From: Chiloscyllium plagiosum
Taxonomy: Eukaryota
NCBI RefSeq assembly: GCF_004010195.1
Contig: NC_057752.1
Coordinates: 9,002,766 to 9,066,765 of the forward strand
DNA: 64,000 nucleotides
Direction of reading: 5' to 3'
Shown here: one piece after another, positions 1 to 64,000 of the stretch
Layout of the letters: every line of letters starts with the position of its first letter
Numbering within the stretch: position 1 is the stretch's first letter
The notes under the pieces: model-generated
What the model saw: only the letters and a program-made list of their open reading frames with translations
Told to the model about the DNA's origin: nothing
Databases searched by the model: none
Translations under genes and position numbers: made by a program

Positions 1-1140
1 ACAGAGACCACATTCTCTTCAGCCTGTTCTAAACTGGACCTGAAATGTTAATTCTGATTTCTCTCCAAAGATGATGCCAGACCTGCTGAGTTTTTTCCAG
101 TAATTCTGTTTTTGTTTCTCTTCAGCTTTTCTCTTCAACCAATCAGACTCTAGAACCACAGTTCAATTTGATCACAGAACTATTTCTCTCATGTCATTTC
201 TGATTGATTTCGTCACACAGAACAAATCATACTGTACCCAAAAAAAGACCTGTGGAATATAGCTGCCATAACTGTTGCGCTCCATCCCCAATGCACAAAA
301 ATTCCTAATGATCACAGACACATTCAAAATTTAGCTTTTCCATCTTCCAATTGCTCCAGCAACTTATCCATACAGACTTTCTGCAAATGCCTGACCTCAA
401 ACGCACCCTTACCCCAGCATCTTGTCACTTCCCACCATTCTGGAGATCCTTATCCTTCCATTTCTCTCCCTGATCCAAATTAACATTTTGCTATTGTTAC
501 CTCTTAGCAGCTGGACAGCTAAGCTGATGGTCTAATTCTGCTAAAGTGATTCCAGTAGATATTTGGAGGATCCTGGATCATGATTTCAGATCATCCATCT
601 GTTTTTGTATATTTGTTTCCATGTATTATCTGGAAAACGTAGAGCAAACATTGAATAATTAATTAAAGGTAAACAAGATTCATTCATTCACATGAAAGTT
701 TGGCTTATAATAAACAACTGTGTAAACTAAGCCTCAATTAGAAAATTCCACTTTTTTCACAATGCTGTGTTTCATTATTTTGATGAGTCCTTCTGAGGGT
801 CACCATAATAATCACCAAGAGTTAAAGTAAGTGAAGTCATAGGAGGAGCTTAACCTCACACCTCCACTAACACATTCAACAACACTTCTGTTCTGCTGAA
901 TCAGAGTGAACTGAACATCAGATGCTTTAGTATGTAAATACACCATCTGATGTGGTTCTGAGTCATACGGCTAGAAAGCACCACCAGGACGTTTGTTAAC
1001 TGATCTCAGTGAAATAGCTGCAACATTGGAAATTCTGCAGCCCATACTCAATGCAATCAATTCAAACTGTCATTGGTCTGAAAGTGGAAGCAAACTGGTT
1101 CCCTCCCCATGATATATGATACAGAACAGGAAGGACATAT

Positions 1141-1305
1141 GTTCAAGGTTTACGTAAGGATTTATTAGCTTGGGTGTGGTTGCAGTCATTGATTTGCAGA
1201 CAGGAGAATTCACAGGAGGCTCCAAAGCACAGGATGTCACCTAAACAGGGGACAAAACGTCTGCAAATCAACTTCCCAGCTCGGCAAACATGCCCACAAT
1301 TATGG
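1141..1305. mobile_element. Short inverted Poseidon-type Penelope remnant
   Basis: Same terminal sequences as 38455-38880; flanked by caggaaggacatat/caggaaggacaaat (1127-1140, 1306-1319). Confidence 0.75.
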
Positions 1306-1516
1306 CAGGAAGGACAAATATCTCCACTCCTGAATATCAAATTCCATGGGATTAGGAGCTCTTCAGTGCCTAACCCACATAGCAATTTTTAATATATCAG
1401 CCTGGTCTGAGTGTCAGTAAAGTTTATTGGCTTCACAACTGAGGCTACTTATTGATATTAAACTGTCATCTCACACAGAGGACCAGAAAGATGTTTGGTG
1501 TTTTTGATTTCTGTAT

Positions 1517-2080
1517 AGGTTATAGGTGTCACTGGCAATATCAACATTTGTTGCTCATCCTTCAGTGCCTTTGAACTGAGTGACTTGCTAGGCTATTTCA
1601 GAGGGCAGAGCTGAAAATGTGTTGCTGGAAAAGCGCAGCAGGTCAGGCAGCATCCAGGGAACAGGAGAATCGACGTTTCGGGCATAAGAAGGGCTTATGC
1701 CCGAAACGTCGATTCTCCTGTTCCCTGGATGCTGCCTGACCTGCTGCGCTTTTCCAGCAACACATTTTCAGCTCTGATCTCCAGCATCTGCAGACCTCAC
1801 TTTCTCCTATTTCAGAGGGCAGCTAAAAGTCAACCCACATTGTCAGGATCTGGAGTCACATGTAGACCACAGCAGTTAAGGATGGCAGATTTCCTTCCCA
1901 GACATTAGCAAACCAGACAGGCTTTTACAACAACAATTACATGGCCACCATTAGAACAGATGTTACAAAATTCAAATTTCAACCACATGCCATGGTGGGA
2001 TTCAACCCATGTCCCCAGAACATTAGCCTTAGGATCTGGATTACTACTCCAGTGACACTGCCATTATGCCACTAACCCCA
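1517..2080 (-). mobile_element. tRNA-derived SINE (probable Meta-domain family), interrupted by a PLE palindrome
   Basis: Reverse complement of the family at 4965-5260; sequence continues across the 1609-1806 insert. Confidence 0.75.
1609..1806. mobile_element. Fold-back Neptune-type Penelope terminal element (83-bp perfect inverted repeat)
   Basis: Arms 1606-1688 and 1694-1776; 16-bp TSD ctatttcagagggcag (1593-1608, 1807-1822). Confidence 0.85.
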
Positions 2081-3519
2081 TCACTAATAATTCAAAAACT
2101 TTGAAAAATAATTCAGTTCAGCACTTGTCTCAAGGCGGCTTGGGCTGCCTTGTGTTTTGATCATTTGTGCGAGGGTTTTGTGGCACAATAGTAATGTCAT
2201 TATCTCTAGGCCAGAATGTCCCATGTTCATTTGCCTAGAAGTGTGTCATAGCATGTCTAAACAGAGCAATTTAAAAAAATAAGGTAGTGGTGGATGCTAG
2301 TGTGATGAAGCCAAGGACCAGTGGTGGCCTATAAACAAAGCCCAACTCATGATCACAGCCAGTAAAGAGACAGTTAGCTTGTTTTATTTCTGCAATTACT
2401 TGCAGTCAGTGCAATTAAACACAGTCCTGATATTTGCAATTTAAGATGGTGCACTTAGACTGCTATTTTAGATTGTGTAACATCAACAGTTATAATATGA
2501 GCCCTGACCTGACTCATGTGGGTTCAGTTTGACATCCTGTTTTGAGTCAAATCAGGTAAAACCTCTAGGATAAGGATTGCTTTACACTGAACTAATTTAA
2601 ATACACTAAGCATGTAGATGCTCCCTCCTATACTTCTAATAGATGTAAAATATAACTACCATCAATGAAACATAGGTAAATTCACTGCTGGCTTGACAAT
2701 ACCATTCAGTCAAAAGTACTGTCAGTTTCAAATACCATAGAAACAATTTGCGATCACCTGCACAGGAATCAAATACAAAATCTATTGGAAAGGGTTAAAA
2801 AAAAATGAGTAAATCAATCCATCAAGGCTGCCACATTTTTTGATTACAATGTGGAAATGTTTTTAAAATGTTCATCTTTATTGTGCAACAAATTTAGAAA
2901 ATAGATAATATACAGTATATAATGTTGTCTAATAATTGAGAATACTAAATGTATTCAGCATGCCCTAATATTATTTCAGCATAATTATCTATTCCACCAA
3001 GAAACATACAAAACCTATGCATGAAGTTTCTGTACCATAATGTTTATTATATTCCATATTGTGTTAATTCTTTGTTGTCACAATTTGAATTATCTCCTTC
3101 AATTTCTTCCTGTAAGACCTTCCCTAAAACCTACCTACCTATTAATTCCATGCGCCAAATTTTGCCTGACAACTGCGAGAATCTTGGTATATTTTGAGAC
3201 ACTATACAAGCTGGTGGTGCTGTATATTTTTCCAATTTCCTCCCTTCAGTCATGACTCTCTTGTGGCGTAGTCCAACAGGCCTGGATCTCAATTAAGTGC
3301 CAGTGTTTTGTGTTTGAATGGCAGCAGTCAGTGGTGACATGCCAGCCTTATTAACATGCACAAATGGAGTCCCTGAAAAGGGGCCGCAATTTGCTTTATC
3401 AAAATCTCTCAGAGTTGTGAATAGCTATATCAGATCTCCTCTTAACGGCATTTCTTCTCATGGAAAGATCTCCAGTTTTCCTGGTTGCTCATCACTACAA
3501 CCTTCCCACCCCAATAGTA

Positions 3520-3880
3520 CCATCGTCCCGCTCCTGTGCTGTCTCCTTGACACCCTCCCGAAGCAAGCCAACCAAGCCTCGATAATATAAACGAAATAAT
3601 ATAAACGAAAACAAGGAAAATAGGGGCGATAAAAAGGAACGCCGTTATTGTTTTTTCTTATCAAACTTTTTTAAAAAGAAAGACCTTGATGTATTTGCCT
3701 ATGGATAACATCGCGAGATTCAATAACCTTTGACCTTCCCAGCTTCATATTTTCTAAAATGGCGCTGACCAGAGGTTGTTTGAGGCTTCGCGGACCGAGA
3801 GGATGTTATTTTTCCGACTTTTTACACTATCCGACGGTTTATGTATCCCAGTAAGAGCGCGTTCAATGGAAGTCTTTCGT
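3520..3880 (+). promoter_or_regulatory. CpG-enriched promoter/first exon of LETMD1
   Basis: Local CpG cluster in CpG-poor DNA; TCGCGAGA (BANP-like) 3711-3718, DR1-like 3724-3736, YY1-like AAAATGGCG over the start codon. Confidence 0.65.
3759..3850 (+). CDS. LETMD1: LETM1 domain-containing protein 1, coding exon 1 (MALTRGCLRLRGPRGCYFSDFLHYPTVYVS, mitochondrial-targeting-like)
   Basis: ATG in aaaATGG context inside the local CpG-rich region; Arg-rich N-terminus resembles human MALSRVC...; donor CA|gtaaga, phase 2 matches exon 2. Confidence 0.85.
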
Positions 3881-4457
3881 ATAATGTATTATTAGCCACT
3901 CTTTCTGTATCTGCATGGCTTTTTTTTCTTTCTAGACGCCCAATTCCACAACCATTAAATAGATGCAAGCATGAAAGATAGTCAACACATAAAGAGTGTA
4001 TTATAATTTGGGGGTTATATGAGAAACTTCTTAAAATGAAACTGTAGACGCTGATTCTTTTTCATATTCCACGAGAAACAAAGTTTTTTCATGTAGGCAA
4101 TTATCAGGATTTTTAGCTGTCTTTTTGAGAACCTATCAGGCGATGTGATCTAAATTAATTACAATATTTATTATGTAATTTGGAATTGTTAGCAGTTTTG
4201 TGTATAATAACAAATTTGCAATTAGGAGTCTGATGAGGACGATGAACCTGTTGTCGATCGTCAGGAAGCACCCACATTTGACTTCAGACCCACAGAAATG
4301 TTGGCTGACTCTTAACCACCCTTGGGCTATTAGGGATGGACAACAAATGCTGACCTTGCCAGTGACACCCATATTAGTTCATTTAAAAGAAGTCATGACT
4401 GCACTTGTTCTGCAGTTAATTTGATTGTGAGGTGATCTCTTCATTGTAAAATCATTT

Positions 4458-4651
4458 GGGTGGCACAGTGGTTAGCACTGCTGCCTCACAGCGCCAGAGA
4501 CCCAGGTTCAATTCCCGCCTCAGGTGACTGTGTGGAGTTTGCACATTGTCCCCATGTCTGCGTGGGTTTCCTCCGGGTGCTCCGGTTTCCTCCCACAATC
4601 TAAAAATGTGCAGGTTAGGTGAATTGGCGAGGCTAAATTGCCTGTAGTGTT
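4458..4651 (+). mobile_element. HE1-type (V-domain) shark SINE
   Basis: tRNA-like A/B boxes (tggcacagtggttagc; ggttcaattccc) and gtggagtttgcacatt...ccggtttcctcccaca core. Confidence 0.9.
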
Positions 4652-4964
4652 GTCCTCCCCCCCACACAAAAGAAGATGATGCTGGAAATCTGAATAAAAG
4701 ACTGAAAATGTTGGGAATACTCTGCAGGGCAGGCAGATCTGTGGAAGACAAAACTGTTAACACTTGGGTTAATGGCAGTACATTGAGAGACGCTGACTGA
4801 TTTGAGTATTTTCTGTTTATGTTGCAAAATTCCAACATTTGCAGTGTTTTGCCTTTGAGATTGTAAAAGTGTGTGCACATATTTATGGGGCATGCTAATG
4901 ACTTTCTGACAATGATGGATTTTGAGTAAAACCATAGTAGCTGAATTTCTGTGATCTGTTTGCA

Positions 4965-5260
4965 ATTGGGGAGGTGCTGGCAGGAGTGGTAATGCCACTG
5001 GATTAGTTCTGAAATTCAGTAAAAAAAAAACTGGAAGAAAAAGCTAGCCAAATGGCCATCTTGTGACCACTGTCGCTTGTTGTAAAAAATCAATCTGGTT
5101 CACTAAAGCCTTTTAGGGAAGGAAATATGCCATCTTTACACAGTCTGGCCTGCATGTGACTCCAGACCAACGGCAATGTTTTTGACTCTTAACTGCCCTC
5201 TAGGTATTTAGGATTGGCCAACCAGCCAGTGACCCCCACATCCCACGAATGATGTTTTTT
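4965..5260 (+). mobile_element. tRNA-derived SINE, probable Meta-domain family
   Basis: tctggttcactaa..ttagggaaggaaa..tgccatc..tctggcct..atgtgactccagac core; related copies at about 4225-4375, 11455-11785, 52435-52695, 54720-55035(-), 60560-60915(-). Confidence 0.7.
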
Positions 5261-5870
5261 TTTAAATTCAAAGGCCACGTCCTTGTGGTAGAAACCTGGC
5301 TAAAATGTATAGTATGCAATACCTTGCAGTAGTTACAAAACCCGAGCGCAAATACATCAGAAATCCTGTTGAAATGTACAGTTTGCAATGCCCTGCAGAA
5401 TTTGCAAATCCTTTTGAGCGCAAAGTAAATATTTTGCTGCTATGTGTAACCAAACATTTGTCCGCTAACTGCAATTTGAAACTTGCCATGTCTTGACAAT
5501 GTTAAGTGTAATGATGCTTCCCAATTACTTAGTTGGTAAAGTGTGCATCTGAATCATGGAAAAGGTCTCTGATTTATTCCTTAGTTTGTGTTGAATCAGT
5601 TGATTTCAGCCAAATAGCAGGAATACTGTATTTGGTCTCAGTGTTCTCAGACGAATGAGAGAAAAGTTGGTCAAAGTTCCAATTCTTGATTGCTCTCCGT
5701 TGTTCCTTGTTGAAATCTGCATATGTTAAAGAGTCTGGTTCACTAGTGATGCATTCATCCTTTCTCCTTTATCTTCTTGTACAGCTAGATAACAACAGTT
5801 CACCTAGAGATTAACTGATGGCATTCTTATTTTATCCTCCCATCTGCTCTGCTCTCTGCCCCCACCTCAG

Positions 5871-6019
5871 GCTTACTGGTCACCCACTCTCTCAATTTTT
5901 CACAACTGCGAAGAGGAGAAGCATCATCTCAAAGGTCAAACGTTTGAATGCAAAATATGAACAATTTCTGGAAAGAAACTTTCCACGTTTTTATGTGATC
6001 TACTCAACCTTTTTCAGAG
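5871..6019 (+). CDS. LETMD1: LETMD1 coding exon 2 (QLTGHP...KYEQFLERNFPRFYVIYSTFFRG)
   Basis: Pyrimidine tract + cag acceptor, G|gtgagt donor; matches human [23 protein letters not shown]. Confidence 0.95.
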
Positions 6020-7275
6020 GTGAGTTAACGGTCAGAAGATGTTGATTACTCTTCAGCAGCATGGGTGACAAAAGCTGTAGGGGTATGGTGAAAGAGAGAA
6101 ATAAGCAATTCGTTACATACTGATATAATACACTGTATAGGAAAAAGTCAAATTATATTCTCCATCCATTTCTGTAGTGTAGTTGTTGACCATTACATTT
6201 GGGGAACATTCCCTAGATTAACAGAATGTCTGTACGGTCTCTCCTGTTTCAGTGAGTAAAAGCATTTCCCAGTGTCACATTAAACTTTATAAACCAAAAA
6301 ATTTGATTTGTGGTCTGTTGAATCAGTCCATCTTGAACAGGGCTGCAATTGGGATTTTGACATTTTTACTCTGGGAAGGAGGAGGACAAAACAACCAACC
6401 AGGGTACTCCTTCAAATTGCTACTCACTGACCACATTCAACAACTTGCTTGAATTCACATTGCACCTTAACTCTCAAAAATGCCCGATGACGTTTCGGAG
6501 GAAACAAGGACAAGATGTTAAGCCATTATAGAAGATACAAGCATCAAAAGGTTGGTTGAAAAAGGGGTGTTTTATGGCATCTTAAAGTTGCAGGCAGGAT
6601 TTGAAATTGACTTTGAGATTGCAGTTGAAATGCCATCAATTAATAGATGCACAGAACACATGAATTAACATGAAAGTCTGGCTTATAATAAGCAACTGTA
6701 TAAGGTAAGTCTCAATTTCTAGGCAGGTAGGGTGAGAATGTAGGGAACTTTGTGGGTGAAACATGAATTTAGAATTCTGTGCTCTTTTCCGACGGAGCCA
6801 GCGTGGATTAACTGTAGATCTATGCTACAGCCCAAGGGTGGCCAGATGCTGTGGGATGAAATATTTTGAGCACACGTATGTCCATGATTTTTTTACAGTG
6901 TTACGCTGGAATTTCTTTTTACACAAATGTAGTGTATAGTCCAGTGATCTAGGTAGAGAATCCAAAACAATACATGGTCTTTCTTGACTGTAAACAAAAG
7001 TTGAAATTAATAGTGTGAAATCAAAGCCATTAATTATACTGGTACGTATCAAATATTTAATAAATAAATAAGAGTTTTTAATCTCTGTATTTTTGCTAAA
7101 ATTAGTGAAAACAGAACTTTTAACCTTAGGAAGACTATTAGTTTAGGAGAATATTAGAGTATCTTGTTTTTCAATAGTATAATTGGCATGAATCTAAAGC
7201 ACTTTTGCTAGTTCTTTTTTCAGGTTATTTGCATTTGACAAATTTTAAAGGAATCTAATTTATCCACTGTACTTA

Positions 7276-7553
7276 GGGTGGCGTGGCAGCTCAATGGTTA
7301 GCACTGCTTTCTCACGGCACCATGGACCTGGGTTCAATTCCACCCTTGGGTTACTGTCTGTGTGGAGTTTGCACATTCTCCCTGTATCTGCATGAGTTTC
7401 CTCTGGGTGCTCTGGTTACCTCCCACAGTCCAAAGAGTGCAGTGTAGGTGGATTGACCATGCTAAATGTAGGGTTACAGGGATTGGGTGGGGGAGTGTTG
7501 GTGTGGACTTGATGGGTCAAATGACCTGTGTCCACACTGTAGGGAGTCAATGA
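7276..7553 (+). mobile_element. HE1-type SINE
   Basis: tRNA head, V core and CR1-like tail. Confidence 0.85.
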
Positions 7554-7654
7554 TACTTGGACACAAACAAGAGCACAAATATTATTGAATGAATGTTTTC
7601 CACTTCTATTTTCTTGGTCTTCCTCTTTCAAAATTGGCTTGATTTGCTTTTTTT

Positions 7655-8725
7655 TTTATTCTTGCATGAGATGTGGCTGCATTTGTTGCCCATCCTTAAA
7701 TGCTCTTGTGACAGCAGTAGTGGTGAGCTACCATCTTGAACCTCTGCAGTCCATATGGTGTAGCTACAACCACAATGTTATTCAGAATTAATTTCCAGTA
7801 TTTTGACTCAACCGTAGTAAAGGAATGGTGATATATTTCCAAGTCAGGATGGTGTGTGACATAGAGGGGAATTCTCAGGTGATGGTGTTCCCATGTATCT
7901 GCTGCCCTTGTCCTCAGTGGCAGAATTAGCAGGTTTGGAAGGTACCTTCTAAGGAGCCTTGGTCAGTTATTGAGTGTATCTTGTAGGTGGTGCACACTGC
8001 TGTCAGATGGAGTGAATGAGGTGATATGTATGGTGCTAATCAAGCAGGCTGCTTTGACATGGATGGTGTCGAGCTTCTTGAGTGATCGCAGAGCCACACA
8101 TTCAAGCAGGTGAAGAGTATTTCATCACACTCCTGACAGTGCCTTGTCAATGGTAGATCGGCTTTGGAGAGTCAGGAGGTGAGTTATTTTCCTGAAAATT
8201 CCCAGCCTCTGACTTCCTGTAGCCACAGTATTTATCTGGCTGGCTAAAAGTTTGACTAGTTCTGGAGCACACATCTTCAGTATTACTGCTGGGATGTTAT
8301 CAGGGCCATAAGCTTTGAAGTAGTATCCTGTTCCTTCAGCTATTTCTTGATATCAAGTGGAGTGAATCAAATTTGTTAAAGTCTTACATCCGCAATGCGG
8401 AGGCCAAGATAGATCATTCACTCAATACCTTCAGCTGAAGATAGCTTCAAATGCTTGAGCCTTGTCTTTTGTACTGATGTGCTAGGTTCCCCCATCATTG
8501 AGTATGTGGATATTTGTGGGACCACCACCTCCAATTTGTTTAATAGTCCACTATCACTCATTCATGGATGTGGCAGGACTGCAGCGGTTAGAGCCAATCT
8601 ATTGTTTGTGGGATACTTAGCTCTGTCTAGTGCAGGTTGCTTATGTTGTTTGGCATGCGAGTAGTCCCATATTATAGCTTCACCAGGTTGATGCCTCATT
8701 TTTAGGCATGACTGTTGCTGCTCCT
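7655..8725 (-). mobile_element. Decayed non-LTR retrotransposon (CR1-group) whose 3' tail matches the Meta-type SINE tail
   Basis: RT-like remnants on -; tail catttgttgcccatccttaaatg is shared with the SINE copies. Confidence 0.65.
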
Positions 8726-9018
8726 TTCGTTACAGCCTTTGATTATCTGTACATTAACAGATTTACCTCAGTGAATGGTGAAGAGCATTTGTATATATTT
8801 CTTTGTATTGTTCCTCTAAAATTGTTTTCCAAAATCCCATGGGGTTCCTTTTGAAAGAAAAACATAATTAAAATAGATGATTTGAAGATTGTCCTGTTAC
8901 TGTTTGTTGAAGCTTTTTGTGCGCAAATTGCTGTGTTCCTCTGCTTTGCAACAGTGATTACAAACCCAAAAATACTTAATTAGCTGTAAAATATTTTGGG
9001 ACACCGTGAAAGGTGATA

Positions 9019-9230
9019 CAGTCAGTTCTGCTATAACGTTGGCTCTCCTGCAATCCCATGTTATAAGAAAATTGTGCAAAATCAGTACTATTTAAACTAA
9101 CGGGGCCGAAATTGTGTTATAACCTATAGATGCTTTAAAGTTTCATGCTTTAGAAACAGTGCCTCCAATTCATCAATAGTGTAATAGTGAATTTGTGTTA
9201 ATGAAGCATGTGTTATAGCATAACGACCTG
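9019..9230. mobile_element. Tc1/pogo(Tigger)-like MITE inserted in a Deu-SINE 3' end
   Basis: TA target duplication (9017-18, 9231-32); imperfect TIRs cagtcagttctgctataac / gttatagcataacgacctg; host SINE tail resumes after it. Confidence 0.75.
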
Positions 9231-9567
9231 TATGTAAATACAAATATTTCTTTCATGGAATCTTATGGCACAGAAGGAGGCTATTTAGCCCCCTGCACCT
9301 CTGCTAGCACATTGAAAGGTTATGCAGTGAAACCTACTCCCCTGTACTTAGTCCATAGTTCTTTATCTTTCTTCCTTTTCAAGTATTTATCCAATTTCTT
9401 TTTGGAATGTTACCATTGAATATGCTTTCACTGAACTTTCAGGTAGTACATTCCAGATCATCATAACTCGCTGTGTTTTACAAAAGAAAAATCATCTTCT
9501 CCTTCTTGTCTTTTGTATGAAACAGTAGTTTCACAATCGATATTTTTTCACTTTGTGTACATTGTAG

Positions 9568-9683
9568 GTTTCTATTTATTGTATCTTGACTTTAAGGAAG
9601 TCACTGGAATAAAACATAAGATGGCTGATCAGGGGCTGAAGTACAACCAGCTGCACTACAGGGAAATGGAAAAATTAAGACAG
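9568..9683 (+). CDS. LETMD1: LETMD1 coding exon 3 (GFYLLYLDFKEV...NQLHYREMEKLRQ)
   Basis: tag acceptor, CAG|gtagga donor; matches human HQLPYREMEHLRQ. Confidence 0.95.
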
Positions 9684-10377
9684 GTAGGAGTCTCTTTTCA
9701 CATCCTAAGTGAAGGTCACTGTGCTGCAGAATGACTCATTCTTTTGTTATTCCTGTTCTAGATACTGAGGCATTAAGATGCCATTTTCATCCATAGAATC
9801 ATAATTGTTCAAAACGCTTCGTCTGTTTGTCAATGCTTTAAACCTTGTTTGTCTGAGTCAAACACACTGGATCCTAGTTGAGAAAATAGACATACACTGA
9901 CATCTCCAAAGCTTATATCAATGCCAAACACATGATTTTGGGGTGCAGGAGCAGACAAAGTGAGACCCAGCAATTTTTAGTTCACTCTTGGGCCACTGAT
10001 ATTGGTGCGGGAAATGGAGTTTGTCACTTTGTTTAGAGTGGTCTGTTCCTGTGAAATTGTGATTGAATTGAAGAAGCTTTATTCTACATTTAAATTGTGC
10101 TATAACAACCAGGGAGTTCTCCCTGCCAGCACAAGATGCCTGAAATGGCAAGTGTCCCATTCCCCAAAATTGACGTTCCTCACCTTGATCAATGCACAAA
10201 GGCGAAAGCACAGAAGCAGAAATTGAAGCAACAGGAGTGATATTTCACTTTGTAATGAGTGGTAATGAATTCAACAAATTCAAGCTTTGTATTTGTATGT
10301 TTACGCAACTATGTATTGTGCAATGTTTTCAGGTTAACTAACAATTAGTTATTTGGTAGTACAGGACTTGAAACAAA

Positions 10378-11110
10378 CATTTTGTTGAAGCTTTTAACCT
10401 TGCACTGATCAGGACAGTTTGCAAAAATATCAATAAAGCAGGAAAGTGACATTTGTAATGTATTACAGGAGAGTGCTGATTATGTGAATATGAATTTCAG
10501 TGGCAGGGTGATGTACGCCATACATCCCAAAGACTTGTGGATCGTATCAAATAGCATATCTCTTCAGTTGCTTGCAACATACAAAGTACTAACCATACCC
10601 AACCAAACCACATTTGCGAAACTTGCAACACATCCAACGTTAGAGGTGATTCTGCAGTTGGATAACGTGTCCTGGATAATTGAGAGTGTTCAAAGATTTA
10701 CAGTCCTAAATTTGTCTTCAGTGTAAGTTGGACTCACAGTCTAGCACACTCACATATTGGAAGCTTTGTATATTAATACCAAGGACCTTATTCTTTGCAG
10801 ACAGAAAGAACACATGTATACATTGTACCTGGTTCAATTTGACAAAATAAGTGGCAGCCATTTACTGGTTTATTTCTCAGAGCAATGCTCTGACCAATCT
10901 CAGTCAACCTGCCTGGTTTGAAATCTAAGCAAAGCCTAATGGCAGTTAACATTCAATTGTCATTTAACGTTGCATTCTTCATGGCCTGCCTCTACCAATC
11001 AGAGTTCGGTTGCCAACTAATCAGCACTCTTCTGTAATACAGTATAAGTTGTTTTCTCCTTTATTGGTATTCTTGTGAACCAACCTGGTGAGTGCAAGAC
11101 AAAAAGCTTT
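10378..11110 (+). mobile_element. Decayed Penelope-like element (third family) with inverted terminus
   Basis: Inverted ends ~10381-10490 / ~11000-11110; GIY-YIG tail-like HILEALYINT..ILCRQKE; degenerate hammerhead core ctggtgagtgcaagacaaaaagctt. Confidence 0.6.
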
Positions 11111-11197
11111 TTTTTTAACCAATACTAAGCTAATAATGTTAACTACCTGGAGACATAAGTTTTTAGCAGTAATCTGTGTAAATCTTTTCTCTTCTAG

Positions 11198-11280
11198 TTT
11201 CGCAGAGATATTATAAAGGTGATACCTGTAGTGCTGCTATCACTTCCGCCATTTGCAAACTATATGGTGTTTGTATTGAT
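11198..11280 (+). CDS. LETMD1: LETMD1 coding exon 4 (FRRDIIKVIPVVLLSLPPFANYMVFVLM, LETM1-family TM segment)
   Basis: ttctag acceptor, AT|gtgagt donor; PPFANY motif. Confidence 0.96.
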
Positions 11281-12051
11281 GTGAGTATTTAAATATTTTT
11301 CAGTTGTATTCTGGTGTTATGTAACGTCAATCCAGCCTTTTTCAGAAATGCTTTAGGACCAAAGCTTTAAACTTTGGTACTATTATTAATACTGTCTCTC
11401 AGTTCAGCGCATGCACCTTGAAAATTGGTAACAACACATCACTTCCATATAAACAGATGTGGTGGTATAGTACTAATGTTACTTGACTGGTAACACAAAG
11501 ACACAGGCTAAATGTTCTGAAGGCCTGGGTTCAATTCACCTTGTTCACTATTGCTCTTAAGGAAATAAATCTGCCATCCTTACCTAGCATGGTCTACATT
11601 TGACAGCATATCAGGATATATACATTTGTACTGCAGTGGTAACTTGATGACTGTCTAGCAATTTGTTTGACTGTTACTTGTCCTTGAAGTGCCCTAGCAA
11701 GCAACTCCATTCACAAGCAATTAGGGATGCGCAACAAATGCTGGCCATGTCACTGATGCCCACATTCCAGGAAAGAATTTCAAAAGTCAATGTAAGATAA
11801 ACTGTCTAACCTTCATTGCAGAAACTCAGTGGTGTGCAAAAATGACCTGCGATGAATGCTCTTCCTTCCCTGTGAGGAAATATCTGGCCTCACAATGGCG
11901 CTTTCTCTGGCAGGCAGAATGGGAGACTGTGTGTATGGTATGAAATAGTAAAGTAAGTTTAATTCTATACAGCACCCTGCTACCAGCCGTATTATTCTTA
12001 ATTACTATGGGCAGAACTGGTGTCCAGTTTCTAAACCAACTCTCTCTTATT

Positions 12052-13815
12052 TAGTCATAGAATCCAACACCACGGAGACAGGTCCTTGGCCCAAACTGGT
12101 CCATGCCGACCAAAATGTTCATCCACGCTAACCCCATTTTCCTGCACGTGGCCCATATCCTTCTAATCCTTTCCAATCTATGTATTTGTCCAAATGCCTT
12201 TTAAATGTTGTTAATGTACCCGCCTCAACCGCTTCCACTGGCAGCTCATTCCAAATCCTCCGTGTAAAAAGCTTGCCTCTCTGGTTCCCTTTTATTCTTT
12301 TCTCTAACTTTAAACTGATGTCCTCTTGTCCTCTATTTCCCCAACTTGGAAAAAGACTAAGTGCATTCACCCTATCCATACCTGTCATGATCTTATACAC
12401 TGCGATAAGGTCCCCCCTCAGTCTCCTACACTCTAAAGATAAAAAGTCCCAGCTTGTCCAACCTCTCCCTATAACTCAGACCATTGAGTTCTGGCAACAT
12501 CCTTGTACATTTCTTCTGCACTCTTTCCAGTTTAATAACATCCTTCCGAAAATAAGGTGACCAAAACTGAACACAATACTCCCAAGTGCAACCTCACCAA
12601 CGTCCTGTATAACTGCAAGATAACTTCCCAACTTCTATACTCAATGCCCTGACTGATGAAGGCCAGTGTGCTAAAAGCCTCCTGTACTGCCCTGTCTACC
12701 TGTGACTCCACTTTCAGAGAACTGTGAACCTGAACTTCAAGATCCCTCTGTTCCACAACACCCTTTCAGGCCCAACCATTCACCATGAAACACCTACCTT
12801 GATTTGACTTTCTAAAATGCAAGCCTTCACACTTATCTATATTAAACTCCATTTGCCGTTTCTCGGCCCACTTCCCCAGCTGATCAAGGTCCTGCTGCAA
12901 TTTCTGATACCCTTCCTCGCTGTCTATGACACCACTTATTTTAGTATCATCAGCAAACTTACTTTTCATGCCCTGTACATTCTCATCGAAATCATTAATA
13001 TAGATAACAAACAGCAATGGGCCCAGCACTGACTCCTGAGGCACTCCACTCGTCACAAGCGTCCTTCCACTATCACCCTCTGCTTCTTACCATCAAGCCA
13101 ATCTTGTATCCAATTTGCCAGCTCGCCCTGGATCCCATGCGCTCTAACCTTCCAGAGCAGTCTACCATGTTGAATCTTTTCAAAGGCCTTATTGAAATCC
13201 ATATAGACTATGTCTACCGCCCTGCCCTCATCAACCTTCCTGGTCACTATCAAAGAACTCTAATAAATTTGTGAGGCATGATCTCCCACTCACACAGCCA
13301 TGCTGATTATCCCAATGAAGCCCTGTCTTTCCAAATGCTTGTATATCCCATCTCTCAGAATCTTCTCAAGTAACTTAGCACAGATGTTAAGCTTACCAAT
13401 CTATAAATCGCAGACTTTTCTTTGCAGCCCTTCTTGAGTAATGGCACAATATTCGCTACCCTCCAGTCCTCCGGGAACGCACCTGTGGCTAACAATAATG
13501 CAAAAAATATCGGCCAGGGACCCCACAATTTCTTCTCTAGCTTCTTGCAGGATTCCTGGATATATCTGGTCAGGACCAGGAGATTTATCCACCTTCTCGC
13601 ATTCTAATACGTCCAGCACCACCTCTGATGTGAAATGGACTGTCCCCAAGATATGAGCACTAGCTTTCCCAAGTTCCCAAATCTTCATGATAAACACAAA
13701 GGAGAAATAGTCATTGAGAACCATGCCCATTTCCTGCGGTTCTACACATACATGTCCATTTTGGTCCTTGAGGAGCCCTATTCTCGCTCCAGTTATTCTT
13801 TTTCCTTTAATATAT
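12052..13815 (-). mobile_element. CR1 LINE, 5'-truncated and frameshifted ORF2 (RT)
   Basis: [45 protein letters not shown] motifs. Confidence 0.95.
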
Positions 13816-13899
13816 TTGAAGTACTTCTCAAACAGAGTTGTGCTGTTAATGAAGTACATTTGCATAGAGCCATTGACAACAGAAGAGACATAGGCTTGT

Positions 13900-14320
13900 G
13901 TACTTATGGTGGGAATCTTCTAGCGTACTGGTCTATACCTCTCGGGGCCCATCTCTCTTTCATTTGTCACAATCCCATGCCATGGGAAGTGACCTTTTGT
14001 ACAAATTGGTGCATGTTTCCCTCTGTTATAACCATTTACCCCTCCTTTGAACCCATCCTTTGTTTTTATATTTGTCTCCTTATCACTTCCTTTTGCCTTG
14101 TACAGTCATCACTTTTATCATTTAATTGTTCCTGCCTTCCTATCTCCTTTATACTTTCTGGACCCCTTTTCTCTTGATCTGTGCCTAATTGTATGTTCAT
14201 TTCTAATCCTCCAGTTCTGATGAAAAGATGGTGCCACGATATGTTAATTGTTTCTCCCTCCAGTAGATATTGCCAGACCTGTTGTGCATTTCCAGCATCT
14301 TCTGTTATCATTTTCTCCAT
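13900..14320 (+). mobile_element. Old Neptune-type PLE 3' terminal relic
   Basis: Pyrimidine-rich run, then ttctgatgaa...gccagacctgttgtgcatttccagcatc; related relics at 1-120, 4670-4850, 32190-32315, 52730-52955, 58195-58365. Confidence 0.55.
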
Positions 14321-14504
14321 TTTCTAAGTGAGTTATTTAGCCCATTATGATTGTATACAGTTTGCTCGAGGTCCATTGCGTTGAGCAATGAATGTGAAAG
14401 AACAAGTAAAAGCAAATCCTCAAGTGTTTATTTGTGTCGTATCCTATCCTACTTGGAGCTGCTCCTGCCAGGAGATCTGCTGTCGTGGTATATACCTATT
14501 TCAT

Positions 14505-15390
14505 CTGTTCAAGGTTTTTGTAAAGATTTGTAGCTCGGGTGCCGGTTGTAGTTGTTGTGGGTGTGTTCACCGAGCTGGGAAGTTGGTTTGCAGACATTTC
14601 ATCCTCTTTCTAGGTAACATCCTCAGTGCTGTTGAGCCTCCTGTACTGTGTAGGTTGGAATTTATTTGATTTCATTCCTACTGCTTTCAGTTGCTCATTG
14701 CAGTGGTCAGTATATTGGGTTGAGGTCAATGTGTTTATTGATGGAGTCCGTGGATGTGTGCCAAGTTTCTAAGAATTCTCTGGCTATCCTCTGTTTGGCT
14801 TGTCCTATTATTGCTGTGTTGTCCCAGTCAAATTTGTGGTCCTTGTCATCTATGAGTATAGATACTAAAGATAGCTGATCATGGTGTTTATGATGTTCAT
14901 GAATGCGGATCACTAGTTGTCTGCCTGTTTGTCCTATGTAGTATTTTGTGCAGTCTCTGCATGGAATCTTGTACACTATGTTTGTCCCACATATGATGGG
15001 TTTTGGGTCTTTTGTTCTGGTGAGTTGGCTGAGTGTGACTGTTAGTATACGTGCTGTCATAAATCCGAATGGTTGGAGGATTCTGGCTGTCAGTTCCGAG
15101 TTTTTTTTATATATAAGGGAGCACGGTTGGTGTGTTGGGTTGTGGCATGTCCTTGTCACGTTGTTTGTCTGCCAAGCATCTGCAGATGAAGTTGAGGGGA
15201 TATCGGCTCTTGGCGAAGCCCTTGTAACGGTATTCTTCCTCTCTTCACCAGTCAGGAGTGCTGCAGTGTGTTGCAGCCCTTTTGACCGGGTCCTAATGCA
15301 GCTTCTCTCGTGTGTGTTTGGGTGGTTGCTGTTATAATTCAGGATCTGGTCCGTGTGTGGCTTTTCTGTACACTTTTGTACATTCCCCAT
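14505..15390 (-). mobile_element. Poseidon-type Penelope element 3' part (RT thumb + GIY-YIG endonuclease)
   Basis: THTDQILNYNSNHP, NIVYKIPCRDCTKYYIGQTGR, REFLETWH; hammerhead-like core at ~14590-14630. Confidence 0.9.
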
Positions 15391-15784
15391 TCTGTGTTCT
15401 TTCTACCATAATATCCAGCAATTTGTTGTGCCATCCTCACAGATCCATGGCAGCTCTTCTGCAACCACTCTGAAATGTCAGTCATCCAACTATGCCGAAG
15501 TCCACCTCTCTTTCTGCCCTCTGCATTACTGTTTAGAAGAGATCTCTATAGCTTTGCAGCTTTGATAAATGGTTAAAGTATTGGCACTTTAGTTTCTAGA
15601 TGTCATACTTTTTCTCTTGCCATGTCAAGCGCCTTGTCTTTTGTCTTATGATCTTTGTGCGGAATTTGAAGTATACAATTTGGCAGGTACTTTACAAAAG
15701 CTTCTATTTTCTTCCACAGATTGTTTCCCAGATTTCTAAGGTATACAGAATGTAGCATCTTATGAGCTTTCTTTTCCACCTCAG

Positions 15785-16640
15785 AGTTATAGAGTCATAG
15801 AGACGTACAGCACGGAAACAGACCCTTCGGTCCAAATTGTCCATGCTGACCAGATATCCCAACCCAATCTAGTCCCACCTGCCCGCACCGGGCCCATATC
15901 CCTCCAAACCCTTCCTATTCATATACCCATCCAAATGCCTTTTTAAATGTAGCAATTGTACCAGCCTCTACCACTTCCTCTGGCAGCTCATTCCATACAC
16001 ATACCACCCTCTGCATGAAAAGGTTGCCCCTTAGGTCTCTTTTATATCTTTCCCCTCTCACCCTAAACCTGTGCCCTCTAGTTCTGGACTCCTCCACCCC
16101 AGGGAAAAGACTTTGCCTATTTATCCTATCCATGCCCCTCATAATTTTGTAAACATCTATAAGGTCACCCCTTAGCCTTCGCTCCAGGGAAAACAGCCCC
16201 AGCATGTTCAGCCTCTCCTTACAGCTCAAATCCTCCAACCCTGGCAACATCCTTGTAAATCTTTTCTGAACCCTTTCAAGTTTCACAACATCCTTCTGAT
16301 AGGAAGGAGACCAGAATTGCACGGAATGTTCCAACAGTGGCCTAACCAATGTCCTGTACAGCCGCAACATGACCTCCCAACGCCTGTACTCAATACTCTT
16401 TCCAATAAAGGCAAGCATACCAAACGCCTTCTTCACTATCCTATCTACCTGCGACTCCACTTTCAAGGAGCGATGAACCTGCACTCCAAGGTCTCTTTGT
16501 TCAGCAACACTCCCTAGGACCTTACCATTAAGTGTATAAGTCCTGCTAAGATTTGACTTCCCAAATTGCAGCACCTCGCATTTATCTGAATTAAACTCCA
16601 TCTACCACTTCTCAGCCCGTTGGCCCATCTGATTAAGATC
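15785..16640 (-). mobile_element. CR1 LINE 3' fragment
   Basis: MEFNSDKCEVL...LYRTLVRPLLE...QFWSP...WNELP ORF; short-repeat tail. Confidence 0.95.
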
Positions 16641-17690
16641 CTTATACAGATGTACAGCACAGAAAAAGACTCTTTGGTCCAACTCGCCTATGCTGACCAG
16701 ATATCCTCAATTAATCTAGTCCCATTTGCCAGCATTTTGCCCATATCTCTCTCAACCCTTCCTGCTCATGTATCCAACAGATGACATTTAAATATTGTAA
16801 TTGTACAAGGCTCCTCCAATTTCTGTGGCAGCTAATTCCATACACACACCACCTTCTGTGGCAGCTAATGTCTCTTTTAAATCTTTCCCCTCTCACCTTA
16901 AACCTATGCCCTCTAGTTTTGGACTCCTCAACTCCGGGAAAAGACCTTGTCTATTTACCCTATCCATGTCCCTTATAATTTTATAAACCTCTGTAAGGTT
17001 ACCCTCAGCCTCTGATGCTCCAGGGAAAATAGCCCCACCCTATTCAGTCTCTCCCTTTAGCTTAATCCCTGCAATCCCAGCAACATCCTTATAAATCTTT
17101 TCTGTACTTTTTCAAGTTTAATAACATCTTTCCTATAGCAGGGAGACCAGAATTGAACGCAGTATTCCAAAAGTGTCCTAACCAATGTCCTGTACAGCTG
17201 CAACATGACATCCCAACTCCGATAGTCGAGAGTGTGGTGCTGGAAAAGCACAGCATGTCAGGCAGCATCCGAGGACCAGGAGAATCAACTTGTCGGGCAG
17301 ACACCCTTCATCAGGAAGTGCTTCTCCCACACTCTCGACTCTGATCTCCAGCATCTGCAGTACTCACTTTCTCCGAGTTGATCCCAACTCCAATACTTAA
17401 TGCACTAACCAATAAAGGCAAGTGTACCAAATATCACCTTCATTATCCTATCTACCTGTGACCCTACCTTCAGGGTACTAGGAACCTGCATAGCAAGGTC
17501 TCTTTGTTTGGCAACATTCCCCAGGACCCTACCATTAAGTGTATAAGTCCTGCCCCTGATTTGACATAGGAAATGCAACACTTTACATTTATCTAAATTA
17601 AATTCCTTCTGCCACTCCTCATCCCTTTGGCCCATTTGTTCATCTGATCAAGGTCCCATTGTACTCCGAGGTAACCTTCTTCGCTTATTA
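16641..17690 (-). mobile_element. CR1 LINE 3' fragment interrupted by a PLE terminal element
   Basis: Same RT C-terminal motifs, split at 17225-17380. Confidence 0.9.
17225..17380. mobile_element. Fold-back Neptune-type PLE terminal element
   Basis: Family sequence with partial inverted arms; TSD atcccaactcc(g/a)ata 17210-17224, 17381-17395. Confidence 0.8.
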
Positions 17691-19166
17691 ACACACCATC
17701 TGCCTTCATGTTTGTTATTGGAACAGAACGTTGTATCACATGGATTGGTTCCAGTCAATGTCTTTATAAGGAGTGGTAGTGAAGCTTTATGTGAATCTTA
17801 AGGGCAGTAAAGATATAACAGTGTCAGAATTGTTGGCGTGTCTGCCAGCATTGATCTGCTGAACTTGTATGTTTCTGAAATCTGTATGTAACAATTTGTA
17901 GGTTTGCACAGTGAGCTGGTGGGTTTGTTCTTGAGACGTTTCATCACCATGCTAGGTAACAATCAGCAGTGAGCATTGGTGTTCTGTCCCATTTGCTATT
18001 TGTGTGTCGTGGTTTGTTGTGGGAGATGATATTATTTCCATTTCTGTTTCTGAGATGTTAGTGATTGGGGTCCAAATCTATATGTCTGTTGATGGAGTTC
18101 CGGTTTGAATACCAGGCCTCTAGGAATTCCTGCACGTGTCTTTGCCTGTTTCAGGGTGGATGCATTATCCTAGTCAAACTGGTGTCCCTCTTTGTCTGTG
18201 TGTATGGATATCAGTAATAGTTGGTCATCTTTTGGTGGCTAGTTGGTGCTCATGTATCCTGGTGACTAGTATCCTGCCAGTTTGTCTGATATAATGTTTG
18301 TTGTAATATTTTGTATTTAATGTTCATTCTGCTGGCTGTGGGGTACGGGATCAGTAGCTGTTTCAGTGTGGTGGTAGGTTGATGGATTTTCTTTGACGTG
18401 ACAGCCCTACTCGCACCAATAAACATCACCCTGGCAAAAGAAACACTGGCCTCACTGCTAGACAAACAGCTGACAGCACCAACTCCATCAGCAAGGACAG
18501 CATCCTCAAACTACTGGACCTGTCCCTCACAACTCACTTCACATTCAACAACAAGATATATAAACAAATCAATGGGACACCACATGGGATCACCAATATC
18601 TGGATTTACAACAGAAGCAGTTATGCAAAGGTTAGAATGAACAGCCTTCCCGTGATCCAACCTCAGCTTTGGGTCCACTAAGTGAATGACATATTTGTCA
18701 TCACAAAACGCAACAATCTAGAAGAGACCCACAAACACACAAACCACATTTTTACTGGTATAAAGCACCAAAGAGGAAGAGAACAACGACCGACTCCCCT
18801 TCTTGGATGTCACGGTAGAACGAAAAGCTAATAGAGAACTGCAGACCAGCGTTTACAGGAAAGCCACACACACTGACCAGATACTCAACTACAGGAGCAA
18901 CCATCCCAACACCCACAAATGGAGCTGCGTCTGGACATTACTTAAATGAGTCACAACACACTGCAGCACCCAGGAACTATGAGAAGCCAAGGAGAAACAC
19001 CTATACAATATATTCAGGAACAACAGTTACCCAATAAGCGCAGTCCACCGATTCCCGCACAACGGACCTAAACAGGAAGACACAACATACCCAGAAACTC
19101 TTGCCACCCTACCGTACATCAAAGATATTTCAGAGATGACGACCAGACTACTCCGGCCCCTAATTA

Positions 19167-21396
19167 GAACATAGAACAGTACAGCACAGAACAGGCCCTT
19201 CAGCCCACGATGTTGTGCCGACCATTGATCCTCATGTATGCACCCTCAAATTTCTGTGACCATATGCATGTGCAGCAGTCTCTTAAATGTCCCCAATGAC
19301 CTTGCTTCCACAACTGCTGCTGGCAACGCATTTCATGCTCTCTCAACTCTCTGTGTAAAGAACCCGCCTCTGACATCCCCTCTATACTTTCCTCCAACCA
19401 GCTTAAAACTACGATCCCTCGTGTTAGCCATTTCTGCCCTGGGAAATAGTCTCTGGCTATCGACTCTATCTATGCCTCTCATTATCTTGTATAACTCAAT
19501 TAGGTCCCCCCCTCCTCCTTTTCTCCACTGAAAAAAGTCTGAGCTCAGTCAATCTCCCTTCATAAGATAAGCCAGTCCAGGCAGCATCCTGGTAAACCTC
19601 CTCTGAACCCTCTCCAAAGCATCCACATCTTTCCTATAATAGGGCGACCAGAACTGGACGCAGTATTCCAAGTGCGGTCTAACCAAAGTTTTATAGAGCT
19701 GCAACAAGATCTCACGACTCTTAAACTCAATCCCCCTGTTAATGAAAGCCAAAACACCACATGCTTTCTTAACAACCCTGTCCACTTGGGTGGCCATTTT
19801 AAGGGATCTATGTACCTGCACACCAAGATCCCTCTGTTCCTCCACACTACCAAGAATCCTATCCTTAATCCTGTACCCAGCTTTCAAATTCGACCTTCCA
19901 AAATGCATCACCTCACATTTATCCAGGTTGAACTCCATCTGCCACCTCTCAGCCCACCTCTGCATCCTGCCAATGTCCCGCTGCAGCCTACAACAGCCCT
20001 CTATACTGTCAACAACACCTCCAACCTTTGTGTCATCTGCAAACTTGCTGACCCATCCTTCAATCCCCTCATCCAAACCATTAATAAAAATTACAAAAAT
20101 TAGAAGCCCAAGGACAGAGCCCGGTGGAACACCACTCACCACAGACTTCCAGGCAAAATATTTTCCTTCTACTACCACTCGCTGTCTTCTGTTGGCCAGC
20201 CAATTCTGTATCCAGACAGCTAAGTTCCCCTGTATCCCATTCCTCCTGACCTTCTGAATAAGCCTACCATGGGGAACCTTATNNNNNNNNNNNNNNNNNN
20301 NNNNNNNNNNNNNNNNNNNNNNNNNNNNNNNNNNNNNNNNNNNNNNNNNNNNNNNNNNNNNNNNNNNNNNNNNNNNNNNNNNNNNNNNNNNNNNNNNNNN
20401 NNNNNNNNNNNNNNNNNNNNNNNNNNNNNNNNNNNNATCTGGTCCGGGCCTGGCGACTTGTCATTCTTAATGTTTGACAAAATTTTCAGCACATCAGCTT
20501 CCTCTATCTCTATCCATTCCAGAATGCACACCTGCTCTTCAAAGGTTTCATTCACTACAAAGTTTGTTTCTTTCGTAAAGACAGAAGCAAAAAACTCATT
20601 TAGGGCTCCCCCTACCTCCTCAGACTCCACACACAAGTTCGCTATGCTATCCCTGATCGGCCCTACTCTTTCTTTGACCATTCTCTTATCCCTCACATAA
20701 GTGTAAAATGCCTTTGTGTTCTCCCTAATCCATTCTGCCAAGCCTTTCTTGTGCCCCCTCCTGGCTCTCCTCAGACCTTTTTTGAGCTCAATCCTCGCCT
20801 GCCTGTAATTCTCTAGATCTGAGCTTTACCCTAGCTACCTCCACCTTATGTAAGCTACCTTCTTCCTTTTGACGAGAAGCTCCACTGCTCTCGTCATCCA
20901 AGGTTCCTTTACCTTATCCCTTCTTGCCTGTCTCAGAGGGACATATTTATTCATCACTCGCAACAACTGTTCCTTAAACAGTGTCCACATGTCTATAATG
21001 CCTTTACCATGAAACAATTGCTCCCAGTCCATGCTTCCTAACTCATGTCTAATCGCATCATAGTTTCCTCTTCCCCAATTTAAATATCCTCCCATTTTGC
21101 CTAATCCTCTCCTCCTCCATAGCTATGTAGAATGTGAGGCAGTTGTGGTCACTATCACCAAAATGCTCTCCCACCACAAGATCTGATACCTGCCCCGGCT
21201 CGTTTCCGAGCACCAAACCTAGAATGGCCTCTCCCCTCATCGGCCTGTCAACGTACTGAGTTAGGAAACCCTCCTGAACACACCTTACAAAAACAGCTCC
21301 ATTCAAATCTTCTGCTCAAAGGAGGTTCCAATCAATATTGGGAAAGTTAAAGTCACCCATTACAACAACCCTACTACGTCCACATTTTTCCAAAAT
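19167..21396 (-). mobile_element. Relatively young CR1 LINE (EN/RT) nested in the Penelope element; contains an assembly gap
   Basis: Long clean ORF pieces (209 aa with KFADDTK); catagaa-type tail; possible TSD taatta 19161-66 / 21397-402. Confidence 0.95.
20283..20436. other. Assembly gap (154 N)
   Basis: Run of N. Confidence 1.
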
Positions 21397-21972
21397 TAAT
21401 TATCATGGTAGCCCAAAAATCTACCACCAAACTAAAACAAATATTAATGAATTTAAAGGATCCTGTACCCACAGCCAGCAGAACGAACCTAATATACAAA
21501 ATACCCTGCAACAACTGCAACAAACATTATTTTGGACCGACGGGCAGGAAACTAGCCACCAGAATACATGACCGATTCTCATTGGTATCCATACACATAG
21601 ATGAAGAGGGACACCAGTTCGACTGGGACAATGCATCCACCCTGGGACAGGCTAAACAAAGACACATGCAGGAATTCCTCAAGGCATGTTATTCAAACTG
21701 CAACTCCATTAACAAACATGTTAATTTGGACCCCATTTACCAACTTCTCAGAAACCAAACTGGAAATGATATCACCCACCACAACAAACCACGACATTTA
21801 AGTAGCAAGTGGTACAGAACATCAACGCTTCACCGGAGACTCACTGATGATACTACCTAGCATGGTGATGAAACACCTAAAAACAAACACACCAGCTCAG
21901 CGAGCAAACCTACTTGAGCTACAAATCTTCTCCAAAATCTCAAACACCTATCTAATATTTTATTGTTTGTAG

Positions 21973-22159
21973 GTATTTCTTTCCACGGCAGCTGTTAATA
22001 AGACACTTCTGGAACCTCGAACAGCAGAAGGAGTTCATGGAAATCTACCACTCCATACGGGCTGAGGCTTACCCAAATGCTGTGAAGAATTTGATCAAAG
22101 CAGTGTCAAGATTTCCAGACAAAAGACTGAAAAACCAACTATTGCAACTTGGCACTAAA
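21973..22159 (+). CDS. LETMD1: LETMD1 coding exon 5 (YFFPRQLLIRHFWNLEQQKEF...LQLGTK)
   Basis: tgtag acceptor, AAA|gtaggt donor; FPRQLLIRHFW as in human; phases consistent. Confidence 0.96.
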
Positions 22160-22277
22160 GTAGGTACACAAATATGTTGCATTAGGGAATGAATAATTCC
22201 CAAGTTTATTGCTTTGAAAAGTGCATTTGCTGAATGTTGTGCCACATTGATGCACGAACAAGCTATACTATGGAGTA

Positions 22278-23542
22278 AGGCTGTGAGCCGAGGGTGTGGA
22301 GAGATCAATGGGAGGGGGGTGTGGGGCTGGGGGGAAGGTAGCTGAGACTGCGATAGGTAGACGGACGTGGGGGTCAGAGAGGAGGCTGGAGTGGATAGGT
22401 GGGAAGGAAGATGGACAGGTAGGGCTGGTCGTGAGGGCGGTGCTGAGTTGGAAGATTGGAACTGGAATAAGGTGGGGGAGGGGGAATGAGGAAACTGGTG
22501 AAGTCCAAGTTGATGCAGTGGGGGTTGGATGGTCCCAAGGCATAAGATGAGGCATTCTTCCTCCAGGTGTCGGGTGGTTAGGGAGTGGTGATGGAGGAGG
22601 CCCAGGACCTGTATGTCCTTGGGGGAGTTGAAGTGTTCGGCCACGGTGTGGTGGGGTTGGTTGGTGCATGTGGTCTGGAGATGTTCTCTGAAGCACTGTC
22701 CGAGTAGGCGTCCTGTCTCCCCAACGTAGAGGAGGCCACATCAGGAGCAACGGATACAGTAAATGACGTGTGGAAGTGCAGGTAAAACCCTGATGGTTGT
22801 GGAAGGCTGTTTTGGGGGCTTGGATGGAGGTGTGGGTGCAGGTTTTGCAATTCCTGCAGTGGCGGGGGAAGGTGCTAGGAGGGGAGGGTGGGCTGTTAGG
22901 GCATGTGGACCTAACAAGGTAGTCATGGAGGGAATGGTCTTTACAGAAAGCGGATGGGGTGGGGAAGGAAATGTATCTCTGGTGGTGGGGTCTGTTTGTA
23001 GGTGGCAGAAATGGCGGAGAATGATGCCATGTATGTGGAGGTTGGTGGGCTGGAAGGTGAGGAACAAGGGGGTTCCATCCTTGTTTCAGTAGGAGGGGTG
23101 GGGTTCAAGGGTGGAGGTGCGGGACATGGATGAGATGCTTTGGAAGGAATCATCAACCACGTGGGAGGGGAAATTGCGGTCTTCTGCCTCCGGACCCTCC
23201 AACCCCATGTGGATTACATCAGTTTCCTCATTTCCCCTCACCCCACCTTATCCCAGTTCCAACCTTCCAATTCGACACCGCCCTCGCGGCCAGCGGTGTC
23301 ACGTATCCAACACCTACCTGTCCATCTTCCTTCCCACCTATCCACTCCACCCTCCTCTCCGACCTATCACCATTACCCCCACCTCCATCTCTCCACCCCC
23401 TCGGCTCTCAGCCTCATTCCTGATGAAGGGCTTTTGCCCGAAACGTGATTCTTCTGCTCCTCAGATGCTGCCTGACCGGTTGTGCTTTTCCAGCACCACA
23501 ATCTCGACTCTGATCTCCAGCATCAGCAGTCCACACTTTCAT
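22278..23542. mobile_element. Neptune-type Penelope element with internal inversion (GIY-YIG part on -, 3' terminus on +)
   Basis: VIYCIRCS..GLLYVGET motif on -; inversion junction ~23180; 15-bp TSD ctatactatggagta 22263-77 / 23543-57; terminus matches the short palindromic family. Confidence 0.9.
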
Positions 23543-23807
23543 CTATACTATGGAGTAGCAAGGTGCAGGTTGTGACTGATTATCTGAATGTTGTCTTTCC
23601 AAGAAGGTGAGGAAGAAAAAGTGAACAAATAAACCTCGGCTTTTACAAAGCTCCTAGCAACCATTAGTGTGCTAGGTAGAAGCCACAAGACAACTCACTT
23701 ACCTAACATCTTAATTAACAGAACTATAAGACCTAAAGTAAAAGGGGAAAGAGAATGGATACGAGTGTGCCATGATGACAGGTTGAGGGTTATTTTGTAA
23801 GTTGGGA

Positions 23808-24015
23808 TGTAGTGATTGTAACAAAGTCAGCCAGGTGGACCCCATGGAATATGAGTTCCCTGATTGGGGCTGTTAACCTGGTCCAATCAGGGAGCCCTGG
23901 CTGACAGATATAAACAGGAGTCATAGAGGTCCTGTTCGCTCTGAGGAATATGGACCAGTGTCAAGTATGTGTAAATAAAGGATGATTGGATACTAGCTTC
24001 TGTGGTGTTATTTCA
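23808..24015 (+). mobile_element. Probable solo LTR
   Basis: TG...CA ends, inverted CCAAT boxes, TATAAA, AATAAA; no clean TSD. Confidence 0.55.
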
Positions 24016-24384
24016 GGTGAGAATGATTTTCAATAACATTTGACACATAACAAAAGTAGAACACTTAAAGGGAAAGCACCGAAATATAACCAATAAGAAA
24101 AGGCACTTCACCTTGAAAGACTAGATAGTCACAACATTAAGGACATGCTGGACGTATGTGACATATAAGACATCTAAGTGTAGATTTGAAAGCTGTCTCA
24201 AAGATCACAGGTAGCTGGTGTAGGAAATAGAAATGTCAAATGGGATTGCTGTTTTCAGTTTAGGAGTTAAAAGAGAAAAACAACAAAAGTTCTACCCTAC
24301 AGTGAACCCATGTTACACCTGATCCTTGAACACAGGGGACAATAGTTCTGTCTTTAAGCAATGGCATCCTTTTGAGACATGAAG

Positions 24385-26270
24385 GTTCAGTTGGGGCGCT
24401 TGAGAGTTACAAGCTAGCCAGGAAAGACCTAAAGAGAGAGCTAAGAAGAGCCAAAGGGAACATGAGAATTTGTTGGCAGATAGGATCAAAGAAAACCCTA
24501 AAGCTTTCTATAGGTATATCAGGAATAAAAGAATGACTAGACTAAGTTTAGTGCCAATCAAGGATAGTAGTGGAAAGTTGTGTGTGGAGTCCAAGGAGAT
24601 AGGAGAAGCGCTAAATGAATATTTTTCGTCTGTATTCACACTGGTAAAAGACAATGTTGTTGAAGAGAATACAGAGATATAAGCTACTAGACTAGACAGG
24701 ATTGAGGTTCACAAGGAGGAGGTGTTAGCAATTCTGGAGAGTGTGAAAATAGATAAGTTCCCTGGGCTGGATGGGATTTATTTTAGGATTCTTTGGGAAA
24801 CCAGGGAGGAGGTTGTATAGCCTTTGGTTTTGATCTTTATGTCGTCATTGGCTACAGGAATAATGCCAGAAGACTGGAGGATAGCAAATGTCCTCCCCTT
24901 GCTCAAGAAGGGGAGGAGAGACAATCCTGGTCATTATAAACCAGTGAGCCTTACTTCAGTTGTGGATAAAGTGTTGAAAAAGGTTATAAGAGATGAGATT
25001 TATAATCATCTAGAAAGGAATAAGTTGATTAGGGATAGTCAACACAATTTTGATAAGGGTAGATCGGGCCTCACAAACCTTATTGAGTTCTTTGAGAAGG
25101 TGACCAAATAGGTGGATGAGGGTAAAGCAGTTGATGTGATGTATATGGATTTCAATAAGGTATTTGATAAAGTTTTCCACGGTAGGCTATTGCACAAAAT
25201 ACATGGGAGGCATGGGATTGAGGGTGATTTAGCGGTTTGTATCAGAAATTGACTAGCTGAAAGAAGACAAGGTGATGGTTGATGGGAAATGTTCATCCTG
25301 GAATTCAGTTACTAGTGGTGTACCGCAAGGATCTGTTTTGGGGCCACTGTTGTTTGTCATTTTTATAAATGTCCTGGATAAGGGCATAGAAGGATGGGGT
25401 AGTAAATTTGCAGATGATTTGTGAGTTGTGGATAGTGCCAAAGGATGTTGCCGGCTTTAAAGGGGCATAGATAAGCTGCAGAGCTGGGCTGAGAGGTGGC
25501 AAAAGGAGTTTAATGTGAAAAAGTGTGAGGTATTTCACTTTGGGATGAATAAAGAGTGCTGGGCTAATGCTAAGATTCTTGACAGTGTAGATGAGCAGAG
25601 AGATCTCGATGTCCATGTACATAGATCCCTGAAAGTTCCCACCCAGGTTGATCAGGTTATTAAGAAGACATATTGGTGTGTTAAGTTTTTATTAGTAGAG
25701 GGATTGAGTTTCAAAGCCATGAGGTCATGCTGCATCTGTACAAAACTCTGGTGTGGCCGCACTTGGAGTATTGCATATAGTTCTGGTCACCGCATTATAA
25801 GAAAATATCGAAGCTTTGGAAAGGGTTCAGAGGCGATTTACTAGGATGTTGCCTGGTATGGAGGGAAGGTCTTATGAGGAAAGGCTGAGGGAATTGAGGC
25901 TGTTTTCATTCCAACGATGAAGGTTGAGAGGTGACTTAATTGAGACATATAACATAATCAGAGGGTTAGATAGGGTAGATAGTGAGCGCCTTTTTCCTAG
26001 GATGGTGATGTCTAGCATGAGAGCATAGCTTTAAATTGAGGGGTGATAGATATAGGGCAGATATCAGAGATAGTTTCTTTAATCAGAGTAGTAGGGGCAT
26101 GGAACACCCTGCCTGCAACAGTAGCAGACTCGCCAACTTAAAGGGCATTTAAATGGTCAATGACTAAACTTATGGATGAAAATGGAATAAGATAGGCTTC
26201 AGATTGGTTTCACAGGTCGGTGCAACATCACGGGCCGAAGGGCCTGTACTGTGCTGTAATATTCTATGTT
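24385..26270 (+). mobile_element. CR1 LINE, decayed ORF2 3' half
   Basis: [38 protein letters not shown] motifs with stops. Confidence 0.95.
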
Positions 26271-26579
26271 CATCTTATTCAGAAGAAAAGAATCCTCCAC
26301 CCTCCATTAAAATAAAGTTTTAATTATTTAATTCTTAACATATCTGCTAAATTAGATATATCAGCTTATTGGGGACTGTCGATGAGTTGCTGCTTTTTAA
26401 ATCATTTATTCTCCTGAAATTTTAATTGTTTTTTGATCTAATTGATGACTCTGCTGAGGCAAACAACCTAGCTTTTGACACTGAATACATTATTTACTTA
26501 ATTCCGATGTAGGAAGCTGATTTTATTTTGGCTGTCAATGCATTTACATTTTTTCATATTGTTCTGTATTTAATTTAAG

Positions 26580-26681
26580 GTTCAGGAAGGTATCCACCCA
26601 GAAATCTCCCAGCTGTATTTGGTGGCAAAGCCTTTCTCGGGACGTCCATTAGAAATACGATACATTAATGCACGCCAGATG
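26580..26681 (+). CDS. LETMD1: LETMD1 coding exon 6 (VQEGIHPEISQLYLVAKPFSGRPLEIRYINARQM)
   Basis: aag acceptor, ATG|gtgagc donor; aligns to human IQRGTHPAI...FSNHPL. Confidence 0.9.
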
Positions 26682-26956
26682 GTGAGCAATTGGCTGAAAC
26701 CTTCTAAGAAGTCTATTTCTGTGAACTATTAAGCAGGTTTAATTAACGACACAGCTTAATGGAACTCTGCCATGCTGTGTTTTCAATGTTTTTGTTGAGA
26801 TAGTGGAGTAATTTGTTGGGCATTTTTGTAAAGTGAAATTTCATGGCTTGTTTTCTTTCAACAATATTTAAGTCCCATTTGAAATGAAAGGAATAGAGGA
26901 AATGTTACACCCATTTGCTTGCTTTCCCCCTCTTTCAACTGCTGTTATGTTCTTAG

Positions 26957-27109
26957 AAAACCTTGAGCAAGGTGATGTTTCTGACTCCACACTTGCCTAC
27001 CTTCATCATGCGCCATCGCCTCCGGAGCCACATAATGGAGATTCATCATTTGGACCAAGCTCTCAATGTCTTCGGTGTTCACAACCTGTCAGAGGATGAA
27101 CTGAGGACT
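26957..27109 (+). CDS. LETMD1: LETMD1 coding exon 7 (KTLSKVMFLTPHLP...RHRLRSH...LDQAL...ELRT)
   Basis: ttag acceptor, ACT|gtgagt donor; matches human KALSRAMLLTSYLP...RHRLKTH. Confidence 0.95.
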
Positions 27110-27144
27110 GTGAGTAAAAAAGAATTGATGTTGTGTAGTTTACA

Positions 27145-27390
27145 TAACAACAACAACTTGCATTCATTTAATGCCTTTAACAGAAGTTTATTCCAATGAA
27201 AATAGAGGCCAAAACAAAGAAGTGCCATTTGTTTTGAGAAGGTATATTTTAAAGAAGTCATTGAGGAGGCAAAGAAGAGTAGTTTCTAGAAAGGAATTCA
27301 GCTACTTAGGGCCTGGATGGCAGAAGGCACAGCCACCAGTGATGGGGCGAAAGAATTGGAGGAGCGCAGATTTCTTCGGTTGTGGGGCTG
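27145..27390 (-). mobile_element. L2-like LINE 3' relic
   Basis: aacaacaacttgcattc... tail and similarity to the reverse complement of 53230-53880; related pieces ~6440-6800, 55560-56050. Confidence 0.55.
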
Positions 27391-28846
27391 GAGTAATATA
27401 GAGACAGGAAATTGATTTTGACCGGGTTGACCTGCCAGTGAAGTGCACTGGCCAGTCATCCATATGCACAGTGAAATGGTGGCCCTTATTCTGAGGCACT
27501 GGTCTCCATGATATCAGGCAAGCATGTTGTGGGGCACCAAACAAACATCCCAGTACGGCTTGCAAAATCATACAGTGCTGGCCACTAACAATGTTAAGGA
27601 TGGCATGTAGGTTCCAGTGCAGTAAAAACCTACATTGTTTTTGTCAGACCATAAGAAGTACTTTGAATTAGAAGCAGACAGTATTGTCTTGTCATTTGGA
27701 AAATAGCATGTACTTTAGGTGGGGTTAGAGGGGCCTGAATGGGAGAAATATTTTTTTACATCTTGAACCCATTGTCTCAAAGTGACCTTGTGAATGGATT
27801 TTGTTTATAATATCCCACCGTGTCCTTTTCAAATTTGTGCTTGGGTGACATAATGCAGAGAGAATGTAAATGTGGATAGTGTCATTAAAAGAGTTGTTTA
27901 TTAGCTAGGGTTTTCTTTCATTTCTCCACCATGCTAATGATACATTACTAACATTGTAGACTTAATTGTTACTCTGCTGAATAAACAGACCATTATCATC
28001 AGATGCATGTGTGGAGCTGATGTTTTGAGCCTAGCCTGTCTGAACTTGGTGAATGAAAGTCTTGAACAGATTCACCTATTTGTCGTTCAGATGTGGAAAC
28101 CACTGCTGGGCTTGACTTGAATCAGTCGGTGATGAGCGGAATATTGTGCTGTTTTTATCTATGTTTTCATGTATTAACCTTCTGATGTCGTCTTGTTCAA
28201 TGAAATGTTATTGTTACAAAATATAAATATGTCCATCACTAGATTAAGGAAATCTTGTCCAACATTTTACCCGATACCTTTGGCTTGACATTTCATTTCT
28301 CATATAGCTCTTTTAAAAGTCAACCTTAGTTTTTCAGGGATCAAAAGCCACTGGCTGTCCACCCACTCCCACCCATACACACTCAATAAAGAAGTTTCAA
28401 TGGGTAGGAGAAGCTATCCAAAAAGCTCTGTTGTGAATCTGCTTAGCTATCAAGAACTTCTTAAAATGATGCTTTATTAACATCACCCAATCGTTTCCCT
28501 GTGAAGGCACAACCACAACTGAAGGTGAACCTATCCAACTGCAGCCGACCATCCCTCAATAGGATACACTCATCTGTATAATAGCAACAGTCTGGAAGCA
28601 GTTAGCTGATCCATGTATAGGTTCCTATGGCAGCCCACAGTATGCAAACCCCTGCAAATAATGCTTTTTAAAAAGTTGACTACTTAAACTTTCGCGCAAA
28701 ACATTGATGTCTCAGATTTGACTTTTACACAGGTATGTATGCAAATTGCAAAAAAAAAGTTTCATATTATTTTATATTATTTGTTTCTCCATTTGTCTCT
28801 GAGAGTGTAGTTTGTCTGATCAATGTTTTGTGGTTCTGATTTCAAG

Positions 28847-28943
28847 GCATGTTATATAAGAGGTCTGAACTCAGTGCACCTGAATGCAGCAGAGTGTAAG
28901 GAATGGTTAACCAAATGGGTGCAACTTTCTAAGAAGTTAAAAG
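28847..28943 (+). CDS. LETMD1: LETMD1 coding exon 8 (ACYIRGLNSVHL...WLTKWVQLSKKLK)
   Basis: aag acceptor, G|gtaaaa donor; matches human ACYLRGLNSTH. Confidence 0.95.
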
Positions 28944-29509
28944 GTAAAAGTTTACAGAGCAAGTGCCTCTTATTACTGATAATATAATGGCTGTCTTTTG
29001 GTCGCTATAAAATCACAGACTTCTAAAATGCAGGAAGGTGGCTGGCTTTTTGAAAGTATTATCACTAAATCTGTTTCTCATACCCTTTGGAAATTTTTGC
29101 CTCCCATTTATTCAGCCATTCTATTTTCACAACCGTTTCCAATACGGAATTCCCTGAACTAACAGCGGTTTGCCTGATTCCATATAATTAACTAAGACAC
29201 CATGGTGAACAGATGCTTCGGGCAACTACGTTATTTTTTCTTGGATATGGTAATTCATGAATAGCAAGTTGAAGACCAAGCCTTTCCCCACAGGAAGGGA
29301 AATTGAGAAAGGGATATCTCAACTCCAGAAGTAGGGAAGAGGCCGCATGCCTAGCTAATCTATGAGAATGGATAGAAATGCCTGAGGTAGACACACCTAA
29401 TGAAACTGTCTTAGGCCAAATACAAAAGCTAATGTTTGCTTCCACAAATGCCAGTGACATGAATGAACAAATGGTCTGTTTTGGTGTTTGATGGTCTGTT
29501 TTTGGGTTG

Positions 29510-30620
29510 ATTATAATCCCTACAATGCAAAAGGAGGCCATTTGGCCCACTCGGACCCAGTCCCCTATCCTATCCCCATCACCTTACGTTTACAATAGTT
29601 TATCCAAATATCCTACATATCCCACATATCCCTGAACACTATGCGCAATTTAGCACAGCCAATCCACCTAACCTGCACACCCGTTGCACTGTGGGATGAA
29701 ACTGGAATACCCAGAGGAAACCCAGCAGATAGGAGTTTAATTTAGATAAATGCGAGGTGCTGCATTTTGAGAAAGCAAATCTTAACAGGACTTATACACT
29801 TAATGGTAAGGTCCTAGGGAGTGTTGCTGAACAAAGAGACCTTGAAAGTGGAGTCGCAGGTAGATAGGATAGTGAAGAAGGCATTTGGTATGCTTTCTTT
29901 TATTGGTCAGAGTATTGAGTACAGGAGTTGGGAGGTCATGTTGCAGCTGTACAGGATATTGGTTAGGCCACTGTTTGAATATTGCGTGCAATTTTGGTCT
30001 CCTTCCTATCAGAAGGAGGTTGTGAAACTTGAAAGGGTTCAGAAAATGTTGACAAGGATGTTGCCAGGGTTGGAGGATTTGAGCTATAGGGAAAGGCTGA
30101 ATAGGGTAGGACCATTTTCCCAGGAGGCTGAGGGGTGACCTTAGAGAGATTTAGAAAATCATGAGGGGCATGGATAGGATGAATAGATAAAGCCTTTTCC
30201 CCGGGGTGGGGGAGTGCAGAACGAGAGGGCATATATTTAGGGTGATCGGGGAAAGATATAAAAGAGACGTAAGGGACAACCTTTTCACACAGAGGGTGGT
30301 ACGTGTATGGAATGAGCTGCCAGAGGAAGCGGTGGAGGTTGGTACAATGACAACATTTAAAAGGCATCTGGATGGGTATATGAATAGGAAGGGTTTGGAG
30401 AGATATGGGCCAAGTGCTGGCAGGTGGGACCAGATTGGGTTGGGATACCTGGTCGGCATGGATGGGTTGGACCGAAGGATCTGTTTCCGTGCTGTATATC
30501 TCTATGACTGTAAGAGGTGAATGTACAAACTCCACACAGACAATTGCCCAAGACTGGAATTGAACCTGGGTCTCTGGTGCTGTGAGGCAGCAGTGCTAAC
30601 CACTGAGTCATCACGCTGTC
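29510..30620 (-). mobile_element. HE1-type SINE split by a CR1 insertion
   Basis: Tail/core at 29510-29725, head at 30512-30620. Confidence 0.85.
29726..30509 (+). mobile_element. CR1 LINE 3' fragment (same subfamily as 15785-16640)
   Basis: LKVESQVDRIVKKAFGML...QFWSPSYQK...WNELPEE. Confidence 0.95.
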
Positions 30621-31311
30621 CTAATATGGAATAAACCTTGACACTAGGAAAACTTTCTCCTTCTCTTCAAGTAGTGCCATGGCAATGAAACACATGGCCT
30701 TTGGTTTAATGTCTCATAATAGTACAGCACTCCCTCACTACTGTACTGGAATGTCAACCGAGATTTTTTGTTTTATCTACAGTGGGCCGAATTTTCCAAA
30801 TGACCAACCTTCTAATATTCATTTCTCTTTCTCACTGTAGAATCAATAGGGATAATTTATCCTCATTGCTCTTCTGAACCATTTATTGCAATCAGTGTCG
30901 CGCTCATTCAGTCTATGCTTACCATTTCCAAGTATACACTTACATTGCTTGGACAGTATTGTATCTTTGTAGGTGTTCCATTTGTAGTGTTTTAAACTTC
31001 TGTAATTTTTTTAAAGCTCTTTCTCTATTTCTTTGAGGTTAGACTTTTTAAAGAGAAAGGAGAGAGAAAAGGTCAGACTCACTGTTTAATAGAGTGGTGA
31101 AGATTTTTCCCATTTGTGCTATTGGTGAAAATTCTATTTTGCTCTGTTTGGAGAGTCACAGGTTTCTGAAAAAATAAAACTGTAAGAGCTGTGGTCAGGA
31201 TAGGAGTCACATTTTTACATAGCTAGGTTTTTTTTGTAATAGTGGTAAATACATAAAAACATCTATCAGTTCGAAATTTAAAAAAAAAACTGAAATACTT
31301 TCTGATTTCAG

Positions 31312-31388
31312 ATTCTGAAGCCTCGCTGCTGTTACATAGCATGGTGTTACTTTCCACAAATTACCACAATTCCAGAAAAAGCAAGTAA
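31312..31388 (+). CDS. LETMD1: LETMD1 last coding exon (DSEASLLLHSMVLLSTNYHNSRKSK*)
   Basis: ttcag acceptor; matches human SLLLHNVVLLSTNY; TAA stop; joined CDS is 1056 nt = 351 aa. Confidence 0.95.
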
Positions 31389-33666
31389 GCCTTAGATGGG
31401 CAATTCCAGTTTTGCATTTGTTTACCTAAGACATCTGTGTTGTGTTGACAACGTACTATTCCTACATTACTGCAAGAATGAGACTCCAGAATTCAAAAGA
31501 TTGTCATAGCTAGCCTCTTATTGTGTAATGATTGTGTTTGGAGGCAGATTTCCCCTAATGAAATTCAATGCATTTATCTGAGTGAAAAAGAAAAATATGT
31601 ATTCCATCGTTTATTTAAAAGCGCACACATGAATTAATTTAAAAGAAACAATGCTTTTGGACCAATACTTTTATAGCTTACTGCAGTGGGAGATCATTTT
31701 TGATATGTTTGCAGTCAAGTCATGTGCAAATTTTTGATTGTTGGAAGATTTGACCAGTAGTAAAGGGACACTTAAAATTGCTATTAAAATAAGAGGTTAA
31801 TATAATGTCATAAGTTATATGCAAATGCCTTAGCAACTTCAGACAAAGCCAAGTGTGTGATCAAATGCAGCAATGTTGCAGTCAAAGCTGCACTGCTCCT
31901 TCCTTTGCTTTGTGGTAAAGGCATGTCACTGTCTGGCTCATTATTCAAATGCTTTGAGTAACATGAAACTTGGACTATATAAACAACATCTTTTTTTTAA
32001 AAAAAAGTCACTGAATACTTCTTCAAATTTTCCCCATTTCACTTTTCACTTAATGCAGCTATTGATTTTGCAGTTGAAATACAGAGGGGACATGGAAAAT
32101 TCACCTTTTGCATAGTAGATTGAACTCATGACCAACCTAATGCTTATGATTCACACTCCAATGCTAAAGATATTCAGGTCAATAATACCAAAACTAAAGC
32201 AAAATATTGCAGATGCTGGAAATCTGAAATAAAACCAAATTCTGAAAACACTCAAAAGCTTAAGAATGAGAAATAGAGTTAACGTTTCAGATCATTGACC
32301 TTTTGTCAGAACTCTGCTGGCCAAACACATTGAAGTACCTGATGTCAAGTGGGGCTAGATCTACTGTTTTAAGCATATTTATGGCACTCTGATATTTCAT
32401 TAATGGCCATATAAATTGGTGTTAGTGCATTTTTGGAGAGTATTTTTGCATTTGCTGAATGCTTTAAGCTTGTAGCTACCTGTATAATCAAATAGAATGT
32501 CATGTCTTTGTCAAAACTGCTGGCACAGTTTACTGAGGGATTGTTATAAGACACTGATTTGAATATTTAACTCAACTCAAAGGGAAAAAAGTGATGTTTA
32601 CTTAATTATCTGCTGCCCATGTTAATTCCTCTGCCAGTAATAGGCAACAAGAGTGAGTGCAAATTAGTGGTAGCTTCTACACTGTCTTACTTGAAGTATT
32701 GCTGCCTACTATATGCCCATATTGTTTTGATTTCATCTTATTTTTTTAAATATCATTCGTCCCAGTTCCTGTTTCACACTACACTTTGTGATGTAGTTCC
32801 ACCGCACTAGCACACTGTCACCTGAGCAATGAGTTTTGCTATTCAAAATATATGGTTGCTTCATGACAGTAAAGTAGAAGCACTGATGCCAAGAATTCAA
32901 TAGGAGGAGTCTACCAGAGCTTGAATATTGTGCAGAGTCATTTTTTTTCTTAAATTCAAAATTCTGACTCTGCTACACTGTAGAATCCTGGATAATTGTT
33001 GCTGTTTATGTAACTCAAGTTAGGTTTACTTCTCCTACTTTCCACCTCAATCTTTATGCTGCAATGCTGTGTGATGTGTTTAGAGTACCTTAGGTACAGA
33101 GGAGTGGAGCTGGAAATATTTCTTTCAAAGTTGAACAGAAGATGATATAGGTGGTTTTCATCTTAAGCATCCAGCCAGTGGCTGAATGGATTGCCCTGCA
33201 AAACATCTATCCAATTGAGAGTGAAGATGAAAAGAACCTCCCAAGCTCTGTCCTTTCCAAACAAGGGCAGCAAGTTGGCATCTGAAACTGTGCCATTTAT
33301 TAACACAAGTGAACAACTTGAATCGTTTTGTGAATTTCGAGTTTAGATTTCCCAAACAGTGGGCATGAACTAACATTACTCAGCAGGCATTTGAATTAAT
33401 AGCACCTACATTGCACTGATAACCTGCTTATATGTTCCAGTACTACTGATTGTTTCTTTGGAATTGCACATCGCATAAGAGATTTTTAAAAAAAGTTTAC
33501 TTGAAATTTTTTTTTAATGTGAAGATGGATACCTTCATTTCATAAGTATTTTTATTCAGAGATGTATTGTGAGTGGATATGTGTTTGGAATGCTAATGAG
33601 GTTTGTGCATAAAATGGCCTCTGTTTTGGCTCATGTCAATGTGGAAAAATATACGCCTGTTATGTC

Positions 33667-33672
33667 AATAAA
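33667..33672 (+). terminator. Probable LETMD1 polyadenylation signal
   Basis: AATAAA followed by a T/GT-rich tract (ttttgtgttctttttgacttgttt); TE-dense DNA starts just after. Confidence 0.55.
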
Positions 33673-33999
33673 ATTATTTTGTGTTCTTTTTGACTTGTTT
33701 CGTAATACCAGCACTGGTTGTGCTGTTTATTGACCAGTGCACTAGGCCGAAAGGCTGTTATATCTTGAGTGAATTAGATTTTCCAATATAATATTTACCA
33801 CATCCAAAAGTGATAGAGCTTCCAGTTCCCTCTGAATGTCAACAATGGACTGTAGTGCCTAGAATGTGCCTCTCAGACAGATAATCAGACAAGACAGACA
33901 GTGAACTAAAGGAGATATTAGGAAGGGTTGACTAAAAAGATGGGTTTTAAAAGGGGGAGAGAGAGAAATTTCAAGGTTTGAAGAAGTGTAGTGAATAAG

Positions 34000-36180
34000 G
34001 TTAGCATGGTTTTGTGAAAGGGAAATCCTAACCAATTTATTGGAATTCTTTGAAGGAGTAACACACTATGGATAAAGGGGAGCATATTGATGTACTATAT
34101 TTGGGTTTCCAGAAGACATTTGGCAAGGAGCCAGATAAAAATTCATTCTATTAAGTAGAGGCTCATAGTATTAAGAAAGGGGGGGGGAAGCTGTGTGTAA
34201 TTGGCTGGCTGGCAAAAAGCATATATCGATCTCTCTCAGATTGGTAACGTGTCAAATGGGATCTCAAGTATTTGTGCTGCTGCTCAACCTTTTACAATTT
34301 ATACCAGTAACTTAGATGAGGGGGTCAAAGGCATCAGATGATGCAAAGATAGGTACAAAAGCATGTTGTGAAGATGACATAATCTCTATCCTCTGCATCC
34401 TTACTGAGTGAGCAAAATTCTGGTAGATGGAGTATAATATGAGGAAATGTGAAGTTGAGCGTCATTTCCTAGCTGAAAATGTTGCTGGAAAAGCGCAGCA
34501 GGTCAGGCAGCATCCAAGGAACAGGAGAATCGACGTTTCGGGCATAAGCCCTTCTTCAGAGTTCCTCTTAGCCACATTGTGTCTAAGCAAAACAGTCCCA
34601 ACTTCTTCAATCTGTCTTCAAGTGAAATTTTTCATCCCTGGAACCATTCTTAAATGGCTGCTGCATTCTCCTGTTCCTTGGATGCTGCCTGACCTGCTGC
34701 GCTTTTCCAGCAACACATTTTCAACTCTGATCTCCAGCATCTGCAGTCCTCACTTTCTCCTCGTCATTACCTAGCGCCAATCTCCTGCTTTTTCCTCATA
34801 CCCTTGCACCCTATTTCTATCCAAATAATTATCTAATACTTTGTTGAATGCCTCAACTGAACCTGCCTCCACTGCACTTCCTGATAGTACGTTGCATTCC
34901 ATACTTTAACTAGTCACTGTGAAAAAGCTTTTCCTTACCATGCATTTGCTGCTTTTGCAAATCACTTTAAATCTGTTCCCTCTGAATCTTAATCCTTGTA
35001 CAAGCAGGAACAGTTTCTCCCTATCTACTCAATCCAGACTCAAAATTTTGACAACCTCTATCAGAGTTCCTCTTAGCCACATTGTGTCTAAGCAAAACAG
35101 TCCCAACTTCTTCAATCTGTCTTCAAGTGAAATTTTTCAACCCTGGAACCATTCTTAAATGGTTGCTGCACTCTCTCCAATGCCGCCTTCAGATGTAGCA
35201 ACCATGACAGGACACAGTACTCCAGCTGAGGTTAACATCACCTCTTTGCTGATGTACTCATGTACTTGTATTAATAAAGCCAAGGATACTTTATGGTTTA
35301 TTAATTGCTCTCAACCTGTCCTGCCATCTTCAATATGTCCAGGTCTGTCTGGACCTGCAACCCCTTTAGAGGTGTACTCCCTATTCTAATTGTCTTTCAA
35401 TGTTCTTCCTACCAAACATCATTTGCAACCACTTTGCTGTTTTATTTAAAGTACAGTATTACTTAAACAGAGAATGACTATCGAATTCCAAGATACCAAG
35501 GGATCTAGGTGCTCGAGTGCATCAGTCACAAAAGATTGGTACACAGGTACAATACAATCAGGAAAGCTAATAAGATGCTAGCCTTTATTACAAGAGGAAT
35601 TCAACATAAAACTAATAGTCCTCCTCTTCAGTTACATAGTATTCAAGATATAGTCTCACCCGTGTCCTAAGTGAAGTTCTGGTCTCCTTAAGGAATTATG
35701 TAAATCTGTTTGATATGGTTTAGAGGAGATTTACTAAACTGGTACCTGAAATGAGTGGGTTGTCTGATGAGGAAACAGTGGACAGGCTGGGCTTATTTTC
35801 ACTTGAGTTCAGAAGAGCAGAAGGTGGAGTAGTTTATAATATACTGAACAGTTCTTGAGAAGGTGTCTGTGGAAAGAACATTTACTCTTTTGGGTGATTC
35901 CAAAACTATGGGACGTTGTTTTAAAATTAGGGATCACCCTTTTATTGATGAGGTGAGGGGAAATTTCCTCTGAGGGTTCTATGACTTTGGAATACTTTGC
36001 CTCTGGGAGGCAAGGTTATGAATATTCTTAAAGTGGAGACTGATTCCCTTGCCAGACAAGAATCTAAGGTTATCAGGGATAGATGGGAATGTGGAATTCA
36101 GAGCACGTCCAGACCAGTCATAACCTCATTGAATGGCAGAACAGGCTTGAAGAACCAAATGCCTTACCTCTGCTAATTTG
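34000..36180. mobile_element. Cluster of old CR1 fragments (+ 34000-34455, - 34780-35430, + 35440-36180)
   Basis: Degenerate RT and 3' tail motifs. Confidence 0.75.
34474..34761. mobile_element. Fold-back Neptune-type PLE terminal element with a captured 110-bp insert
   Basis: Family arms; TSD cgtcatt(t/a)cctagc 34460-73 / 34762-75; centre duplicates 35061-35170. Confidence 0.88.
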
Positions 36181-36249
36181 TACACAAGTCCAGATTTATG
36201 GCCCTTGCTGGTAAAAGGCAAGCCTTATGATGGCACAAAGAGAGGGCGG

Positions 36250-38455
36250 CACAAGGGACTGATGTCAGAGGAGCATGCAAAATAAAAAGGATAAGACTTT
36301 CCCCTTACCCACTCATTTCATACTTTTGTTGGTAGAAGCCCTTTTTGTGCTCCTCTTGCTCAATGTGGAAGCTCAGGGACATGGCTGACGTCCCTGACTC
36401 CTTCACGTATAGGAAGTGTGTCCAGCTGCAGCTCTTGTTAAACCGCATGACAGCTCTGGAGCTGCAGATGGACTCACTTTGGACAATCCGCGATGTTGAA
36501 GTGGTTGTGGATAGCACGTTTAATGAATCGGTCACACTGCAGATTAGGTTTGCTGAGGGAGAAAGGGAATGGGTGACTAAGAGGCAGAGAAAGAGCATAA
36601 AGGCAGTGCAGGTGTCCCCTGCGGTCATCTCCCTCCAAAACAGGTACCGTTTTGGACACTTGTTGGGGGAGATGGCTCACCAGGCAGTAGCCAGGTTCAT
36701 GACAGGGGCGTGCAAATGATTGAATAGGGGATTCAATTGTAAGGGGAGTAGATAGGTGGTTCTGTGGTCAAAAACGAGGATCCCGCATGGTATGTTGCCT
36801 CACAGGTGCACGGGTCAGGGATGTCTCAGATCGGCTGCAGAACATTCTGAAGGGGGAGGGTGAACAGCCAGTTGTCGTGGTGCACTTTGGCACCAATGAT
36901 ATAGGTGAAAAATGGGATAAGATCTGACAAGCAGAATTTAGGGAGTTAGGAGCCAAGTTAAAAAGTAGGACCTCAATGGTAGTAATCTCAGGATTGCTAC
37001 CAGTGCCATGTGCTAGTCAGTAGAAATGAAAGAATAGGCAGGATGAATGCATGGGTTGAAAGATGGTGCAGGAGGGAGGGGTTCAGATTTTTGGGACATT
37101 GGGACTGGTTCTGGGGGAGGTGTGGCTATTACAAATTGAAAGGTCTACACCTGGGCTGGACTGGAACCAATGTCCTTGGAGTGCTTTTGCTAATGCTGTT
37201 GGGGAAGGTTTAAACTAATGTGGCAAGGGGTCGCAAACCAAATGAGGAGGTTAGTGGACAGTCATAAGGTAGTAACTAAAGCCTGTAAGGAACTAGATGG
37301 CATGATGTCAGCCTGACTAAGGGAAAGAGTAGGCAGGGAGTAGGTAATGAATGCAAAGGGACAAGTGGTCTGAGGTGCATTTGTTTTAATGCAAGAAGTA
37401 TAGTAGGTAAGGCAGATAAACTTAGGGCTTGGATTAATACCTGGGAGTATGATGTTATTGTCATTACTGAGACTTGGTTGAGGCAAGGGTATGATTAGCA
37501 GCTAAATATCCCAGGATACACAGAGGAACCTCGATAATCCGAACGACACGGGCAGGGAGTATTTTGTTCAGATAATTGAATGCCGGATAACACAGTTTAC
37601 CCAAACATCGGGACCTTGCGATCTTGTCTGGATAATCTGAAATTCAGATAATTGAATGCCAGATAATAGAGGTGCCTCTCGATGCTTCAGGCAGGAGAGG
37701 GAGGTAAAAGGGGTTAGAGAAGATATCACAGCTGTGCTGAAGGAGGGAAGCATGGAGGACTCGAGCAGTGAGACAATATGGGCAGAGCTCAGAAATAGGA
37801 AGGTTGCAGTAACAACTTTGGGAATAGTGATCACAATTCCGTAAGTTTTAGAATACTTATGGACAAAGACGAGAGTAGTCCTAAAGGATGTGTGCTAAAT
37901 TGGTGGAAGGCCAACTATACCAAAATTCAGCAGGTGCTGGGGAATGTGGATTGGGAGCAGCTGTTTGAACATAAATCCACATTTGAAATGTGGGAGGCTT
38001 TTAAAAGCAGTTGATTAGAATGCAGGACAGACATGTCCCTGTGAAAATGAGGGATAGAAATGGTAAGATCAGGGAACCATGGATGACCAGTGAAATTGTG
38101 AGACTGGCTAAGAAGAAAAAGGAAGCATATGTAAAGGTCTAGGCAACTGAGAACAGACAAAGCTTTGGAACAATATCGGGAATGTAGGACCACTCTGAAA
38201 TGAGGAATTAAGAGGGCTTAAAGGGGTCATGGAATATCTTTGGGATTTTCTTTAACCGTTTCCTAAAGCCTTTTATTCATATATAAGGAGCAAGAGGGTA
38301 ACTAGAGAAAGGGTTGGCCCACTCAAGGACAAAGGAGGAAAGTTGTGGGGAGTCAAGAGAGAATGGGTGAGATTCTTAATGAGTACTTTGCATCGGTATT
38401 CACTGAGGAGAGGGAAGTGACGGATGTTAAAATTAGGGTAGACATTTGATTATTC
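36250..38455 (+). mobile_element. CR1 LINE 5' portion: ORF1 (Zn-finger/coiled coil + SGNH esterase) and APE endonuclease start, decayed
   Basis: CSSCSMW...CVQLQLL; GDSIVRG, VVVHFGTND, GLHL; FNARSIV, ITETWL. Confidence 0.9.
37521..37680. mobile_element. Tigger/pogo-like MITE inserted in the CR1 endonuclease
   Basis: Imperfect TIRs cagaggaacctcgataatccg / cagataatagaggtgcctctc; host PGY..CFR frame resumes after it. Confidence 0.7.
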
Positions 38456-38880
38456 AAAGTTTGTGAGAAGATTTGTAGCTCAGGTGTTCGTTGTTGTGGT
38501 TCTGTTCATCGAGCTGGGAATTCGTGTTGCAGACGTTTCGTCCCCAGTCGAGGTGACATCCTCAGTGCTTGGAAGCCTCCTGTGAAGCGCTTCTGTGATC
38601 TTTCCTCCAGCATTTATAGTGGTTTGAATCTGCCACTTCCGGTTGTCAGTTCCAGCTGTCCGCTGCAGTGGCCGGTATATTGGGTCCAGGTCGATGTGCT
38701 TATTGATTGAATCTGTGGATGAGTGCCATGCCTCTAGGAATTCCCTGGCTGTTCTCTGTTTGGCTTGTCCTATACTAGTAGTACAGGAGGCTCCCAAGCA
38801 CTGAGGATGTCACCTAGACAGGGGACGAAACATCTGCAACACAAATTCCCAGCTTGGCGAACAGAACCACAACAATGAAT
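38455..38880. mobile_element. Fold-back Poseidon-type Penelope terminal element
   Basis: - arm with IGQAKQRTAREFLEAWHS GIY-YIG tail; + arm 38783-38877; hammerhead cores in both arms. Confidence 0.88.
38529..38568 (-). ncRNA. Minimal type-I hammerhead ribozyme motif (PLE-borne)
   Basis: GCA-CTGAGGA-T-GTCACC(TCGACT)GGGGAC-GAAA-CGTC-TGC. Confidence 0.7.
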
Positions 38881-38884
38881 AAAA

Positions 38885-39595
38885 TAGTCATAGAGCATGG
38901 AAACAGACCCTTTGATCCAACCAATCCAGGCCCATGTTCCCAAACTAAACTAGTCCCACTGCCTGTGTTTGGCCTATCTCCCTCCAAACCAGTCCTATTC
39001 ATGTACTTATCTAAATGTCTTTTAAATGTTGTAACTGTACCTGCATCCACCATTCCTCTGGCAATTCATTCCACCCACAAACCACTGTATAAAAAGGTTG
39101 CCCCTCATGTCTTTTTAAATCTTTCTCCTCTCACCTTAAAATCATGCCCCTTAGTTTTGAACTCCCGCACCCTAGGGAAAAGACCCTGTTCTATTCATTC
39201 TGTCTATGCCCCTCATGATTTTATAAATCACTGTAAGGTCATCCTCAACCTCCTGCGTTCCAGTGAAAGAAGTCCCAGCTTATCCAGTCTCTCCTTTAAC
39301 TCAGACCCTATATTCTTGGCAACATCCTGGTAAATGTTTTCTGAACTCTCTTCAGCTCAATATCCTTCCGAAAACAGGGTGACCAGAACTGGACACAGTA
39401 CTCCAGATGATTCCTCACCAATATACTATACAACCTCAACATGATGTTCCAATTTGTATACTCAAAGATCTGAGCAATAAAGGCAGGCATGCTGAATGCC
39501 TTCTTAACCACCTGTCTACCTGTGACGCAAATTTCAAAGAATAATGTTTCTGAACCCCTAGGTCTGTCTGTTCTACAACAGTACCCAAGGCCCTA
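38885..39595 (-). mobile_element. CR1 LINE 3' fragment
   Basis: HLEYCVQFWSP, TFKRHLDKYM. Confidence 0.9.
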
Positions 39596-39949
39596 AGGGG
39601 TGGCATGTCTGTATAATATGGTAGGCAGCCGTCCAGATTTGACTTGACTGCTTGTACAACACACAGTGAGCAGGAGGTGTGAGATATTCAAATTCAGCTT
39701 AAAGTCACATGCTCATACAGCACAGATAGCAGCAGTGCAAAGCTGAAAGTTTAAGAATCCCTGGAAAGAAATCCTTGTGGCGATCCTCAAAGAAAAATAT
39801 TTGAGTGAATGCAAAAAGCAGTTCAGACCTGCTAAGAGATGCACTGCAACAGGAGAGTTAACAACAACTTGCAGAAGAATTAGTGACTCCCGAACAGATA
39901 TTGGCTGCATCGCAAGGCGATGGTCTGTGGGAGCAGTCCCAATCCGGAG

Positions 39950-42900
39950 TTCAGCAGCAAGTGAACAGACATCAGAGTTTCTGTGAGTAAAGCTTAAAAT
40001 CCCAGTGGGTCAGAAGAAACACAAATGGTATGGTAATCTAGGCTGAAAAAGCAAGAAGGTAAAAAAATTACTTAAAGCTCAGATCATCACCATAGTGACT
40101 GGCCATCATAACAGCTACATAAATGGAAGTAGAGGGCCACAAAAGAAATACAAATCTGAGATGCAGACCTCGTGACATCACAAAGCCAGTGATTAAAGAA
40201 TTAATGTTGGACAGATTAAAAGCCTAAGCAGACCTGAACTCTAACAGTAACAATGTTTGAGAAAGTTTATTTCAGGCAGTGGAAATGGTGGAAGATCCTT
40301 CATAAGAACCACGAAGAAGGCTGGAATAGTTTACTTAAACTGCTAGGAGCAGGAATCATTCAGTAAAACTAACTTAAGTGGGAACTGTTCATCAAAGCTT
40401 CACACTGTGGGATTTAAAAGGATTCGAGAAGCTGAATGCTGAATAAATAATTACACTTAAGAAATAGGTCTTTATATTCCCTGGAAGACTCCACATGCCT
40501 TAACGAAGCAAGTTGAGAAGTAATGATTAGAAATGGACATCATTTCCAAAATCACAACAGCAACCAAGTAGTGCTTGTGCATGGTTATTGTACCCAAGCT
40601 GAAGGGTATTATTCATTTTTGTGTTTACTTTACACAGCTCAAAGTTGTGGTGAGAGAAATTCACCCAATGTCTACAGTTGGTAAACTATTCAGAAGTAGA
40701 AATTTCACGAAACTCGATGCAAATAGTGGGTTTTGCAGGATCCAATGGATAAGTAATCAAGATTGTTTCCTATATTCATAACCTCATTTGGGAGTTTTTG
40801 TTTTAAGATTCTCTACAGCGTGGAAACAGGCCCTTCGGCCCAACCAGTCCACACCGACCCTCCGAAGAGTAACCCACCCAGACCCATTTCCCTCTGACTA
40901 ATGCACCTAACACTATGGGCAATTTAGCATGGCCAATTCATCTGACCCACACATCTTTGGACTGTGGGAGGAACCGGAGCACCCGGAGGTAACCCACGCA
41001 GACACGGGGAGAATGTGCAAACTCCACACAGTCGCCCAAGGCTGGAATCGAACCTGTGACCCTGGTGCTGTGAGGCAGCAGTGCTAACCACTGAGCCACC
41101 ATGCCACCACTGTTTCCACTGGTTACCATTTGGGATAACCTCAACTCCACAGGTTTGATCAGAGATGACATACATTTCAAAGCCCTTACAAGCATATGGA
41201 CTCACCCTTAATGACAGGTGCAAATTCGCCAATAATCTATTCAGTTCTCAGGTCACATTATCACCAGTGCAGGTATGATAATTCATCCTCAGAAGACTAA
41301 AGCTGGAGTTACCAACTTCAAAGTCAGTCCAGGTTCTCTAGAGATTCTTCGAGATGGTGAACCAGTGAGCAAATGTTTTGCCTCACTTTGTAACTACTAC
41401 AAAACCCTTGAGTTAATTCCTCAAGCTGCAAGGGTAGCATTGGAACAGCATCAAGAAAGTGCTTTTGAAAGGATCATGGACATGCTGACATTCATGGATG
41501 TCTTAGTGCACATATTCCATCCTTTCCAACCATCATTGCAGCCAATGCTTCAGCCATGGGCTTAGAAGCCAATCTCTTCCAGGAGCAATGGAATGAATGT
41601 CACAGATTACATATCATGAGCAATATCAGACACGATACAGTTGTGATTAAGGAGGTGACTCTTGGCTATGTGCACTTGCAAGAAATTCTCAGACTACATC
41701 TTTGGTCTAAAAGTAGTTACAGAAGTGGATCACAAATCGTTAATTTCTTGACTGGATGAGAAGAATTATCAGCAAGGATGTCTCTAAGAATACAAAGATT
41801 TCAACTTCATGTTATGAGACTCCCTTTGAAACACTATACATGCATGGGAACTGCAGATCTTCTCTCCAGAGCAACATTTCACAGTCTTACCAGGCACGAC
41901 TTTGAATTTATTCACAAAATAAGTGATATACTCAGTCCACGGGGGCACAGCAGCTAGCACTCTATAATCGACTGAGCCAGTTCTGAAAGGAGCTGTTGCG
42001 GCACCAGTGTATCTCACCATGTCAATATTGTGTTGAAGGTTGGCAGACCAAAAACAGGTTGATCATAAAAACATATTTTGAGCACCAACAGCTTTTTACA
42101 CAATGTGTCATTTACAGTTGTATGACTGGTCATTCCAGCTTCTTTTCGGGAAGATGTTCTCAGGAAGTTGCACCAGGGACACTTGGGGAACCACCAAGTG
42201 CAGAGTCAGAGGTCAATCAGAGTTATGGTGGCCTGTATTTCAAAGTTTTGGAGGATCTCATTACCGATTACAAGACCTGTTCCATTCACAGACCAGACCA
42301 ATAAAGGTCTTAATACCCATCACATTCCCACCAGACTGTAGGAACATATAATACAGATATTTCTCCCAATGGTTAGAGATTAAGAAGTTGCATACAACTA
42401 TGGACACAATTATCTGGAGTGTTACACAAGATATTTGAAATGCACGGTACACCTGATGTGTTATTTTCAGACAGACAATTTGCAGCCAGTTCTGGATTTG
42501 AACCTATCATAAGCCTGGGTAAGATATCCACACCTGAATGGAGAAACCCAGCATGGGGTCAAGGTAGTCAAGTTGCTAACGAAGAATATTCGACCAAAGA
42601 ACTTGATTCTACATTTACACATGCAGGACTATCAAGACATATATAAAAGGATTGGTCCTATCTTGAGCAATAAGCGACATGAGGATCAGGGATCTGAAAG
42701 AACCAGGTATGATCATCAAAAAGCTGCAGACCAGCAGGGAGTGTATACTGTTTATCCTGCTGAATGGATCAAAAGTGGAGTTGCAGGAACCTTATCCAAT
42801 TTTGGGTTAATCAACTGGTGGCTTGGAACTAAACTAATGGGAGACTTGAGATCACGAGAGACCTACAGACCTCAGACTGTCAAAGTAAGGGAATCAATGA

Positions 42901-43070
42901 TCTTCAACCCAGCAAACAACCAGCCTTTCAAGACCAAAGAGAACATAATCCAGGAGAATAGTGAAATCTCTAGCTCACTTAAATTAATGAAGTCAGCAAG
43001 TTTGGGGTAAGATGGGCTACTTGTAAAAGTAATTCAATACACAAACATACTAATACTAAAAAAAACTTGA
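39950..43070 (+). mobile_element. Heavily decayed Ty3/Gypsy LTR retrotransposon pol (RT-RNaseH-integrase)
   Basis: FTKLDANSGF RT motif, RNaseH-like MGLEANLFQ, integrase-like WWP and HGTPDVLFSD; LTRs not resolved. Confidence 0.65.
40806..41106 (-). mobile_element. HE1-type SINE nested in the Gypsy relic
   Basis: Full tRNA head, V core and CR1-derived tail. Confidence 0.92.
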
Positions 43071-43509
43071 GAAGATGTAGATGGCTCTAAAAGGGTTATC
43101 ACTATGATTTGTGGGCAGAACAGCTTAGGATCTTGAAGTAGTACATCTGGTCTTCCTCAAAGTCTCAGTAACAATGACTATATTAATGTAACCAGTAACT
43201 AGTTGCCAACATATAATAAACTATACTTTGTAAACTACAAAAGACTTTTCTAGTTAGACCAGGAAGTGGTTTTCCTGGACCAAGCAGGCCTTGTAATTCC
43301 CTACACTTAAAAGAGGATGGTGGTAGCAAGCTTCATCGGCAGTAGCTCATAAACCACAGGAAGCTGCATGCCCAGATAACAGCTTTGTCTCCTCACTGAT
43401 GCCAAAACTCCAGCTACCGCTATTTTTAACAGGACCTACCACTGGGTAGCTAAAAGATGTGATAGGTAAGTCGAGTAATCCAGGGCACTATTGATTTTGT
43501 TTTATTTAA

Positions 43510-43625
43510 CCCATTTTTCTAATCAACCTGGTCAGAAAGATTATTACACACCACTGGAGCAGGTGGGACGTGAACCCAGCCTCCCAGTCAAGGGGTAAGG
43601 ACACTACCACTGCATCACAAGAGTC
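43510..43625 (-). mobile_element. Short tRNA-derived SINE
   Basis: gtgatgcagtggtagtgtcc...gggttcacgtccc boxes on -; related copy ~2175-2270(+). Confidence 0.55.
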
Positions 43626-43899
43626 CCTGGGGCATTATTAATGATTAACCAACTAAAGTGGCTAAGCTGGAAGGATAATAATAGGTGAGCTGGAATTCTT
43701 CTCATTTGACTCCAGTTAACCCTACCAGCATGAGTTAGGCTAAAGAGGGACTTTGCAAAGGAAACCAATCCAGGGAATAACTGGCTAGATAGTGGAAGAA
43801 ATTAGTTCACAAGCAAAATGTTGTAAATGCCAGAAATTTGAAATGAGACAAATTTGATGTACTATGATACAATCCTATACTGCCTTCTATGTATCTCGA

Positions 43900-44225
43900 A
43901 CATACTTTTCACAACTTCATGATGTCCCAAAACACTTTACAGACAATCAAGTATTTTTAAAGTGTGGTCTCTATTGTGACTTAGGAAACACCCACAAAGA
44001 GCAATGTTATAAGGTCTCGATAGGGTGTTGCTAAATATTACTGAGGGATAAATTTGGCCAGGGCCCCAGGAAAAGCTCTTCTACTCTTCACAATTAGTGT
44101 CATGGGATCTTTTGCATCTACCTGAGGGGGCAGATGGAGCTGTGCTTTCAAGTGTCATCCAAAAAAACAGCAGCACTTTTATGTGCTCAAGACTCAAACT
44201 CAAGCATGGAACTCAAACCCACAAT
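43900..44225 (-). mobile_element. Deu-domain SINE (SacSINE1-like)
   Basis: caggtagatgcaaaagatcccatgacacta core on -; related copies ~8920-9255(+), 30630-30790(-). Confidence 0.7.
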
Positions 44226-44459
44226 ATTGACTTGGAAGAAAGATAAAGACAGTTTTAACCAATGCTAAAGAACAATGGTTGCTAACGAAGGAGTAGAGCC
44301 CATTCTCAGAGAGCTGACTGATGTGCTAGGTACTCTTCCTACACATGTTTTGCGCTTAGTTTAATGTCGGACTCATTGAGTAACATTTTCACACAACAAG
44401 ACACCAGACTCATGTTGAAGAAAGTCAACTTTGGAACAGCGGTTCAAAGGGTGAGAGCT

Positions 44460-44465
44460 TTTATT
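44460..44465 (-). terminator. Candidate distal CSRNP2 polyadenylation signal
   Basis: AATAAA on - followed by a GT-rich tract; it marks the edge of the TE-poor 44.4-51.4 kb region; other AATAAA on - near 47375, 47627, 48143. Confidence 0.45.
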
Positions 44466-47400
44466 TAAAAGAAATGATTTGCAGTATTTGCCAGCCGCTG
44501 AACTCAATGTTGCCATTTGCGTCAAAACAACAACTTTGCGACACATTGCGATGGAAGGGAGATTTGTGCGCTTTCATGCCTGGAGATGATTTGAGGGGAC
44601 AATATGATCCTTTTACATTTGAGTGGGGGCGGGGGGGGGGGGGGGGTGAAAAATAGGGTTGGGGATGAGATAGAAACAGAAGGAAGGGTTAACAACCAAC
44701 ACAATAACAAGGCATAACAGTCAGAAGGAAGCATTTCAGATATGAACCAGCTGGTATTTGTTAATAACACATCAATTCTTGCTGCTTGGTTTAAAGCAGT
44801 CTGCTGATGCCCATATGACCTTCATGTTAAACACTTGTTGCCAGTTTATATCTCCAACACAACAGTAGTTTGTGGTCATGTTATAACAGCTGGCATTAAT
44901 ATGTACTTTAAAGCAACAAATTTCAGAAACATTTTAGAAGGAGGTGATTTCCAGTGAGGCCACATCCAGCCCCCTGAAACCAAACACTCAGTTCTCACCC
45001 TCTCTTTGGGGCCCCAATAGCCTTTTACACTGATTTTTTTTTCCTCTCTGTAATATACAGTGTACAATTCACACATTGGTGCATCTTTGTTTTCTATATA
45101 AGCAATTGGTACAATGTGGAAGATTGTTGCAAAAAACTGTTAGAAACTTACACACTTGTTTTATAGTAGCTTCTGGTGCAGAACCCCTAGATGTTGGACA
45201 AGTAATCTGACAATGATATACAGTATTCTCTAGCTTTCTACCTTACAGTATATTTCTATTTTTGCTGCCCGAGTAGCGCAATCTCTGCATTTAAAAATCC
45301 TAGAGACATTGAACATTCAGTATATGAGTGACAAGTCATTTTTTTCCACACATCTGGTAAACACAAAGCACTCCACAGACTCCTGTCTTCCATCATCACC
45401 CAGAAAGAATGCCTTTGTTCAGTTGTGCGACTGAGAAACAGCATTTCCAAATAGTCTTCATTAACCAGCCATCACATTTTGAGTCATATTGTACAACAAA
45501 TTCAATTCACAAAAATAAAACAGGATTCAGTGACTAGCAATGTCGGAGATGTCTAGGGGATTGAATTTGGAAACCATCCTGAAGTCCTGCAGTATATAAC
45601 AAAACAAAATCTGTTCTGCATTAACTTTGAAACCAAATTGTTCCCACAGTGAGGCACGTGCGCTTACCCATTCACCAAACACTTGCATTTTTTCCCCTCA
45701 TTGTAGTCTGAAAGACTAACCAAAGAGACTTTCTTGTCACAATGACTGTCAATGCCGTATAATTATAACATTGATTTTCTCCTTAATGGGGCAGCAGCAG
45801 GAAATATTCTATTCCACATAAAATAGCTACCAACCCATTTGCACCAATCTGGTCACAAGGCAGTTTACAAAGTGCAATAGTGACATCTGTTGGCAGAGAA
45901 TCATATTTAAATTTCCTTTCTCTGGTACCTCATTTGTTTAAGAGCAATACAACAACATTATTAATCACTGGAAGTGTGTTCTTGGATCTTTGTAAATGCC
46001 CAGTCCTGGAGAATAGACCATTATCTACGTCATGTACCAGGTATGATCAAGAACTCTCAAATTAGATTTAAATACAGTATCAAAATTCCTAGGTTGCACC
46101 CAAATAAGATACTTTTAATTTCAGCCTTAGAACAATTGCACCAATGTGACATTTATCAATTTTTCCAGATAGCTATCTCTATGGCCTATGAATCAGACAA
46201 GCCTTTATGCCCCACCGTGTCCTTTTGACCAATCTGGTTTACTTTTCAACCATCTGTTGCTCTCTTCCTCCAAGATCAACTTGTAAACCAGACAGCAAAA
46301 GTCCACTTGTCATCTGACTTTCAAGGCCATGTGGTTCATTGGCTATATTTAGCTGCACTCAATTCCCACTTTCCCAGCCTCACAAAACATAGCACCTGTT
46401 TCAAACACAATCATGTGCTCACACATGCAGATTTTGTTTTAAAAATGTAATGATCCTACAGTTACACCCACTATATTTAAAACAGAACTTCATACTCAGC
46501 TATGTCTACTATATCCTTATTGGGGGGCAGGGGGAGAAATCTGGCTGGTGATCAACAAGTGATCCCTGAGCATGCCAAGCTTTTTTAAAAAAGTTTTGAT
46601 ATTTAGTAATATGACATATTTAAATAAATAATGTGCTGCCCAATTATCAATCTAATTTTACAAAGTGTTTCAAAAAAAGATTTATGAATCACTGGGGTGG
46701 GTTGGACTCAATGTCCTTCCTTAAGAGTGAGGAATTTTAAAAACAAGAATTAAACAGGATTATATAAGACTCTTCACACAAGTCATTTGTTTTGAAGTAT
46801 CAGACACCTTTGGTAGAGATTGGCTGAAACATCTAGAATTTTAAAAAAATGATTGATAGCAAAATTAGCTAAACACTCTCCCCATATCCACTTCTGGAAT
46901 CCCCAGAAAATGGCACCCTTCGAGAGTGCAACAGAAATCCTTTCTGTCTAGGTTTGTACTGTATGCATAGACCATTTGGGAATGGAACTAAAATTAGCTG
47001 ATCCAGTGTTGTATACGGCCCTTAAAGTAGACAGAGAAGAGACCAATTCAATTTTAGTCAATTGCATTCCCATAATGAGGGCTGTGCACTAATCATAGAA
47101 ACATAATCCTTCTGAATCACAGAGTCCTTAACTGCCACATATCTGGATCTGTCCTGGCATCAGGGAGCACATCCTTCTGTAAGATAGCACATCATTGAGT
47201 TACTAATGTGTAGCTGCTGAGTCACCTAACAACAGTGTTTCAGAATGATAGGATGCAGGTTTGTGCCTGAAATTCACAATGTAACTGATTATGGCCCTGG
47301 ACAAAGATACTGAGCAAACACCAGTTTGATGCTCCAAAGGGAGGAGGAAAAGATGCTCTCATACCAAGAAGCCATTTATTCAGCAGTCTGAGTAGAGTAC

Positions 47401-50400
47401 GAGTTGAGAGAAGAGGATTTTTTTTAAAAAACTGAATAACCCCTCATCTTTTTAAAAGATAAATAAGGCAAAACTTAAAGCAACGTATTGTTTCGAAAAC
47501 ATTAAAATGGCTTAAGCTTAAAAAGGAATGTGCTTAATCATGATTGCTTCCAATTTCTGCAATAAAGCAGCTAATTGGATTGTCATTAGGGCAATAGGTT
47601 GGTGGTGGGGTCGAGAGAAATGTCTATTTTATTCCATGATGGCAACATTAATCAGGATTTCTGTATAGATGTGTCACTCTGGCAAATATATGTCTGAGCA
47701 CACTCACTTATCTTCACACAAAAATCATTCAAATCCAATTTTTAAAAATCATAACCACAAATTTTGATGTGAGAAACCACAACATGTCCACCTACAAAGC
47801 CAATAGCTTTGAAAGAGTCAGGATTTTGCAAGGATGGAAACAATTGAAAAATTACACTTACAAGATCTCTACACTTAAATAATATATTTCACAGACAGCA
47901 TGTCAGCCTAACAGATGCATTTCTCACCAGACAGACTAAAGCAACTGCTGGCCCACTTTAAACCCAGAAAAGAAATTTAAAATGGTACAACTTTAAAATT
48001 CTACCCCAGACTGAATTTGAAAAAAAAACTGTTAGTCTCAGATCACCACGTCTTCCTTTGCAGTGATTTAAAACATCTTTAAAAATTACTAAATCAAACC
48101 CGCACATTCCTCCCATCAACTTACATCTCTACCAAACTAATGTTTATTGGCAAAGTTGGACTCAATTTAAGGGTCTACATTTCTTTGAGACCCAGCTAAG
48201 AGTTCTGGTGAGGTGAGAGATTTCTCGCACCGGTGATAATTTTCAGTTTGGCGGGCCCTCCCAAAGCATAACTAGTTTAGGAAGCTGCAAGTAAAAGCAC
48301 AATCCTGAATCAGAACCAGGCACACAAAAGACACGGCCACCTGATGGCAAAGTTCCACAATAAAATAAAGCCAAGGAACTGATAACCAAATCAGTTGGAG
48401 GGTAGAAGGCAGTTGGTATCTTTTAGGGAAATTGTCAGGGTTGGAGATTCTGCTGAGCGGAGATCCTGCCGCAAATTCAAAACAGCAACTCGGTTCAGAA
48501 ACTCTGTGCAAATTGGTTGAATTCACAGATGACAGCCAAGTGAGGGGATTGATTTGAAAATGCAGCAGAGCTACAAGTAGGTTTGATAAAAATATATAGT
48601 AAATGGGTGGCTAATTGGCAAATGAAATGTAATTCTAATCAGTGTCAAGTGTAGGTGAAAAGATACACCCCATAAACAGTCTTGAAATAATTAGGGATAA
48701 AATAACTACCTGCTAATCAGGAAGAAATTACACTATTTAGTCTCTCGGTGAAGGGTAATGAAATCGGAGGTGGCATGCAAATAAGTCGCGATAGAGTTTT
48801 AATAAGATGCAAATACATAAGCTCGCAACTGTTCAACAGTGAGATTCTGAATTTGTAATTGAAGGCGTGAGATAAAAATCAGGAAAAAAAATTCTTGCTG
48901 TCAAGAATCAGATTTTCTTCATGGTATTTTCAGACCTTCATTGCCAATAATCATGCCACACTAGGGAGGGGTAAATTCTGCCGAATGCCTATTAACAGTT
49001 TGGAGTTTAAACAGAAGAGTGTTGTGGTCGCTTTGCTTGCATGATTTTGGTCAATTCTGTAAGTTAGTCTGATGAAGCATCTTCATTTGATCTGAAGCTG
49101 TTGGACCTCATGTCTTTCAGTATGTTTTAATGTTACTTCATATTTCCAAACCTAAATTTTTGTTTATAATTTGCAATATTCTATGCAAATGCAAGTGATT
49201 AAAATGCATAAATTTAGAAAAAAATAAACTGGTTTTTGGAGATCGATGCTCCTCAACACACAGCTACTGCAAAGCAGCAGTCAGTGGCACAAACAGAATG
49301 CTGAACTACAAAGACAACAGTCAAGAGGAGCTGGTGAAAAAAAATCAAATCGGCCTCTAGCCAGTCCACACATCTCAAGTCCCATTTTGGCCACCAAGAA
49401 ACATTCAAGAGCTGGAGGTGGTGTACAGATGAGTCACAATTAAGGCTGAGGACAAAAGTATAAGAAAAGACTGGAAAAACTTAAGTCACTTCATTTCAAG
49501 GATCAATAGCCTAGGAGGGAACTTCCTGAAATTACATGTGTTAAATCCAAAGCATGCCTTCAGACTTTTCACTTCTGTGAAGTCAGCATGGAAGCCCAGT
49601 TCACCTTAAAGCTTTGTATGAATTGCACATATGTTCTTTCAGTAGGGTCCTAGATTACAACTTTAAAATTTCTTATGTGCTGGTTGCATATTGTATTTCT
49701 GAAATGCTGTTATTTTGCCTCTGGTTACTCAAATTATTTTTTAAAGACGACTTGTTTGGAAAGTGGTGGGAAAGTGCAGGAAAGAGTTGATTTGCATTAA
49801 GAGCAGAGACCCTGGAAAAGAGCGAGTGGTACAAAAAAGTTGAATCAATAGAGCTAATGTTCAAGCTTGGAAACCTACAGATGTCAGGGGTTTAACTGCA
49901 AAAATGATCACTTCATCCTCAGGTTTTAAACTAGTGAACAGATTTGGCATTTTTACATGACTAAGGAAGGATAAGTTTTTCCAGTAGACTTGAGACGCAG
50001 GGACAGTGACAAGTCCTCTTTTATAAAAAGTACTGTTTTGATGAAGACCAGGCCCACTAATAATCTCCCATCCACCGACATTCTTAAACCTACACAATGG
50101 GTCGAGGCAAAAATATAAAACGCAACCTGAAACCCATCAAGACCTATTACACACAAGCTGACAACATATGTTACAAAATAGTTTGTGCATTCTCAAATAT
50201 CAATATTACTGTGTCCAGTACAAAGCTGCAGAACAATCTGATAAAGCATGTGATATGAATGTTTGCAATGACCCTTCACCACCCAAAGTGAAAATAGGCT
50301 TTAGTTAGTTGGCATATTTTGAGTTTGAGGTTTAACAAAAGTAGATCTGAGAGGAGAAGAGCAACACCTTTATGGATCTGTTACCAGTTCTGAAAATGTA

Positions 50401-51416
50401 AGCCCATTCTGAACGGTGGTGGGGGCATCTCCAGGAAAAGATTCACCATCAAAAGAAAATTACCAAATACACAACACCATGACAATGTCAAAACACAACA
50501 CTGTTTAAAATTTGATATCAGTGGGTCTTCCCACCCTTCCAAAAACAAATATTGCCAAAACATTTTTAATAAAGCCAATGCCCCTTTAAGCTGCATACAA
50601 TGTGGAAGCAAGTAACCAATAGGAATTATACCAAGAATAAGGTATTTAGTTCAAGAAGCAACTTCTACAAAGCCTGCAATAGTTGGTGATGTATTCAACG
50701 TGGGAACAACAAGACCTAAGGTCCATTAAGAGAAGCAAATACTTCACTGTTACTACAGCTCTGCACAGCACCAGTTACTTTGGACACCTCAAATTGGCCC
50801 CATATTTAGAGCTGCCAGTTTTGCCTTGCAAGATTTCTGTCCAAGAGTACACATCCCCTTTGGGGAAACATCTACTCAAATTACTCAATCTGGCTTCGAG
50901 TCTAGAACAATGCAGGCTCTGTTTGAGGCCACAGCCTACACAGTATGCACTACCATAGGAATACTAGAGATTGTACTGATGGAGTCAGAGTTAATGGATT
51001 TGAAATACTAACACAAAATGGAGTCTGTAGCATTCTCTCCACAGACGTTAACCATTGCTCTATTGTGCATATGTTTCTGCGACAAAGGGGTAGTCATAGC
51101 GTAAAAAAATTAAACATTTAAAAAAAGTTAACATTTTAACATTAATTTCTAGTTTTTGTGACAGAGTCAAACTGCTGTATCCTAAAATTATTTCCTACTT
51201 CCATCTCCTGTGTCAGTTAGGTTCATCACCAGAAAGATGTGGGGTTTTTTTCTGATCTGAACATGCTTTGCCAAATTTAAAGCCCTAATTTCAGTCTCCA
51301 GCTACAAGATTTTTTTTTAATTTTTTTTTGTTTTACTACAAAAACATCCTAAATAAATAGACATTTAAATCAGCAAAAAGCCAGAGGAAATTGTGCAAAC
51401 TAGCTGCAAAAATGCA

Positions 51417-52397
51417 TTACATCGTTACGGAGTTTGCTGCAGGGGCTTCCTCTGGGGACCTCTGACCTTCAGACTGGGAACACACATTCTCCACAGTCGG
51501 CTCAGGCGTACAAAGGTCACCATCAGGGGCCCTGGGGATGCCATTTTGAAGCTTTGAATGCAGCTGGAACTCCTGTTTAGTACTTTCAGTGTATACATTA
51601 GAACCAACATTTACTGAGGAATTACCATCTTCCATTGAGAGAAATTGTACATCACTGTATTTAGAGGTTCCTGTGTTTTCAGAAAAGTGCTCTGTGACAG
51701 ACACGTATGATGACAATGAGCAATTGGTAGCAGCAATTAAATTTTCGACAGCGTTTTCCTTACTGCAATTGGATTCTAATCCTGCATCCACATAATTCGC
51801 CTCCCTATCACTGCAGTTCACACCTACAGAACAGCTCTGGTCGATTTGATAATATAACACTGTGGGGTTGGTTAAATATGTCTGTTCCTCAGGTGTTGAG
51901 TTATCTTGAACAGTGCTAGCAGCAAAACACAACACAGGAGAAACAGGAGTCACTTCCGCTTGAATCACAACAGGCGTTGCTAGCCCTTCACAGGCTTCAT
52001 CAGGTCCAGCCACAGGATCTCCTAATATACAAACTTCAAGGCTGTCTACACTGGTATCCATGGTTACACTAGAACTGGTTAAATCATCCTCCTCTTCCTT
52101 TTTCCTGTCCATCTCCTCAGCAGACTGTAAGTGCATGACCGCAGTTTCATTCTCCAAATCATAATTTTCTGCAGTAAATTCCTGATAGTCTTGTACTTCT
52201 GTATGTCTATCATTGGAGCAATGGGAAATGGCAGGCAATGGCTGCTGATGATGGTCCTGCTGTTTGTTCTCCAGTTCCAGCTTCATGATAGTGTGCAAGT
52301 AATGAGTCCGTACGCGGATGGGGTTAAATTCAATCCGGCCAGCCGCATTAGCGCATCCATCTTTGGAGCACCCACAGGGAAAAGACATCCTGTCCAC
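51417..52397 (-). CDS. CSRNP2: CSRNP2 last coding exon ([10 protein letters not shown]...[22 protein letters not shown]...[14 protein letters not shown]...)
   Basis: aag acceptor; [14 protein letters not shown] and adjacency to LETMD1 (as in human) point to paralog 2; TAA stop. Confidence 0.95.
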
Positions 52398-53064
52398 CTT
52401 AAGGAGAAGAGATTGATATTAATAAAGTGAGGATAGTTACACTGAGGTAATATTACCAGACCAATAATTGGGAGGTCAGCACTAATGCACCAGAGACACA
52501 GGTTCAAATCCAGCTATGGAAGTTGAGGGAATTTAAATTTGATTAATTAATTAAAATTCTAAAATAAAATGTTGGTCTTATTGAATTTTAACTGTCCTCT
52601 AACAGCCTCACAAGCCATTCAGTTGTGACCTGCTGAAGGGCAATAAACATTGGCCTTGCCAGTAATGCTAACAGGTCATTAATGAATACATTAAAAAGTC
52701 TAAAGGGCAATATAGCGATATGTTAGAAACAAAATCAGAAATTGCTGGAGAAGCTCAGCAGGTTTGGTAGCATCTATGGAGAGAAAGCAGAGTTAACATT
52801 TCAGGTCGAGTGACTCTTCAGCCAATTCTGAAAAACACAGTCACTGGACCTGAAACATTAACTCTGATTTATTTTCAGATGCTGCCAGATGGGCTGAGCT
52901 TCTCCAGCAATTTCTGATTTTGTTTTGGATTTCCAGCATCCACAGTTCTGTTTTTTGTATAGTGACTTGCTATAACATTGGTATACCATCACCCTACAAG
53001 GCAACCTGTCTCAGTGTGTAGGACCAACTCCATAGTCTGCCACAACAAACTGTTATTCATTGAG

Positions 53065-54105
53065 TCAGCCATGGTTCACTGGTGGCACTCTCACCTTTGA
53101 GTCAAGAGATTGTAGGTTCAATTCTCACTCCAGAGACTTAAGAAAAATGATGCCGACACTCAAGCAAGAGTGCGCTGCATGGTCAGAGGTGCCATCTTTC
53201 GGATGAAAGATTAGACCAGAGACCAAAGGTGGTATCCTTTTCCCTGGCAGCAACCCAAGGTTAAGTCACATTTAACCCAGAGTTGAGCTTCTGCCTTCTT
53301 ATTTATGCCATCACTAACACTGCCCACTCCCACCTCCATTGCATTGTCCATCTTTGCCCTGTCTCAACTCACCTGCTGTTGAAACCCTCTTTTATGCCTT
53401 CATTATTTCTAGTCTTGACAGTTCCAGTGTTCTCCTGTACTCTACCCTTTGCAAACCTGAAGTCATCCAAAACTCTGCTGCTCATTCATAGCAAATCAAT
53501 TTCCACATTGGAAGCCAGAGACCACAGGGGCAATCATGCAACATCTTGGTGTTAAAATTCTATCCTTGCTTTTGATTCCTTCATGGCCTCATCCCCTACC
53601 TAGCTCTGTAACTTCCTCCAGCTCCACATATCTGAGCTCCTCCAATTCTGCCCTCTTGAGCATCCCCAATTTTAATTGTTCCCTCATTGGCACCTTCCGT
53701 TGCCTCAGCCGTAAGCTTTGGAATACCCTTCCTACAGTCCCAAAAAACTACCTCTTTGACCAAGCTTTTGCTTATCTGATCTAATTCTGTGAATTGGTGT
53801 TTTGTTTTATAATGCTCCAATGAAGTATCTTGGGACATTTTAGTAAGTCACTGACGCTAAACAAATGTTGTCCTTGTTGTATTTTGTGAGCAGGGGAATA
53901 ATCCTGGTCAACTGGCCAATATTTACCTTTCAAGTAAGCAACACAAAAAAAAACATTGTGGGAGCTTGCTGTGCACAAATTGGCTGCCGCACATCCCAAT
54001 AATACAACAGAGACTATATTTCAGAAGTACTTAATTGACTGTAATGTACCTTGGGATAGCTTGAGATCATGAAAGGTGCTATATAAATGCAAATCTTTCT
54101 TTTCT
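53065..54105 (+). mobile_element. Deu-domain SINE split by an L2-like LINE 3' fragment (~53230-53880)
   Basis: tRNA-like head 53065-53225, Deu core and tail 53880-54105; L2-type tail in between. Confidence 0.75.
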
Positions 54106-57100
54106 CATGGACATTGAGCAATTTACAGTTGAAGACATTTATCTAGTTAAATGGAAACATTATCAGAAGCTGCAAAATCACTTGCAGCTGGCATCTCATG
54201 TTCAGTCTTACATCTGTTTAACCATAAACACGGAACAACGCCTCACTCTATTCACCACCATTCCTGGCAACCAGATGTGGAGAGGTCCTAATGGGTTGAG
54301 AATAGACGTTTGATCCAGTATAGTCTCCTGAAAACCAGAATCCTTACCCATGGAGCAAGACACCTGTACATTACTCAAATTCTATAATGGTTGGGAAACC
54401 ATCTGAACATTAAAATCAATGTTGCAGCTGAAACAGCAGGACCAACTTTAAGCACCCATGGATTTATTTCAGCTGGAGGCCATCCAGCAACTCCCTGCCA
54501 GGATGAGAAACAGCCAGTGGTTTCCTGGCAGCCTCTTGGCTCAGTGTTGATCTTTAACTGATGGAAAGTCTGTTTAACTGTGCTTCAAAATCTCATTGCA
54601 AAGTTTTACTGGGGGTTAACCGAACAGTCCCAGTCAAAAGGGACACACTTTTGAGAGCATTTAATACAAGGGTCAAGTGGCCTATGTTCAAAATAAGGAG
54701 GGAATGAAAGTATTGAGATTTTTTTTTAAATTGTTTGTGGGCATCGCTGGCTAGGTCAACATTGACTGCCCATGCCTAATTACCCAGAGGACAACCAAGA
54801 ATCAACCACTTTACTGTGCATGATTCATGTGTAGGCCAGATTGGACAAGGATGGCAGGTTTCCTTCCCCAAAGGGCATTAGTGAACCAGATGACTTATGG
54901 GTTTATAAATAGATTTTTATTGAATTTGAATTTCACCATCTGCTGCAGTGGGATTTGAACCCACATACCCCACAACATTAGCCTGGGGTTCTGGGCTGCT
55001 AATTCAGTAACATTACCAGTACACCACTGCCTCTCCAGAGGGTGATGGGAGTTTGTGTCACGTCTAAGGACCTGCCTACAAAATAGCTTGGAAAAAGAGT
55101 AGTGAACTGAAGATTTCAGAGACTTTCCATACCCGTTTAGAATTTATTTGATAAAATCAGCCACAAGCAGCAATATTCAGGAAACTCATGAGTACATATT
55201 AATTATTAAAACCAGCTACAGGAATAATCATTTAAAGTCTGTTTGATGGTTTGCAAATTGTAACCCAATGTACTAATGAAACAACATTACCTCTAACTCA
55301 TACAGCTAATTAATCTGAAATCTAGAAAATAAATCATCTATTAAAAACTGCAAGCCTGTTGTGTTCTGAAATCACTTTTCCCGAACCAAACTGAAAGCGT
55401 TGCGAGTGCAGCCAGCATCATCTCCAGGGCCAGTCTCAGGACAACCTGTGATCATTTTCAGTTTGACTGAAGTACCACAACTTGCCCATAGGGCTGCAGC
55501 TGTCTCAGGGGGTTCTCGGTTGGGGCTGCCCTGATCAGGACCACACCCTGAACAACTTGCATTTACGTTGCAACTTACCATCCCAAAGATGCTTCACCTG
55601 AATGATTATCAAACAAACATTTTGATGCTAAGTCACATAAGGAGATATTTGGACAAGTAATCAAAGGTTTAGCCAAAGAGATAGGTCTTAAGGAATGTCT
55701 GAGAAAAGAAAAGAGAGCGCGAGAGGTTTAGGTGGTAATTCTGGAGCTCAAGGCCCATCAGCTTAAAGGGCAGCTGCCACTGGTAGACTGATTAAAATGT
55801 GCACAAGGTTGCGATTAAAGGTGTGTGAAGATCTCCAGCTGCATGGCTGGTGATGGTTAAAGAGAGAGGAGGGGGAAGAAGCCACGGAGGAGCTTGAAAG
55901 TAACTATGAAAATTTTAGAAGCTAAACTATTGCCAGACTGGTAGCAAATTTAGATAATTGAGTTGAGCTGAGCTGAGGGGGAGGGGCGTCAACTCAGGGT
56001 CTCAGTGCAAGTTTGGACACAGGGCAGGGGAATTTTGGATGAAGTAAATTTACATAATAGATTATGTATGAGCAAGGACTACTGAGACCCAGTTTATAGC
56101 TAGGAATACTCCAATAGAGCACCAGCTAAATTAGAACTAAAGGTACTCAATTTTCACTGGGCACAACAGGTAATGAAAAGGGATAGTGTTCAGTCTGTGA
56201 TTACATACAAAGCCCAGAGCCATTTTCATGCTATATGATCTTAATATATAGCAGAGGGCTGTTTGGATATTACTTCAGACCTGTACAGGAATCTCATTCA
56301 GACTAGTCAGAAGGTTAGAGTTAAGTCCATGTCCACGTTTTACTTTCATTGCAACCAAATAAATCATCTAAATTTGATGCTGGGGTTTAAAAAAAGAGAA
56401 CATAAGAATTGTTGCTTGCAGTTAAATTCTTATGTGTAGAATGCAGTAAAAGTTTTATTATATCCCTGGTCTACATTAAGCATACCTTAGGCACAAAAGC
56501 AGCAGTGGTGCTACGTCTGGCTACTGTGTCACAGGTCAAGGAGAATAGCAATGGCTCCTGGTCACTATTCAGTGGATCTTGCTGGAAAACAAGTGCAGGG
56601 ATGTATGTTGTGATGAGGATTAGGTTTGCCTAGCATGGTGAAAATGGCCATGAACTCATTGTGAGCCATTTACCTGCAAGTGCAGCTCAGCAAGAACCAG
56701 CAGAACTGATATTGGCCACTGACAGCAAATCAGCAGTCACTTTTATATTATGCCAGACTTGCACTTCCATAGAGTTCGAGCTATTTTGCGCAGCACATGG
56801 CAGCAACTTCTCAGCCTCTACAAAAGAGGAAGAGTGCAAATTTTTAACGAACAAAGATGGGATGAGAATTCCACAAATGAGCAATTCCACCATGGAAGTA
56901 TCATTTAAGTGGTATGCCTCAAATGTTACCATCAAAGGGATTTTTCTCCTGCTCAGCTTTCGGTGAGCAGGGGTATTAAACAGCCTGCAGCCACCAAGTT
57001 CCTTTTCTAGGCAAGGATTTCAGATTTGTGCTGTAGTCTTAGGAGTTTATTATTCAGATAATCAGTATCAGTGATTTGATATCACACAAGAGTTTACATT

Positions 57101-57172
57101 AAAAACAACACTGAATTAGTCTCCTGAGGTTGTATAATAGTCACTTCTATTGGCCGTAGGCTTTGACCTTAC

Positions 57173-57469
57173 CTGGCATTTGATTCCCGCTTTGCTACAG
57201 GGGCACACTTCAGGATCACAGTAAAACCTACAGTCGCACCCGCATTCCTCCCTGGACGAGCGAATGGCTCGCAGCTCATGCTTTTCCTCGGTATCAATCC
57301 TGTTGACGCCTGATGCACGTAATAAAGCTCTTCGCCTTTTTGTGGGTAGTGGTTGTAAAAAGAAATAGTCATCTACCTCAATACTGTCCACATCAATGTC
57401 ATCGTCAGAAACGTCATCAATGGTGAGTACATTGGCTTCCTCCGACTCAACTGTACCGTTCTTTGTCAA
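57173..57469 (-). CDS. CSRNP2: CSRNP2 internal coding exon (LTKNGTVES...[20 protein letters not shown]...CGCDC...GIKCQ)
   Basis: cag acceptor, CAG|gtaagg donor; 297 nt, phase 0; Cys-rich CSRNP domain. Confidence 0.96.
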
Positions 57470-58867
57470 CTGTTGAGAAATATTTAGAATAATTTATGGT
57501 CAGGTATCTGTGGGACAAAGAACAAGACCAATAGTATATGTTCTGGTGCAATGTTTCCATCAGATTTCACTGCCAAATGCGTTCATACTACAAGCTATGT
57601 TGTCCTCAGATGTGAAAGCTCATCACAATAACTGCATTATGCAACTTTCTAGAGGAAAACTTAGACAATTTTGGAATAAGCCTCATCTCTGATAAAAACA
57701 GAAAAGAAACGGGTAGCGTCTGAGTCATCTCCAATAAAAGCATCATCATCAGTCTGCAGCTTACAGCCCAGGGGTCCAACAATTAATGTGCCGGTAAGAG
57801 AGGAGATTGATCAATGTCACCTCTAATCCCAAGGATATGCTCAGTTATAATACATGGTGCATGATAGACTCAAGGGCAAGTTACAAACATTAACAGTGCA
57901 TTTAGTTTCCAAGGGAGTCTGCAAGAAAAGATCCCTGGAAAATACTGGTTTTAATACAACCTGCCACAGTATTCTACAGTCTACAAGCAAACATCAGTAT
58001 TACAATCCATTCTTTCCATCGTACTTAATTTTATCAAAAACTATTTGCTGTTTACCATTTGGAATTAATTGATTTTTTTTTGCACCTTAAAACTGCTTTC
58101 TCCCAATGGAATGGAATCTATAAATCAAACGAAAGCTACTTTTGCTTTTAAAAAAAAAAATAGATAAAACAATTGCAGAGGAATAAAACAAAGAATTGTG
58201 ATGCTGGAAATCTGAAATACAAAAACAGAAATTGCTGGAGAAACTCTGGCAGCATCTGTGGAGAGAAAACAAATAATTTGGGGTGACTGGACTCGAAACA
58301 CTAATTCTGCTTTCCCTCCACACTTACTACTAGAACTGCTGAGTTTCTCCACTAATTTTTGTTTTGTGTGTTAATAGCCGAGAGGATCTGTCTTCGAGTC
58401 AGGGCGCTAATGGAAAATTTAGAATGTGCAGTCCAAGACCACCTCTCCAGACACATGTTTTGTGACTTATCAAAGGAGTGAGGGTTGAATTTATTACATT
58501 AAGTGGCACATAATAATTGATGCTAGAATTGATGTTAGCCTCAAAACGATCTCCTACCAACCCTAGCACACAGAGGCACTGTGGATCCCAGACTGTTAAC
58601 ACACATGCTCCATTTCACCATCCCATCTCCTTCCCCAGTTCAAAACTGATCCTGTTATCCTATTTCCACTGCCCCCCCCATTGGCATTTAGAGTTGGACA
58701 TAAAAGATCTCTTATTTTGAAGAAGAAAGAGAAGGGGATTTCCCCTGAGGCAATGGAGGAAAATGGATAAAGCTCGTGTCAAACACATGATTTGGTGATA
58801 TAGCATGTGGGAACCAAGATTTGGTAATCTGGAATGAGGATGAGGTTAAGATTTTAGACTCTTTAAA

Positions 58868-59146
58868 TTAGATTACTTACAGTGTGGAAACATGTCCTTC
58901 GGCCCAACAAGTCCACACCGACCCTCCAAAGAGCAACCCACCCATTCCCCTACATTTACCCCTTCATCTAACACTACGGGCAACTTAGCATGGCCAATTC
59001 ACCTAACCTGCACATCTTTGGACTGTGGGAGGAAACCGGAGCACCCGGAAGAAACCCACGCAGACACGGGGAGAATGTGCAAACTCCACACAAACAGTTG
59101 CCGGAGGCAGGAATTGAACCCGGGTTTCTGGCACTGTGCCACCGTG
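58868..59146 (-). mobile_element. HE1-type SINE
   Basis: V core, CR1-like tail. Confidence 0.9.
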
Positions 59147-60059
59147 CTGCTCTTGGTGGAGAATACCCTATCAGACAAATTCTCAGCTATGCTTTCTTGT
59201 AGAAGGACTTCAAATTGTAATAATCATTTTAAAGTGAGACCCAAAGTGTTGAAATCGGAAAGAACATCAGAAAGTGAGATTGATGTATTACAATACGACA
59301 ATACACTAATGAGCTCAGCTCCTCCATTTATTACACAAAATGGTCTGAGAGATCATCACTATGTTCTATCTGCTGTAAGTGTAACATTATGTTCTGTACA
59401 CATAACACTACCATCAAAAGAACAATCAAGTCTACAAACAATTATGAAAAGGTGAGGCAAAATACGCAGTAAACTTGCCAAGTCCTCCCTGAAAAATATC
59501 CAAACATTTCCTGTTTGATGCTGGACTCTGTTTCAACATGCAGCCTCATTACATAAATGCATCAAAACAGTACTCAGTGTCCTAAAAGGAATTCAAATTT
59601 TGCTGGTGAAGTCAGACACGTGAACACCTGCATGAACTCCAGCATCATGCAATTACACCTCGCTCACTTTGAGATTGAAAGCAAGATCACTCATTTCCCT
59701 CACAGCGAAACTGTGTTTAGGTCAAGCAGCCCAAGAGAAAAAGGCCAAAATCCCATGGCAGATCTGGGAGTCAGATGTGTTGGAGGAAGTATTTTTGAGA
59801 GCTTGTAGTAATTCACCCAGAGATGAATCTCAGTGAAGTTACCTCCTGTAAAAGACCTGCAGATTGAAGCACTGAGGACACTAAACTGTAACAAGTAATT
59901 TTGTTGAGACACTTCAATCATGAGAATGACATAGAATTGCAACCTTCCAATGAAGCAAGTAGCCTTAACATTGTTTATCCGCCCTGTCCCCATATCAGTC
60001 CCCTTATCCACTTGGCACCATTCACAATTAGTTGAAGTAGAAACAATATCCAGTCTAAG

Positions 60060-60268
60060 AGGAGAAAGTGAGGACTGCAGATGCTGGAGATCAGAGCTGA
60101 AAATGTGTTGCTGGAAAAGCGCAGCAGGTCAGGCAGCATCCAAGGAGCAGGAGAATCGACGTTTCGAGCAAAATTCCTGAAGAAGGGCTCATGCCCGAAA
60201 CGTCGATTCTCCTGCTCCTTGGATGCTGCCTGACCTGCTGCGCTTTTCCAGCAACACATTTTCAGCTC
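60060..60268. mobile_element. Fold-back Neptune-type PLE terminal element
   Basis: Arms ~60093-60170 and ~60192-60269; opposite polarity to 1609-1806. Confidence 0.88.
60172..60209 (+). ncRNA. Minimal type-I hammerhead ribozyme motif (PLE-borne)
   Basis: CTGAAGA-A-GGGC(TCAT)GCCC-GAAA-CGTC at 60177-60204. Confidence 0.7.
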
Positions 60269-61138
60269 TACTTCAACTAACCACAGCCCTCCAAAATGCA
60301 ATCTATAGCTTCACAATTAATTTACTCCCACAAAGATACTAATAATTTAAATTCATCCTGTGTCAGCTAAGTCACTTGTGAGATATCGAAAAATCAACCT
60401 TCCAGTACAATGTCCCAGTGGCATTCTGCATTAGAAGGCTAGTTCTTTAGCCCAGTGTTGACTTGGGCTGTGACCCTTAATTAAGTTGACCTTGTTCCAT
60501 AAAAGTAGACTGGGATGATAGAACTTAAGGGCATTTGCATTCAACTTGAAAACAATGTCTTTAAAATTTATTCTTGGGATGTGGACTTCATCGTCAAGAC
60601 CAGCGTTTATCACCCATCCTCAAGACTGTGGTGACAAGCCATCTTCCAGATTTGTACATTGAAATTCCTTGCCGAGCCATTTTAAAGGAGCAGTTAAGAG
60701 TCAACCCAAGTGGTTCTGAAGTCACGTAAAGGCCAGACCAGGTTTGGACAAAATATTTTCTTCCCCAAAAAGGAGTTTCATGAATCATTTAGGCTATTAC
60801 AACAATCTGGTTTGTTTCATGTTCACCAATACCTTTTAAACCCAAATACTGTGGTGGGATTTGAACACCTGTCTCTACAGCTTGAGTCCAGGCTTCTGGA
60901 TTACTATCCAATAATATAACCTTTGAACATTAAATAATTAAACACAAAGGCTTCTTGCAGCCTGGAGTCACTCAGCTTCTGGACACTGCTTGCTGACTGT
61001 CTGGTTAAAAGAACCCTCTGGGTTCTGACAGCACAGTTACTCCAGTTGTACTTGAGAGCTTCATTCAAGTCACAAAGGGTAAGTTATTCAGAAGGAATCA
61101 CAACCAAACCACCAGCCTCAAACAGGTAAACCTTTTAC

Positions 61139-61398
61139 CTTCATTTTTCGCACGTTGAGCTTCTCCTCCTTCAGATGGTCACGGAGCATTTCCCGGTGAA
61201 GGTGTTCCTGCTCCTGCGCAAACTCACACAGCGTGTACCTGCGGATGCAGTTGTGGCGCCTGGCCATGCCCAGGGAACTGCCTCCCTGGCTCGGCACACT
61301 GGTGAACCCTTGGCGGCGTGTGAAGTAGTAGACAGTGACCTGGTCAAAACGAACATTCTTTACTCTCAGCCGCTTCTGCTTCTTCAAGATTGAAGTTG
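61139..61398 (-). CDS. CSRNP2: Cysteine/serine-rich nuclear protein 2, internal coding exon (TSILKKQKRLRVKNVRFDQVTVYYFTRRQGFTSVPSQGGSSLGM...RKMK)
   Basis: CSRNP signature; ttttcag acceptor, AAG|gtaaaa donor; upstream exon(s) are outside the window. Confidence 0.95.
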
Positions 61399-61689
61399 CT
61401 GAAAAGGAAATTCAAAAGTAGTCAATGACTGAACACTGCACTGAAATCAGATCAAGCAGGAGCATTAGAAGAAGGGAATGCACCAAGACTGTTGTTAAGT
61501 ACTGGTGTACAGAGCACTCGTTGTAGTCTAATACATCCATTTTTAAACTCCCTTGTGGAAGCTTGCTGCAAATTGACTGCTGGGTTTTCTGACAACAGTA
61601 CTTAGTAACAGTTTTAGACTTTAAAATGATGATAGAGAAGGACAGGAGTCAAGTTAATAGATTAGAGAAAAGACAATTTTGAGGAACTG

Positions 61690-64000
61690 AGAAATAGGAC
61701 AACAAAATGGACCAGGAGGCAGCTAATCGGCCCATTGAGACTGTTGTGCCCCTTGACAGGGTCACAGCCAGATCAGATTGTCATCAAACTTCACTTTTCC
61801 ACCAATCCTCCATGAGCCTGAGCTCTCTGTCCATCAAGCAACGGTTAAAATCAGCCTTGATTACATTCAGTTACCCCAGCCTCCACGGCTCTTGGGAAAG
61901 AGAATTTCAAAGACTGGATTTTCATAGAATAAATTCTTCCTAATCTCTGTCTTAAATGGCAGATGCCTTGTACTTAAACTGTGCCTCCTAGTTATAGATT
62001 CTACAAGAGGAAACATCGTTCCCCCATGTCAAGCCAACTCAGGTCATGTTTTAATAAGGTCACCTCTCATTCTTCTAAACTCCAATGGATATATGCCCAA
62101 ACTTTTCTTAATAGAATCAGCCTAGTAAACCTTCTCTGAACTGCCTCCAAAGCAAGTATGCCACTCAAGTAAGGAGGCCAAAACTGCGCACATGACTCTA
62201 GGTGCAGTCTCACTAAAGCTATGTGCAGTTGTAACAAAACTTCATTGCTTTCAAACTCAATTTCCCTTGCAATGAAGGCCAGCATTCCTAATTACTCGCT
62301 GTAACCGCATGCTGACGTTTTGTGATTCATGTAGGAGGACACCCAGATTCCTTTGTACCACAGCCTCTCTCAATTTAAAGAATATTCTGTTTGCCAAAGT
62401 GAACAACCTTGCATTTCCCTCGGTCAGTCCCTTTGCAGGCTCGGTGTCTTCTTTTGTATCGGAGTTAGGGGAGAAATAAAATGGGGAACTATATTGGGAA
62501 AGCCATATAGAACAACTATGGAAAACACTTAAAACAGAGCTTGGCAGAATGCAGGAAAATATGTTCTGCTGAATGGAAAGAAGCTAAATATTATGGAACT
62601 CCATAGATGGTAAAAACCTGAGGGAGCATTTGAGAATTAGAAAATAAGACCTACATCAAGTACATAGAAAACAGAGGAGGAGCATGGTAGAAACAAAAGA
62701 AATTAGGAGTGAAGGTTAAAAAAAATTGGCAAGGCAAAGAGGAACTACAAAATTACATTATCAAGGAATCTTCAAAACACACTATTTTACAGGCACATCA
62801 ATTAAAAAAAAAGGCGGCTGTAATAGGAGTGGAACCATTAAGGACAGACAGGATATACAGGTAATGATAGAGTGATATTAAATAATTATTTTGCCTCATT
62901 ATTTACCAAGGAATGGTAACAGGTAGAATCGATATTAAATGATGATATTAGTGATGAGATAATTACATGCAAAATAAAAAGTGGGGTGTATTGAATAAAC
63001 AAACTCAGGATAAAAACCCTGGTTCAGGTGGATTTCATCCATGTATTTTGAAAGAATCTAGGGCAGAGACAGTAGAAGCATTACCACTCATATTTCAGAA
63101 TGGATTCAAAAAATGTGTTGTGCCAGAGAACTGAGAAATAACTAACTTAATTTCTATATTTAAGAGGAACAGACATGCCCAGAGAATTACAGACCAGTCA
63201 ATTTAACATAAATGTTAGGAAAAATGATGGAATCCTGACTAAAAGGACAGAATACAAGGACATCTTTGATTTGATTTATTTATTGACACATGTATTTTGT
63301 TATAAAATACAGTGAAAAGCATTGTAGTGTTGCCATTCTCCAACAACATCTTAAAACACAAATAAACCAAAACATAACATAAAGGCAGAAGAATAAAGAA
63401 AAAAAAGTGTTCAATTTTACAGTCCTTCTTGTTAAGTGCTCTGCCATGGGACTGGGGGCATGAGTCTCTTTGCCGAGGTGACAGGGATAGGGAGGGATGT
63501 AGGGACAGGAGGAGATGCCAGAGAATGGGGAGGGGGTGTGGGCAATGGGGGAGGTAACAGCAATAGAAAGGGGCTGTAGGGGACTGGAGGAAGACAGATA
63601 TAGAAGTAGAAGTAATCAATAGTCAACATTGATTTCAACAAGGCAAAATCTTGTTTTCCCATTGAGGGCGATGGCAACAATTTACAGGAGCAAATTAATA
63701 AATTTGAAGAACAGGTAAATAATTAATAAATGAAGTTTCTGCACAAACAAATAGGAGGTATTGCATTTTGGTAGGAAGAACAGACAGATTTGTTTTTACT
63801 TGGAAGGTATAAATCTAAAGAGTCATACAGCATGGAAATAGAACCTTTGTTCCAACTCGTCCATACTGACCAGGTTTCTCAAACTAAACTAGTCCCATAC
63901 ACCTCTAAATCTTTCCTATTCATGTGTGCATGCAAATGTCTTTTAAATCTTGGAACTGTTCTTGCATCCACCACTTCCTCTGGCTGTTCCTTCCACATAT
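61690..64000. mobile_element. Old CR1 fragments (- 61690-62460, + 62460-63800 with an unclassified insert ~63265-63600, - 63820-64000)
   Basis: LVRLHLESCAQFWPP, NYRPVNLT and CR1 tail motifs. Confidence 0.75.

What the first reader, a model, noticed from the sequence alone, without database searches (positions are those of the whole stretch)
34556..34665. Palindrome centre replaced by a 110-bp templated copy of DNA 505 bp downstream
Seen: 34556-34665 matches 35061-35170 (an old CR1 relic) at 108/110 nt. It starts at a tcag microhomology with the hammerhead CTGA and sits between the two PLE arms, inside a 14-bp TSD. Inference: either template switching onto nearby DNA during PLE integration, or microhomology-mediated repair after hairpin breakage. 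This is a route for these elements to capture flanking sequence.
Basis: partly seen in the sequence, partly recalled or inferred. Interest (0 to 1): 0.7.

Follow-up and report, generated by a model that had tools for sequence, protein, structure and literature searches.

The report
Local DNA patch in Penelope insertion
A small jumping-gene insertion has, at the seam between its two mirror-image halves, a 110-base copy of DNA from a few hundred bases away, most likely a one-off repair patch made as the element landed, of a kind already known from other retrotransposons.

Summary
34556-34665 matches 35061-35170 at 108 of 110 bases, in direct orientation. It lies between the head-to-head arms of a 288-base Penelope-like, hammerhead-bearing insertion flanked by a 14-base target duplication (13/14). 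The donor is the old CR1 relic that the element landed in, and the patch carries that relic's private deletions. Public contigs from two studies confirm the element's left edge. They suggest an empty site in one relative and an unduplicated donor in another. No listed contig spans the patch joints. Best reading (0.55): the two cDNA ends were being joined during integration; the left tip copied about 105 bases from the resected right flank, let go, and annealed to the right arm. Later palindrome breakage remains a serious rival (0.27). Nothing shows the captured DNA was ever re-mobilised, so 'route for capture' is unsupported. L1 and R2 make similar templated insertions. The scan's unchecked notes report similar local patches in other Penelope copies of this genome. 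One lead: the right arm starts 1-2 bases from the predicted ribozyme cut.

The parts
34460..34473 (+). Left target-site duplication; its last 3 nt (34471-34473) also read as the end of the left arm, a possible priming microhomology
   Evidence: 13/14 with 34762-34775; arm overlap from alignment
34474..34559 (-). Inverted left PLE arm without tail; ends exactly at the hammerhead CTGA; has a private 2-nt deletion
   Evidence: 95-96% to copies at 1612-1770 and 60177-60264; present in contigs of X1 and X15 up to 34500
34532..34559 (-). Minimal hammerhead core (CUGAAGA, extra A, helix II, GAAA, CG, UC); the 5' strand of helix I is cut off by the patch
   Evidence: motif scan; helix II folds; features as in PMC4209133 passages; no Rfam hammerhead hit at E<=1
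34556..34559 (+). Left joint: 4-nt exact microhomology TCAG shared by arm tip and donor 35061-35064
   Evidence: P(>=4) about 0.016 under a random-join null
34556..34665 (+). Templated patch, direct copy of 35061-35170 (105 nt unshared plus 4 and 1 nt shared with the arms)
   Evidence: 108/110
34665..34670 (+). Right joint: 1 nt exact, 5 of 6 imperfect microhomology with donor 35170-35175; the arm starts at +29/+30 from CTGA, and the predicted ribozyme cut is after +27
34665..34761 (+). 5'-truncated forward PLE arm, including a tail of about 32-35 nt (about 34727-34761) absent from the left arm
   Evidence: 97-98% to copies 1712-1808 and 60060-60156; alignment
34762..34775 (+). Right target-site duplication
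34776..35400 (-). Old CR1-like relic (ORF2 end and 3' region) that holds both the insertion site and the donor; extent approximate
   Evidence: six-frame translation; alignment
35061..35170 (+). Donor (template) of the patch
   Evidence: a single-copy-depth contig in organism B matches it (X9 record 26)

Best explanation
A short Penelope-like insertion was made by reverse transcription primed on both nicked target strands: the bottom strand from the tail start site (right arm) and the top strand from the second start site (left arm). That leaves two cDNA 3' tips to be joined head to head. The left (top-strand) tip, ending in TCAG, annealed to bottom-strand DNA exposed by 5' resection of the right flank about 290 bp from the nick. 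It copied about 105 nt, let go, and re-annealed through a 5-of-6 match to the right arm's cDNA tip; fill-in and ligation sealed the element inside its target duplication. The result is a single-locus, dead-end duplication. Shown: anatomy, local donor, direct orientation, both microhomologies. Inferred: timing at integration, which tip primed, resection, and the polymerase (a host repair or replicative polymerase is likelier than Pol theta given tract length; the element's own RT is not excluded).
For: The patch sits exactly at the arm-arm seam with the TSD intact. Both other young copies in the window have their own distinct imperfect seams (1688-1694 with AAG microhomology; about 60174-60177), and one has an inverted 14-nt flank repeat. 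Family contigs show the right arm starting at many positions (34669-34737 in the joints listed; 15 of 1355 shown). An anole PLE protein cleaves and extends both target strands from two RT start sites that bound the tail (PMC11167929, parts 1-2 read). Direct-repeat templated insertions are attributed to one end priming on the other resected end (PMC7165422 passage). L1 inversion seams are end-joined, and templated genomic inserts occur (PMC11702581: three cases; 10.1101/2024.08.27.596794: 22 instances). Point ages agree: PLE arms plus TSD 2 substitutions in 211 sites (0.95%), patch versus donor 2 in 220 (0.91%).
Against: The age intervals are wide (0.1-3.4% and 0.1-3.2%) and cannot exclude a later event. 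The tract and distance are atypical for the known analogues: Pol theta inserts are 3-30 bp with tracts rarely over 10 bp, and L1 templates usually lie within 15 bp of the site. Better exact matches to the left tip (6 nt at 35192, 7 nt at 35631) were not used. Heterogeneous seams are also predicted by later palindrome revision. No listed contig spans the patch joints.
Confidence: 0.55

Rival explanations
1. Post-integration revision. The element first sat as a near-perfect palindrome of about 200 bp. It formed a hairpin or cruciform that broke at the centre or stalled a fork, and microhomology-mediated template switching (MMBIR/FoSTeS-like) copied the downstream DNA and removed about 30 nt of the right arm, leaving a stabilising spacer.
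For: Sister copies fold as 77-83 bp DNA stems with tiny loops (-118 and -108 kcal/mol), against -83.5 here. Cells stabilise palindromes by asymmetric central changes, and spacers stabilise them (review PMC8701086 passages). Germline microhomology-templated insertions are known, some at quasi-palindromes (PMC8421209 passages). The same orientation and microhomologies are predicted.
Against: The two sister copies with tighter palindromes persist unpatched in the window. Patch and element have the same point age. Inferred: integration already supplies the open ends that this model must create anew.
Confidence: 0.27
2. Reverse-transcriptase run-off and jump. The right-arm cDNA was made on an RNA whose 5' end was cut by the hammerhead (after +27). 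The element's RT ran off that end and jumped onto nearby top-sense DNA or a nascent transcript, copying leftwards to TCAG, where it met the left arm.
For: The right arm starts at +29/+30, 1-2 nt from the predicted cut. R2 junctions include 'snap-back' and 'extra template' classes (PMC11331408 passages), and R2 5' junction types track the ribozyme cut site (PMC3774820 passages). Two unchecked scan notes put local captures near the cut in other copies.
Against: The first base of the cut product is missing, and the primer would carry a mismatch next to its 3' end, whereas the left tip gives a perfect 4-nt 3' match. The other four young-subfamily arms and the second focal arm start elsewhere (about -5 to +13). 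For the anole PLE, cleavage was dispensable in vitro and no RNA-seq reads began at the cut. The coincidence was noticed post hoc (roughly 5% chance, my estimate). The follow-ups of both scan notes did not support the ribozyme link.
Confidence: 0.12
3. Assembly or library artefact: a chimeric read or mis-assembly at the hairpin pasted in the nearby sequence.
For: No listed contig spans either patch joint (32 of about 390,800 pieces and 15 of 1355 joints shown). Palindromes can trouble some sequencers (review passage).
Against: Two substitutions separate patch from donor. Both joints have microhomology. The element's left edge is present in X1 and in X15, a different study. Organism B has an unbroken 115-nt donor piece, while no such piece is listed for X1 or X15, whose listed pieces go down to 79-80 nt; a duplicated donor would break their contigs at the 79-nt identical run (weak, since the table is filtered).
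Confidence: 0.05
4. Subfamily feature: the patch belongs to a chimeric PLE-CR1 master element or comes from an active CR1 RNA, and the match 505 bp away is incidental.
For: CR1 sequence is abundant in the window, and chimeric retrocopies are known for LINEs.
Against: The patch is 98% like the neighbour, while the donor region is only 62-68% like other CR1 copies in the window; patch and donor share the relic's private 2-nt deletions. Depth over the patch is more than a thousand times below the arms in X1. The donor has single-copy depth in organism B.
Confidence: 0.01

Closest known systems
Inverted-pLTR plus tail insertion units of endonuclease-bearing Penelope-like elements (PMC3846280, PMC8557442, PMC11167929)
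   Same: 5'-truncated head-to-head arms, a 30-40 nt tail on one arm only, a TSD, a minimal hammerhead in the arm. Rotifer copies with unrelated sequence between solo pLTRs inside TSDs are reported (PMC3846280 passage).
   Different: Here the sequence at the seam has an identified donor 286-395 bp from the target and microhomology at both joints. My searches and the passages read gave no PLE case of a locally templated seam; subscription papers and supplements were not seen.
Templated insertions in L1 retrotransposition, including twin-primed inversions (10.1101/2024.08.27.596794; PMC11702581)
   Same: A genomic segment under 250 bp is duplicated into the insertion during integration; the inversion seam is end-joined with microhomology; the TSD is kept.
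   Different: L1 templates are typically within 15 bp of the site. L1 twin-primed arms are different parts of one RNA, while PLE arms are two copies of the same end. Which L1 joint carries the templated piece was not seen (supplementary figures not read).
Pol theta templated insertions (TINS) of the direct-repeat class (PMC7165422) and MMBIR templated insertions (PMC8421209)
   Same: Direct-orientation local copy, microhomology start, release and re-annealing, tolerance of a mismatch.
   Different: One uninterrupted tract of about 105 nt from about 290 bp away is far longer and farther than typical TINS (3-30 bp); it is closer to MMBIR/SDSA-like synthesis.
R2 5' junction 'snap-back' and 'extra template' classes (PMC11331408)
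   Same: The cDNA 3' end is extended on nearby DNA or a second template before joining.
   Different: R2 snap-back gives reverse-complement sequence at an element-target joint; here the copy is direct and lies at a cDNA-cDNA seam.

Membership tests
Penelope-like element insertion | Head-to-head pLTR arms, one with a 30-40 nt tail | tested here: met
   arms; tail of about 32-35 nt on the right arm only, same in copies A and B
Penelope-like element insertion | Target-site duplication | tested here: met
   13/14; the organism C contig stops at 34459 with 46 nt left over, as an empty site would (inferred)
Penelope-like element insertion | Minimal type I hammerhead in the pLTR | tested here: met
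   core motif 4 matches vs 0 in shuffles; helix II folds; features match PMC4209133. No Rfam hammerhead hit at E<=1; cleavage untested.
Penelope-like element insertion | Arm sequence linked to an RT plus GIY-YIG ORF | tested here: inconclusive
   The related arm at 23410-23544 is preceded by DNA 76% like 22372-22547, inside a frame whose first 100 aa score 0.93 to Atlas clusters, one named GIY-YIG and one with PF01541 on 15% of members. Pfam gave no hit at E<=0.1. No PLE RT was identified.
Locally templated insertion (TINS / MMB-TI) | Insert copies nearby sequence, donor retained | tested here: met
   108/110, donor intact; private deletions shared
Locally templated insertion (TINS / MMB-TI) | Microhomology at both switches | tested here: met
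   4 nt exact on the left; 1 exact, 5 of 6 imperfect on the right
Pol theta TINS in the strict sense | Short tract (3-30 bp) from very near the break | tested here: not met
   105 nt from 286-395 bp away, against PMC7165422
Pol theta TINS in the strict sense | Dependence on POLQ | not testable with these tools
   needs a cell assay
Retrotransposon transduction (mobilised captured flank) | Captured sequence present in unlinked copies, away from its donor | tested here: not met
   One copy, next to its donor; no depth excess over the patch beyond CR1 background. A full genome census was not possible (no genome held).

The most novel reading that the evidence does not exclude
The seam records hammerhead cleavage in vivo: cDNA made on a ribozyme-cut RNA ends at +28, and the Penelope RT itself jumps from that end onto nearby host DNA or nascent RNA. 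Locally templated seams would then be a recurrent, element-driven class of duplication clustered at the cut site, and the first genomic footprint of a role for PLE hammerheads in transposition.
Probability: 0.12. Interest if true: 0.65.

Novelty: new member of a known kind. Interest (0 to 1): 0.3.

Why it matters
How Penelope-like elements build their inverted repeats is still open: self-priming on an antisense template, or priming on both target strands followed by a join. A flank-templated patch at the seam, inside an intact TSD, is what an end-joining step between two free cDNA tips would leave, and a fold-back primed on itself gives no obvious opening for one. One case cannot settle this, because later palindrome breakage gives the same scar. 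With very many such mini-insertions in this genome, a census of seam patches by side, orientation, distance, age and position relative to the ribozyme cut would test the models directly. On its own the locus is a neutral scar in old repeat DNA.

Tried and rejected
The whole genome is not held, so no census. Pattern scans for other family copies: viral contigs 0 and 0, genome contigs 0, metagenome 0 then 48 hits; all 48 match only 19-26 nt of the arm and are chance. Rfam gave 4 weak miRNA-precursor matches to hairpins, none at this element, and no hammerhead. Polarising the two patch-donor differences failed: five CR1 paralogues split at both sites, so my first impression that the patch keeps the ancestral bases was dropped. 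Organism B's donor piece shows 3 differences over 115 nt, the same count as the window's donor, but the positions were not listed. Pfam and PDB searches did not recognise the GIY-YIG-like relics. Hammerhead folds were not better than shuffles (z -1.4 to 0.8). Contig laying used 4 of 21 listed runs and was swamped by high-copy arms, so patch-spanning joints could not be seen; absence of rows was treated as weak only. Other local fold-backs in the window (8 listed): the centres tested (38584-38782, 52790-52870) match element sequence, not nearby flank. Look-ups of earlier findings near this site and by this sequence returned nothing. The retrozyme preprint (passages), the L1 review PMC10760644 (passages) and PMC7615360 (passages) added nothing specific.

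Full report
Observation. The stretch 34556-34665 matches 35061-35170 at 108 of 110 bases, in direct orientation and 505 bp apart; the differences are 34635 T/35140 A and 34658 C/35163 T. Among the 15 pairs of at least 40 nt and 90% printed from 181 window self-hits, it is the only one that does not join PLE arms. It lies between two inverted arms (51 of 51 complementary) inside a duplication of 13/14 at 34460-34473 and 34762-34775.

Anatomy. In order: left TSD; inverted arm 34474-34559, whose first three bases beyond that overlap the TSD; patch; forward arm 34665-34761 with a tail of about 32-35 nt that the left arm lacks; right TSD. Two sister copies at 95-98% lie at 1606-1808 and 60060-60269. 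Each has a different imperfect centre: copy A is joined through AAG, and copy B has a long left arm and a right arm starting about +13. The arm carries a minimal hammerhead core (4 motif matches in the window, none in 100 shuffles) with the extra base, G-C first pair of helix II and palindromic CG described for PLE hammerheads (PMC4209133, passages). Rfam does not call it. A related older arm at 23410-23544 follows sequence 76% like a frame that the Atlas places near GIY-YIG clusters (0.93), but Pfam gave no hit. PLE membership therefore rests on architecture and ribozyme motif, with the protein link inconclusive. The architecture is the known PLE one (PMC8557442 passages; PMC3846280 passages). 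'Shark-like genome' is taken from earlier scan notes and my recall, not tested.

Donor. It is the C-terminal ORF2 part of an old CR1-like relic on the minus strand (label recalled from the peptide), the same relic whose 3' region holds the insertion site. Four other CR1 relics in the window are only 62-68% alike over this region. Patch and donor share private 2-nt deletions absent from them. The template was therefore this locus, 286-395 bp beyond the right TSD, and not an active CR1 RNA.

Joints. Left: TCAG is shared exactly, chance about 0.016 under a random-join null. Right: one exact base and 5 of 6 with one mismatch, chance about 0.005, chosen after the fact. The unshared patch is 105 nt. 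Longer exact matches to the left tip exist at 35192 (6 nt) and 35631 (7 nt) and were not used. The right arm starts at +29/+30 counted from the C of CTGA; the canonical hammerhead cut (position from established numbering) falls after +27.

Public data. Of 21 listed runs I laid four, all contigs, on 33700-35060. X1 and X15 (organism A, two studies; X1 may be the assembly's source) have contigs running from unique flank into the left arm up to 34500 with 0 and 2 differences, so the element is real. In organism C (X12) a contig matches up to 34459, the base before the TSD, with 46 nt left over, and another starts at 34779; this fits an empty site within one base of the expected 30-nt overlap (inferred; the joint row was not shown). 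Flank divergence to C is 31 of 970 sites, 3.2%, older than the element. In organism B (X9) a 709-nt contig at depth 9.9, equal to a flank contig, matches 34556-34670 with 3 differences and runs on unlike the element on both sides. It is the donor orthologue, unbroken, which implies that no near-identical second copy is present there. No such 115-nt piece is listed for X1 or X15, as expected if a 79-nt identical run breaks their contigs; this is weak, since only 32 of about 390,800 pieces were shown. No listed contig spans a patch joint. Depth over the patch in X1 is about 4-9 thousand, like other CR1 relic bins, against 9-14 million on the arms, so the patch is not an amplified subfamily trait. 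The 15 joints shown of 1355 have right arms starting from 34669 to 34737, and 418-448 contigs per run continue past 34559 with about 8 consensus letters and then unrelated sequence.

Age. Against the sister copies, arms plus TSD carry 2 substitutions in 211 sites (plus one 2-nt deletion); patch and donor carry 2 in 220 (0.95% and 0.91%; intervals 0.1-3.4% and 0.1-3.2%). The values are compatible with one event but do not prove it.

Mechanism. The anole PLE protein cleaves and extends both target strands and starts reverse transcription at two sites that bound the tail (PMC11167929, parts 1-2 of 4 read). That gives exactly a tailed arm, a tail-less arm and two cDNA tips to join. A top-strand tip priming on the bottom strand of a resected right end yields a direct copy of downstream DNA, the geometry assigned to direct-repeat templated insertions (PMC7165422 passages). 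I put this at 0.55. Tract length and distance argue against ordinary Pol theta and towards MMBIR/SDSA-like synthesis (PMC8421209 passages), or the RT itself. Later breakage or fork stalling at the palindrome gives the same scar (0.27): sister copies form long DNA stems, and central asymmetry stabilises palindromes (PMC8701086 passages). Run-off at a ribozyme-cut RNA end followed by an RT jump is the boldest reading (0.12). It rests on one post hoc coincidence and is weakened by the dispensability of cleavage in vitro. Artefact 0.05; subfamily 0.01.

Comparison and novelty. L1 makes templated insertions (22 instances, templates under 250 bp, typically within 15 bp; 10.1101/2024.08.27.596794 passages; three cases in PMC11702581 passages), and R2 has snap-back and extra-template joints (PMC11331408 passages; PMC3774820 passages). 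Rotifer PLEs hold unrelated sequence between pLTRs. Three literature searches gave no PLE seam with a mapped local donor. The library lacks most subscription papers, and I saw no supplements; the L1 supplementary figures on templated insertions and the anole PLE supplement may bear on this. The scan's unchecked notes describe an 85-nt local filler, a local switch onto a neighbouring PLE and an R2 piece at a seam elsewhere in this genome; they are leads that this is recurrent, not support.

Verdict. A real, single-locus templated insertion at the seam of an ordinary mini-PLE: a new member of a known kind. It is useful as one data point for how PLE inverted repeats are closed; it is not evidence of sequence capture and spread. 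Interest 0.3.

Noticed in passing
window 60028-60041 and 60267-60280: Sister copy B has no direct TSD; a 14-nt flank word is present in inverted orientation, 18 nt beyond the tail end. It reads like an inverted TSD from a roughly 32-nt flank inversion made at integration.
   Followed up: partly
window 1591-1823: Sister copy A: near-perfect 83-bp fold-back with a 5-nt loop, a TSD of about 15 nt, and both arms identical to each other including a private base; probably very young.
   Followed up: partly
window 38487-38879: Fold-back of a second hammerhead-bearing family: 97-nt arms and a 199-nt centre that is element sequence (85% to 14699-14808), not flank.
   Followed up: partly
window 51417-52418 and 57116-57493, minus strand: Exons of a CSRNP-family gene (Pfam PF16019); the finding lies about 17 kb beyond the last of these frames.
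   Followed up: no
window 14707-15402, 21351-21860, 22069-22740: Decayed frames with GIY-YIG-like motifs (read by eye; no Pfam hit, Atlas lead for the last).
   Followed up: partly
window 17216-17379: Older-subfamily mini-PLE inside a CR1 relic, with a long left arm, a heavily truncated right arm and a TSD of about 14 nt.
   Followed up: no
window 20283-20436: 154-nt run of N inside a CR1 ORF2 relic (assembly gap).
   Followed up: no
window 36414-36479: 21-nt inverted repeat with a 24-nt loop in a CR1-like 5' region; weak chance match to mir-219, below gathering score.
   Followed up: no

Follow-up and report, generated by a model that had tools for sequence, protein, structure and literature searches.

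A short stretch of the shark Chiloscyllium plagiosum genome carries a hammerhead ribozyme core inside a fold-back (60060-60269, numbered within the window, by which we mean the whole 64,000-nucleotide stretch of DNA analysed here), and the question is what kind of element left it there. The original prediction was a recently mobile, retrozyme-like family derived from Penelope-like elements (PLEs). We find that the locus is a new shark case of the known class of PLE hammerheads and not a new retrozyme family. It is very probably a dead, heavily 5'-truncated insertion of Neptune type, with a hairpin that was probably made during integration.

Layout of the insertion and its relatives

The 210 bases at 60060-60269 lie within an inferred host intron and consist of two pieces of a PLE end placed head to head, only one of which carries a 33-nt tail. 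On an element axis that counts C3 as 1 and has the predicted cut between 28 and 29, the tailed arm (60093-60170, minus strand) runs from 16 to 93, or to 126 with the tail (60060-60092, minus strand, axis 94-126), which is present on this arm only and corresponds to the 30-40 bp tail described in the available text of PMC8557442, PMC3846280 and PMC11167929. A 2-nt filler (60171-60172) separates this arm from the tail-less inverted one (60173-60269, plus strand, axis -3 to 93), which holds the entire hammerhead; the tailed arm begins inside hammerhead loop II, and the minus strand thus has no catalytic box. The arms differ at one of 78 positions (60093-60170 against 60192-60269), with a folding z of -22, and the right end, formerly placed at 60268, is corrected here to 60269.

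At this end, 60268-60280 (plus strand) repeats 13 nt of the left flank (60028-60040) in inverted orientation. An inverted flank copy of at least 13 nt was reached at 11 of 20,000 random sites, and judging from the sequence the 13 nt are likely to be filler templated from the target. Their last 4 nt match 60055-60058, a weak candidate for a 4-bp target duplication; no long target-site duplication (TSD) was found at the 60060 insertion.

Three sister insertions of the same family are short as well. The copy at 1606-1808 (plus strand, 16-bp TSD) has a tail-less arm at axis 12-93 and a tailed arm at 4-126 that meet at a 3-nt microhomology, and it lacks the catalytic CUGA box. The copy at 34471-34762 (plus strand, 14-bp TSD with one mismatch) has a tail-less arm at axis 1-91 and a tailed arm at 30-126, and holds an intact core (34532-34559, minus strand) with no mismatch to the core at 60177, as predicted. 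Its centre (34556-34670) is a 115-bp copy, 97% identical to the nearby 35061-35175, joined by microhomologies at both sides; the tailed arm, at 34665, begins at axis 30, 1 nt from the predicted cut. An older copy inside a LINE fragment (17224-17374, plus strand, 11-bp TSD) combines a short tailed arm with a tail-less arm from axis -2 to about 91; it has a decayed core at 17314 on the minus strand (GACA-AG where GAAA-CG is expected), and a 6-nt inverted target copy adjoins its tail (at about 17375). The set of copies originally proposed as ribozyme-bearing fold-backs (1609, 17225, 34474 and 60060) therefore stands in part: the fold-back at 60060 is real, but the copies at 1606 and 17224 are without an intact core and the latter is scarcely a fold-back. 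An intact core is kept in only two of the five cited copies, at 60177 and 34559 (minus strand).

All four short copies carry the 33-nt tail at one end together with an inverted truncated copy. Their outer ends are constant, the tail-less arms ending at axis 91-93 and the tailed arms at 125-126, and their inner ends differ in every case. From these fixed ends and variable centres we infer, with some force, that the hairpin was built at integration, and it was likely rebuilt at each insertion. In three of the four, the tail-less arm has sequence missing from the tailed arm, so the first is not a simple copy of the second. Fillers derived from the flank are also present at three of the four (13 nt at 60268, 6 nt at about 17375 and, at 34556, 115 bp whose source lies some 300 bp distant), and TSDs of 11-16 bp accompany four of the five family insertions.

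The fifth insertion is a longer, decayed Neptune-type PLE (22278-23542, both arms, 15-bp TSD). It had been named as a relative, and this relationship holds, with 84.5% identity over 97 nt to the 60060 family. The same core had also been claimed for it, but the core at 23420 is missing C17, the base at the cut site. This core lies with a tail on the plus-strand arm (23180-23542), which extends 240 nt upstream of the core; a broken coding sequence for the linker and the GIY-YIG end lies on the inverted arm (minus strand). The inverted arm ends at the hammerhead front, at a short microhomology to the target, and not at the tail boundary. Two of 13 candidate proteins passed as matches (P0001 and P0002, both labelled Chiloscyllium punctatum; RT/GIY-YIG, E about 1e-19), and P0001 aligned to the element by tblastn with an E-value of 2e-59 across residues 210-457. 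P0001 shows RVT_1 followed by GIY-YIG, both weak and below the Pfam cut-off, and a Pfam search of the window piece at 22278 alone gave no hit. The translated element has a C-terminal GIY-YIG domain with two cysteines between the motifs, and a cysteine-rich, zinc-finger-like linker between RT and endonuclease that aligned to P0001 at 68%. A linker of this kind defines Neptune in the available text of PMC8557442 (Nematis has the same feature), and its presence points to a Neptune-type element by that definition. A pattern search for loci related to P0001 returned 164 hits, none confirmed. We found no full-length parent of the exact 60060 subfamily, the nearest element being the one at 22278.

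The hammerhead core and its setting

The core at 60177-60204 (plus strand) was confirmed letter for letter, as CTGAAGA-A-GGGC(TCAT)GCCC-GAAA-CG-T-C. It has the layout of the minimal type-I hammerhead in PMC4209133, with catalytic boxes at 60177-83 and 60197-200 (GAAA), an extra A at 60184, helix II at 60185-96, an ACGT palindrome at 60200-03 and C17 at 60204, after which cleavage is predicted. All 13 core positions (the CUGANGA and GAAA boxes, U16.1 and H17) are present at 60177 and at 34559. As in the PLE hammerheads of that paper, there is an unpaired base between 9 and 10.1, a G10.1-C11.1 pair and a palindromic 15.2-16.2. The assignment to the PLE type was therefore correct; the extra base and the palindrome are indeed there, but they are published hallmarks of PLE hammerheads and not oddities. 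Unlike the schistosome families, in which helix II has 7-8 bp, helix II here has 4 bp, and helix I is weak, with three of the first four pairs forming and a predicted pairing probability of about 0.12 even in isolation. Cofolding of two cores gave a minimum of -24.1 kcal/mol, which was not the double hammerhead; with helices II and III only, the latter reached -18.9 kcal/mol.

A family pattern allowing up to three mismatches matched four times in the window and not once in 100 shuffles; a scan of metagenome contigs and viral contigs gave 0 matches. An Rfam search over the window returned no hammerhead hit at E<=1, these minimal cores going undetected; its microRNA hits were far below the cut-offs and reflect nothing more than the long stem.

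Core positions were compared in five of nine cores (B38801, B14626, C52821 and C14217 were left out, and B38801 was taken from a separate reading). The core of a second PLE family (at 38565) matches at 13 of 13 core positions, whereas the 50 nt that follow it score no better than shuffles (0.40 vs 0.41); its helix II differs in sequence and retains pairing. The original prediction had proposed weighing core against flank, and across PLE families the core is the better conserved. Among the 20 variable positions listed of 43 in the sequencing runs, nine fall within the core or on the base just behind the cut, namely N7, three positions in loops and five CpG transitions; downstream of the cut, 10 of 11 are non-CpG. 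Together, the matches across families and the variant pattern indicate that source elements kept the catalytic bases and that inserted copies decay at CpGs. To judge from these sequence comparisons, the core is under selection in active lineages of PLE families.

The prediction for 60060 itself is an inactive core, enclosed in a 78-bp stem. The predicted pairing probability of helix II is 0.001 within the whole hairpin vs 0.99 for the arm taken alone, and imposing the ribozyme fold on the whole hairpin would raise its energy from -168.2 to -141.9 kcal/mol, a cost of 26 kcal/mol. In the RNA run X21 (2781 reads, both strands), we found no pile-up of starts or ends at the cut site or elsewhere, a weak test of cleavage given a fragmented polyA single-cell library of which about 2% was sampled. 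The reads running upstream past 60173 leave 478 loose ends with a median of 55 nt, and almost no reads fall on the unique flank.

For abundance and age, 60170-60900 was compared with four sequencing runs: X21, a run X22 that contributed no reads, and two DNA contig runs. In the last two, 78,297 and 77,896 contigs matched, nearly all on a 100-bp piece of the element, which shows that this piece is highly abundant, although the contig counts are not a copy number. The joints among the 15 listed of 37 comprise 10 to the opposite strand, all at different position pairs, one skip and four going back, and two of these four, 60269 to 60177 and 60270 to 60173, span the whole unit head to tail. Elsewhere in the genome there are thus head-to-tail units, about 97-130 bp long, that could satisfy the published retrozyme definition. 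Joints at 60205, the equivalent of the arm start at 34665, were present in both contig runs (one and four contigs). Together with that arm start, they hint that some templates were cleaved, and are too few to count.

A contig from a second species covers 60242-60900 with 20 substitutions and six gaps; in it the orthologous flank is continuous with 28 bases of the element, below our 31-base rule for a bridge. The contig of run X5 ends at 60299 and gives no information on the junction. The second-species alignment suggests that the insertion is common to both species and predates a split of about 3%. It would then be not very recent, which weakens the view of it as recently mobile.

Origin of the hairpin

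The mechanism that we favour begins with an element protein that would nick both target strands and prime two cDNAs, one from the tail end and one from the tail start. Both cDNAs would stop early, near the hammerhead, and would be joined through short microhomologies or through fillers templated by target DNA close by. On this view the hammerhead was carried along from the terminal repeat of the parent, in which it would cut only with the help of the element's protein or of a partner copy. We regard the two-sided priming step as an even call. The geometry of the arms and the fillers copied from the flank fit it, and we prefer it since it links the two starts observed in vitro for a lizard PLE protein (PMC11167929) to the extra sequence of the tail-less arm in three of four copies. 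The same inverted-plus-tail layout in two further PLE families in the window (38444-38879 in one; 52727-52956 and 58185-58367 in the other) supports the general reading of a truncated insertion with a hairpin made at integration; a search for TSDs at 38487, 52727 and 58185 gave nothing convincing. Against it, both arms carry locus-specific variants in all three loci (two of these variants make up 21% and 11% of the depth in contig run X5), and such sharing would require both arms to come from one molecule, to be copied by fold-back or to be converted later.

This sharing is accounted for more simply if a single strand folded back and primed its own copying to give the inverted arm, along the lines of the self-priming model of PMC3846280, and the centre was later trimmed by deletion. 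The arms within a locus are nearly identical (1/78 and 0/83 differences), and there are microhomologies at the centres. The tail-less arm, however, reaches further 5' in three of four copies, which would take an extra asymmetric deletion each time, and the fixed stop at axis 91-93 is not explained by the model itself; we consider such an origin possible but doubtful. Rather unlikely, in our judgement, are templates in the form of short non-coding terminal-repeat RNAs that start just upstream of the hammerhead and are mobilised in trans in a SINE-like manner, with the hairpin again made at integration. The arm starts do cluster: three of the four core-bearing short arms begin within 3 nt of the catalytic box (axis -3, +1 and -2 in family A, to which 60060 belongs), and three of four second-family arms begin at -17 to -20. 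The starts in family A are not random truncation and hint at a short template RNA, and the roughly 78,000 contigs per DNA run on the 100-bp piece (again not a copy number) and the few head-to-tail joints among those listed agree with one. Yet the arm at 22278 continues 240 nt upstream of the core, many RNA reads extend upstream of 60173, and reverse transcription stalling at a structured core would yield the same clustering.

A ready-made hairpin copied as a unit, MITE-like or as a ribozyme-processed retrozyme, would account for similar sizes, fixed outer ends and the closeness of the three most similar copies (1-2 differences per 59-64 nt). It is nevertheless very unlikely and largely refuted by the diversity of the junctions: every centre is different, so there is no single hairpin master, the 1606 copy is no older than the rest although it has lost the catalytic box, the stem is predicted to enclose the core, and the window holds no tandem units. 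The retrozyme-like family originally proposed is given up on the same grounds. Least probable, to the point of being barely credible, is co-option of the ribozyme by the host to regulate the pre-mRNA of a cysteine/serine-rich nuclear protein (CSRNP). The element does lie in an inferred CSRNP intron (57470-61138, minus strand, between the exon at 61398-61139 and the one from 57469), with an intact core and an apparent presence in two species. The exons (61398-61139, 57469-57119 and 52418-51417, minus strand) were placed by Pfam PF16019 for the downstream ones and by motif, GT/AG and frame for the upstream one. But the intact core is antisense to this gene, the strand represented in the pre-mRNA lacks a CUGA box and forms the long stem instead, and X21 depth on the unique flank is near nil.

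Returning to priming of both strands, we offer a more specific version as a tentative proposal. A protein dimer would prime both nicked strands from the two starts at the edges of the tail, using as templates two terminal repeats carried by a single source RNA. The ACGU palindrome might hold these repeats together, which would make the hammerhead more clasp than cutter; the cDNAs would then be stitched together with neighbourhood DNA, and the stumps would record PLE integration. If this were true, thousands of junctions would allow the origin of PLE inverted ends to be tested by counting. The locus itself is ordinary, and its value lies in an abundant, intron-filling PLE family with intact cores and clean junctions. 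Such a family could reveal how the inverted-plus-tail structure arises and whether in vivo the ribozyme ever cuts the template, both of which are called unresolved in the available text of PMC8557442 and PMC11167929.

Known elements and other repeats in the window

Minimal hammerheads in the terminal repeats of metazoan PLEs, including fish Neptune and Poseidon, were described by Cervera and de la Pena in 2014 (PMC4209133) as mostly solo and tied to truncated PLEs, also as close opposite-strand pairs, and of low activity even as dimers; the dimer model is repeated in PMC6765202. Sharks are not named in the available account of PLE hammerheads in PMC4209133. Insertions of endonuclease-bearing PLEs consist of an inverted 5'-truncated copy and a 30-40 bp tail (PMC8557442, PMC3846280), for which PMC3846280 proposes self-priming. 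To judge from the available portions of these two papers, ours resemble them in the head-to-head arms, the tail on one arm, variable or absent TSDs, microhomology junctions and captured host DNA, and differ in a unit of 150-290 bp with no coding part and in target-flank fillers at three of four short copies.

The protein of PAc, a Poseidon element of the lizard Anolis, cuts and extends both strands in vitro, from two starts bounding the tail (PMC11167929). In the available text of that paper, the PLE protein assists its hammerhead, cleavage is not needed for insertion and no RNA-seq ends fall at the cut. A tail bounded by two RT starts, a hammerhead near the element end and the lack of RNA-seq ends at the cut are common to both systems, whereas PAc is a Poseidon and our element probably a Neptune, and we found no inverted insertions described for PAc in that text.

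Non-LTR retrozymes consist of at least two head-to-tail units, each with a full hammerhead (PMC7229834; bioRxiv 10.64898/2026.07.22.740005), and the latter, in its available text, reports retrozymes in one cartilaginous fish. Like the animal non-LTR retrozymes, the 60060 locus is non-coding, carries a type-I hammerhead and derives from a PLE end; unlike them, it has one core and an inverted layout. No tandem array of complete hammerhead units is present in the window, and head-to-tail joints elsewhere in the genome are rare. We rejected an LTR retrozyme (known from plants, with a type III hammerhead in direct LTRs) in view of the type I topology and inverted arms. A PLE expansion in whale shark introns is described in bioRxiv 10.1101/443036. 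Our literature searches, in which subscription journals were poorly covered, found no account of shark Neptune elements and none of twin priming, templated insertions or both-strand priming with inversion in PLEs, with PMC11167929 as the only related work for the last two.

Several other repeats were detected in the window. The second PLE family (1212-1304, 14498-15402, 21351-21860 and 38444-38879) has a hammerhead with a longer helix II, and three of its four arms begin 17-20 nt ahead of the core. Its GIY-YIG end may resemble Poseidon/Penelope. Hammerheads have decayed in a third and older family of PLE ends (33-119, 14202-14313, 52727-52956 and 58185-58367), of which two copies are tailed fold-backs; the downstream part of this family resembles the 60060 family at about 70%. 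LINE fragments are many (12047-13474, 15787-17656, 19167-20825, 25167-26271, 29725-30512 and 38882-39594), with an RVT_1 hit at 19552-20460 and runs of N near 20220-20700. Finally, a separate interspersed repeat of 190-270 bp with 79-88% identity (4459-4651, 7277-7541, 40806-41108, 58870-59138 and 30516-30616) is possibly a SINE.
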